64,000 nucleotides of DNA from Squalus acanthias (Eukaryota). Under the pieces are notes generated by a model. The model was not told the DNA's origin. It worked only from the letters and a program-made list of their open reading frames with translations, and searched no databases. Shown here piece after piece: positions 1 through 64,000 of this stretch. The stretch covers positions 96,350,001 through 96,414,000 of the forward strand of contig CM059431.1 of NCBI GenBank assembly GCA_030390025.1, read 5' to 3'. Position 1 is the first letter of the stretch. Each line of letters starts with the position of its first letter. The translations under genes were made by a program, and so were the position numbers.

Positions 1-2
1 AG

Positions 3-270
3 CGTCACGGCAAGCTGAGGCCGGTTGTCTATTCGTCCAGAGTGTTAACGGATGTGGAGAGAAGTTTCTCCAATTGCGAAAGGCACCTTTTAGCCACGCA
101 TTGGGCTGTGAAAAGATCAGCGATCTTCACAGGGCTCTCTCCCATCACTCTCCTCACCCATCACACACCAACTAAGATGCTTCTAGATGGGAGGATTAAA
201 GATGGGACCGTAAGCAGCGTGCGTATTGCGCGCTGGACCCTTCTTCTTTCCCAGATGGATCTTAAAGTAA
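3..270 (+). other. Degenerate Ty3/gypsy-type RNase H (tether/connection domain) within pol
   Basis: PVVYSSRVLTDVERSFSNCERHLLATHWAV...LLTHHTP...RIARWTLLL follows the Ty3-type RNase H pattern (PVAYxSRxL..AE..YS..EKELLA..WA...TDHxPL...RxxRW). The catalytic Glu and Asp positions read as His. Confidence 0.8.
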
Positions 271-2987
271 AAGGTCTTTGCGAGCCCAGGCTTGCGGCCA
301 ATTTGGTATACCCCGGTACAGCCCACCGATGTTCGGTGGAAGGGGTGTGGGACGTCAACATAGGTTTGCGGGCCGGGATACATCCCAATGGGCGCGAGAT
401 TTATGTTGATGGGTCTAGCACAGTATCTGCTGGCGAACGACTCACAGGGTGTGGAGTTTATGACCCTGCGGCAAACCTTGCCCTGGCGATCAAGCTCCCT
501 AGCACCATGAGCGCGCAGCAGGCTGAGCTGTCTGCCGTGGTGTACGTTGTTACCCACCCAGACATTTTCCCAACCCCATACACGATTTGCTCGGACAGTA
601 TGTTCACCTGCAATTCGTGTACGGAATACCTGGCCATTTGGTCCCGCCGTGGATACACCTCCGCGGACGGGCGACCTTTAACGGTGAAGCCCTTGCTGGA
701 AAAGATCTTAGCAGCAGCAGCAGGGGAGGAAGGGGAGATTTTCATCCATAAGGTGAAAGCTCACTCCTCCACAGAGCCCCGTGGGGAGGGCAACCAGCAG
801 GCGGATGCGCTAGCCAGGGAAGGTGCCCGCAACGGCATTTTCTGGGACCCCTATGGGACCAGACCCATGGCAGCGATCCAAGGCAGGGACGGGAATCCCG
901 GGAACACCAGGGTAGCATTGCCCCTAGACCTTAAGACCGTCCAAACCCAGGATCCCGCCCTAAAAGCAGTCCTAAAAACCATTGTTGAGGGGAAGCAGGT
1001 AGAAGGTCCGTACAGTACGGCAACCCTCTCAGTTAAGGAAGGCATGCTGTTCCGCGAGGAGCAGTGGGTTGTGCCGCAGCAGCACACGAGGGAATTCCTC
1101 CAGTTGGCTCACGAGGGACCAGGGGCAGGGCACCCCGGGCCCGAGGTTACCTGGCAACGGGTAGAGCAAGCGGGATGGTGGCCAGGGCTCAGGGAACAAG
1201 TCCGCGAGTTCTGTGCAAACTGTCTTGTGTGCGCTGCAAACAACCCAGACCCCCAGAAAAGGAAAGTGCCCATGGGACACGTAAGAAGGGTAGAGGGACC
1301 ATGGCAGTCGATACAGATCGACTATATAGGGCCCCTGCCTACCACCCAGGGAGGCTATAAATACTGCCTCGTCTTGGTGGATGTGTTTTCCAAGTGGGTG
1401 GAAGCCTTCCCCTGTCGAACAGCTTCGGCACTGGGTACTGCAAAAATCTTGGTCCGGGAAGTGTTCTCGCGGTGGGGACTCCCCCGTTTTGTGGAGTCAG
1501 ACCAAGGGAGTCATTTCACCGGCCAGGTGATGCAGAACACCCTCATGCTTTTGGGCATTGAAGGGAAGCGGCACGTAGCACACAATCCCCAGTCATCCGG
1601 GATTGTTGAACGCATGAACCGGACCCTGAAGGAGAAATTGAGGAAAGAGACTAGGAACTCGCCCCAAAAATGGGCGGAAGTTCTGCCTTTAGTCCTCATG
1701 GGGGTCCGGGCCAGTCAGTCAAAAAGTACGGGGTACTCCCCGCACGAGGTGATGACTGGGAGGCTCATGCGAACCCCCACCCATGTGCTAGCGCCGGTGC
1801 TCACTGAGGGTCAGCTCCAAGAGATAAGCAGGGACAAGTTCGCCCAGACCCTCTTGGAGCGCCTGAAGCAGGTTTATGAGCAGGCGGCTGGGAACATGGG
1901 AAGGCAGCATCAGGGCAATCGCCTGTTGCTGGAACCCCGCAAAACGCGGGAGTGGGAAGTAGGAGACCAGGTTATGGTCAGAAACTACGCCAGAGTAGGG
2001 AGTCTGGAACCACTGTATATGGGACCCTACAATATTGTAGATAAGGCGAGTCCCATGGTATACGCCGTAAAGGTACCTCGGCGCACTAAGTGGTTCCACG
2101 TAAACCAGTGCAAACTGTACAAGCCAGGTGCGCAAGGGAAAACCACAGGGGTAAAGCCCGCGAGTGGGGGAGCGCAGCCCCAGGTCGGACCACAAGGCAC
2201 ACAGGCAGGCAAAGCAGCTTGCATCAGGGGAGGAGACATCCTGGAAGATCACGAAGCATTTTTGTGGGGATGGGAGTCAGATGAGGATAGTGATGAAGGC
2301 GAGTGGGTTTTGGGGAACGTAAGGGGCGTTCCCATTTTAGGTATATGGAGGACACGGACTGCAGATGGAGATCCGCACAGGGCGGAGCCACAAGCTGCAG
2401 GTCCCGAACACAGGAGGGAGGAGCTAGGGGAGGCGGAGCCAGCCGCTGTGGGACCACAGGGAGTGACGGTGAGAACCTCCGAGCCCGAGCCGCCCGCTTT
2501 GAACGTCCCGCCCTCGGGGGAGGCAGAGATCGCGAGTGAAGGGTCGCCTGCTGGGCCGAGCAGGGCGGAGCCACAAACTGCAAGCCCCGAGGTTAGGGAG
2601 GCGGAGTCAGCGGAGGCGGAGCCAGCGACTGTGGTGGAACCACAGGTCGTCCCGATGGAAGTCTCGGAACCCGGTCCGTCGGTCATGGGATCCCTGCCCC
2701 TGACAACTCCCCGTAGGTCAAGTAGAGAACCCCAGCCCAGGAAGATGTGGGTATGGCCCCAGACTGTCCCAAGGCGTAGACTCAAGGTTAAGGCAGCCCA
2801 GATACAGCCCGGCCCCATCGCAGCAGCAACAGGCTGCGGCAGATCAGAGGAAGGGGTCAGTGCAGCAACAGGCTGCGGCAGATCAGAGGAAGGGGTCAGT
2901 GCAGCAACAGGCTGCGGCAGATCAGAGGAAAAGGTCAGAGCCCTCCCACCGTCTGGAAGAGCTCGCAGCAGCCTTCTCAGAATTTAA
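3..2987 (+). CDS. pol: Pol polyprotein, C-terminal part (5'-truncated by the window): degenerate RNase H/tether, RNase H, integrase, low-complexity tail
   Basis: The frame is open from base 3 (RHGKLRPVVYSSRVLTDVERSFSNCERHLLA), so the GTG at 42 is not a true start. RNase H motifs: IYVDGS, SAQQAEL, ICSDS, KVKAHS, GNQQADALA. Integrase motifs: HHCC, QIDYIGP, ESDQG, IVERMN, GPY. Stop TAA at 2985-2987. Confidence 0.95.
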   Translation, partial: RHGKLRPVVYSSRVLTDVERSFSNCERHLLATHWAVKRSAIFTGLSPITLLTHHTPTKMLLDGRIKDGTVSSVRIARWTLLLSQMDLKVKGLCEPRLAANLVYPGTAHRCSVEGVWDVNIGLRAGIHPNGREIYVDGSSTVSAGERLTGCGVYDPAANLALAIKLPSTMSAQQAELSAVVYVVTHPDIFPTPYTICSDSMFTCNSCTEYLAIWSRRGYTSADGRPLTVKPLLEKILAAAAGEEGEIFIHKVKAHSSTEPRGEGNQQADALAREGARNGIFWDPYGTRPMAAIQGRDGNPGNTRVALPLDLKTVQTQDPALKAVLKTIVEGKQVEGPYSTATLSVKEGMLFREEQWVVPQQHTREFLQLAHEGPGAGHPGPEVTWQRVEQAGWWPGLREQVREFCANCLVCAANNPDPQKRKVPMGHVRRVEGPWQSIQIDYIGPLPTTQGGYKYCLVLVDVFSKWVEAFPCRTASALGTAKILVREVFSRWGLPRFVESDQGSHFTGQVMQNTLMLLGIEGKRHVAHNPQSSGIVERMNRTLKEKLRKETRNSPQKWAEVLPLVLMGVRASQSKSTGYSPHEVMTGRLMRTPTHVLAPVLTEGQLQEISRDKFAQTLLERLKQVYEQAAGNMGRQHQGNRLLLEPRKTREWEVGDQVMVRNYARVGSLEPLYMGPYNIVDKASPMVYAVKVPRRTKWFHVNQCKLYKPGAQGKTTGVKPASGGAQPQVGPQGTQAGKAACIRGGDILEDHEAFLWGWESDEDSDEGEWVLGNVRGVPILGIWRTRTADGDPHRAEPQAAGPEHRREELGEAEPAAVGPQGVTVRTSEPEPPALNVPPSGEAEIASEGSPAGPSRAEPQTASPEVREAESAEAEPATVVEPQVVPMEVSEPGPSVMGSLPLTTPRRSSREPQPRKMWVWPQTVPRRRLKVKAAQIQPGPIAAATGCGRSEEGVSAATGCGRSEEGVSAATGCGRSEEKVRALPPSGRARSSLLRI
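396..830 (+). other. Second, catalytically intact RNase HI-type domain within pol
   Basis: D (YVDGS, 408-410), E (QQAEL), D (CSDS), H (KAHS) and D (QADALA, 804-806) are all present. Confidence 0.92.
1110..2125 (+). other. Integrase domain within pol (HHCC zinc finger, D,D(35)E core, GPY/F motif)
   Basis: His at 1110 and 1131, CxxC at ~1221-1232. D at 1320, D at 1500 and E at 1608, with 35 residues between the last two. LEPLYMGPYNIV at ~2004-2040. Confidence 0.95.
2379..2672 (+). repeat. Diverged direct duplication (two ~110-bp copies, 183 bp apart) in the pol C-terminal tail
   Basis: AGGGCGGAGCCACAA at 2379 and 2562. Peptides RAEPQAAGPEHRREELGEAEPAAVGPQ..SEP and RAEPQTASPEVREAESAEAEPATVVEPQ..SEP. 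Confidence 0.85.
2823..2938 (+). repeat. 3 x 39-bp near-perfect tandem repeat encoding AATGCGRSEEGVS at the end of pol
   Basis: GCAGCAACAGGCTGCGGCAGATCAGAGGAAGGGGTCAGT starts at 2823, 2862 and 2901. Confidence 0.95.
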
Positions 2988-3220
2988 AGGGGGCCGCCCT
3001 GAGAACGGGCGGCGCTGTACAGTTATAGTTTTAGATAAGTTTATAAGTTTCTAAGTTTATAGTTTAAGGTTAAGAATAAGTTTATAGTTTTAAATCAGGT
3101 TAAGTTTGTAGTTTAATTTTAACAGAAAATGGCAAAATGATGGGAGCTTTAGAGTTTTAGGTTTAGTTAAAGTTTATTCAGCGAACATTGAAGTTTACGT
3201 GAGGCGAGGTCAGGGGACCC

Positions 3221-3284
3221 GCTCACCCTTCACAGAAGCCAGAGACTCTTGCGAGGCTGGCTACCTCATTCTATCTGATCACAG
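3221..3284 (+). promoter_or_regulatory. Candidate env splice acceptors
   Basis: CTCACCCTTCACAG (AG 3234-3235) and CTCATTCTATCTGATCACAG (AG 3283-3284) lie just upstream of the env ATG. Retroviral env is normally expressed from a spliced RNA. Confidence 0.45.
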
Positions 3285-3297
3285 GAACCAAGGAAGG

Positions 3298-5649
3298 ATG
3301 GAACGAATTCTAGTATTGCTCGTGGCAATCGGATGTGGATTGGCCTATCGAGGCCGCACCAAGGATGTCGTGGTGTTTGGATGCTCCGGGGACACGGCCC
3401 CCATCGCGGTGGATGGGACCGGAAGACGGGAGGCTGAGGAGACCACCACCTATTTCCACAAGGGAAGGTGGCCAGGATGGCTGGGAACGAACTCAACGGA
3501 GTATTCCAGCACATCGGGGTTTGCCTACCAAGAGACTTCTTTAATGTGCCCCAAAGTAAGGATCATCGCACCCAGGATCAGCGTCACCGTCGGCAAACGG
3601 ATTTGTTTGACTTGTAGTGGGAATGTCCCATTGAGCCGATGGTGGTGGCTGCGAAAGCTGAGCAAAAACATGAGGAACTCTTCGGTCGAGTGGGAACGAC
3701 TGGGTAATAATACCCATCGGACAATTACGGGGACAAATGGACAAGTGAGAGTCTGTTGGGACAAATGGTGGGAACCGGATGAGGGAATTTATGTATGCAT
3801 GTGGGGGTCAAAGTACGCTTGCCCCAAAGGCATCTCCATATTTTTCATTAATCAATGGCAGGATAACGGACAGGGGATGAGGTGGGATGCGAGCACCAGG
3901 GGGTGCGGAGCCCCATACTCTTCGATCCCGGTAAATGCCACTGAACTCATTACGCGCCCACGCAAAGCCCCGCCCACGATTCCGGTGGTTCTAGCTGAAG
4001 AGGAAGGGTGCCCTAAAACTAGTAAGGGACCCGGGAATGGTTTGGTACTGGTCCCCACAGACCAGATACTATTCCAGGGGGTACATTACGCGGTGGCCTC
4101 GGTGATTTTAAATCTCACCGAGGTACGGTTACCAGAGTGGTGCCCCAAAAAGACGGAACAGTTGTATCAGGTCCTGTTGACCAAGATGTTCAGACAATTT
4201 TACGAATTCGATTTCGCGGAAATTGATAAAACAAGTTTGTACACCGCACCACAGGAAGTTTTGGATCAAGTAGGGAGGCAAAGAAGGGGTGTAGTGAACG
4301 ACGCGTTCACTGCTTTCAACACAGGTACATCTGTGGTCAACGCTCTAGACAGTGTGGAGCTGCAGACCCAGATTAATGGTTTAAAGACGCAATTAAAAGA
4401 CATTCTAACAGATGAGAATAAAGTGGTAGGGTCGGGTTTACACGAGGACCAAGCCATGACTCTCCATTTAAAGGAAATTATAGCAGAGTTAGAGAAACAT
4501 GCAAAGACGGTAAATGCCCTGATTAGGGAAGATCGGAATGCATCCGATCAAGCTGCGCAGAACGAGGTGTGCGTGCTTTACGGGGCGTGGTTACTGGGCG
4601 AGGGCCGCAGTAATTTGGAGGATTTAAAACAAGGTTTGGTCCCGTCCTGGATAAGTAACAAACACCTGCGGGCGCTCCACCCTTTTCAGAACGCATTAAG
4701 CCCGTGCCAGCTCAGGCTAGCTTCAGAAGCATACCCAGTCCCCGTGGACTGCGGACGATCAAACCATACTATCATGGGTATAGTACTACGTATGCCGGTT
4801 TTGGGCGACACAGCAAAGCCCGCCCCGGTATATCGGGTAGAGAACATTGGTGTCATTCAGGGGGGAGCCCACATTCGCTACGCAGCGGTTCCACCCTACG
4901 TCATCCGCTGGGAGCAAACGATGACAGGTACAGATCTCTCTGGTTGTCGTGGCAGGGGAGCACACATAATACTGTGCCCCCAGCACTTGAATGCCTTTTT
5001 AACACCACAGTGCGGGTTCAGAACGGCTGGCGCCAAGTCCATGAATTGCACCATGGAGGCAATGGCACAAGATCATGTGCCTCCGCAGGTAGCATACATC
5101 GGGGGTGGAACATATTGTGTTACCACTGCAGCGCAACACTACCAGCATGGAAACCGTAGCCGGTGTCCGGTGAGTGACAGCAGTTTCTGTTTCAAACCCA
5201 GGGCGGAAGTTCAAGTAGCACAACAGCGAATTGTCCCAATCCCTGAACCATCCACTGTTCATCTAACGGTAAAAGAGAATTTCACCGACTTGCAGCGATT
5301 CGTCGCGCATTTCGGATACCTCATTCCCCCTCTCCCTGAACACCTCACCAAGCTTTTGAAAGCCGTCGCGGTGTCACAAAAACATTTTTACACACTAGAG
5401 CAGAAAACTGTCGAAATAGGGACAGACATTCTGGATATAGTAATTCCACCGTGGTGGAATCTGTTCACCAATATTGAAGTGCCTTCATGGATCAGGATAG
5501 CCTCCCACATTTTAGTCGTATGCCAAGTTTTTATTGTAGTGTACCTATTGGTCGTACATTGTAAAAGAGACAAACGCCTCACCAAGCATGAAAACACGGG
5601 AGAGTGGCGAGAACGTTACGTGCGCGTGCACGATGAAAGCACCGTGTGA
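3298..5649 (+). CDS. env: Envelope glycoprotein (783 aa): signal peptide, Ig-like domain, furin site, fusion peptide/heptad repeat, Cys-rich F-like region, TM anchor, short tail
   Basis: ATG 3298 in strong Kozak context (AGGATGG) is followed by the signal peptide MERILVLLVAIGCGLA. There are multiple NxS/T sequons. RQRR at 4276-4287 is followed by GVVNDAFTAFNTGTSVVNAL and a heptad repeat. The hydrophobic TM IASHILVVCQVFIVVYLLVV lies at ~5497-5556. Confidence 0.9.
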   Translation: MERILVLLVAIGCGLAYRGRTKDVVVFGCSGDTAPIAVDGTGRREAEETTTYFHKGRWPGWLGTNSTEYSSTSGFAYQETSLMCPKVRIIAPRISVTVGKRICLTCSGNVPLSRWWWLRKLSKNMRNSSVEWERLGNNTHRTITGTNGQVRVCWDKWWEPDEGIYVCMWGSKYACPKGISIFFINQWQDNGQGMRWDASTRGCGAPYSSIPVNATELITRPRKAPPTIPVVLAEEEGCPKTSKGPGNGLVLVPTDQILFQGVHYAVASVILNLTEVRLPEWCPKKTEQLYQVLLTKMFRQFYEFDFAEIDKTSLYTAPQEVLDQVGRQRRGVVNDAFTAFNTGTSVVNALDSVELQTQINGLKTQLKDILTDENKVVGSGLHEDQAMTLHLKEIIAELEKHAKTVNALIREDRNASDQAAQNEVCVLYGAWLLGEGRSNLEDLKQGLVPSWISNKHLRALHPFQNALSPCQLRLASEAYPVPVDCGRSNHTIMGIVLRMPVLGDTAKPAPVYRVENIGVIQGGAHIRYAAVPPYVIRWEQTMTGTDLSGCRGRGAHIILCPQHLNAFLTPQCGFRTAGAKSMNCTMEAMAQDHVPPQVAYIGGGTYCVTTAAQHYQHGNRSRCPVSDSSFCFKPRAEVQVAQQRIVPIPEPSTVHLTVKENFTDLQRFVAHFGYLIPPLPEHLTKLLKAVAVSQKHFYTLEQKTVEIGTDILDIVIPPWWNLFTNIEVPSWIRIASHILVVCQVFIVVYLLVVHCKRDKRLTKHENTGEWRERYVRVHDESTV

Positions 5650-6086
5650 TCGGAAAATGGCGTCACTCCCGCTCGCCACGTGCGCCGCGGAAGTTTGTAC
5701 TCGATCATGATTTTCAAAGACTGTAAATACGTTTGGAACTCGACATGTTTTAAGAGTTGGTGTTGATTATTTTGGTGATGGTTTGTAGTTAAAAATGATT
5801 GTTTGGTTTTGGGTTCTGTTTTTCCTTTCCCTGATTAAAAAGATGAATGTACAGGTGATACGAGAAGCGTTGGCCTGGTCACACCGGGAAGGAAAACAAG
5901 TGGTGTAAGTTTAAGGGCAAATGATGCCTACGGTGCTATAAAGTGTAATTTTTTTGGGAAATAAGGACGACACAAAGACCCTAGATAGTTTAAGTTATGG
6001 GATTAAATTTTCTGGATTCGGAGAAAATCGAGATAATTATTGCTCACCACAATATTTTTGATACGATAAGCGGAGTTCTTCGCATC

Positions 6087-6098
6087 AACAGGAGGGAC
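6087..6098 (+). promoter_or_regulatory. Polypurine tract (plus-strand primer site)
   Basis: AACAGGAGGGAC lies immediately 5' of the LTR start TGTAG at 6099. Confidence 0.8.
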
Positions 6099-6666
6099 TG
6101 TAGAATTCGCAATATATCGCGATTTTATAAATAAGGAGAGAACACATAGTTTCGTTCAAACAGCTTTTATTTCAGCAGAATGCTGTCAGGTTTTCAAAGT
6201 GGACACAAGCAGCTTGTAAAATGGCCACCGAGCATCGTGGCAGAAGCTTCCAGAATACAGTGGGCAGACAAGATGGCGTTCGAATAAACATTTCAGTATC
6301 AGATTGGTTAATACACAGCAAACACTGATAAAGACAGGATGCAACCTGTCTGCATTCGACACAATAGCAAAGATATAAGTGCTGGAATCATTCTCCATGC
6401 ACAAGTAAGGACCATTGTAATGGGCAATCGAAGGCCCATCCAGACACAGCAATACACATATCAGTATTCGAGAAGGCCCCAAACCCAGTCAGGGAGACTC
6501 CTAGCCGGCTCGACAATGGGGAAAACATTAACGGCTACTTGGCCAGTTTAAGGTGCTACCGAAACCCATTAAAGGAAAGAATCGCCCCATGCTGGGAGTT
6601 TTGTGCACCAGCATTTCACAAAGGACAAACATTAAGATTTGAGCGGGAGATAAGGGAACACAGCAC

Positions 6667-6671
6667 TATAA
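6667..6671 (+). promoter_or_regulatory. Candidate LTR TATA box
   Basis: TATAACTATAG is conserved in the solo LTR (16884-16894, minus strand) and is followed by a pyrimidine-rich tract. Confidence 0.4.
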
Positions 6672-7226
6672 CTATAGTGAACAAATGTCCATCAAGGGCT
6701 TATTCTCTGGATTCGACTTATATCTCTGCTGACTCTTGACTCGGGCTGGACTCTTGACTGATTGATCTCGCTGATGACTGCTGAACTTTTATTCTCCTAT
6801 TCTGATCCTCGGGTATCGCTCTGCTGGACGAGCAGCCTTCTGTTTTTCTCTGGACTCTGTTGACTACGAGACGAGACGAGACGAGAAGAAGAGGAGAAGA
6901 ATCCACGTACCGCCACGGTCAGTAAACCCCGATCGCGCCCGAAAATACAAGAAAGAACTGCAGCGAAACGAGCCGAGTGCCTTACTTTAAAATTCTCCGA
7001 GTTATCACGAGTGGTGAGCATGAGTCTCGAATCCTACGAATCTAGCTTAGGACAGATATTGATAGGGGAGGGTTTTAAGTATTAAGGATAATTGTAATGT
7101 GTGCCCCCATTTATGATGTGTCGTTCGTTCCTCGTTTCCCTGGAATTAGTTACATAACTGCGTGTAAGATTGTACTGTCATTAATCTGTGCTTATGACAT
7201 GTATTTCGTAATCTTAAGTATTATGC

Positions 7227-7232
7227 AATAAA
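7227..7232 (+). terminator. LTR polyadenylation signal AATAAA
   Basis: ATGCAATAAAGAT is conserved at the homologous position in the solo LTR (TTTATT at 16051-16056). Confidence 0.7.
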
Positions 7233-7476
7233 GATTTTCCATTTCGTACCATTCAACCGAGTCTACCTGAGTTTCATCTCCATTACTGCTCTCGCATCTA
7301 AGTCCAGTGTCTAGAACCGTAAGGGCGAGTGATTCGAACCACTCACAGGTGTGTCTAGTGCTCCCAGACTGGCTGGAGATCAGAACAGGCAACAAGGCCT
7401 AAACCCGCACTGACATACAGGCTGCACAGAGCCACGCGAATCTCACAGGCTGAGAGACACGTTCAAAACCCTTACA

Positions 7477-10400
7477 ATACTCAGTTTCCAAATCGTTTCA
7501 CACCAATTCCATCCAATACTAACTTTTAAATCCGTTCCATTCCAATTCAATCCATTACTCAGTTTCCAATACATTCCAGTCCAACTCAATATAGTACTCA
7601 GTTTTCAATCTGCTCCATTCCAATTTAATCCAATACTCTGATTCCAATTCATTCCAGTCCAATTCAATTCAATACTCAGTTTCCAATTAGTTCCAGTCCA
7701 ACTCAGTCCAGTACTCAGTTTCCAATCCGTTCCATTCCAATTTAATCCAATACTCAGATTCCAATTCATTCCAATCAAATTCAATACAATACTTAGTTTC
7801 CAATCCGTTCCAGTACAATTAAATCCAACACTCAGTTTCCAATGCGTTGCAGTCCAGCTGAATCCAATACTCAGTTTTCTATTCGGCCCTGTCCAATTCA
7901 TTCCAATACTCAGTTCCCAATCCGTTCCATTCCAATTCAAACAAGTACTCAGTTTCCAAGTCATTCCAGTCCAATTCAATCCAATACTCAGATTCCAATT
8001 CGTTCCAGTCCATTTCAATCCAATACTGACTTTCCAATCCGTTCCATTCCAATTCAAACCAAAACTAAATTTCCATTTCGTTCCAGTTCAATTCAATTCA
8101 CTACTCAATTTCCAATCGGTTCCAGTCAAATTCAATCTAATACTCAGGTTCAAGTCCATTCCATTCCAAATTCATACAATACTCAGTTTCTAATTTGTCC
8201 TATTTCAATTCAATCCAATACTCAGTTTGCAATTCGTTCCAGTCCAATTCAATCCAATATTCAGTTTCCAAACCTTTCCAGTCATTTATTCCAATATTCA
8301 GTTTCCAATGCGTTCCAGTCCTGTTCGATGCTATACTCAGTTTCCATTCCGCTCCATTCCAATTCAAAACAATACTCAGTTTCCAATCCATTCTATTCCA
8401 ATTCAAACCAATACTCAGTTTCCAATTCATTCCAGTCCATGTCAATCCAATACGCAGTTTCCAATTAGTTCCAGTCCAACTAATGCATTACTCAGTTTCC
8501 AATCCGTTCCTTTCCAATTCAACCCAATACTCAGTTTCCAATTCGTCCCAGAATAATTCAATCCAAAACTCAGTTTCCAAAACATTCCAGTCCAACTCAA
8601 TCCAGTACTCAGTTTCCAATCTGTTCCATTCCAATTTAATCCAATACTCAGCTTCCAATTCATTCCAGTCGAATTCAATCCAATACTCAGTTTCCAATTC
8701 ATTCAAGTCCAACTCAGTCCAGTACTCAGATTTCAATCCATCCCATTCCAATTCAAGCCAATACTCAGTTTCCAATCCCTTCCATTCCAATACTCAGTTT
8801 CCCATGCATTCCAGTCCTCTTCAATCCAATACTCAGTTTCCAATCCGTTCTATTCCAATCCAACTCAATACTCAATTTCCAATCCATTCCAATCGAATTC
8901 AACACAATACACAGTTTCCAGTTTGATCCAGTCCAATTAAATCCAATACTCAGTTTCCAAATCGTTCCAGACCAATTCCATCCAATACTAACTTTTAAAT
9001 CCGTTCCATTCCAATTCAATCCAATACTCAGTTTCCAATACATTCCAGTCCAACTCAATATAGTACTCAGTTTTCAATCTGCTCCATTCCAATTTAATCC
9101 AATACTCTGATTCCAATTCATTCCAGTCCAATTCAATTCAATACTCAGTTTCCAATTAGTTCCAGTCCAACTCAGTCCAGTACTCAGTTTCCAATCCGTT
9201 CCATTCCAATTTAATCCAATACTCAGATTCCAATTCATTCCAGTCAAATTCAATACAATACTTAGTTTCCAATCTGTTGCAGTACAATTAAATCCAACAC
9301 TCAGTTTCCAATGCGTTGCAGTCCAGCTGAATCCAATACTCAGTTTTCTATTCGGCCCCGTCCAATTCATTCCAATACTCAGTTCCCAATCCGTTCCATT
9401 CCAATTCAAACAAGTACTCAGTTTCCAAGTCGTTCCAGTCCAATTCAATCCAATACTCAGATTCCAATTCGTTCCAGTCCATTTCAATCCAATACTGACT
9501 TTCCAATCCGTTCCATTCCAATTCAAACCAAAACTAAATTTCCAATTCGTTCCAGTTCAATTCAATTCACTACTCAATTTCCAATCGGTTCCAGTCAAAT
9601 TCAATCTAATACTCAGGTTCAAGTCCATTCCATTCCAAATTCATACAATACTCAGTTTCTAATTTGTCCTATTTCAATTCAATCCAATACTCAGTTTGCA
9701 ATTCGTTCCAGTCCAATTCAATCCAATATTCAGTTTCCAAACCTTTCCAGTCAATTTATTCCAATATTCAGTTTCCAATGTGTTCCAGTCCTGTTCGATG
9801 CTATACTCAGTTTCCATTCCGCTCCATTCCAATTCAAAACAATACTCAGTTTCCAATCCCTTCTATTCCAATTCAAACCAATACTCAGTTTCCAATTCAT
9901 TCCAGTCCATGTCAATCCAATACGCAGTTTCCAATTAGTTCCAGTCCAACTAAATGCATTTCTCAGTTTCCAATCCGTTCCTTTCCAATTCAACCCAATA
10001 CTCAGTTTCCAATTCGTTCCAGAACAAGTCAATCCAAAACTCAGTTTCCAATACATTGCAGTCCAACTCAATCCAGTACTCAGTTTCCAATCTGTTCCAT
10101 TCCAATTTAATCCAATACTCAGCTTTCAATTCATTCCAGTCGAATTCAATCCAATACTCAGTATCCAATTCATTCAAGTCCAACTCAGTCCAGTACTCAG
10201 AGTTCAATCCATCCCATTCCAATTCAAGCCAATACTCAGTTTCCAATCCCTTCCATTCCAATACTCAGTTTCCCATGCATTCCAGTCCTCTTCAATCCAA
10301 TACTCAGTTTCCAATCCGTTACAATTCCAGTTCAACCAAATACTCAGTTCCCAATTCGTTCCAGACCAGCTCTGTCCAGTACTCAGTTTTCAATCCATCC

Positions 10401-13400
10401 CATTCCAGTTCAAGCCAATACTCAGATTCCAATCAGTTCCAATTGAATTCATTGCAATACTCAGTTTCCAAATCTATCCAGTCCAATTCAATCCAATACT
10501 CAGTTTCCCATGCATTCCAGCCCTGTTCAATCCAATACTCAGTTTCCAATCCGGTCCATTCCAATTCAAGCCAATACGCAGTTTCCAATTAGTTCCAGTC
10601 CAACTAAATGCATTTCTCAGTTTCCAATCCGTTCCTTTCCAATTCAACCCAATACTCAGTTTCCAATTCGTTCCAGAACAAGTCAATCCAAAACTCAGTT
10701 TCCAATACATTCCAGTCCAACTCAATCCAGTACTCAGTTTCCAATCTGTTCCATTCCAATTTAATCCAATACGCAGTTTCCAATACATTCCAGTCCAACT
10801 CAATCCAGTACTCAGTTTCCAATCTGTATCATTCCAATTTAATCCAATACTCAGATTCCAATTCATTCCAGTCCAATTAAATCCAATACTCAGTTTTCAA
10901 TTCGTTCCAGTCCAACTCAGTCCAGTACACAGTTTCCAATCTGTATCATTCCAATTTAATCCAATACTCAGATTCCAATTCATTCCAGTCCAATTCAATC
11001 CAATACTCAGTTTCCAATCCGTTCCACTACAATTAAATCCAACACTCAGTTTCCAATGCATTCCAGTCTAGCTGTATCAATACTCAGTTTTCAATTAATT
11101 CCTGTTCAATTCAATCCAATACTCAGTTTCCAATCCGTTCCATTCCAATTCAATGCAATACTCAGTTTCCATATCGTTCCAGTCCACTTCAATCCAATAG
11201 TCAATTTCCAATTTGTTACATTCCAATTCAATCCAATTCTCAGTTTCCAGTTCATTCCTTTCAAATTCTATCCAAGTTTCAGTTTCCAATTTGGTCCAAT
11301 ACACTTCAAGCCAATACTGAGTTTCCAATCTGTTCCTTTCCAATTCAATCCACTACACAGTTTCCAATCGTTCCTTTCCAATTCAATACAATACGCAGAT
11401 TCAAATTTGTTCCATTCCACCTGAATCCAATATTCAGTTTCCAATTCTTTCCATTCCAATTCAATCCAATACTCAGTCTCCATTTCATTCCATTCCAATT
11501 CAATCCAATACTCAGTTTCCAATCCGTACCAGTCCACTTCAATCCAATACACAGTTTCCATTTCATTCCATTCCAATTCAATGCAATATTCAGTTTCCAA
11601 TTCGTTCCAGTCCAATTCAATTCAATACTCAGTTTTCCATGCATTCCAGTCCAATTCAATCCAATACTCAGTTTCCCATGCATTCCAGTCCTGTGCAATC
11701 CATTACTCAGTTTCCAATCTGCTCCAATCCAATTCAATACAATACTCAGTTTCCAATCTGTTCCATTCAAATTTAATCCAGTATTCAGAATAAATTCATT
11801 CCAGTCCATTTCAATCCAATACTCAGTTCACATTTCGTTCCAGTCCAATTCAATACAAAATTACATTGCTAATCCGTTCCATTGCAATTCAATCCAGTAT
11901 TCATTTCCAATCCATTCCAGCCCACTAAAATCCAATACTCCGCTTCCAATTTGTTTATTTCCATTTCAAACCAATACTCAGTTTCCAATCCGTTCCATTC
12001 TAATTCAACACAATATGCAGTTTCCAATTAGTTCCATTCCACCTGAATCCAATATTCTGTTTAAAACTTTTTCCATTCCAATTCAATCCAATACTCTGTT
12101 TCCTATTCGTTCTAGTCCACTTGAAACCAATACTCAGTTTCCAATTCATTCCATTCCAATTCAATCCAATATTCAGTTTCCAATCTGATCCATTCTAATT
12201 CAATCCAATAGACAGTTTCCAATTCGTTCCAGTCCAATTCAAGCCAATCCTCAGTTTCAAATTCGTTCCAATCCAATTCAATCCAATACACAGATTCCAG
12301 TCCGTTCCAGTCCACTTCATTCCAACACTCAGTTTCCAATCCATTCCAGTCCAATTGAATCTAATACTGAGTTTCCAATCCATTCCAGTCCACTGCAATC
12401 CAAGACTCAGTTTCTAATTCGACCCACTCCAATTCACTACAGTACTCAATTACCAATTCTTTTCATTCCAATTCAATCCAAGACTCAGTTTCCAATTTGC
12501 TGCTGTGCACTTCAACCCTACACTCAGTTTCCAATTCATTCCATTCCAATTCCATCCAGTACTCAGTTTCAAATCCTTTCAAGTATACTTCAATCCAATA
12601 GTCAGTTTCTAATCCGTTCCATTCCAATTCAATCCAATACTCAGTTTTCAATTTGTTTCATTCCAATTCAATTCAAGACTCAGTTTTCAATTTGCTGCTG
12701 TCCACTTGAACCCAATACTCAGATACCAATTTGTCCCATTCCAATTCAATACAATACTCAGTTTCCAACTTGTTCCATTCCATTTCAATCCAATGCTCAG
12801 TTTCCAATTCATTCCAATCCAATTCAAACCAATATTCAGTTTGCAATCCGTTCCTGTCCAATTCAATCCAATACTGAGTTTCCAATCAGTTCCAGTACAC
12901 TTGAACCCCATACTCAGTTTCCAATCCGTTCCAGCCCAGTTCAATCCAATTCTGAGTTAAAAATTCGTTCCAATCCAATTCAATCCAATATTCATTTTTC
13001 CAATTCATTCCAATCCACTTCAATCCAATACAGTTTCACATTTGTTCTATTGCATTTCAATCCAATAGTCAGGATGCAATTCGTCGCAGTCCAATTCAAT
13101 CCAATACTCAGTTTCCAATTCACTGCAGTCTACCTCAATCCAATATTCAGTTCCAATTCGTTCCATTCATCTCAATCCAATAGTCAGTTTCCAATTCGTT
13201 GCAGTCCAATTCAAGCCAATACTCAGTTTCAAATTCGTTCCATTCCAATGCAATCCAATACTCAGTTTCCAATTCACTCCAGTCCACCTCAATCCAATAT
13301 TCAGTTCCAATTCGTTCCATTCATTTCAATCCAATAGTCAGTTTCCAATTCGTTGCAGTCCAATTCAAGCCAATACTCAGTTTCAAATTCGTTCCGTTCC

Positions 13401-15841
13401 AATGCAATCCAATACTCAGTTTCTAATCCGTTCCATCCACTTCAATCCAATAATCAGTTTCCAATCCATTCCATTTCAATTCAATCCAATGCACAGTTTC
13501 CAATACGTTACAATCCACTTCAATCCTATACTCAGTTTCAAATTGGTTTTATTCCAGTTCAATCCAATAGTCAATTTACAATTCGTTCCAATCCACTTTA
13601 ATACAATACTCATATTCCAATCTGTTCCATTCCAATTCAATACAACACTCAGTTTCCAATCCGTTCCAGTCCAATTAAATCCAATATTGAGTTTCCAATC
13701 CGTTCAAGTCCACTTCAATCCAAGTCATTGGTTCTAATCCGATCCATTACAATTCAATCCAATACTCAGATTCCAATTCGTTCCATTCCAATTCAATCCA
13801 AGACTCAGTTTCGAAACAGTTTCAATCCGCTTCAATCCAATACTCATTTTCCAATTCATCCCATTCCATTTCAATCCAATAGTCAGTTTCCACTTTGTCG
13901 CAGTCAAATTCAATCCAATACGTAGTTTCTAATTCGTTCCATTCCAATTCAATCCAATACTCAGTTGGAATTCGTTCCATTCCAATTCAACCCAATACTC
14001 AGTTTCAAATTCGTTCCATTCCACTTCAATCCAATATTCAATTTCCAATCCGTTCCAGTCCACTTCAATCCAATACTCAGTTTCTAATCCATTCTATTCC
14101 AATTCAATCCAGTACTCAGTTTCCAATTTGTTTCATTCCAATTCAATCCAAGACTCAGTTTCCAATTTGCTGCTGCCCACTTCAACCCAAGTCTCAGTTT
14201 CCAATTCGTTCCAGTACACTTGAACCCAATACTCAGTTACCAATTTGTTCCATTCCATTTCATTCCAATGCTCAGTTTCCAATTCGTTCCATTCTATTTC
14301 ATTGCAATACTCCAATTCCAATTCGTACTATTCCAATTGAAGCCAATACTCAGTTTTGAATTTGTTCCTTTGCACTTGAACCCAATACTCAGTTTCCAAT
14401 TCGTTCCATTCCAATTCAATCCAATACTCAGTTTCTAATCCGTTCCATCCACTTCAATCCAATAATCAGTTTCTAATCCGTTCCATTTCAATTCAATCCA
14501 ATGCTCAGTTTCCAATTCGTTACAATCCACTTCAATCCAATACTCAGTTTCAAATTCGTTTTATTCCAGTTCAATGCAATAGTCAATTTACAATCCACTT
14601 CAATCCAATACTCAGATTCCAATCCATTCCATTCCAATTCAACCCGGTACTCAATTTCCAACCATTCCCGTCCACTTCAATACAACACTCAGTTTCCAAT
14701 CCGTTCAAGTCCAATTAAATCCAATATTGAGTTTCCAATCCGTTCAAGTCCACTTCAATCCAAGTCATTGGTTCTAATCCGATCCATTACAATTCAATCC
14801 AATACTCAGATTCCAATTCGTTCCATTCCAATTCAATCCAAGACTCAGTTTCGAAACAGTTTCAATCCGCTTCAATCCAATACTCATTTTCCAATTCATC
14901 CCATTCCATTTCAATCCAATAGTCAGTTTCCACTTTGTCGCAGTCAAATTCAATCCAATACGTAGTTTCTAATTCGTTCCATTCCAATTCAATCCAATAC
15001 TCAGTTGGAATTCGTTCCATTCCAATTCAACCCAATACTCAGTTTCAAATTCGTTCCATTCCACTTCAATCCAATATTCAATTTCCAATCCGTTCCAGTC
15101 CACTTCAATCCAATACTCAGTTTCTAATCCATTCTATTCCAATTCAATCCAGTACTCAGTTTCCAATTTGTTTCATTCCAATTCAATCCAAGACTCAGTT
15201 TCCAATTTGCTGCTGCCCACTTCAACCCAAGTCTCAGTTTCCAATTCGTTCCAGTACACTTGAACCCAATACTCAGTTACCAATTTGTTCCATTCCATTT
15301 CATTCCAATGCTCAGTTTCCAATTCGTTCCATTCTATTTCATTGCAATACTCCAATTCCAATTCGTACTATTCCAATTGAAGCCAATACTCAGTTTTGAA
15401 TTTGTTCCTTTGCACTTGAACCCAATACTCAGTTTCCAATTCGTTCCATTCCAATTCAATCCAATACTCAGTTTCTAATCCGTTCCATCCACTTCAATCC
15501 AATAATCAGTTTCTAATCCGTTCCATTTCAATTCAATCCAATGCTCAGTTTCCAATTCGTTACAATCCACTTCAATCCAATACTCAGTTTCAAATTCGTT
15601 TTATTCCAGTTCAATGCAATAGTCAATTTACAATCCACTTCAATCCAATACTCAGATTCCAATCCATTCCATTCCAATTCAACCCGGTACTCAATTTCCA
15701 ACCATTCCCGTCCACTTCAATACAATACTCAGTTTCCAATTCGTTCCATTCCAATTGAACCCAATACTCAGTTACCAATTCGTTCCATTCCACTTCAGTT
15801 CAATACTCAGATTCCAATTCGTTCCATTCCAATTGAAGCCA
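7477..15841. repeat. 39-bp satellite, diverged proximal layer (AATACTCAG-type monomers)
   Basis: Consensus AATACTCAGTTTCCAATTCGTTCCA(G/T)TCCAATTCAATCC with many substitutions. Contains 1469-bp and 1040-bp tandem duplications. Confidence 0.97.
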
Positions 15842-17508
15842 TGTAAGGGGTCACGGTACTGGTGCGAGGTGAGGCCTTCGTTGCCTATACTATTGCTTGC
15901 TCTGGTCTCCGGCCAGACTTTTGCAATAAGCACCTGTGAGTGGTTCGACCCACTCGCCCTTACAGTTCTGACACCTGGACTTAGATGCAAGGAGCAGTAA
16001 TGCAGAGAAAAACTCAAATAGACCCGGTTGAATAGCACGAAATGAATATCTTTATTGCATGGCGTCTAAAATCATGAAATACATGTCATAGGTGCAGATC
16101 AAAGAGAATACAAGTATACACACGTTCATGAAACTTGGTCTATGGAAATGGGGAACACACGACACATCGAAAAAGGGGGAACACATTATACATTAACCTT
16201 AGAAACCCACCCTCCCTTAATATACCTAAACTACGTCTGGATTTGTAGGATCGGAAAACATGCTCACCACTCGGCTCACTTCGGAAATTTAAAGTGAGGC
16301 ACTCAGCTCATTTTGCTGCGGCGCCTGACTGTCACGTGGTTATAAGGGTTTCTGCACCCCACTTGTTTACTCTCGCTGCCGTGAAAGGTAAGCCAGATTC
16401 CCTGATGTCATGAAGTGGTCGATGGATTCAGACCAGATCGTGCAGTAATCCGTAGAATTCAAAGGAAACGGTTCATGTAGTAGTCTGTAGAATTCAAAAA
16501 TGGATTCTGTCGTTATAACTTCAGGCGCGGTCGGGGTTTACTGACCGCGGCGGCACGTGGAATTTCTTCTCGTCTTTCTTCTCGTCTTTCTTCTGGTTAC
16601 TCGGGCCTCTGGGTCCGGACACCATTTACCGACGCTCGGGATGGTGTACCCTGTTACTTGCCCTGTCGAGGCGGCTCGTTCCGATTGAGCTCCACCCAAC
16701 ACTCGAATAACCGACCAGCACGGCTAAGAGTCAAGAGTCAAGAGAGTCCAGCAAGAGCTTCAGGAAGAGAGAGGGTTCAGCCAGAGTCAAGAGAGTCAAG
16801 AGAATCAAATGAATCCAGAGCCCAGAGTCAAGGAAGAGGCCAGGAAGCGAGAGAGAGTCAAGAGACCGATGGACATTTGTCCTCTATAGTTATACTGTTA
16901 TGTTGGCCTTATCTCCCGCTCAAATCTAAATGTTATCCTTTGTGTGATTTTGGCGCCCAAAACTCCCAGCATGGGGCGATTATCTTCTTAACGGGTTTCG
17001 GTAGCACCTGAAACTGGCCAACTATCCGTTAATACCTACTCCATTGTTGAGCCAGCCAGGATGTGTATGAATCGTCTCCTCGACTGGTTTTGGGGCCCCC
17101 CGAATACTGGCTTAATCACCCGCCAATGTTTCTCTCATTGTTGAGCCGGGGGGGTATTTGTGTATTGATGTGTCTAGATGGGTTCTCGATGGCCCCGTTC
17201 AATGATCCTTACTGTGCGTAGGAAACGATTCCAGCACTTATATCATTGCTATTGTTCAAAAATGCAAACGGGTTGCATCCTGTCTTTACAATGTGTACCG
17301 AGTATGATCCGATCTCATACTGAATGTATATTCGACGCCATCTTGTCTGCCCACTGTGTCTCTGGAAGCTTCTGCCACGATGCGCGGCGGCCATTTTACA
17401 GGCTTCTGTGTCCTTTATTATCAGGACAGCATTTCGTTTAATAAAAATGATCAATTGAATCTGCTTCTCTCATGTTATTTTGAATCGCGATAATTGCGAA
17501 ACTCTACA
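15842..17508 (-). mobile_element. Solo LTR (1667 bp) of a related subfamily, with a 4-bp target-site duplication GCCA
   Basis: The reverse complement starts TGTAGAGTTTCGCAATTATCGCGATT and ends CCCTTACA, colinear with 6099-7476. GCCA is at 15838-15841 and 17509-17512. An uninterrupted counterpart of the site (TTGAAGCCAATACTCAGTTT..TTTGTTCCTTTGCACTTGAACCC) occurs at ~14337 and ~15377. Confidence 0.95.
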
Positions 17509-20500
17509 GCCAATACTCAGTTTCCAATTTGTTCCTTTGCACTTGAACCCAATACTCAGTTTCCAATTCGATCCATTCCAATTCAATCCAATACTCAGTT
17601 ACAAATTCGTTCCATTCCACTTCAGTGCAACACTCAGTTTCCAATCCGTACTGTTCCAATTCAATCCAATACTGAGTTTCCTGACCGTTCAAGTCCACTT
17701 CAATCCAAGACTCCATTTCTAATAAGGTCCATTGCAATGTAATCCAATATTCAGTTTCCAATTCGTTCCATTCCAATTCAATCCAATATTCAGTTTCCAA
17801 TTTGTTCCATTCAAATTCAGTCCAATGAAGAGTATCGAATTCGTTCCATTCCAATTCAATCAAATGAACAGTTTCCAATTCGTTCCATTCCTGTTCAATC
17901 CAATGAACAATTTCCAATTCGTTCCATTCCAATTCAATCCAATCAACAGCTTCCAATTCATTCCATTCCAATTCAATCCAATGAACAAGTTCCAATTCAT
18001 TCCATTCCATTTCAATCCAATGCTCACTTTCCAATTCGCTCCATTCCAATTCAATCCAAGGCTCAGTTTCCAAATCGTTCCATTCCAATTCAATCCAATG
18101 AACAATTTCCAATTCGTTTCTTTCCACCTGAATCCAATACTCAGTTTCCAATTCTTTAAATTCCAATGCAATACAATACTCAGTTTCCACTAAGTTCCAG
18201 TCCAACTCAATCCAATATTGAGTTTCCAAACCGTTCAGGTCCACTACAATCCCAGTCTCAATTTCTAATTCGATCCATTGCAATTCAATCCATACCTAGT
18301 TTCCAATTCGTTCCATTCTAATTCAATCCAAGACTCAGTTTCAAAATAGTTCCAGTCCACGTCAATCCAATACTCAGTTACTAATTCGTTCCATTCCATT
18401 TCAATCCAAAAGTCTGATCCAATTTGTTCCAGTCCAATTCAAGCCAATACTCAGTTTGAAGTTCGTTCCATTCCAATTCAATCCAAAATTCAGTTTCTAA
18501 TCCGTTCCAGTCCACTTCAATCCAATACTCAGTTACTAATCTGTTCCATTCCAATTCAATCCAATACTCAATTTCCAATTCGTTGCAATCCACTTCAAAC
18601 CAATACTTATTTTTGAATTCTTCCCATTCCATTTCCATCCAATAGTCAGTTTCCACTTCATCCCACTCCAATTCAATCGAATGCTCAGTTTCCAATTTGT
18701 TCCATTCCAATTCAACCCAATACTCCGTTTCAAATTCGTTCCATTCCAATTCAATTCAATGAACATTTGCCGATTCGTTCCATTAATATTCAATCCAATA
18801 CTCAGTTTCCTATCCGTTCCATTCCAATTCAACCCAATATCAGTTTCTAATTCGTTCCATTCCAATTCAACCCAATATCAGTTTCTAATTCGTTCCATTC
18901 CAATTCAATCCAATATTCAGTATCAAATCCGTTCCAGTACACTACAATCCAAGTGTCAGATTCTAATCCGATCCATTGCAATTCAATCCATACTCAGTTT
19001 CCAATTTGTTCCATTCTAATTCAATCCAAGACTCAGTTTCGAAATAGTTCCAGTCCACTTCAATCCAATACTCAGTTTCCAATTAGTTCCATTCCATTTC
19101 AATCCAATAGTCAGATTCCAATTTGTTGCAGTCCAATTCAAGCAAATACTCAGTTTTCAATTCGTTCCATTCCAATTCAATCCAAAACTTAGTTTCCTGT
19201 CTGTTCCAGTCCACTTCAATCCAATACTGAGTGTCTAATCCGTTCCATTCCAATTTAATCCAATACTCAGTTTCGAATTCGTTCCAATCCGATTAAATCC
19301 CATGCTCATTTTACAATTCTTCCCATTCAATTTCAATCCAATACTCAGTTTCCTATCCGTTCCATTCCAATTCAACCCAATATCAGTTTCTAATTCGTTC
19401 CATTCCAATTCAACCCAATATCAGTTTCTAATTCGTTCCATTCCAATTCAATCCAATATTCAGTATCAAATCCGTTCCAGTACACTACAATCCAAGTGTC
19501 AGATTCTAATCCGATCCATTGCAATTCAATCCATACTCAGTTTCCAATTCGTTCCATTCTAATTCAATCCAAGACTCAGTTTCAAAATAGTTCCAGTCCA
19601 CGTCAATCCAATACTCAGTTTCTAATTCGTTCCATTCCATTTCAATCCAAAAGTCAGATTCCAATTTGTTCCAGTCCAATTCAAGCCAATACTCAGTTTG
19701 AAGTTCGTTCCATTCCAATTCTATCCAAAATTCAGTTTCTAATCCGTTCCAGTCCACTTCAATCCAATATTCAGTTTCTAATCCGTTCCATTCCAATTCA
19801 ATCCAATACTCAATTTCCAATTCGTTGCAATCCACTTCAAACCAATATTTATTTTCGAATTCTTCCAATTCCATTTCAATCCAATAGTCAGTTTCCACTT
19901 CGTCCCACTCCAATTCAATCGAATACTCAGTTTCCAATTCGCTGCATTCCAATTCAACCCAATACTCCGTTTCAAATTCATTCCATTCCAAATCAATCCA
20001 ATGAACAGTTTCCAATTCATTCCATTAATATTCAATCGAATGAACAGTTTCCAATTCTTTCCATTCCAATTCAATACAATGAACAGTTTCCAATTTGTTC
20101 CATTCCAATTCAATCCAATGAACAGTTTCCAATTTGTTCCATTCCAATTCAATCCGATGAACAGTTTACAATTTTTTCCATTCCAATTCAATCCAATGAG
20201 CAGTTTACAATCCATTCAATTCCAATTCAATCCAATTAAAAGTTTAATCCAATGAACAGTTTCCAATTCGTTCCATTCAAATTCAAACCAATGAACTGTT
20301 TCCAATTCGCTCCATTCCTATTCAATCCAATGAACAGTTTCCAATTCGTTGCATTCCAATTCAATTCTATGAACAGTTTCCAATTCGTTCCATTACAATT
20401 CAATCCAAAACTCAATTTCCAATTCGTTCCATTCCAATTCAAGCCAAAGAACAGTTTCCAATTCATTCCATTCCAATTTAAACCAATACTCAGTTTCCAA

Positions 20501-23500
20501 ATCATTCCATTCCAATCCAATCCAATGAACAGTTTCCAATTCGTTACATTTCAATACAATTCAATGAACAGCTTCCAATTCCTTCCATTCCAATTCAATC
20601 CAATGAACAGTTTCCTATCTGTTCCATTCCAATTGAACCCAATATCAGTTTCTAATTCGTTCCATTCCAATTCAATCCAATATTCAGTATCCAATCCGTT
20701 CCAGTACACTACAATCCAAGTGTCAGATTCTAATCCGATCCATTGCAATTCAATCCATACTCAGTTTCCAATTTGTTCCATTCCACCTGAATCCAATACT
20801 CAGTTTCCAATTTTTTAATTCCAATGCAATACAATACTCAGTTTCCACTAAGTTCCAGTCCAACTCAATCCAATATTGAGTTTCCAAACCGTTCAGGTCC
20901 ACTACAATCCCAGTCTCAGTTTCTAATCTGATCCATTGCAATTCAATCCATACTCAGTTTCCAATTCGTTCCATTCTAATTCAATCCAAGACTCAGTTTC
21001 GAAAGAATTCCAGTCCACGTCAACCCAATATCAGTTTCTAATTCGTTCCATTCCAATTCAATCCAATATTCAGTATCAAATCCGTTCCAGTACACTACAA
21101 TCCAAGTGTCAGATTCTAATCCGATCCATTGCAATTCAATCCATACTCAGTTTCCAATTCGTTCCATTCTAATTCAATCCAAGACTCAGTTCCGAAATAG
21201 TTCCAGTCCACGTCAATCCAATACTCAGTTTCTAATTCGTTCCATTCCATTTCAATCCAAAAGTCAGATTCCAATTTCTTCCAGTCCAATTCAAGCCAAT
21301 ACTCAGTTTGAAGTTCGTTCCATTCCAATTCAATCCAATATTCAGTTTCTAATCTGTTCCAGTCCACTTCAATACAATACTCAGTTTTTAATCCGTTCCA
21401 TTCCAATTCAATCCAGTACTCAATTTCCAATTGGTTGCAATCCACTTCAAAACAATATTTATTTTCGAATTCTTCCAATTCCATTTCATTCCATTAGTCA
21501 GTTTCCACTTCGTCCCACTCCAATTCAATCGAATACTCAGTTTCCAATTTGCTGCATTCCAATTCAACCCAATACTCCGTTTCCAATTTGTTCCATTCCA
21601 ATTCAATCCAATGAACAGTTTCCAATTTGTTCCATTCCAATTCAATCCAATGAACAGTTTACAATCCATTCAATTCCAATTCAATCCAATTAAAAGTTCC
21701 CAATTCGTTCCATTCCAATTTAATCCAATGAACAGTTTCCAATTCGTTCCATTCAAATTCAAACCAATGAACTGTTTCCAATTCGCTCCATTCCTATTCA
21801 ATCCAATGAACAGTTTCCAATTCGTTGCATTCCAATTCAATTCTATGAACAGTTTCCAATTCGTTCCATTACAATTCAATCCAAAACTCAGTTTCCAATT
21901 TGTTCCATTCCAATTCAATCCAAAGAACAGTTTCCAATTCATTCCATTCCAATTTAAACCAATACTCAGTTTCCAAATCGTTCCATTCCAATCCAATCCA
22001 ATGAACAGGTTCCAATTCGTTCCATTTCAATACAATTCAATGAACAGTTTCCAATTCCTTCCATTCCAATTCAATCCAATGAACAGTTTCCTATCTGTTC
22101 CATTCCAATTGAACCCAATATCAGTTTCTAATTCGTTCCATTCCAATTCAATCCAATATTCAGTATCCAATCCGTTCCAGTACACTACAATCCAAGTGTC
22201 AGATTCTAATCCGATCCATTGCAATTCAATCCATACTCAGTTTCCAATTTGTTCCATTCCACCTGAATCCAATACTCAGTTTCCAATTCTTTAAATTCCA
22301 ATGCAATACAATACTCAGTTTCCACTAAGTTCCAGTCCAACTCAATCCACTATTGAGTTTCCAAACCGTTCAGGTCCACTACAATCCCAGTGTCAGTTTC
22401 TAATCTGATCCATTGCAATTCAATCCATACTCAGTTTCCAAGTCGTTCCATTCTAATTCAATCCAAGACTCAGTTTCGAAATAGTTCCAGTCCACATCAA
22501 TCCAATACTCAGTTTCTAATTCGTTCCATTCCATTTGAATCCAAAAGTCAGATCCAATTTGTTCCAGTCCAATTCAATCCAATACTCAGTTTGAAGTTCG
22601 TTCCATTCCAATTCAATCCAAAATTCAGTTTCTAATCCGTTCCAGTCCACTTCAATCCAATACTCAGTTTCTAATCCGTTCCATTCCAATTCAATCCAAT
22701 ACTCAATTTCCAATTCGTTGCAATCCACTTCAAACCAATACTTATTTTTGAATTCTTCCCATTCCATTGCCATCCAATAGTCAGTCTCCACTTCGTCCCA
22801 CTCCAATTCAATCGAATACTCAGTTTCCAATTCGTTCCATTCCAATTCAACCCAATACTCCGTGTCAAATTCGTTCCATTCCAATTCAATCCAATGAACA
22901 GTTGCCAATTCGTTCCATTAATATTGAATCCAATGAACAGTTTCCAATTCTTTCCATTCCAATTCAGTCCAATGAACAGTTTCCAATTCGTTCCATTCCA
23001 ATTCAATCCAATGAAAAGTTTCCAATTTTTTCCATTCCAATTCAATCCAATGAACAGTTTACAATCCGTTCAATTCCAATTCAATCCAATTAAAAGTTTC
23101 CAATTCTTTCCATTCCAATTCAAGCACATGAAAAGTTTCCAATTCGTTCCATTCCAATTTAATCCAATGAACAGTTTCCAATTTGTTCCATTCAAATTCA
23201 AACCAATGAACAGTTTCCAATTCGCTTCATTCCTATTCAATCCAATGAACAGTTTCCATTTTGTTGCATTCCACGTCAATTCTATGAACAGTTTCCAATT
23301 CGTTCCATTACAATTCAATCCAAAACTCAGTTTCCTATTCGTTCCATTCCAATTCAATCCAAAGAACGGATTCCAATTCATTCCATCCCAATTCAAACTA
23401 ATACTCAGTTTCCAAATCGTTCCAGTCCACTTCAATCCAATGAACAGTTTCCAATTTGTTCCATTACAAATCAATCCAGTGAACAGTTTCCAATTCGTTC

Positions 23501-26500
23501 CATTCCAATCCAATCCAATGAACAGTTTCCAATTTGTTCCATTCCAATCCAATCCAATGAACAGTTTCCAATTCCTTCCATTCCAATTCAATCCAGTGAA
23601 CAGTTTCCAATTCGTTCCATTCCAATCCAATCCAATGAACAGTTTCCAATTCGTTCCATTCCAATCCAATCCAATGAACAGTTTCCAATTCCTTCAATTC
23701 CAATTCAATCCAATGAACAGTTTCCAAATCGTTCCCTTACAAATCAATCCAATGAACAGTTTCCAATTCGTTCCATTCCAAATCAATCCAATGAACAGTT
23801 TCCAATTCGTTCCATTCCAATTCAATCCAATGAACATTTTCCAGTTTGTTCCATTCCAATTCAATCCAATGAACAGTTTCCAATTCCTTCCATTCCAATT
23901 CAATCCAATGAACAGTTTCCAAATCGTTCCATTCCAATTCAATCCAATGAACAGTTTCCATTTTAGTCCATTACAAATCAATCCAATGAACAGTTTTCAA
24001 TTCGTTCCATTCCAAATCAATCCAATGAACAGTTTCCAATTCGTTCCATTCCAATTCAATCCAATGAACATTTTCCATTTTGTTCCATTCCAATTCAATC
24101 CAATACTCAGATTCCAATTCGTTCCATTCCAATTCAATCCAAATATCTCAGTTTCCAATTCGTTCCATTCCAATTCCAACCAATACTCAGTTCACAATTC
24201 GTTCCATTCTAATTCAATCCAATACTCAGTTTCCAATTCGTTCCATTCCAATTCAATCCAAAACTCAGTTTCCAATTCATTCCATTCAAATTCAGTCCAA
24301 TGAAGAGTATCAAATTCGTTCCATTCCAATTCAATCAAATAAACAGTTTCCAATTCGTTCCATTCCAGTTCAATCCAAGGAACAATTTCCAATTCGTTCC
24401 ATTCCAATTCAATCCAATAAACAGCTTCCAATTCGTTCCATTCCAATTCAATCCAATGAACAAGTTCCAATTCATTCCATTCCATTTCAATCCAATGCTC
24501 AGTTTCCAATTCGCTCCATTCCAATTCAATCCAAGGCTCAGTTTCCAAATCGTTCCATTCCAATTCAATCCAATGAACAATTTCCAATTCGTTCCATTCC
24601 ATTGCAATCCAATGCTCAGTTTCCAATTCGCTCCGTTCCAATTCAATCCAAGGCTCAGTTTCCAAATCGTTCCATTCCAATTCAATCCAATGAACAATTT
24701 CCAATTCGTTTCTTTCTACCTGAATCCAATACACAGTTTCCAATTCTTTAAATTCCAATGCAATACAATACTCAGTTTCCACTAAGTTCCAGTCCAACAC
24801 AATCCAATATTGAGTTTCCAAACCGTTCAGGTCCACTACAATCCCAGTGTCAGTTTCTAATCTGATCCATTGCAATTCAATCCATACTCAGTTTCCAAGT
24901 CGTTCCATTCTAATTCAATCCAAGACTCAGTTTCGAAATAGTTCCAGTCCACATCAATCCAATACTCAGTTTCTAATTCGTTCCATTCCATTTGAATCCA
25001 AAAGTCAGATCCAATTTGTTCCAGTCCAATTCAATCCAATACTCAGTTTCTAATTCGTTCCATTCCATTTGAATCCAAAAGTCAGATCCAATTTGTTCCA
25101 GTCCAATTCAAGCCAATACTCAGTTTGAAGTTCGTTCCATTCCAATTCAATCCAAAATTCAGTTTCTAATCCGTTCCAGTCCACTTCAATCCAATACTCA
25201 GTTTCTAATCCGTTCCATTCCAATTCAATCCAATACTCAATTTCCAATTCGTTGCAATCCACTTCAAACCAATACTTATTTTTGAATTCTTCCCATTCCA
25301 TTTCCATCCAATAGTCAGTTTCCACTTCATCCCACTCCAATTCAATCGAATACTCAGTTTCCAATTCGTTCCATTCCAATTCAACCCAATACTCCGTTTC
25401 AAATTCGTTCCATTCCAATTCAATCCAATGAACAGTTTCCAATTCGCTTCATTCCTATTCAATCCAATGAACAGTTTCCATTTTGTTGCATTCCACGTCA
25501 ATTCTATGAACAGTTTCCAATTCGTTCCATTACAATTCAATCCAAAACTCAGTTTCCTATTCGTTCCATTCCAATTCAATCCAAAGAACGGATTCCAATT
25601 CATTCCATTCCAATTCAAACTAATACTCAGTTTCCAAATCGTTCCAGTCCACTTCAATCCAATGAACAGTTTCCAATTTGTTCCATTACAAATCAATCCA
25701 GTGAACAGTTTCCAATTCGTTCCATTCCAATCCAATCCAATGAACAGTTTCCAATTCGTTCCATTCCAATCCAATCCAATGAACAGTTTCCAATTCCTTC
25801 CATTCCAATTCAATCCAGTGAACAGTTTCCAATTCGTTCCATTCCAATCCAATCCAATGAACAGTTTCCAATTCGTTCCATTCCAATCCAATCCAATGAA
25901 CAGTTTCCAATTCCTTCAATTCCAATTCAATCCAATGAACAGTTTCCAATTCGTTCCATTCCAATTCAATCCAATGAACATTTTCCAGTTTGTTCCATTC
26001 CAATTCAATCCAATGAACAGTTTCCAATTCCTTCCATTCCAATTCAATCCAATGAACAGTTTCCAAATCGTTCCATTCCAATTCAATCCAATGAACAGTT
26101 TCCATTTTAGTCCATTACAAATCAATCCAATGAACAGTTTTCAATTCGTTCCATTCCAAATCAATACAATGAACATTTTCCATTTTGTTCCATTCCAATT
26201 CAATCCAATACTCAGATTCCAATTCGTTCCATTCCAATTCAATCCAAATATCTCAGTTTCCAATTCGTTCCATTCCAATTCCAACCAATACTCAGTTCAC
26301 AATTCGTTCCATTCTAATTCAATCCAATACTCAGTTTCCAATTCGTTCCATTCCAATTCAATCCAAAACTCAGTTTCCAATTCATTCCATTCAAATTCAG
26401 TCCAATGAAGAGTATCAAATTCGTTCCATTCCAATTCAATCAAATAAACAGTTTCCAATTCGTTCCATTCCAGTTCAATCCAAGGAACAATTTCCAATTC

Positions 26501-29500
26501 GTTCCATTCCAATTCAATCCAATAAACAGCTTCCAATTCGTTCCATTCCAATTCAATCCAATGAACAAGTTCCAATTCATTCCATTCCATTTCAATCCAA
26601 TGCTCAGTTTCCAATTCGCTCCATTCCAATTCAATCCAAGGCTCAGTTTCCAAATCGTTCCATTCCAATTCAATCCAATGAACAATTTCCAATTCGTTCC
26701 ATTCCATTGCAATCCAATGCTCAGTTTCCAATTCGCTCCGTTCCAATTCAATCCAAGGCTCAGTTTCCAAATCGTTCCATTCCAATTCAATCCAATGAAC
26801 AATTTCCAATTCGTTTCTTTCTACCTGAATCCAATACACAGTTTCCAATTCTTTAAATTCCAATGCAATACAATACTCAGTTTCCACTAAGTTCCAGTCC
26901 AACACAATCCAATATTGAGTTTCCAAACCGTTCAGGTCCACTACAATCCCAGTGTCAGTTTCTAATCTGTTCCATTGCAATTCAATCCATACTCAGTTTC
27001 CAAGTCGTTCCATTCTAATTCAATCCAAGACTCAGTTTCGAAATAGTTCCAGTCCACATCAATCCAATACTCAGTTTCTAATTCGTTCCATTCCATTTGA
27101 ATCCAAAAGTCAGATCCAATTTGTTCCAGTCCAATTCAATCCAATACTCAGTTTCTAATTCGTTCCATTCCATTTGAATCCAAAAGTCAGATCCAATTTG
27201 TTCCAGTCCAATTCAAGCCAATACTCAGTTTGAAGTTCGTTCCATTCCAATTCAATCCAAAATTCAGTTTCTAATCCGTTCCAGTCCACTTCAATCCAAT
27301 ACTCAGTTTCTAATCCGTTCCATTCCAATTCAATCCAATACTCAATTTCCAATTCGTTGCAATCCACTTCAAACCAATACTTATTTTTGAATTCTTCCCA
27401 TTCCATTTCCATCCAATAGTCAGTTTCCACTTCATCCCACTCCAATTCAATCGAATACTCAGTTTCCAATTTGTTCCATTCCAATTCAACCCAATACTCC
27501 GTTTCAAATTCGTTCCATTCCAATTCAATTCAATGAACAGTTGCCAATTCGTTCCATTAATATTCAATCCAATGAACAGTTTCCAATTTGTTCCATTCCA
27601 ATTCAGTCCAATGAACAGATTCCATTTCGTTCCATTCCAAATCAATCCAATGAACAGTTTCCAATTTGTTCCATTCCAATTGAATCCAATACTCAGATTC
27701 CAATTCGTTCCATTCCAATTCAATCCAAATATCTCAGTTTCCAATTCGTTCCATTCCAATTCCAACCAATACTCAGTTTACAATACGTTCCATTCTAATT
27801 CAATCCAATACTCAGTTTCCAATTCGTTCCATTCCAATTCAATCCAATATTCAGTTTCCAATTTGTTCCATTCAAATTCAGTCCTTGAAGAGGATCGAAT
27901 TCGTGCCATTCCAATTCAATCAAATAAACAGTTTCCAATTCGTTCCATTCCTGTTCAATCCAATGAACAATTTCCAATTCGTTCCATTCCAATTCAATCC
28001 AATGAACAGCTTCCAATTCATTCCATTTCAATTCAATCCAATGAACAAGTTCCAATTCATTCCATTCCATTTCAATCCAATGCTCACTTTCCAATTCGCT
28101 CTGTTCCAATTCAATCCAAGGCTCAGTTTCCAAATCGTTCCATTCCAAATCAATCCAATGAACAATTTCCAATTCGTTCCATTCCATTGCAATCCAATGC
28201 TCAGTTTCCAATTCGCTCCGTTCCAATTCAATCCAAGGCTCAGTTTCCAAATCGTTCCATTCCAATTCAATCCAATGAACAATTTCCAATTTGTTTCTTT
28301 CTACCTGAATCCAATACACAGTTTCCAATTCTTTAAATTCCAATGCAATACAATACTCAGTTTCCACTAAGTTCCAGTCCAACTCAATCCAATATTGAGT
28401 TTCCAAACCGTTCAGGTCCACTACAATCCCAGTGTCAGTTTCTAATCTGATCCATTGCAATTCAATCCATACTCAGTTTCCAATTCGTTCCATTCTAATT
28501 CAATCCAAGACTCAGTTTCAAAATAGTTCCAGTCCACGTCAATCCAATACTCAGTTTCTAATTCGTTCCATTCCATTTGAATCCAAAAGTCAGATCCAAT
28601 TTGTTCCAGTCCAATTCAATCCAATACTCAGTTTCTAATTCGTTCCATTCCATTTGAATCCAAAAGTCAGATCCAATTTGTTCCAGTCCAATTCAAGCCA
28701 ATACTCAGTTTGAAGTTCGTTCCATTCCAATTCAATCCAAAATTCAGTTTCTAATCCGTTCCAGTCCACTTCAATCCAATACTCAGTTTCTAATCCGTTC
28801 CATTCCAATTCAATCCAATACTCAATTTCCAATTCGTTGCAATCCACTTCAAACCAATACTTATTTTTGAATTCTTCCCGTTCCATTTCCATCCAATAGT
28901 CAGTTTCCACTTCATCCCACTCCAATTCAATCGAATACTCAGTTTCCAATTTGTTCCATTTCGTTCCATTCCAATCCAATCCAATGAACAGTTTCCAATT
29001 CTTTCCATTCCAATTCAAGCAAATGAAAAGTTTCCAATTCGTTCCATTCCAATTCAATCCAAAGAACAGTTTCCATTTCGTTCCATTACAAATCAATCCA
29101 ATGAACAGTTTCCAATTCGTTCAATTCCAATTCAATCCAATTAAAAGTTTAATCCAATGAACAGTTTCCAATTCGTTCCATTCAAATTCAAACCAATGAA
29201 CAGTTTCCAATTCGCTCCATTCCTATTCAATCCAATGAACAGTTTCCAATTTGTTGCATTCCAATTCAATTCTATGAACAGTTTCCAATTCGTTCCATTA
29301 CAATTCAATCCAAAACTCAATTTCCAATTCGTTCCATTCCAATTCAATCCAAAGAACAGTTTCCAATTCATTCCATTCCAATTTAAACCAATACTCAGTT
29401 TCCAAATCGTTCCATTCCAATCCAATCCAATGAACAGTTTCCAATTCGTTCCATTTCAATACAATTCAATGAACAGCTTCCAATTCCTTCCATTCCAATT

Positions 29501-32500
29501 CAATCCAATGAACAGTTTCCTATCTGTTCCATTCCAATTGAACCCAATATCAGTTTCTAATTCGTTCCATTCCAATTCAATCCAATATTCAGTATCAAAT
29601 CCGTTCCAGTACACTACAATCCAAGTGTCAGATTCTAATCCGATCCATTGCAATTCAATCCATACTCAGTTTCCAATTCGTTCCATTCTAATTCAATCCA
29701 AGACTCAGTTCCGAAATAGTTCCAGTCCACGTCAATCCAATACTCAGTTTCTAATTCGTTCCATTCCATTTCAATCCAAAAGTCAGATTCCAATTTCTTC
29801 CAGTCCAATTCAAGCCAATACTCAGTTTGAAGTTCGTTCCATTCCAATTCAATCCAAAATTCAGTTTCTAATCTGTTCCAGTCCACTTCAATCCAATACT
29901 CAGTTTTTAATCCATTCCATTCCAATTCAATCCAGTACTCAATTTCCAATTCGTTGCAATCCACTTCAAAGCAATATTTATTTTCGAATTCTTCCAATTC
30001 CATTTCAATCCAATAGTCAGTTTCCACTTCGTCCCACTCCAATTCAATCGAATACTCAGTTTCCAATTTGCTGCATTCCAATTCAATCCAATACTCCGTT
30101 TCCAATTTGTTCCATTCCAATTCAATCCAATGAACAGTTTCCAATTTGTTCCACTCCAATTCAATCCAATGAACAGTTTACAATCCATTCAATTCCAATT
30201 CAATCCAATTAAAAGTTTCCAATTCGTTCCATTCCAATTTAATCCAATGAACAGTTTCCAATTCGTTCCATTCAAATTCAAACCAATGAACAGTTTCCAA
30301 TTCGCTCCATTCCTATTCAATCCAATGAACAGTTTCCAATTCGTTGCATTCCAATTCAATTCTATGAACAGTTTCCAATTCGTTCCATTCCAATTTAAAC
30401 CAATACTCAGTTTCCAAATCGTTCCATTCCAATCCAATCCAATGAACAGGTTCCAATTCGTTCCATTTCAATACAATTCAATGAACAGCTTCCAATTCCT
30501 TCCATTCCAATTCAATCCAATGAACAGTTTCCTATCTGTTCCATTCCAATTGAACCCAATATCAGTTTCTAATTCGTTCCATTCCAATTCAATCCAATAT
30601 TCAGTATCCAATCCGTTCCAGTACACGACAATCCAAGTGTCAGATTCTAATCCGATCCATTGCAATTCAATCCATACTCAGTTTCCAATTTGTTCCATTC
30701 CACCTGAATCCAATACTCAGTTTCCAATTCTTTAAATTCCAATGCAATACAATACTCAGTTTCCACTAAGTTCCAGTCCAACTCAATCCACTATTGAGTT
30801 TCCAAACCGTTCAGGTCCACTACAATCCCAGTGTCAGTTTCTAATCTGATCCATTGCAATTCAATCCATACTCAGTTTCCAAGTCGTTCCATTCTAATTC
30901 AATCCAAGACTCAGTTTCGAAATAGTTCCAGTCCAATTCAATCCAATACTCAGATTCGAATTCGTTCCATTCCATTTGAATCCAAAAGTCAGATCCAATT
31001 TGTTCCAGTCCAATTCAAGCCAATACTCAGTTTGAAGTTCGTTCCATTCCAATTCAATCCAAAATTCAGTTTCTAATCTGTTCCAGTCCACTTCAATCCA
31101 ATACTCAGTTTCTAATCCGTTCCATTCCAATTCAATCCAATACTCAATTTCCAATTCGTTGCAATCCACTTCAAACCAATACTTATTTTTGAATTCTTCC
31201 CATTCCATTGCCATCCAATAGTCAGTTTCCACTTCGTCCCACTCCAATTCAATCGAATACTCAGTTTCCAATTCGTTCCATTCCAATTCAACCCAATACT
31301 CCGTGTCAAATTCGTTCCATTCCAATTCAATCCAATGAACAGTTGCCAATTCGTTCCATTAATATTGAATCCAATGAACAGTTTCCAATTCTTTCCATTC
31401 CAATTCAGTCCAATGAACAGTTTCCAATTCGTTCCATTCCAATTCAATCCAATGAAAAGTTTCCAATTTTTTCCATTCCAATTCAATCCAATGAACAGTT
31501 TACAATCCGTTCAATTCCAATTCAATCCAATTAAAAGTTTCCAATTTTTTCCATTCCAATTCAAGCACATGAAAAGTTGCCAATTCGTTCCATTCCAATT
31601 TAATCCAATGAACAGTTTCCAATTCGTTCCATTCAAATTCAAATCAATGAACAGTTTCCAATTCGTTGCAATCCACTTCAAACCAATACTTATTTTTGAA
31701 TTCTTCCCATTCCATTTCCATCCAATAGTCAGTTTCCACTTCATCCCACTCCAATTCAATCGAATACTCAGTTTCCAATTTGTTCCATTCCAATTCAACC
31801 CAATACTCTGTTTCAAATTCGTTCCATTCCAATTCAATTCAATGAACAGTTGCCAATTCGTTCCATTAATATTCAATCCAATGAACAGTTTCCAATTTGT
31901 TCCATTCCAATTCAGTCCAATGAACAGTTTCCAATTCGTTCCATTCCAATTCAATCCAATGAAAAGTTTCCAATTTTTTTCCATTCCAATTCAATCCAAT
32001 GAACAGTTTCCAATTCGTTCCATTCCAATTCAATCCAATTAAAAGTTTCCAATTCTTTCCATTCCAATTCAAGCAAATGAAAAGTTGCCAATTCGTTCCA
32101 TTCCAATTTAATCCAATGAACAGTTTCCAATTCGTTCCATTCAAATTCAAATCAATGAACAGTTTCCAATTCGCTCCATTCCTATTCAATCCAATGAACA
32201 GTTTCCATTTCGTTGCATTCGACTTCAATTCTATGAACAGTTTCCAATTCGTTCCATTACAATTCAATCCAAAACTCAGTTTCCAATTCGTTCCATTCCA
32301 ATTCAATCCAAAGAACGGATTCCAATTCATTCCATTCCAATTCAATCGAATACTCAGTTTCCAAATCGTTCCATTCCAATTCAATCCAATGAACAGTATC
32401 CATTTCGTTCCATTCCAATCCAATCCAATGAACAGTTTCCAATTCTTTCCATTCCAATTCAAGCAAATGAAAAGTTTCCAATTCGTTCCATTCCAATTCA

Positions 32501-35500
32501 ATCCAAAGAACAGTTTCCATTTCGTTCCATTACAAATCAATCCAATGAACAGTTTCCAATTCGTTCAATTCCAATTCAATCCAATTAAAAGTTTAATCCA
32601 ATGAACAGTTTCCAATTCGATCCATTCAAATTCAAACCAATGAACTGTTTCCAATTCGCTCCATTCCTATTCAATCCAATGAACAGTTTCCAATTCGTTG
32701 CATTCCAATTCAATTCTATGAACAGTTTCCAATTCGTTCCATTACAATTCAATCCAAAACTCAATTTCCAATTCGTTCCATTCCAATTCAATCCAAAGAA
32801 CAGTTTCCAATTCATTCCATTCCAATTTAAACCAATACTCAGTTTCCAAATCGTTCCATTCCAATCCAATCCAATGAACAGTTTCCAATTCGTTCCATTT
32901 CAATACAATTCAATGAACAGCTTCCAATTCCTTCCATTCCAATTCAATCCAATGAACAGTTTCCTATCTGTTCCATTCCAATTGAACCCAATATCAGTTT
33001 CTAATTCGTTCCATTCCAATTCAATCCAATATTCAGTATCCAATCCGTTCCAGTACACTACAATCCAAGTGTCAGATTCTAATCCGATCCATTGCAATTC
33101 AATCCATACTCAGTTTCCAATTTGTTCCATTCCACCTGAATCCAATACTCAGTTTCCAATTTTTTAAATTCCAATGCAATACAATACTCAGTTTCCACTA
33201 AGTGCCAGTCCAACTCAATCCAATATTGAGTTTCCAAACCGTTCAGGTCCACTACAATCCCAGTCTCAGTTTCAAATCTGATCCATTGCAATTCAATCCA
33301 TACTCAGTTTCCAATTCGTTCCATTACAAATCAATCCAATGAACAGTTTTCAATTCGTTCCATTCCAAATCGATCCAATGAACAGTTTCCAATTCGTTCC
33401 ATTCCAATTCAATCCAATGAACATTTTCCATTTTGTTCCATTCCAATTCAATGCAATACTCAGATTCCAATTCGTTCCATTCCAATTCAATCCAAATATC
33501 TCAGTTTCCAATTCGTTCCATTCCAATTCCAACCAATACTCAGTTCACAATTCGTTCCATTCTAATTCAATCCAATACTCAGTTTCCAATTCGTTCCATT
33601 CCAGTTCAATCCAAGGAACAATTTCCAATTCGCTCCATTCCAATTCAATCCAATAAACAGCTTCCAATTCGTTCCATTCCAATTCAATCCAATGAACAAG
33701 TTCCAATTCATTCCATTCCATTTCAATCCAATGCTCAGTTTCCAATTCGCTCCATTCCAATTCAATCCAAGGCTCAGTTTCCAAATCATTCCATTCCAAT
33801 TCAATCCAATGAACAATTTCCAATTCGTTCCATTCCATTGCAATCCAATGCTCAGTTTCCAATTCGCTCCGTTCCAATTCAATCCAAGGCTCAGTTTCCA
33901 AATCGTTTCATTCCAATTCAATCCAATGAACAATTTCCAATTCGTTTCTTTCTACCTGAATCCAATACACAGTTTCCAATTCTTTAAATTCCAATGCAAT
34001 ACAATACTCAGTTTCCACTAAGTTCCAGTCCAACTCAATCCAATATTGAGTTTCCAAACCGTTCAGGTCCACTACAATCCCAGTGTCAGTTTCTAATCTG
34101 ATCCATTGCAATTCAATCCATACTCAGTTTCCAATTCGTTCCATTCTAATTCAATCCAAGACTCAGTTTCAAAATAGTTCCAGTCCACGTCAATCCAATA
34201 CTCAGTTTCTAATTCGTTCCATTCCATTTGAATCCAAAAGTCAGATCCAATTTGTTCCAGTCCAATTCAATCCAATACTCAGTTTCTAATTCGTTCCATT
34301 CCATTTGAATCCAAAAGTCAGATCCAATTTGTTCCATTCTAATTCAAGCCAATACTCAGTTTGAAGTTCGTTCCATTCCAATTCAATCCAAAATTCAGTT
34401 TCTAATCCGTTCCAGTCCACTTCAATCCAATACTCAGTTTCTAATCCGTTCCATTCCAATTCAATCCAATACTCAATTTCCAATTCGTTGCAATCCACTT
34501 CAAACCAATACTTATTTTTGAATTCTTCCCATTCCATTTCCATCCAATAGTCAGTTTCCACTTCATCCCACTCCAATTCAATCGAATACTCAGTTTCCAA
34601 TTTGTTCCATTCCAATTCAACCCAATACTCTGTTTCAAATTCGTTCCATTCCAATTCAATTCAATGAACAGTTGCCAATTCGTTCCATTAATATTCAATC
34701 CAATGAACAGTTTCCAATTTGTTCCATTCCAATTCAGTCCAATGAACAGTTTCCAATTCGTTCCATTCCAATTAAATCCAATGAAAAGTTTCCAATTTTT
34801 TTCCATTCCAATTCAATCCAATGAACAGTTTCCAATTCGTTCCATTCCAATTCAATCCAATTAAAAGTTTCCAATTCTTTCCATTCCAATTCAAGCAAAT
34901 GAAAAGTTGCCAATTCGTTCCATTCCAATTTAATCCAATGAACAGTTTCCAATTCGTTCCATTCAAATTCAAATCAATGAACAGTTTCCAATTCGCTCCA
35001 TTCCTATTCAATCCAATGAACAGTTTCCATTTCGTTGCATTCCACTTCAATTCTATGAACAGTTTCCAATTCGTTCCATTACAATTCAATCCAAAACTCA
35101 GTTTCCAATTCGTTCCATTCCAATTCAATCCAAAGAACGGATTCCAATTCATTCCATTCCAATTCAAACTAATACTCAGTTTCCAAATCGTTCCAGTCCA
35201 ATTCAATCCAATGAACAGTTTCCAATTTGTTCCATTACAAATCAATCCAGTGAACAGTTTCCAATTCCTTCCATTCCAATTCAATCCAATGAACAGTTTC
35301 CAATTCGTTCCATTCCAATTCAATCCAAAGAACGGATTCCAATTCATTGCATTCCAATTCAAACTAATACTCAGTTTCCAAATCGTTCCATTCCAATTCA
35401 AGCAAATGAAAAGTTTCCAATTCGTTCCATTCCAATTCAATCCAAAGAACAGTTTCCATTTCGTTCCATTACAAATCAATCCAATGAACAGTTTCCAATT

Positions 35501-38500
35501 TGTTTAATTCCAAATCAATCCAATGAACAGTTTCCAATTCGTTCCAACCAATTCAATCCAATGAACATTTTCCATTTTGTTCCATTCCAATTCAATCCAA
35601 TACTCAGATTCCAATTCGTTCCATTCCAATTCAATCCAAATATCTCAGTTTCCAATTTGTTCCATTCCAATTCAACCCAATACTCCGTTTCAAATTCGTT
35701 CCATTCCAATTCAATCCAATGAACAGTTTCCAATTTGTTCCATTCAAATTCAGTCCAATGAACAGTTTCCAATTCTTTCCATTCCAATTCAGTCCAATGA
35801 ACAGTTTCCAATTCGTTCCATTCCAATTCAATCCAATGAACAGTTTACAATCCGTTCAATTCCAATTCAATCCAATTAAACGTTTCCAATTCTTTCCATT
35901 CCAATTCAAGCAAATGAAAAGTTGTCAATTCGTTCCATTCCAATTTAATCCAATGAACAGTTTCCAATTTGTTCCATTCAAATTCAAACCAATGAACAGT
36001 TTCCAATTCGCTCCATTCCTATTCAATCCAATGAACAGTTTCCATTTCGTTGCATTCCACTTCAATTCTATGAACAGTTTCCAATTCGTTCCATTCCAAT
36101 TCAAACCAAAGAACGGATTCCAATTCATTCCTTTCCAATTCAAACCAATACTCAGTTTCCAAATCGTTCCAGTCCAATTCAATCCAATGAACAGTTTCCA
36201 ATTTGTTCCATTACAAATCAATCCAGTGAACAGTTTCCAATTCGTTCCATTCCAATCCAATCCAATGAACAGATTCCATTTCGTTCCATTCCAAATCAAT
36301 CCAATGAACAGTTTCCAATTTGTTCCATTCCAATTGAATCCAATACTCAGATTCCAATTCGTTCCATTCCAATTCAATCCAAATATCTCAGTTTCCAATT
36401 CGTTCCAATTCCAACCAATACTCAGTTTACAATACGTTCCATTCTAATTCAATCCAATACTCAGTTTCCAATTCGTTCCATTCCAATTCAATCCAATATT
36501 CAGTTTCCAATTCGTTCCATTCAAATTCAGTCCTTGAAGAGGATCGAATTCGTGCCATTCCAATTCAATCAAATAAACAGTTTCCAATTCGTTCCATTCC
36601 TGTTCAATCCAATGAACAATTTCCAATTCGTTCCATTCCAATTCAATCCAATGAACAGCTTCCAATTCATTCCATTTCAATTCAATCCAATGAACAAGTT
36701 CCAATTCATTCCATTCCATTTCAATCCAATGCTCACTTTCCAATTCGCTCTGTGCCAATTCAATCCAAGGCTCAGTTTCCAAATCGTTCCATTCCAATTC
36801 AATCCAATGAACAATTTCCAATTCGTTCCATTCCATTGCAATCCAATGCTCAGTTTCCAATTCGCTCCGTTCCAATTCAATCCAAGGCTCAGTTTCCAAA
36901 TCGTTCCATTCCAATTCAATCCAATTAACAATTTCCACTTCGTTTCTTTCCACCTGAATCCAATACTCAGTTTCCAATTCTTTAAATTCCAATGCAATAC
37001 AATACTCAGTTTCCACTAAGTTCCAGTCCAACTCAATCCAATATTGAGTTTCCAAACCGTTCAGGTCCAATACAATCCCAGTCTCAGTTTCTAATCCGAT
37101 CCATTGCAATTCAATCCATACTCAGTTTCCAATTCGTTCCATTCTAATTCAATCCAAGACTCAGTTTCAAAATAGTTCTAGTCCACGTCAATCCAATACT
37201 CAGTTTCTAATTCGTTCCATTCCATTTCAATCCAAAAGTCTGATCCAATTTGTTCCAGTCCAATTCAAGCCAATATTCAGTTTGAATTTCGTTCCATTCC
37301 AATTCAATCCAAAATTCAGTTTCTAATCCGTTCCAGTCCACTTCAATCCAATACTCAGTTTCTAATCCGTTCCATTCCAATTCAATCCAATACTCAATTT
37401 CCAATTCGTTGCAATCCACTTCAAACCAATACTTATTTTTGAATTCTTCCCATTCCATTTCCATCCAATAGTCAGTTTCCACTTCATCCCACTCCAATTC
37501 AATCGAATACTCAGTTTCCAATTTGTTCCATTCCAATTCAACCCAATACTCTGTTTCAAATTCGTTCCATTCCAATTCAATTCAATGAACAGTTGCCAAT
37601 TCGTTCCATTAATATTCAATCCAATGAACAGTTTCCAATTTGTTCCATTCCAATTCAGTCCAATGAACAGTTTCCAATTCGTTCCATTCCAATTCAATCC
37701 AATGAAAAGTTTCCAATTTTTTTCCATTCCAATTCAATCCAATGAACAGTTTCCAATTCGTTCCATTCCAATTCAATCCAATTAAAAGTTTCCAATTCTT
37801 TCCATTCCAATTCAAGCAAATGAAAAGTTGCCAATTCGTTCCATTCCAATTTAATCCAATGAACAGTTTCCAATTCGTTCCATTCAAATTCAAATCAATG
37901 AACAGTTTCCAATTCGCTCCATTCCTATTCAATCCAATGAACAGTTTCCATTTCGTTGCATTCCACTTCAATTCTATGAACAGTTTCCAATTCGTTCCAT
38001 TACAATTCAATCCAAAACTCAGTTTCCAATTCGTTCCATTCCAATTCAATCCAAAGAACGGATTCCAATTCATTCCATTCCAATTCAAACTAATACTCAG
38101 TTTCCAAATCGTTCCAGTCCAATTCAATCCAATGAACAGTTTCCAATTTGTTCCATTACAAATCAATCCAGTGAACAGTTTCCAATTCGTTCCATTCCAA
38201 TTCAATCCAAAGAACGGATTCCAATTCATTCCATTCCAATTCAAACTAATACTCAGTTTCCAAATCGTTCCATTCCAATTCAAGCAAATGAAAAGTTTCC
38301 AATTCGTTCCATTCCAATTCAATCCAAAGAACAGTTTCCATTTCGTTCCATTACAAATCAATCCAATGAACAGTTTCCAATTTGTTTAATTCCAAATCAA
38401 TCCAATGAACAGTTTCCAATTCGTTCCAACCAATTCAATCCAACGAACATTTTCCATTTTGTTCCATTCCAATTCAATCCAATACTCAGATTCCAATTCG

Positions 38501-41500
38501 TTCCATTCCAATTCAATCCAAATATCTCAGTTTCCAATTTGTTCCATTCCAATTCAACCCAATACTCCGTTTCAAATTCGTTCCATTCCAATTCAATCCA
38601 ATGAACAGTTTCCAATTTGTTCCATTCAAATTCAGTCCAATGAACAGTTTCCAATTCTTTCCATTCCAATTCAATCCAATGAACAGTTTACAATCCGTTC
38701 AATTCCAATTCAATCCAATTAAACGTTTCCAATTCTTTCCATTCCAATTCAAGCAAATGAAAAGTTGCCAATTCGTTCCATTCCAATTTAATCCAATGAA
38801 CAGTTTCCAATTTGTTCCATTCAAATTCAAACCAATGAACAGTTTCCAATTCGCTCCATTCCTATTCAATCCAATGAACAGTTTCCATTTTGTTGCATTC
38901 CACTTCAATTCTATGAACAGTTTCCAATTCGTTCCATTCCAATTCAATCCAAAGAACGGATTCCAATTCATTCCTTTCCAATTCAAACCAATACTCAGTT
39001 TCCAAATCGTTCCAGTCCAATTCAATCCAATGAACAGTTTCCAATTTGTTCCATTACAAATCAATCCAGTGAACAGTTTCCAATTCGTTCCATTCCAATC
39101 CAATCCAATGAACAGATTCCATTTCGTTCCATTCCAAATCAATCCAGTGAACAGTTTCCAATTCGTTCCATTCCAATTGAATCCAATACTCAGATTCCAA
39201 TTCGTTCCATTCCAATTCAATCCAAATATCTCAGTTTCCAATTCGTTCCAATTCCAACCAATACTCAGTTTACAATACGTTCCATTCTAATTCAATCCAA
39301 TACTCAGTTTCCAATTCGTTCCATTCCAATTCAATCCAATATTCAGTTTCCAATTCGTTCCATTCAAATTCAGTCCTTGAAGAGGATCGAATTCGTGCCA
39401 TTCCAATTCAATCAAATAAACAGTTTCCAATTCGTTCCATTCCTGTTCAATCCAATGAACAATTTCCAATTCGTTCCATTCCAATTCAATCCAATGAACA
39501 GCTTCCAATTCATTCCATTTCAATTCAATCCAATGAACAAGTTCCAATTCATTCCATTCCATTTCAATCCAATGCTCACTTTCCAATTCGCTCTGTGCCA
39601 ATTCAATCCAAGGCTCAGTTTCCAAATCGTTCCATTCCAATTCAATCCAATGAACAATTTCCAATTCGTTCCATTCCATTGCAATCCAATGCTCAGTTTC
39701 CAATTCGCTCCGTTCCAATTCAATCCAAGGCTCAGTTTCCAAATCGTTCCATTCCAATTCAATCCAATTAACAATTTCCACTTCGTTTCTTTCCACCTGA
39801 ATCCAATACTCAGTTTCCAATTCTTTAAATTCCAATGCAATACAATACTCAGTTTCCACTAAGTTCCAGTCCAACTCAATCCAATATTGAGTTTCCAAAC
39901 CGTTCAGGTCCACTACAATCCCAGTCTCAGTTTCTAATTCGATCCATTGCAATTCAATCCATACCTAGTTTCCAATTCGTTCCATTCTAATTCAATCCAA
40001 GACTCAGTTTCAAAATAGTTCCAGTCCACGTCAATCCAATACTCAGTTACTAATTCGTTCCATTCCATTTCAATCCAAAAGTCTGATCCAATTTGTTCCA
40101 GTCCAATTCAAGCCAATACTCAGTTTGAAGTTCGTTCCATTCCAATTCAATCCAAAATTCAGTTTCTAATCCGTTCCAGTCCACTTCAATCCAATACTCA
40201 GTTACTAATCCGTTCCATTCCAATTCAATCCAATACTCAATTTCCAATTCGTTGCAATCCACTTCAAACCAATACTTATTTTTGAATTCTTCCCATTCCA
40301 TTTCCATCCAATAGTCAGTTTCCACTTCATCCCACTCCAATTCAATCGAATGCTCAGTTTCCAATTTGTTCCATTCCAATTCAACCCAATACTCCGTTTC
40401 AAATTCGTTCCATTCCAATTCAATTCAATGAACATTTGCCGATTCGTTCCATTAATATTCAATCCAATGAACAGTTTCCGATTCTTTCCATTCCAATTCA
40501 GTCCAATGAACAGTTTCCAATTCGTTCTATTCCAATTCAATCCAATGAAAAGTTTCCAATTTTTTCCATTCCAATTCAATCCAATGAACAGTTTACAATC
40601 CGTTCAATTCCAATTCAATCCAATTGAAAGTTTCCAATTCTTTCCATTCCAATTCAAGCAAATGAAAAGTTGCCAATTCGTTCCATTCCAATTTAATCCA
40701 ATGAACAGTTTCCAATTCGTTCCATTCAAATTCAAACCAATGAACAGTTTCCAATTCGTCCCATTCCTAATCAATCCAATGAACAGTTTCCAAATCATTC
40801 CATTCCAATTCAATCCAATGAACAGTTTCCATTTCGTTCCATTACAAATCAATCCAATGAACAGTTTCCAATTCGTTCAATTCCAAATCAATCCAATGAA
40901 CAGTTTCCAATTCGTTCCATTCCAATTCAATCCAATGAACATTTTCCATTTTGTTCCATTCCAATTCAATCCAATACTCAGATTCCAATTCGTTCCATTC
41001 CAATTTAATCCAAATATCTCAGTTTCCAATTTGTTCCATTCCAATTCAACCCAATACTCCGTTTCAAATTCGTTCCATTCCAATTCAATCCAATGAACAG
41101 TTTACAATCCGTTCAATTGCAATTCAATCCAATTAAAAGTTTCCAATTCTTTCCATTCCAATTCAAGCAAATGAAAAGTTGCCAATTCGTTCCATTCCAA
41201 TTTAATCCAATGAACAGTTTCGAATTTGTTCCATTCAAATTCAAACCAATGAACAGTTTCCATTTCGTTCCATTCCAAATCAATCCAATGAACAGTTTCC
41301 AATTCGTTCCATTCCAATTCAATCCAATATTCAGTTTCCAATTCGTTCCATTCAAATTTAGTCCAATGAAGAGTATCGAATTCGTTCCATTCCAATTCAA
41401 TCAAATAAACAGTTTCCAATTCGTTCCATTCCTGTTCAATCCAATGAACAATTTCCAATTCATTCCATTCCAATTCAATCCAATCAACAGCTTCCAATTC

Positions 41501-44500
41501 ATTCCATTCCAATTCAATCCAATGAACAAGTTCCAATTCATTCCATTCCATTTCAATCCAATGCTCACTTTCCAATTCGCTCCATTCCAATTCAATCCAA
41601 GGCTCAGTTTCCAAATCGTTCCATTCCAATTCAATCCAATGAACAATTTCCAATTCGTTTCTTTCCACCTGAATCCAATACTCAGTTTCCAATTCTTTAA
41701 ATTCCAATGCAATACAATACTCAGTTTCCACTAAGTTCCAGTCCAACTCAATCCAATATTGAGTTTCCAAACCGTTCAGGTCCACTACAATCCCAGTCTC
41801 AATTTCTAATTCGATCCATTGCAATTCAATCCATACTCAGTTTCCAATTCGTTCCATTCTAATTCAATCCAAGACTCAGTTTCAAAATAGTTCCAGTCCA
41901 CGTCAATCCAATACTCAGTTTCTAATTCGTTCCATTCCATTTCAATCCAAAAGTCTGATCCAATTTGTTCCAGTCCAATTCAAGCCAATACTCAGTTTCA
42001 AGTTCGTTCCATTCCAATTCAATCCAATACTCAATTTCCAATTCGTTCCAGTCCACTTCAATCCAATACTCAGTTTCTAATCCGTTCCATTCCAATTCAA
42101 TCCAATACTCAATTTCCAATTCGTTGCAATCCACTTCAAACCAATACTTATTTTTGAATTCTTCCCATTCCATTTCCATCCAATAGTCAGTTTCCACTTC
42201 ATCCCACTCCAATTCAATCAAATACTCAGTTTCCAATTCTTTCCATTCCAATTCAGTCCAATGAACAGTTTCCAATTCGTTCCATTCCAATTCAATCCAA
42301 TGAAAAGTTTCCAATTTTTTCCATTCCAATTCAATCCAATGAACAGTTTACAATCCGTTGAATTCCAATTCAATCCAATTAAAAGTATCCAATTCTTTCC
42401 ATTCCAATTCAAGCAAATGAAAAGTTGCCAATTCGTTCCATTCCAATTTAATCCAATGAACAGTTTCCAATTCGTTCCATTCAAATTCAAACCAATGAAC
42501 AGTTTCCAATTCGTCCCATTCCTATTCAATCCAATGAATAGTTTCCAATTCATTCCATTCCAATTCAATCCAATGAACAGTTTCCATTTCGTTCCATTAC
42601 AGATCAATCCAATGAACAGTTTCCAATTCGTTCAATTCCAAATCAATCCAATGAACAGTTTCCAATTCGTTCCATTCCAATTCAATCCAATGAACATTTT
42701 CCATTTTGTTCCATTCCAATTCAATCCAATACTCAGATTCCAATTCGTTCCATTCCAATTTAATCCAAATATCTCAGTTTCCAATTTGTTCCATTCCAAT
42801 TCAACCCAATACTCCGTTTCAAATTCGTTCCATTCCAATTCAATCCAATGAACAGTTTCCAATTTGTTCCATTCAAATTCAGTCCAATGAACAGTTTCCA
42901 ATTCTTTCCATTCCAATTCAATCCAATGAACAGTTTACAATCCGTTCAATTGCAATTCAATCCAATTAAAAGTTTCCAATTCTTTCCATTCCAATTCAAG
43001 CAAATGAAAAGTTGCCAATTCGTTCCATTCCAATTTAATCCAATGAACAGTTTCCAATTTGTTCCATTCAAATTCAAACCAATGAACAGTTTCTAATTTG
43101 TTCCATTCCAATTCAATACAATGAACAGTTTCCATTTCATTCCATTCCAAATCAATCCAATGAACAGTTTCCAATTCGTTCCATTCCAATTCAATCCAAA
43201 TATCTCAGTTTCCAATTCGTTCCATTCCAATTCCAACCAATACTCAGTTTACAATTCGTTCCATTCTAATTCAATCCAATACTCAGTTTCCAATTCGTTC
43301 CATTCCAATTCAATCCAATATTCAGTTTCCAATTCGTTCCATTCAAATTTAGTCCAATGAAGAGTATCGAATTCGTTCCATTCCAATTCAATCAAATAAA
43401 CAGTTTCCAATTCGTTCCATTCCTGTTCAATCCAATGAACAATTTCCAATTCATTCCATTCCAATTCAATCCAATCAACAGCTTCCAATTCATTCCATTC
43501 CAATTCAATCCAATGAACAAGTTCCAATTCATTCCATTCCATTTCAATCCAATGCTCACTTTCCAATTCGCTCCATTCCAATTCAATCCAAGGCTCAGTT
43601 TCCAAATCGTTCCATTCCAATTCAATCCAATTAACAATTTCCAATTCGTTTCTTTCCACCTGAATCCAATACTCAGTTTCCAATTCTTTAAATTCCAATG
43701 CAATACAATACTCAGTTTCCACTAAGTTCCAGTCCAACTCAATCCAATATTGAGTTTCCAAACCGTTCAGGTCCACTACAATCCCAGTCTCAATTTCTAA
43801 TTCGATCCATTGCAATTCAATCCATACTCAGTTTCCAATTCGTTCCATTCTAATTCAATCCAAGACTCAGTTTCAAAATAGTTCCAGTCCACGTCAATCC
43901 AATACTCAGTTTCTAATTCGTTCCATTCCATTTCAATCCAAAAGTCTGATCCAATTTGTTCCAGTCCAATTCAAGCCAATACTCAGTTTCAAGTTCGTTC
44001 CATTCCAATTCAATCCAAAATTCAGTTTCTAATCCGTTCCAGTCCACTTCAATCCAATACTCAGTTTCTAATCCGTTCCATTCCAATTCAATCCAATACT
44101 CAATTTCCAATTCGTTGCAATCCACTTCAAACCAATACTTATTTTTGAATTCTTCCCATTCCATTTCCATCCAATAGTCAGTTTCCACTTCATCCCACTC
44201 CAATTCAATCGAATACTCAGTTTCCAATTCTTTCCATTCCAATTCAGTCCAATGAACAGTTTCCAATTTTTTCCATTCCAATTCAATCCAATGAACAGTT
44301 TACAATCCGTTGAATTCCAATTCAATCCAATTAAAAGTTTCCAATTCTTTCCATTCCAATTCAAGCAAATGAAAAGTTGCCAATTCGTTCCATTCCAATT
44401 TAATCCAATGAACAGTTTCCAATTTGTTCCATTCAAATTCAAACCAATGAACAGTTTCCAATTCGTCCCATTCCTATTCAATCCAATGAACAGTTTCCAA

Positions 44501-47500
44501 TTCGTTCCATTCCAATTCAATCCAATGAACAGTTTCCATTTCGTTCCATTTCAGATCAATCCAATGAACAGTTTCCAATTCGTTCAATTCCAAATCAATC
44601 CAATGAACAGTTTCCAATTCGTTCCATTCCAATTCAATCCAATGAACATTTTCCATTTTGTTCCATTCCAATTCAATCCAATACTCAGATTCCAATTCGT
44701 TCCAATCCAATTCAATCCAAATATCTCAGTTTCCAATTTGTTCCATTCCAATTCAACCCAATACTCCGTTTCAAATTCGTTCCATTCCAATTCAATCCAA
44801 TGAACAGTTTCCAATTTGTTCCATTCAAATTCAGTCCAATGAACAGTTTCCAATTCTTTCCATTCCAAATCAGTCCAATGAACAGTTTCCAATTCGTTCC
44901 ATTCCAATTCAATCCAATGAACAGTTTACAATCCGTTGAATTCCAATTCAATCCAATTAAAAGTTTCCAATTCTTTCCATTCCAATTCAAGCAAATGAAA
45001 AGTTGCCAATTCGTTCCATTCCAATTTAATCCAATGAACAGTTTCCAATTTGTTCCATTCAAATTCAAACCAATGAACAGTTTCCAATTCGCTCCATTCC
45101 TATTCAATCCAATGAACAGTTTCCATTTCATTGCATTCCACTTCAATTCTATGAACAGTTTCCAATTCGTTCCATTCCAATTCAATCCAAAGAACGGATT
45201 CCAATTCATTCCTTTCCAATTCAAACCAATACTCAGTTTCCAAATCATTCCAGTCCAATTCAATCCAATGAACAGTTTCCAATTTGTTCCATTACAAATC
45301 AATCCAGTGAACAGTTTCCAATTCGTTCCATTCCAATCCAATCCAATGAACAGATTCCAATTCCTTCCATTCCAATTCAATCCAATGAACAGTTTCCAAA
45401 TCGTTCCATTCCAATTCAATACAATGAACAGTTTCCATTTCGTTCCATTCCAAATCAATCCAATGAACAGTTTCCAATTCGTTCCATTCCAATTCAATCC
45501 AATACTCAGATTCCAATTCGTTCCATTCCAATTCAATCCAAATATCTCAGTTTCCAATTCATTCCATTCCAATTACAACCAATACTCAGTTTACAATTCG
45601 TTCCATTCTAATTCAATCCAATACTCAGTTTACAATTCGTTCCATTCCAATTCAATCCAATATTCAGTTTCCAATTCATTCCATTCAAATTCAGTCCAAT
45701 GAAGAGTATCGAATTCGTTCCATTCCAATTCAATCAAATAAACAGTTTCCAATTCGTTCCATTCCTGTTCAATCCAATGAACAATTTCCAATTCGTTCCA
45801 TTCCAATTCAATCCAAGGAACAAGTTCCAATTCATTCCATTCCATTTCAATCCAATGCTCACTTTCCAATTCGCTCTGTTCCAATTCAATCCAAGGCTCA
45901 GTTTCCAAATCGTTCCATTCCAATTCAATCCAATGAACAATTTCCAATTCGTTTCTTTCCACCTGAATCCAATACTCAGTTTACAATTCTTTCATTTCCA
46001 ATGCAATACAATACTCAGTTTCCACTAAGTTCCAGTCCAACTCAATCCAATATTGAGTTTCCAAACCGTTCAGGTCCAATACAATCCCAGTCTCAGTTTC
46101 TAATCCGATCCATTGCAATTCAATCCATACTCAGTTTCCAATTCGTTCCATTCTAATTCAATCCAAGACTCAGTTTCAAAATAGTTCTAGTCCACGTCAA
46201 TCCAATACTCAGTTTCTAATTCGTTCCATTCCATTTCAATCCAAAAGTCTGATCCAATTTGTTCCAGTCCAATTCAAGCCAATACTCAGTTTGAAGTTCG
46301 TTCCATTCCAATTCAATCCAAAATTCAGTTTCTAATCCGTTCCAGTCCACTTCAATCCAATACTCAGTTTCTAATCCGTTCCATTCCAATTCAATCCAAT
46401 ACTCAGTTTCCAATTCGTTGCAATCCACTTCAAACCAATACTTATTTTTGAATTCTTCCCATTCCATTTCCATCCAATAGTCAGTTTCCACTTCATCCCA
46501 CTCCAATTCAATCGAATACTCAGTTTCCAATTCTTTCCATTCCAATTCAGTCCAATGAACAGTTTCCAATTTTTTCCATTCCAATTCAATCCAATGAACA
46601 GTTTACAATCCGTTGAATTCCAATTCAATCCAATTAAAAGTTTCCAATTCTTTCCATTCCAATTCAAGCAAATGAAAAGTTGCCAATTCGTTCCATTCCA
46701 ATTTAATCCAATGAACAGTTTCCAATTTGTTCCATTCAAATTCAAACCAATGAACAGTTTCCAATTCGTCCCATTCCTATTCAATCCAATGAACAGTTTC
46801 CAATTCGTTCCATTCCAATTCAATCCAATGAACAGTTTCCATTTCGTTCCATTTCAGATCAATCCAATGAACAGTTTCCAATTCGTTCAATTCCAAATCA
46901 ATCCAATGAACAGTTTCCAATTCGTTCCATTCCAATTCAATCCAATGAACATTTTCCATTTTGTTCCATTCCAATTCAATCCAATACTCAGATTCCAATT
47001 CGTTCCAATCCAATTCAATCCAAATATCTCAGTTTCCAATTTGTTCCATTCCAATTCAACCCAATACTCCGTTTCAAATTCGTTCCATTCCAATTCAATC
47101 CAATGAACAGTTTCCAATTTGTTCCATTCAAATTCAGTCCAATGAACAGTTTCCAATTCTTTCCATTCCAAATCAGTCCAATGAACAGTTTCCAATTCAT
47201 TCCATTCCAATTCAATCCAATGAACAGTTTACAATCCGTTGAATTCCAATTCAATCCAATTAAAAGTTTCCAATTCTTTCCATTCCAATTCAAGCAAATG
47301 AAAAGTTGCCAATTCGTTCCATTCCAATTTAATCCAATGAACAGTTTCCAATTTGTTCCATTCAAATTCAAACCAATGAACAGTTTCCAATTCGCTCCAT
47401 TCCTATTCAATCCAATGAACAGTTTCCATTTCATTGCATTCCACTTCAATTCTATGAACAGTTTCCAATTCGTTCCATTCCAATTCAATCCAAAGAACGG

Positions 47501-50500
47501 ATTCCAATTCATTCCTTTCCAATTCAAACCAATACTCAGTTTCCAAATCATTCCAGTCCAATTCAATCCAATGAACAGTTTCCAATTTGTTCCATTACAA
47601 ATCAATCCAGTGAACAGTTTCCAATTCGTTCCATTCCAATCCAATCCAATGAACAGTTTCCAATTCGTTCCATTCCAATTCAATCCAATACTCAGATTCC
47701 AATTCGTTCCATTCCAATTCAATCCAAATATCTCAGTTTCCAATTCATTCCATTCCAATTACAACCAATACTCAGTTTACAATTCGTTCCATTCTAATTC
47801 AATCCAATACTCAGTTTACAATTCGTTCCATTCCAATTCAATCCAATATTCAGTTTCCAATTCATTCCATTCAAATTCAGTCCAATGAAGAGTATCGAAT
47901 TCGTTCCATTCCAATTCAATCAAATAAACAGTTTCCAATTCGTTCCATTCCTGTTCAATCCAATGAACAATTTCCAATTCGTTCCATTCCAATTCAATCC
48001 AAGGAACAAGTTCCAATTCATTCCATTCCATTTCAATCCAATGCTCACTTTCCAATTCGCTCTGTTCCAATTCAATCCAAGGCTCAGTTTCCAAATCGTT
48101 CCATTCCAATTCAATCCAATGAACAATTTCCAATTCGTTTCTTTCCACCTGAATCCAATACTCAGTTTACAATTCTTTCATTTCCAATGCAATACAATAC
48201 TCAGTTTCCACTAAGTTCCAGTCCAACTCAATCCAATATTGAGTTTCCAAACCGTTCAGGTCCAATACAATCCCAGTCTCAGTTTCTAATCCGATCCATT
48301 GCAATTCAATCCATACTCAGTTTCCAATTCGTTCCATTCTAATTCAATCCAAGACTCAGTTTCAAAATAGTTCTAGTCCACGTCAATCCAATACTCAGTT
48401 TCTAATTCGTTCCATTCCATTTCAATCCAAAAGTCTGATCCAATTTGTTCCAGTCCAATTCAAGCCAATACTCAGTTTGAAGTTCGTTCCATTCCAATTC
48501 AATCCAAAATTCAGTTTCTAATCCGTTCCAGTCCACTTCAATCCAATACTCAGTTTCTAATCCGTTCCATTCCAATTCAATCCAATACTCAGTTTCCAAT
48601 TCGTTGCAATCCACTTCAAACCAATACTTATTTTTGAATTCTTCCCATTCCATTTCCATCCAATAGTCAGTTTCCACTTCATCCCACTCCAATTCAATCG
48701 AATACTCAGTTTCCAATTCGTTCCATTCCAATTCAACCCAATACTCCGTTTCAAATTCGTTCCATTCCAATTCAATCCAATGAACATTTGCCAATTCGTT
48801 CCATTAATATTCAATCCAATGAACAGTTTCCAATTCTTTCCATTCCAATTCAGTCCAATGAACAGTTTCCAATTCGTTCCATTCCAATTCAATCCAATGA
48901 ACAGTTTACAATCCGTTCAATTCCAATTCAATCCAATTAAAAGTTTCCAATTCTTTCCATTCCAATTCAAGCAAATGAAAAGTTGCCAATTCGTTCCATT
49001 CCAATATAATCCAAGGAACAGTTTCCAATTCGTTCCATTCAAATTCAAACCAATGAACAGTTTCCAATTCGTCCCATTCCTATTCAATCCAATGAACAGT
49101 TTCCATTTCGTTGCATTCCACTTCAATTCTATGAACAGTTTCCAATTCGTTCCATTACAATTCAATCCAAAACTCAAGTTTCCAATTCGTTCCATTCCAA
49201 TTCAATCCAAAGAACGGATTCCAATTCATTCCATTCCAATTCAAACCAATACTCAGTTTCCAAATCGTTCCAGTCCAATTCAATCCAATGAACAGTTTCC
49301 AATTTGTTCCATTACAAATCAATCCAGTGAACAGTTTCCAATTCGTTCCATTCCAATCCAATCCAATGAACAGTTTCCAATTCCTTCCATTCCAATTCAA
49401 TACAATGAACAGTTTCCAAATAATTCCATTCCAATTCAATCCAATGAACAGTTTCCATTTCGTTCCATTCCAATTCAATCCAATGAACAGTTTCCAATTC
49501 GTTCCATTCCAAATCAAACCAATGAACAGTTTCCAATTCGTTCACTTCCAATTCAATCCAATGAACATTTTCCATTTTCTTCCATTCCAATTCAATCCAA
49601 TACTCAGATTCCAATTCGTTCCATTCCAATTCAATCCAAATATCTCAGTTTCCAATTCGTTCCATTCCAATTCAATACAATGAACAGTTTCCAAATAGTT
49701 CCATTCCAATTCAATCCAATGAACAGTTTCCATTTCGTTCCATTAGAAATCAATCCAATGAACAGTTTCCAATTCGTTCCATTCCAAATCAGTCCAATGA
49801 ACAGTTTCCAAATCGTTCCATTACAATTCAATCTAAAACTCAAGTTTCCAATTCGTTCCATTCCAATTCAATCCAAAGAACGGATTCCAATTCATTCCAT
49901 TCCAATTCAAACCAATACTCAGTTTCCAAATCGTTCCAGTCCAATTCAATCCAATGAACAGTTTCCAATTCGTTCCATTCCAATTCAATCCAAAGAACGG
50001 ATTCCAATTCATTCCATTCCAATTCAAACTAATACTCAGTTTCCAAATCGTTCCATTCCAATTCAAGCAAATGAAAAGTTTCCAATTCGTTCCATTCCAA
50101 ATCAATCCAATGAACAGTTTCCAATTTGTTTAATTCCAAATCAATCCAATGAACAGTTTCCAATTCGTTCCATTCCAATTCAATCCAATGAACATTTTCC
50201 ATTTTGTTCCATTCCAATTCAATCCAATACTCAGATTCCAATTCGTTCCATTCCAATTCAATCCAAATATCTCAGTTTCCAATTTGTTCCATTCCAATTC
50301 AACCCAATACTCCGTTTCAAATTCGTTCCATTCCAATTCAATCCAATGAACAGTTTCCAATTTGTTCCATTCAAATTCAGTCCAATGAACAGTTTCCAAT
50401 TCTTTCCATTCCAATTCAATCCAATGAACAGTTTACAATCCGTTCAATTCCAATTCAATCCAATTAAACGTTTCCAATTCTTTCCATTCCAAATCAAGCA

Positions 50501-53500
50501 AATGAAAAGTTGCCAATTCGTTCCATTCCAATTTAATCCAATGAACAGTTTCCAATTTGTTCCATTCAAATACAAACCAATGAACAGTTTCCAATTCGCT
50601 CCATTCCTATTCAATCCAATGAACAGTTTCCATTTCGTTGCATTCCACTTCAATTCTATGAACAGTTTCCAATTCGTTCCATTCCAATTCAATCCAAAGA
50701 ACGGATTCCAATTCATTCCTTTCCAATTCAAACCAATACTCAGTTTCCAAATCGTTCCAGTCCAATTCAATCCAATGAACAGTTTCCAATTTGTTCCATT
50801 ACAAATCAATCCAGTGAACAGTTTCCAATTCGTTCCATTCCAATCCAATCCAATGAACAGATTCCATTTCGTTCCATTCCAAATCAATCCAGTGAACAGT
50901 TTCCAATTCGTTCCATTCCAATCCAATCCAATGAACAGATTCCATTTCGTTCCATTCCAAATCAATCCAATGAACAGTTTCCAATTTGTTCCATTCCAAT
51001 TGAATCCAATACTCAGATTCCAATTCGTTCCATTCCAATTCAATCCAAATATCTCAGTTTCCAATTCGTTCCAATTCCAACCAATACTCAGTTTACAATA
51101 CGTTCCATTCTAATTCAATCCAATACTCAGTTTCCAATTCGTTCCATTCCAATTCAATCCAATATTCAGTTTCCAATTCGTTCCATTCAAATTCAGTCCT
51201 TGAAGAGGATCGAATTCGTTCCATTCCAATTCAATCAAATAAACAGTTTCCAATTCGTTCCATTCCTGTTCAATCCAATGAACAATTTCCAATTCGTTCC
51301 ATTCCAATTCAATCCAATGAACAGCTTCCAATTCATTCCATTTCAATTCAATCCAATGAACAAGTTCCAATTCATTCCATTCCATTTCAATCCAATGCTC
51401 ACTTTCCAATTCGCTCTGTGCCAATTCAATCCAAGGCTCAGTTTCCAAATCGTTCCATTCCAATTCAATCCAATGAACAATTTCCAATTCGTTCCATTCC
51501 ATTGCAATCCAATGCTCAGTTTCCAATTCGCTCCGTTCCAATTCAATCCAAGGCTCAGTTTCCAAATCGTTCCATTCCAATTCAATCCAATTAACAATTT
51601 CCACTTCGTTTCTTTCCACCTGAATCCAATACTCAGTTTCCAATTCTTTAAATTCCAATGCAATACAATACTCAGTTTCCACTAAGTTCCAGTCCAACTC
51701 AATCCAATATTGAGTTTCCAAACCGTTCAGGTCCACTACAATCCCAGTCTCAGTTTCTAATTCGATCCATTGCAATTCAATCCATACCTAGTTTCCAATT
51801 CGTTCCATTCTAATTCAATCCAAGACTCAGTTTCAAAATAGTTCCAGTCCACGTCAATCCAATACTCAGTTACTAATTCGTTCCATTCCATTTCAATCCA
51901 AAAGTCTGATCCAATTTGTTCCAGTCCAATTCAAGCCAATACTCAGTTTGAAGTTCGTTCCATTCCAATTCAATCCAAAATTCAGTTTCTAATCCGTTCC
52001 AGTCCACTTCAATCCAATACTCAGTTACTAATCCGTTCCATTCCAATTCAATCCAATACTCAATTTCCAATTCGTTGCAATCCACTTCAAACCAATACTT
52101 ATTTTTGAATTCTTCCCATTCCATTTCCATCCAATAGTCAGTTTCCACTTCATCCCACTCCAATTCAATCGAATGCTCAGTTTCCAATTTGTTCCATTCC
52201 AATTCAACCCAATACTCCGTTTCAAATTCGTTCCATTCCAATTCAATTCAATGAACATTTGCCGATTCGTTCCATTAATATTCAATCCAATGAACAGTTT
52301 CCGATTCTTTCCATTCCAATTCAGTCCAATGAACAGTTTCCAATTCGTTCTATTCCAATTCAATCCAATGAAAAGTTTCCAATTTTTTCCATTCCAAATC
52401 AATCCAATGAACAGTTTACAATCCGTTCAATTCCAATTCAATCCAATTGAAAGTTTCCAATTCTTTCCATTCCAATTCAAGCAAATGAAAAGTTGCCAAT
52501 TCGTTCCATTCCAATTTAATCCAATGAACAGTTTCCAATTCGTTCCATTCAAATTCAAACCAAATGAACAGTTTCCAATTCGTCCCATTCCTATTCAATC
52601 CAATGAACAGTTTCCAAATCATTCCATTCCAATTCAATCCAATGAACAGTTTCCATTTCGTTCCATTACAAATCAATCCAATGAACAGTTTCCAATTCGT
52701 TCAATTCCAATTCAATCCAATGAACAGTTTCCAATTCGTTCCATTCCAATTCAATCCAATGAACAGTTTACAATCCGTTCAATTGCAATTCAATCCAATT
52801 AAAAGTTTCCAATTCTTTCCATTCCAATTCAAGCAAATGAAAAGTTGCCAATTCGTTCCATTCCAATTTAATCCAATGAACAGTTTCCAATTTGTTCCAT
52901 TCAAATTCAAACCAATGAACAGTTTCTAATTTGTTCCATTCAAATTCAGTCCAATGAACAGTTTCCAATTCTTTCCATTCCAATTCAATCCAATGAACAG
53001 TTTACAATCCGTTCAATTGCAATTCAATCCAATTAAAAGTTTCCAATTCTTTCCATTCCAATTCAAGCAAATGAAAAGTTGCCAATTCGTTCCATTCCAA
53101 TTTAATCCAATGAACAGTTTCCAATTTGTTCCATTCAAATTCAAACCAATGAACAGTTTCTAATTTGTTCCATTCCAATTCAATACAATGAACAGTTTCC
53201 ATTTCGTTCCATTCCAAATCAATCCAATGAACAGTTTCCAATTCGTTCCATTCCAATTCAATCCAAATATCTCAGTTTCCAATTCGTTCCATTCCAATTC
53301 TAACCAATACTCAGTTTACAATTCGTTCCATTCTAATTCAATCCAATACTCAGTTTCCAATTCGTTCCATTCCAATTCAATCCAATATTCAGTTTCCAAT
53401 TTGTTCCATTCAAATTCAGTCCAATGAAGAGTATCGAATTCGTTCCATTCCAATTCAATCAAATGAACAGTTTCCAATTCGTTCCATTCCTGTTCAATCC

Positions 53501-56500
53501 AATGAACAATTTCCAATTCGTTCCATTCCAATTCAATCCAATCAACAGCTTCCAATTCATTCCATTCCAATTCAATCCAATGAACAAGTTCCAATTCATT
53601 CCATTCCATTTCAATCCAATGCTCACTTTCCAATTCGCTCCATTCCAATTCAATCCAAGGCTCAGTTTCCAAATCGTTCCATTCCAATTCAATCCAATGA
53701 ACAATTTCCAATTCGTTTCTTTCCACCTGAATCCAATACTCAGTTTCCAATTCTTTAAATTCCAATGCAATACAATACTCAGTTTCCACTAAGTTCCAGT
53801 CCAACTCAATCCAATATTGAGTTTCCAAACCGTTCAGGTCCACTACAATCCCAGTCTCAATTTCTAATTCGATCCATTGCAATTCAATCCATACTCAGTT
53901 TCCAATTCGTTCCATTCTAATTCAATCCAAGACTCAGTTTCAAAATAGTTCCAGTCCACGTCAATCCAATACTCAGTTTCTAATTCGTTCCATTCCATTT
54001 CAATCCAAAAGTCTGATCCAATTTGTTCCAGTCCAATTCAAGCCAATACTCAGTTTCAAGTTCGTTCCATTCCAATTCAATCCAATACTCAATTTCCAAT
54101 TCGTTCCAGTCCACTTCAATCCAATACTCAGTTTCTAATCCGTTCCATTCCAATTCAATCCAATACTCAATTTCCAATTCGTTGCAATCCACTTCAAACC
54201 AATACTTATTTTTGAATTCTTCCCATTCCATTTCCATCCAATAGTCAGTTTCCACTTCATCCCACTCCAATTCAATCGAATACTCAGTTTCCAATTCTTT
54301 CCATTCCAATTCAGTCCAATGAACAGTTTCCAATTCGTTCCATTCCAATTCAATCCAATGAAAAGTTTCCAATTTTTTCCATTCCAATTCAATCCAATGA
54401 ACAGTTTACAATCCGTTCAATTCCAATTCAATCCAATTAAAAGTATCCAATTCTTTCCATTCCAATTCAAGCAAATGAAAAGTTGCCAATTCGTTCCATT
54501 CCAATTTAATCCAATGAACAGTTTCCAATTCGTTCCATTCAAATTCAAACCAATGAACAGTTTCCAATTCGTCCCATTCCTATTCAATCCAATGAATAGT
54601 TTCCAATTCGTTCCATTCCAATTCAATCCAATGAACAGTTTCCATTTCGTTCCATTACAGATCAATCCAATGAACAGTTTCCAATTCGTTCAATTCCAAA
54701 TCAATCCAATGAACAGTTTCCAATTCGTTCCATTCCAATTCAATCCAATGAACATTTTCCATTTTGTTCCATTCCAATTCAATCCAATACTCAGATTCCA
54801 ATTCGTTCCATTCCAATTTAATCCAAATGTCTCAGTTTCCAATTTGTTCCATTCCAATTCAACCCAATACTCCGTTTCAAATTCGTTCCATTCCAATTCA
54901 ATCCAATGAACAGTTTCCAATTTGTTCCATTCAAATTCAGTCCAATGAACAGTTTCCAATTCTTTCCATTCCAATTCAATCCAATGAACAGTTTACAATC
55001 CGTTCAATTGCAATTCAATCCAATTAAAAGTTTCCAATTCTTTCCATTCCAATTCAAGCAAATGAAAAGTTGCCAATTCATTCCATTCCAATTTAATCCA
55101 ATGAACAGTTTCCAATTTGTTCCATTCAAATTCAAACCAATGAACAGTTTCTAATTTGTTCCATTCCAATTCAATACAATGAACAGTTTCCATTTCATTC
55201 CATTCCAAATCAATCCAATGAACAGTTTCCAATTCGTTCCATTCCAATTCAATCCAAATATCTCAGTTTCCAATTCGTTCCATTCCAATTCCAACCAATA
55301 CTCAGTTTACAATTCGTTCCATTCTAATTCAATCCAATACTCAGTTTCCAATTCGTTCCATTCCAATTCAATCCAATATTCAGTTTCCAATTCGTTCCAT
55401 TCAAATTTAGTCCAATGAAGAGTATCGAATTCGTTCCATTCCAATTCAATCAAATAAACAGTTTCCAATTCGTTCCATTCCTGTTCAATCCAATGAACAA
55501 TTTCCAATTCATTCCATTCCAATTCAATCCAATCAACAGCTTCCAATTCATTCCATTCCAATTCAATCCAATGAACAAGTTCCAATTCATTCCATTCCAT
55601 TTCAATCCAATGCTCACTTTCCAATTCGCTCCATTCCAATTCAATCCAAGGCTCAGTTTCCAAATCGTTCCATTCCAATTCAATCCAATTAACAATTTCC
55701 AATTCGTTTCTTTCCACCTGAATCCAATACTCAGTTTCCAATTCTTTAAATTCCAATGCAATACAATACTCAGTTTCCACTAAGTTCCAGTCCAACTCAA
55801 TCCAATATTGAGTTTCCAAACCGTTCAGGTCCACTACAATCCCAGTCTCAATTTCTAATTCGATCCATTGCAATTCAATCCATACTCAGTTTCCAATTCG
55901 TTCCATTCTAATTCAATCCAAGACTCAGTTTCAAAATAGTTCCAGTCCACGTCAATCCAATACTCAGTTTCTAATTCGTTCCATTCCATTTCAATCCAAA
56001 AGTCTGATCCAATTTGTTCCAGTCCAATTCAAGCCAATACTCAGTTTCAAGTTCGTTCCATTCCAATTCAATCCAAAATTCAGTTTCTAATCCGTTCCAG
56101 TCCACTTCAATCCAATACTCAGTTTCTAATCCGTTCCATTCCAATTCAATCCAATACTCAATTTCCAATTCGTTGCAATCCACTTCAAACCAATACTTAT
56201 TTTTGAATTCTTCCCATTCCATTTCCATCCAATAGTCAGTTTCCACTTCATCCCACTCCAATTCAATCGAATACTCAGTTTCCAATTCTTTCCATTCCAA
56301 TTCAGTCCAATGAACAGTTTCCAATTTTTTCCATTCCAATTCAATCCAATGAACAGTTTACAATCCGTTGAATTCCAATTCAATCCAATTAAAAGTTTCC
56401 AATTCTTTCCATTCCAATTCAAGCAAATGAAAAGTTGCCAATTCGTTCCATTCCAATTTAATCCAATGAACAGTTTCCAATTTGTTCCATTCAAATTCAA

Positions 56501-59500
56501 ACCAATGAACAGTTTCCAATTCGTCCCATTCCTATTCAATCCAATGAACAGTTTCCAATTCGTTCCATTCCAATTCAATCCAATGAACAGTTTCCATTTC
56601 GTTCCATTTCAGATCAATCCAATGAACAGTTTCCAATTCGTTCAATTCCAAATCAATCCAATGAACAGTTTCCAATTCGTTCCATTCCAATTCAATCCAA
56701 TGAACATTTTCCATTTTGTTCCATTCCAATTCAATCCAATACTCAGATTCCAATTCGTTCCAATCCAATTCAATCCAAATATCTCAGTTTCCAATTTGTT
56801 CCATTCCAATTCAACCCAATACTCCGTTTCAAATTCGTTCCATTCCAATTCAATCCAATGAACAGTTTCCAATTTGTTCCATTCAAATTCAGTCCAATGA
56901 ACAGTTTCCAATTCTTTCCATTCCAAATCAGTCCAATGAACAGTTTCCAATTCGTTCCATTCCAATTCAATCCAATGAACAGTTTACAATCCGTTGAATT
57001 CCAATTCAATCCAATTAAAAGTTTCCAATTCTTTCCATTCCAATTCAAGCAAATGAAAAGTTGCCAATTCGTTCCATTCCAATTTAATCCAATGAACAGT
57101 TTCCAATTTGTTCCATTCAAATTCAAACCAATGAACAGTTTCCAATTCGCTCCATTCCTATTCAATCCAATGAACAGTTTCCATTTCATTGCATTCCACT
57201 TCAATTCTATGAACAGTTTCCAATTCGTTCCATTCCAATTCAATCCAAAGAACGGATTCCAATTCATTCCTTTCCAATTCAAACCAATACTCAGTTTCCA
57301 AATCATTCCAGTCCAATTCAATCCAATGAACAGTTTCCAATTTGTTCCATTACAAATCAATCCAGTGAACAGTTTCCAATTCGTTCCATTCCAATCCAAT
57401 CCAATGAACAGATTCCAATTCCTTCCATTCCAATTCAATCCAATGAACAGTTTCCAAATCGTTCCATTCCAATTCAATACAATGAACAGTTTCCATTTCG
57501 TTCCATTCCAAATCAATCCAATGAACAGTTTCCAATTCGTTCCATTCCAATTCAATCCAATACTCAGATTCCAATTCGTTCCATTCCAATTCAATCCAAA
57601 TATCTCAGTTTCCAATTCATTCCATTCCAATTACAACCAATACTCAGTTTACAATTCGTTCCATTCTAATTCAATCCAATACTCAGTTTACAATTCGTTC
57701 CATTCCAATTCAATCCAATATTCAGTTTCCAATTCATTCCATTCAAATTCAGTCCAATGAAGAGTATCGAATTCGTTCCATTCCAATTCAATCAAATAAA
57801 CAGTTTCCAATTCGTTCCATTCCTGTTCAATCCAATGAACAATTTCCAATTCGTTCCATTCCAATTCAATCCAAGGAACAAGTTCCAATTCATTCCATTC
57901 CATTTCAATCCAATGCTCACTTTCCAATTCGCTCTGTTCCAATTCAATCCAAGGCTCAGTTTCCAAATCGTTCCATTCCAATTCAATCCAATGAACAATT
58001 TCCAATTCGTTTCTTTCCACCTGAATCCAATACTCAGTTTACAATTCTTTCATTTCCAATGCAATACAATACTCAGTTTCCACTAAGTTCCAGTCCAACT
58101 CAATCCAATATTGAGTTTCCAAACCGTTCAGGTCCAATACAATCCCAGTCTCAGTTTCTAATCCGATCCATTGCAATTCAATCCATACTCAGTTTCCAAT
58201 TCGTTCCATTCTAATTCAATCCAAGACTCAGTTTCAAAATAGTTCTAGTCCACGTCAATCCAATACTCAGTTTCTAATTCGTTCCATTCCATTTCAATCC
58301 AAAAGTCTGATCCAATTTGTTCCAGTCCAATTCAAGCCAATACTCAGTTTCAAGTTCGTTCCATTCCAATTCAATCCAAAATTCAGTTTCTAATCCGTTC
58401 CAGTCCACTTCAATCCAATACTCAGTTTCTAATCCGTTCCATTCCAATTCAATCCAATACTCAGTTTCCAATTCGTTGCAATCCACTTCAAACCAATACA
58501 TATTTTTGAATTCTTCCCATTCCATTTCCATCCAATAGTCAGTTTCCACTTCATCCCACTCCAATTCAATCGAATACTCAGTTTCCAATTCTTTCCATTC
58601 CAATTCAGTCCAATGAACAGTTTCCAATTTTTTCCATTCCAATTCAATCCAATGAACAGTTTACAATCCGTTGAATTCCAATTCAATCCAATTAAAAGTT
58701 TCCAATTCTTTCCATTCCAATTCAAGCAAATGAAAAGTTGCCAATTCGTTCCATTCCAATTTAATCCAATGAACAGTTTCCAATTTGTTCCATTCAAATT
58801 CAAACCAATGAACAGTTTCCAATTCGTCCCATTCCTATTCAATCCAATGAACAGTTTCCAATTCGTTCCATTCCAATTCAATCCAATGAACAGTTTCCAT
58901 TTCGTTCCATTTCAGATCAATCCAATGAACAGTTTCCAATTCGTTCAATTCCAAATCAATCCAATGAACAGTTTCCAATTCGTTCCATTCCAATTCAATC
59001 CAATGAACATTTTCCATTTTGTTCCATTCCAATTCAATCCAATACTCAGATTCCAATTCGTTCCAATCCAATTCAATCCAAATATCTCAGTTTCCAATTT
59101 GTTCCATTCCAATTCAACCCAATACTCCGTTTCAAATTCGTTCCATTCCAATTCAATCCAATGAACAGTTTCCAATTTGTTCCATTCAAATTCAGTCCAA
59201 TGAACAGTTTCCAATTCTTTCCATTCCAAATCAGTCCAATGAACAGTTTCCAATTCATTCCATTCCAATTCAATCCAATGAACAGTTTACAATCCGTTGA
59301 ATTCCAATTCAATCCAATTAAAAGTTTCCAATTCTTTCCATTCCAATTCAAGCAAATGAAAAGTTGCCAATTCGTTCCATTCCAATTTAATCCAATGAAC
59401 AGTTTCCAATTTGTTCCATTCAAATTCAAACCAATGAACAGTTTCCAATTCGCTCCATTCCTATTCAATCCAATGAACAGTTTCCATTTCATTGCATTCC

Positions 59501-62500
59501 ACTTCAATTCTATGAACAGTTTCCAATTCGTTCCATTCCAATTCAATCCAAAGAACGGATTCCAATTCATTCCTTTCCAATTCAAACCAATACTCAGTTT
59601 CCAAATCATTCCAGTCCAATTCAATCCAATGAACAGTTTCCAATTTGTTCCATTACAAATCAATCCAGTGAACAGTTTCCAATTCGTTCCATTCCAATCC
59701 AATCCAATGAACAGTTTCCAATTCGTTCCATTCCAATTCAATCCAATACTCAGATTCCAATTCGTTCCATTCCAATTCAATCCAAATATCTCAGTTTCCA
59801 ATTCATTCCATTCCAATTACAACCAATACTCAGTTTACAATTCGTTCCATTCTAATTCAATCCAATACTCAGTTTACAATTCGTTCCATTCCAATTCAAT
59901 CCAATATTCAGTTTCCAATTCATTCCATTCAAATTCAGTCCAATGAAGAGTATCGAATTCGTTCCATTCCAATTCAATCAAATAAACAGTTTCCAATTCG
60001 TTCCATTCCTGTTCAATCCAATGAACAATTTCCAATTCGTTCCATTCCAATTCAATCCAAGGAACAAGTTCCAATTCATTCCATTCCATTTCAATCCAAT
60101 GCTCACTTTCCAATTCGCTCTGTTCCAATTCAATCCAAGGCTCAGTTTCCAAATCGTTCCATTCCAATTCAATCCAATGAACAATTTCCAATTCGTTTCT
60201 TTCCACCTGAATCCAATACTCAGTTTACAATTCTTTCATTTCCAATGCAATACAATACTCAGTTTCCACTAAGTTCCAGTCCAACTCAATCCAATATTGA
60301 GTTTCCAAACCGTTCAGGTCCAATACAATCCCAGTCTCAGTTTCTAATCCGATCCATTGCAATTCAATCCATACTCAGTTTCCAATTCGTTCCATTCTAA
60401 TTCAATCCAAGACTCAGTTTCAAAATAGTTCTAGTCCACGTCAATCCAATACTCAGTTTCTAATTCGTTCCATTCCATTTCAATCCAAAAGTCTGATCCA
60501 ATTTGTTCCAGTCCAATTCAAGCCAATACTCAGTTTGAAGTTCGTTCCATTCCAATTCAATCCAAAATTCAGTTTCTAATCCGTTCCAGTCCACTTCAAT
60601 CCAATACTCAGTTTCTAATCCGTTCCATTCCAATTCAATCCAATACTCAGTTTCCAATTCGTTGCAATCCACTTCAAACCAATACTTATTTTTGAATTCT
60701 TCCCATTCCATTTCCATCCAATAGTCAGTTTCCACTTCATCCCACTCCAATTCAATCGAATACTCAGTTTCCAATTCGTTCCATTCCAATTCAACCCAAT
60801 ACTCCGTTTCAAATTCGTTCCATTCCAATTCAATCCAATGAACATTTGCCAATTCGTTCCATTAATATTCAATCCAATGAACAGTTTCCAATTCTTTCCA
60901 TTCCAATTCAGTCCAATGAACAGTTTCCAATTCGTTCCATTCCAATTCAATCCAATGAACAGTTTACAATCCGTTCAATTCCAATTCAATCCAATTAAAA
61001 GTTTCCAATTCTTTCCATTCCAATTCAAGCAAATGAAAAGTTGCCAATTCGTTCCATTCCAATATAATCCAAGGAACAGTTTCCAATTCGTTCCATTCAA
61101 ATTCAAACCAATGAACAGTTTCCAATTCGTCCCATTCCTATTCAATCCAATGAACAGTTTCCATTTCGTTGCATTCCACTTCAATTCTATGAACAGTTTC
61201 CAATTCGTTCCATTACAATTCAATCCAAAACTCAAGTTTCCAATTCGTTCCATTCCAATTCAATCCAAAGAACGGATTCCAATTCATTCCATTCCAATTC
61301 AAACCAATACTCAGTTTCCAAATCGTTCCAGTCCAATTCAATCCAATGAACAGTTTCCAATTTGTTCCATTACAAATCAATCCAGTGAACAGTTTCCAAT
61401 TCGTTCCATTCCAATCCAATCCAATGAACAGTTTCCAATTCCTTCCATTCCAATTCAATACAATGAACAGTTTCCAAATAATTCCATTCCAATTCAATCC
61501 AATGAACAGTTTCCATTTCGTTCCATTCCAATTCAATCCAATGAACAGTTTCCAATTCGTTCCATTCCAAATCAAACCAATGAACAGTTTCCAATTCGTT
61601 CACTTCCAATTCAATCCAATGAACATTTTCCATTTTCTTCCATTCCAATTCAATCCAATACTCAGATTCCAATTCGTTCCATTCCAATTCAATCCAAATA
61701 TCTCAGTTTCCAATTCGTTCCATTCCAATTCAATACAATGAACAGTTTCCAAATAGTTCCATTCCAATTCAATCCAATGAACAGTTTCCATTTCGTTCCA
61801 TTAGAAATCAATCCAATGAACAGTTTCCAATTCGTTCCATTCCAAATCAGTCCAATGAACAGTTTCCAAATCGTTCCATTACAATTCAATCTAAAACTCA
61901 AGTTTCCAATTCGTTCCATTCCAATTCAATCCAAAGAACGGATTCCAATTCATTCCATTCCAATTCAAACCAATACTCAGTTTCCAAATCGTTCCAGTCC
62001 AATTCAATCCAATGAACAGTTTCCAATTCGTTCCATTCCAATTCAATCCAAAGAACGGATTCCAATTCATTCCATTCCAATTCAAACTAATACTCAGTTT
62101 CCAAATCGTTCCATTCCAATTCAAGCAAATGAAAAGTTTCCAATTCGTTCCATTCCAAATCAATCCAATGAACAGTTTCCAATTTGTTTAATTCCAAATC
62201 AATCCAATGAACAGTTTCCAATTCGTTCCATTCCAATTCAATCCAATGAACATTTTCCATTTTGTTCCATTCCAATTCAATCCAATACTCAGATTCCAAT
62301 TCGTTCCATTCCAATTCAATCCAAATATCTCAGTTTCCAATTTGTTCCATTCCAATTCAACCCAATACTCCGTTTCAAATTCGTTCCATTCCAATTCAAT
62401 CCAATGAACAGTTTCCAATTTGTTCCATTCAAATTCAGTCCAATGAACAGTTTCCAATTCTTTCCATTCCAATTCAATCCAATGAACAGTTTACAATCCG

Positions 62501-64000
62501 TTCAATTCCAATTCAATCCAATTAAACGTTTCCAATTCTTTCCATTCCAAATCAAGCAAATGAAAAGTTGCCAATTCGTTCCATTCCAATTTAATCCAAT
62601 GAACAGTTTCCAATTTGTTCCATTCAAATACAAACCAATGAACAGTTTCCAATTCGCTCCATTCCTATTCAATCCAATGAACAGTTTCCATTTCGTTGCA
62701 TTCCACTTCAATTCTATGAACAGTTTCCAATTCGTTCCATTCCAATTCAATCCAAAGAACGGATTCCAATTCATTCCTTTCCAATTCAAACCAATACTCA
62801 GTTTCCAAATCGTTCCAGTCCAATTCAATCCAATGAACAGTTTCCAATTTGTTCCATTACAAATCAATCCAGTGAACAGTTTCCAATTCGTTCCATTCCA
62901 ATCCAATCCAATGAACAGATTCCATTTCGTTCCATTCCAAATCAATCCAGTGAACAGTTTCCAATTCGTTCCATTCCAATCCAATCCAATGAACAGATTC
63001 CATTTCGTTCCATTCCAAATCAATCCAATGAACAGTTTCCAATTTGTTCCATTCCAATTGAATCCAATACTCAGATTCCAATTCGTTCCATTCCAATTCA
63101 ATCCAAATATCTCAGTTTCCAATTCGTTCCAATTCCAACCAATACTCAGTTTACAATACGTTCCATTCTAATTCAATCCAATACTCAGTTTCCAATTCGT
63201 TCCATTCCAATTCAATCCAATATTCAGTTTCCAATTCGTTCCATTCAAATTCAGTCCTTGAAGAGGATCGAATTCGTTCCATTCCAATTCAATCAAATAA
63301 ACAGTTTCCAATTCGTTCCATTCCTGTTCAATCCAATGAACAATTTCCAATTCGTTCCATTCCAATTCAATCCAATGAACAGCTTCCAATTCATTCCATT
63401 TCAATTCAATCCAATGAACAAGTTCCAATTCATTCCATTCCATTTCAATCCAATGCTCACTTTCCAATTCGCTCTGTGCCAATTCAATCCAAGGCTCAGT
63501 TTCCAAATCGTTCCATTCCAATTCAATCCAATGAACAATTTCCAATTCGTTCCATTCCATTGCAATCCAATGCTCAGTTTCCAATTCGCTCCGTTCCAAT
63601 TCAATCCAAGGCTCAGTTTCCAAATCGTTCCATTCCAATTCAATCCAATTAACAATTTCCACTTCGTTTCTTTCCACCTGAATCCAATACTCAGTTTCCA
63701 ATTCTTTAAATTCCAATGCAATACAATACTCAGTTTCCACTAAGTTCCAGTCCAACTCAATCCAATATTGAGTTTCCAAACCGTTCAGGTCCACTACAAT
63801 CCCAGTCTCAGTTTCTAATTCGATCCATTGCAATTCAATCCATACCTAGTTTCCAATTCGTTCCATTCTAATTCAATCCAAGACTCAGTTTCAAAATAGT
63901 TCCAGTCCACGTCAATCCAATACTCAGTTACTAATTCGTTCCATTCCATTTCAATCCAAAAGTCTGATCCAATTTGTTCCAGTCCAATTCAAGCCAATAC
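17509..64000. repeat. 39-bp satellite, more homogeneous distal layer (mixed AATGAACAG- and AATACTCAG-type monomers) with higher-order repeats; continues beyond the window
   Basis: Consensus AATGAACAGTTTCCAATTCGTTCCATTCCAATTCAATCC. The landmark variant CCGTTCAGGTCCA recurs 21 times, and kb-scale blocks are duplicated. Confidence 0.97.
41400..64000. repeat. 12,058-bp higher-order tandem duplication within the satellite
   Basis: Constant offset of 12058 between matching ORF calls (41401/53459, 43249/55307, 48780/60838, 51110/63168) and between landmarks (41772/53830 through 51723/63781). Confidence 0.92.

Follow-up and report, generated by a model that had tools for sequence, protein, structure and literature searches.

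We consider it likely that the DNA examined here carries an intact endogenous retrovirus (ERV) env gene which encodes a class I envelope protein (Env) of the F type, in a carrier that is not a lokiretrovirus as defined and whose nearest relative among the readable reference rows is snakehead retrovirus (SnRV). The window, the whole stretch of DNA that was analysed, comprises 64,000 nucleotides from Squalus acanthias. An initial annotation of the window had described an intact Env with a fusion subunit resembling F1 of paramyxoviruses and pneumoviruses, had taken an F-like Env as a hallmark of lokiretroviruses and had on this basis proposed a lokiretrovirus-like provirus. The origin of retroviral env genes has been a long-standing question. 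F-like Envs are already known from lokiretroviruses by sequence (2020; PMC7947760) and from foamy viruses by structure (2024). The family represented in the window would add a further F-like lineage, in which a Pol on the canonical side is combined with an F-fold env that has an extra N-terminal region.

The env gene and its proviral surroundings

The env gene consists of a single ATG-to-stop frame of 783 codons (Table 1), so that its intactness was confirmed; by our own arithmetic, the chance of 783 stop-free codons is (61/64)^783, or about 5e-17. The RQRR motif, from which cleavage is predicted, is followed by exactly 453 residues to the C-terminus, and an R-x-R-R motif (RHRR or RQRR) is kept at the same place in the homologues. 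A motif scan found C-x6-CC nowhere in the 783 residues. As this motif is absent, the fusion subunit, with its 453 residues, is not a gamma-type transmembrane subunit (TM). The cysteines at residues 550, 560, 572, 584, 607, 623 and 631 make up the block TDLSGC..IILCP..CGF..NCT..TYCVT..CPVSDSSFCF, which is retained in the consensus of 40 members of the Env family. The hydrophobicity peak of the protein (Kyte-Doolittle 2.5) coincides with the putative membrane anchor. The length of the subunit, the missing CX6CC and the Cys-rich block had all been reported in the initial annotation and stand as described. Its fusion-peptide-like N-terminus is weaker than claimed: the 20 residues after RQRR are hydrophobic, but only mildly, and when the 19-residue windows of Env are ranked by hydrophobicity, the N-terminus that begins there (GVVNDAFTAFNTGTSVVNAL) is not among the top 15.

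Table 1. Coordinates of the features in the window, with residue numbers for Pol and Env.
Feature	Positions	Residues	Strand	Basis or remark
pol, 3' part	3..2987		+	open from first bases, 994 codons; stop 2985-2987
Tether/connection (degenerate first RNase H)	6..254	Pol 2-84	+	PF17917, E 1.2e-10
Second, added RNase H	396..827	Pol 132-275	+	PF00075, E 3.7e-20
Integrase	1071..2120		+	Pfam
Pol C-terminal tail, low-complexity, E/P/A-rich	2160..2984	Pol 720-994	+	contains tandem repeat
env ORF	3298..5649		+	intact, 783 aa
Signal peptide, probable (MERILVLLVAIGCGLA)	3298..3345	Env 1-16	+	sequence reading; Kyte-Doolittle 1.35, window 1-19
N-terminal region before F-like module	3346..4029	Env 17-244	+	homologue alignment extents
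F2-like segment	4030..4275	Env 245-326	+	VIA-align/Foldseek start, model 243-245 versus F residue 23-38
Furin-type cleavage motif RQRR	4276..4287	Env 327-330	+	motif scan
F1-like fusion subunit	4288..5646	Env 331-783	+	motifs, DSSP, fold matches
HRA helix, long	4294..4629	Env 333-444	+	DSSP on model
Beta-rich head	4726..5247	Env 477-650	+	DSSP on model
Cys block in head	4945..5190	Env 550-631	+	sequence
HRB helix	5332..5430	Env 679-711	+	DSSP on model
Membrane anchor	5485..5562	Env 730-755, then 28-aa tail	+	Kyte-Doolittle
Candidate polypurine tract (AACAGGAGGGAC)	6087..6098		+	adjoins LTR; putative, sequence reading
3' LTR, 1378 bp, TG...CA ends	6099..7476		+	comparison with related inverted copy
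Satellite array, 39-bp, about 1446 copies	7477..64000		.	flanking, outside provirus
Solo LTR, related subfamily, 1667 bp, TG...CA ends	15842..17508		-	inside satellite

The elements around env follow proviral order, from the pol tether, RNase H and integrase through env to a 3' LTR. Since the window starts within pol, the provirus is represented by its 3' half alone, and gag, protease, reverse transcriptase (RT) and the 5' LTR lie outside. Between env and the LTR there is no open reading frame of at least 100 residues, only small ones of 37-45 residues. The LTR contains AATAAA at 6283 and 7227 and TATAAA at 6126. The satellite array that follows has a GC skew of about -0.57, and the solo LTR embedded in it is 73-84% identical to positions 6098-7392. 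GCCA occurs on both sides of the solo LTR; a 4-bp match in repetitive DNA could be chance.

Predicted fold of the envelope protein

At the level of sequence, Env gave no match to any F family in Pfam, by phmmer against the PDB or by profile against the PDB. The best Pfam matches were only DUF6360 (E 0.047) and Ig_3 (E 0.33), and phmmer returned nothing from the PDB below E 0.5. The Env profile matched two PDB proteins, the HERV-K TM (E 0.0035) and, more weakly, a coronavirus spike (E 0.014). In either case the match covers the HR2-anchor part, and as a sequence resemblance it is only the generic likeness of such segments. For PF00523 (Fusion_gly), there was no match of the window Env at E <= 1 and none among 21 homologues at E <= 0.1; PF03408 (Foamy_virus_ENV) likewise gave no match of the window Env at E <= 1. 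Baculo_F was matched weakly by one homologue (E 0.0011, below the cut-off).

The fold was judged from an AlphaFold2 model of the monomer, built from a 40-row alignment. Overall, the model has a mean pLDDT of 60.7 and a pTM of 0.44; it is confident over residues 240-310 and 420-650 (core pLDDT 80-94, with 84-94 across 240-300) and poor over residues 1-235. DSSP assigns a helix to residues 333-444, a beta-rich part to 477-645 and further helices to 679-711 and 730-766, in agreement with the long heptad repeat, second helical segment and TM of the initial annotation. In a Foldseek search of the PDB, the best match was F of human parainfluenza virus 3 (hPIV3; 1ztm), with E 3.7e-10 and probability 1.00 over about 500 alignment columns, and all 38 of the 38 among the matches listed (ranks 1-50) were F proteins of paramyxoviruses or pneumoviruses. 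With VIA-align, 1ztm_A scored Z 12.9, residues 26-432 of the chain being superposed on model residues 245-651 (330 aligned, rmsd 14.3). Langya F scored Z 12.8 with 356 aligned residues, and postfusion F of Nipah virus scored Z 11.7 with 287 (rmsd 5.2). Altogether, Z was at least 8 for 224 of 995 chains, and values of 10-12.9 were reached across 270-356 aligned residues spanning model residues 245 to 651 or 714. The large global rmsd of the alignments (14-19 Å) is due to the long helix.

It is on these Foldseek and VIA-align matches to paramyxovirus and pneumovirus F that the F-like reading of Env holds. The structural search against paramyxovirus and RSV F that had been proposed as a check thus placed these proteins on top, and the F1 layout was borne out and extended by the roughly 80 residues before RQRR: as modelled, an F2 plus F1 module begins about 80 residues ahead of the furin site. 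Language-model features (Atlas) place Env residues 225-783 among the Gypsy/Baculo_F (0.95, top cluster) and Fusion_gly (0.94) clusters. When BFVD was searched with the model, the best matches were baculovirus F proteins and arthropod mononegavirus glycoproteins (E 4e-15 to 1e-10), the baculovirus F proteins at E 2.4e-11 and 1.2e-10. The epsilonretrovirus Envs of WDSV and WEHV-1 were matched at E 2.1e-8 and 2.2e-9. Feline foamy virus Env stood at rank 47 (E 6.5e-5), below mononegavirus, baculovirus, paramyxovirus and epsilonretrovirus proteins.

The N-terminal region of about 225 residues has a narrower distribution. Homologues that align with it come from cartilaginous fishes only, and the alignment of more distant Env homologues begins at residues 221-235. 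Its pLDDT is below 50 in the full model and 39 in a separate AlphaFold2 model of residues 1-245 (8 rows), and its Atlas scores are at most 0.80. Ig_3 is matched by three of eight members (best E 0.0085, below the Pfam cut-off), and there may be an Ig-like domain around residues 88-170. The region is a candidate for the receptor-binding part of Env.

Taken together, Env would run from a signal peptide through the N-terminal region and the F2-like segment to the furin site and the F1-like subunit, the last made up of HRA, a Cys-bonded beta-rich head, HRB, the membrane anchor and a short tail. Furin-type cleavage at RQRR would prime the Env trimer, receptor binding through the N-terminal region would trigger extension of HRA, and packing of HRB onto HRA would produce a six-helix bundle that draws the membranes together. 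Cleavage, trimer formation, receptor binding and fusion activity are all inferred.

Pol and the placement of the carrier

The Pol part of the window matches the Pfam domains RT_RNaseH, RNase_H, Integrase_H2C2, rve and SH3_Tf2-1. The tether and the added RNase H together make up a dual RNase H, as is typical of retroviruses. This arrangement is common to all retroviruses, and hence does not discriminate in favour of lokiretroviruses. The PDB matches of the added RNase H (human RNase H1, MLV/XMRV and PFV, E 1e-8 to 1e-6) have a non-discriminating ranking. The integrase contains a zinc-binding part (residues 357-415), a catalytic core (433-529) and an SH3-like C-terminal domain (664-706); among solved structures, the integrase of PFV is its closest relative (E 5e-34) and that of Ty3 the next (1.5e-29). 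The tail includes a tandem repeat of three 39-bp units (2823-2938) and was matched by none of 33 Pol matches in phmmer.

As the window lacks RT, a relative (P0070) whose Pol is 85% identical to that of the window was used as a stand-in for all RT analyses. In the trees, 'Loki-like' denotes motif likeness to published rows rather than named lokiretrovirus sequences, and the rows contain no Pol named as that of an SnRV, foamy, epsilon or beta/lenti virus. The RT tree of 59 rows contains a dual-RNase-H clade of 19 rows (support 100), which divides into a Loki-like clade of five rows (98) and a clade of 14 rows (SH-aLRT 99). The latter unites class I ERVs with MLVIN_C/Gag_p30 (six rows, 100) and the family of the window (eight rows, 94). 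P0070 carries the canonical retroviral RT motifs CLPQGFHNS and QYVDDLLL, whereas the teleost Loki-like rows carry ..RGNLIYVDDILMRS.. instead, in agreement with the published lokiretrovirus rows. When six P0070 RT motifs were compared with the lokiretrovirus supplement, QYVDDLLL and CLPQGF matched canonical rows (MuLV, FLV and Xen-1; EIAV) and the other four matched none. Among the readable reference rows, the nearest RT by eye is that of SnRV, with 27 of 57 and 39 of 81 positions matching (66 of 138), and we infer a placement of the carrier in the SnRV clade. The Pol lineage of the carrier is one common to cartilaginous fishes, frogs and coelacanth, with an RT of the canonical retroviral kind.

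The element could instead belong to a deep lokiretrovirus branch of cartilaginous fishes and amphibians, missed by earlier screens, whose Env has diverged from the same origin. We regard this as unlikely, although it has several observations on its side. The dual RNase H and the F fold of Env would be expected, and a comparison by eye finds about half of the integrase core positions in agreement with the Loki-Xtr row. Shark Pol relatives are labelled 'NYNRIN-like' by NCBI, NYNRIN being the same gene as CGIN1. The lokiretrovirus integrase is nearest to CGIN1 (Wang & Han, 2020; PMC7947760). In the RT and integrase phylogenies called for in the initial annotation, RT unites the family with class I ERVs and excludes it from the Loki-like clade. 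A first integrase tree had the family and the Loki-like clade as sisters (97), and an AU test did not reject a joint clade of the two (delta lnL 26.8, p 0.123). Once class I ERVs had been included, the base of the integrase tree, which has no named CGIN1 row, collapsed into a three-way split; the branching of the RNase H tree (23 rows) was not resolved.

Against a lokiretrovirus stand, besides the RT tree and the RT motifs, several features of the protein and its hosts. PF00523 is matched by none of 22 family Envs. Twelve short Pol and Env motifs, taken from the window or its Xenopus relatives, were not found in the supplement that prints the lokiretrovirus consensus proteins. The Env of Loki-Xtr is about 560 residues long, starts without the extra region at the N-terminus and, unlike the window Env, continues behind its RPKR site with a peptide of strong hydrophobicity (supplement, PMC7947760). 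None of six cartilaginous-fish genomes was Loki-positive (Wang & Han, 2020; PMC7947760), among them Chiloscyllium punctatum and Scyliorhinus torazame, in both of which the family of the window is present. The proposal of a lokiretrovirus-like provirus is thus not upheld, with RT among class I ERVs and no PF00523 match; by the test that the initial annotation had set beforehand, Pol inside Orthoretrovirinae, the sequence evidence leans towards its refutation. Nor did the premise hold. An F-like Env is not diagnostic of lokiretroviruses, since foamy virus Env has been published as F-like and since the BFVD matches extend to epsilonretrovirus, baculovirus F and mononegavirus proteins.

A foamy-like (spuma-related) ERV of cartilaginous fishes, with a diverged foamy Env as its F-like protein, is a poorer candidate still, and we hold it to be quite improbable. 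PFV integrase aligns from chain residue 5 as the best solved relative, and endogenous foamy viruses of cartilaginous fishes are already the subject of a paper. Yet there is no Foamy_virus_ENV match, feline foamy virus Env ranks low in BFVD, and the RT-RNase H part of P0070 scores MLV/XMRV enzymes (222-230 bits) above foamy enzymes (190-195 bits), with Ty3 RT at 147 bits. Furthermore, Env begins with a short signal-like peptide, whereas the leader of foamy Env is a long subunit.

The preferred reading, an F-type Env in a non-lokiretroviral carrier, is of a family with many copies and with relatives in several vertebrate groups. Of 51 Env matches, 32 were looked up: 23 came from cartilaginous fishes, four from frogs and two from coelacanth, with three unassigned and none from ray-finned fishes. 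Relatives of Pol have the same host spread as those of Env. Contigs matching positions 1-7480 of the window at 90-100% likeness numbered 17,695 and 10,984 in two DNA runs; the element is a member of a high-copy family. In four runs, whose RNA status was guessed, 0.54-0.58 of the env words were present, and the contigs of two runs span all 30 bins; contigs are silent on transcription. Annotators have merged env pieces into host gene models, giving chimeras with zinc-finger, Niban or cadherin genes.

Co-option by the host, a syncytin-like capture in which selection for a host function kept the reading frame open, is very unlikely: the frame is indeed intact and homologues are annotated as parts of host gene models, but those models that contain env are the chimeras just named, an open pol precedes env and an LTR follows it, and the whole stretch including pol and LTR recurs in thousands of contig variants. 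Least probable of all is an env-carrying Ty3/gypsy element of the 'errantivirus' kind with a baculovirus-F-type env, which the top Atlas cluster, the baculovirus F matches in BFVD, the weak Baculo_F match of one homologue and the mild hydrophobicity of the post-cleavage peptide would suit, but which is opposed by the added RNase H after the tether, by the position of the family inside the 19-row dual-RNase-H clade away from all Ty3/gypsy rows and by Chary & Hayashi, who reported that among vertebrate ERVs they found none that was intact and homologous to the errantiviruses of invertebrates.

Significance and comparison with known systems

The family is abundant in sharks, skates, frogs and coelacanth, so that the F type would look widespread among early-branching vertebrate retroviruses. 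On a broader reading, advanced only tentatively and with more doubt than confidence, F-type Envs would be common, and perhaps ancestral, in the deep retroviruses of fishes and amphibians (lokiretroviruses, foamy viruses, epsilonretroviruses and SnRV-like viruses), gamma-type Envs would be a later replacement, and F would, in the present lineage, have acquired an Ig-like receptor-binding domain at its front; the gene described here would be the first intact example from a cartilaginous fish. If the fusion is real, one polypeptide would do the job of two paramyxovirus proteins. A natural, unbroken env gene also provides material for assays of cleavage, receptor use and fusion, and the case warns that an 'F-like Env' is by itself unfit for calling an element a lokiretrovirus. 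A limited literature search, covering sources partly accessible, found no published F-like Env in SnRV-like viruses, epsilonretroviruses or sharks.

The F proteins of paramyxoviruses and pneumoviruses (hPIV3, RSV, Nipah, Langya, NDV, hMPV; PF00523) share with Env the order and fold of F2, cleavage site, HRA, beta-rich domains, HRB and anchor. The multibasic cleavage site falls at the matching place; by linear offset, Env residue 330 corresponds to about F residue 111, and hPIV3 F is cut at 109/110. The window Env differs in the lack of detectable sequence similarity, in the extra region before F2, in the merely mild hydrophobicity of the peptide after the cut and in its retroviral origin, in a genome where no gene for a separate attachment protein is seen. 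Baculovirus F (Ld130), errantivirus Env and the glycoproteins of arthropod mononegaviruses (e.g. Sanxia water strider virus 4) are alike in giving the best BFVD matches, with which Atlas agrees, but their carriers are DNA viruses, Ty3/gypsy elements and negative-strand RNA viruses without a dual-RNase-H Pol.

Among retroviruses, foamy viruses have an Env whose fusion part has been linked structurally to paramyxovirus and pneumovirus F (Fernandez et al., 2024; PDB 8RM0/8RM1). It resembles the window Env in its large fusion subunit and furin cleavage (predicted for the window) and differs in that the latter lacks a Foamy_virus_ENV match and matches feline foamy virus Env weakly in BFVD. Epsilonretroviruses are described as fish retroviruses whose Env does not have the gamma-type hallmarks; the Envs of WDSV and WEHV-1 are much larger (1159 and 1317 residues), and their TM-scores are low (TMq 0.12-0.24). 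Like the present element, lokiretroviruses are vertebrate ERVs with a dual RNase H and an F-related Env with a furin site. However, their Env matches PF00523 (E 2.2e-7; Wang & Han, 2020; PMC7947760), whereas that of the window does not, and the two differ in RT motifs, in RT tree position and in host range, the family of the window being found in cartilaginous fishes.

SnRV shares with P0070, in a comparison by eye, the RT blocks around WPV.KPD.SWR, LDISN.FWSI and LPQGFH, and with the family of the window the RNase H motifs YLA.W.RRG...ADG and KVKAH. ERVs from both fishes and amphibians are reported to belong to its clade. SnRV itself has been described as complex, with a 3'ORF of 205 codons and an Env tail of 136 residues, whereas the tail of the window Env has 28 residues and no reading frame of at least 100 residues follows env; other members of the clade need not share these SnRV traits.

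The predicted fusion module of the Env protein

As the initial annotation had described, the env frame is unbroken, with RQRR at aa 327–330 of the 783-aa protein, 453 residues C-terminal of this site and a cysteine block (aa 550–631), which is kept in the consensus of 40 members of the family; no C-x6-CC was found when all 783 aa were scanned. By our own arithmetic, the chance of a 783-codon ORF is ~5e-17. The top hydrophobic stretch, at aa 730–755, is followed by a 28-aa tail. The proposed fusion-peptide-like N-terminus of the subunit held only in part: a peptide is present after the RQRR cut, but it is only mildly hydrophobic.

When 1.84 billion representatives were searched exhaustively with HMMER, 51 Env relatives were returned; 38 of these were aligned together with the query and a further protein, P0069, with 13 chimeric or short rows omitted. 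The window Env matched none of PF00523, Baculo_F and Foamy_virus_ENV in Pfam at E <= 1, and phmmer found nothing in the PDB; the 40-row profile matched only HERV-K TM (E 0.0035) and coronavirus spike (E 0.014) there, both over the HR2–anchor part. The AlphaFold2 monomer model (m730a4a015566) has a mean pLDDT of 60.7 and a pTM of 0.44, with pLDDT of 80–94 in aa 240–310 and 420–650 and below 50 in aa 1–235. When it was compared with the PDB using Foldseek, all 38 rows shown were paramyxo-/pneumovirus F, the best being hPIV3 F (1ztm; E 3.7e-10, probability 1.00, ~500 alignment columns). VIA-align, run on the top 995 Foldseek chains, gave Z >= 8 in 224 of them and a best Z of 12.9 (330 residues aligned, model 245–651 against chain 26–432); Z ~13 is attainable by chance for helical models, but here the matches cover the beta-rich head and fall in one family only. 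Postfusion F from Langya (Z 12.8, 356 aligned) and Nipah (Z 11.7, 287 aligned, rmsd 5.2) was also matched. Language-model features of aa 225–783 fell with the Gypsy/Baculo_F (0.95) and Fusion_gly (0.94) clusters. Together, the Foldseek and VIA-align matches and these features support a predicted F-like fold of the paramyxo-/pneumovirus F type, so the F-like reading of the initial annotation is supported by the structural comparison that it had named. In the model, the F-like module would begin at about aa 245 and run from an F2-like piece through the furin site into an F1-like piece; more distant Env relatives align only from aa 221–235 onward.

The preceding region (aa 17–244) is alignable only among cartilaginous-fish copies, and a separate model of aa 1–245 (pLDDT 39) was too poor for a fold search. 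Judging from sequence, this region may be receptor-binding and is perhaps Ig-like. At aa 88–170 (window 3559–3807), the succession ICLTC ... WWWLRK ... DEGIYVC resembles an Ig-domain signature. Ig_3 matched aa 88–170 in 3/8 members at a best E of 0.0085, below the cut-off; for the Ig-looking region of the window Env, JAM matched at E 0.56 and the Atlas Ig clusters at 0.78–0.80 (maximum 0.80). If real, the signature would mean that a retroviral SU has captured an Ig-like domain.

Proviral layout, hosts and copy number

The rear part of pol, env and an LTR are followed directly by satellite, and one provirus is thus represented by its 3' half only, with no gag, protease, RT or 5' LTR inside the window. 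The LTR ends were set by comparison with a related, inverted solo LTR, whose identity to the proviral LTR points to a second subfamily.

Features of the window
Feature	Position	Strand	Remarks
pol, rear part	3..2987	+	994 codons; frame already open at window start
Degenerate RNase H ("tether") in pol	within 3..2987	+	PF17917, E 1.2e-10 (Pfam)
Second RNase H in pol	within 3..2987	+	PF00075, E 3.7e-20 (Pfam)
Integrase zinc-binding domain, catalytic core and SH3-like domain	within 3..2987	+	Pfam
env ORF, 783 aa	3298..5649	+	310-base gap after pol
3' LTR, 1378 bp	6099-7476		TG...CA ends; purine-rich tract immediately before
Solo LTR, 1667 bp	15842-17508	-	TG...CA ends; within satellite; 73-84% identity to provirus LTR
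39-bp satellite array, ~1446 copies	7477-64000		78% matches; ~56.5 kb, 88% of window

GCCA on either side of the solo LTR is a possible 4-bp target duplication, and the satellite has a strong strand bias (GC skew ~-0.57). Beyond the integrase SH3 domain, Pol continues for ~275 aa as an E/P/A-rich, low-complexity tail (2160–2984, +), which carries three near-exact 13-aa repeats (39-bp unit x3) at 2823–2938 and matches 0/33 Pol relatives. An antisense ORF of 189 aa (2249–2818) overlaps it.

Hosts were looked up for 32 of the 51 Env relatives: 23 were from cartilaginous fishes, four from frogs and two from coelacanth, three had no name, and ray-finned fishes were not found among these 32. The cartilaginous-fish hosts are Pristiophorus, Chiloscyllium punctatum, C. 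plagiosum, Heterodontus, Scyliorhinus, Heptranchias, Mustelus and Rhinoraja, the last carrying the closest relative among those looked up (75%). The Pol family has the same host spread, which fits Env and Pol travelling together; outside the window, a joint contig was not seen. In public gene models of sawshark and horn shark (P0004, P0005, P0012 and P0041), env pieces are joined to genes of the host, namely Niban 1-like, a C2H2 zinc-finger protein, cadherin-related 5-like and fbxo15; these models are probably chimeras arising from ERV insertions.

The family is high-copy, and the window copy is one of many. Window 1–7480 was covered by 17,695 and 10,984 contigs at 90–100% likeness from the DNA sequencing runs X1 and X3, respectively; these contigs are short, with many variants, and their differences are mostly transitions. 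At many sites, such as place 41 (A>G), the window copy stands apart from nearly all of them, and some copies have 1-base gaps inside env (place 4860). Such variants and gaps indicate many diverged and some broken family copies.

The proposed lokiretrovirus assignment

Three features define lokiretroviruses (Wang & Han, 2020; PMC7947760): their RTs form the sister clade of all other retroviruses, Pol has a dual RNase H, and Env resembles PF00523 in sequence (E 2.2e-7). Their hosts range from lampreys to reptiles. The initial annotation had placed the provirus with them, and this label is probably wrong. PF00523 matched 0/22 family Envs. In the available part of the supplement to PMC7947760, the Env of Loki-Xtr has ~560 aa, with nothing ahead of F2 and a strongly hydrophobic peptide after RPKR, and none of 12 short motifs from the window integrase and from the Pol and Env of Xenopus relatives was found. 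The table of that study lists 0/6 cartilaginous-fish genomes as positive. P0070, a 1145-aa Pol relative that includes RT and is 85% identical to the window Pol, has canonical RT motifs (..LPQGFHNS.. and ..QYVDDLLL..); the published lokiretrovirus motif ..RG.L.YVDDIL..S.TF is found instead in ray-finned-fish relatives.

The RT tree (quick IQ-TREE) retained 59 rows of 85 candidates after those with <300 aligned residues were dropped; the family was represented by eight rows (P0070, three Xenopus, Rhinophrynus, Aquarana, Latimeria and one other). With lokiretroviruses labelled by motif and P0070 as proxy for the family RT, the tree pairs as sisters a five-row Loki-like clade (SH-aLRT 98) and a clade of 14 rows (99), in which class I ERVs carrying MLVIN_C or Gag_p30 domains (six rows, 100) stand together with the window family (eight rows, 94). 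Nevertheless, the AU test did not reject a clade uniting the family with lokiretroviruses (delta lnL 26.8, p 0.123), and in the first integrase tree (33 rows) the family adjoins the Loki-like clade (97). Once class I ERVs were added (37 rows), this became a three-way split at the base with its order not settled; neither is the position of the family settled in the RNase H tree (23 rows).

Pols P0076–P0085, from the ray-finned fishes Nothobranchius, Amia, Atractosteus and Brachyhypopomus, are annotated as 'NYNRIN-like / Gypsy integrase-like'. They contain the published lokiretrovirus RT motif and form one clade; public protein sets thus probably include lokiretrovirus Pols that are not labelled as such.

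F-type glycoproteins and retroviral relatives

An F-like Env is not unique to lokiretroviruses. In BFVD, the model was matched by arthropod mononegavirus glycoproteins (Sanxia water strider virus 4, E 4e-15), a 928-aa protein without a name (E 7.5e-13), baculovirus F (E 2.4e-11), respirovirus F0 (E 2e-10), the epsilonretrovirus Envs of WEHV-1 (E 2.2e-9) and WDSV (E 2.1e-8) and, weakly, feline foamy virus Env (E 6.5e-5, rank 47). A fish filovirus glycoprotein, an abalone herpesvirus protein and Ranid herpesvirus 2 ORF72 were also among the matches. A meeting report and Fernandez et al. (2024) both describe a structural relationship between the Env of foamy viruses and paramyxo-/pneumovirus F; the meeting report also refers to a paper by Calcraft et al. 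in Cell. F-type env is described in invertebrate Ty3/gypsy elements by Chary & Hayashi, who report finding no vertebrate homologues. The literature searched, as far as its text was available, yielded no statement on an F-like fold of epsilonretrovirus Env and, leaving aside the cartilaginous-fish foamy ERV paper (PMC9972966), no description of an F-fold Env from an SnRV-like (snakehead retrovirus-like) or cartilaginous-fish retrovirus.

We assign the carrier, with moderate confidence, to the canonical side of the retroviruses and probably to the neighbourhood of the SnRV clade. Among solved structures, the RT–RNase H of P0070 scored 222–230 bits with MLV/XMRV, 190–195 with foamy virus, 147 with Ty3 RT and ~50–60 with HIV, and PFV integrase (E 5e-34) is the closest match to the window integrase, with Ty3 next. 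A genome-screening paper reports 2843 clade III RT loci in six cartilaginous-fish genomes, so that clade III ERVs appear common in these hosts. According to a 2025 SnRV paper, the SnRV clade includes ERVs of reptiles, birds, amphibians and fishes, and SnRV itself is a complex virus whose Env tail has 136 aa and whose 3'ORF has 205 codons. The window element differs in its 28-aa Env tail and in that no ORF of at least 100 aa was found between env and the LTR. SnRV RT, as printed in the rows of the lokiretrovirus supplement and counted by eye, agrees with P0070 at 27/57 and 39/81 positions, and SnRV RNase H has two conspicuous blocks in common with that of the window.
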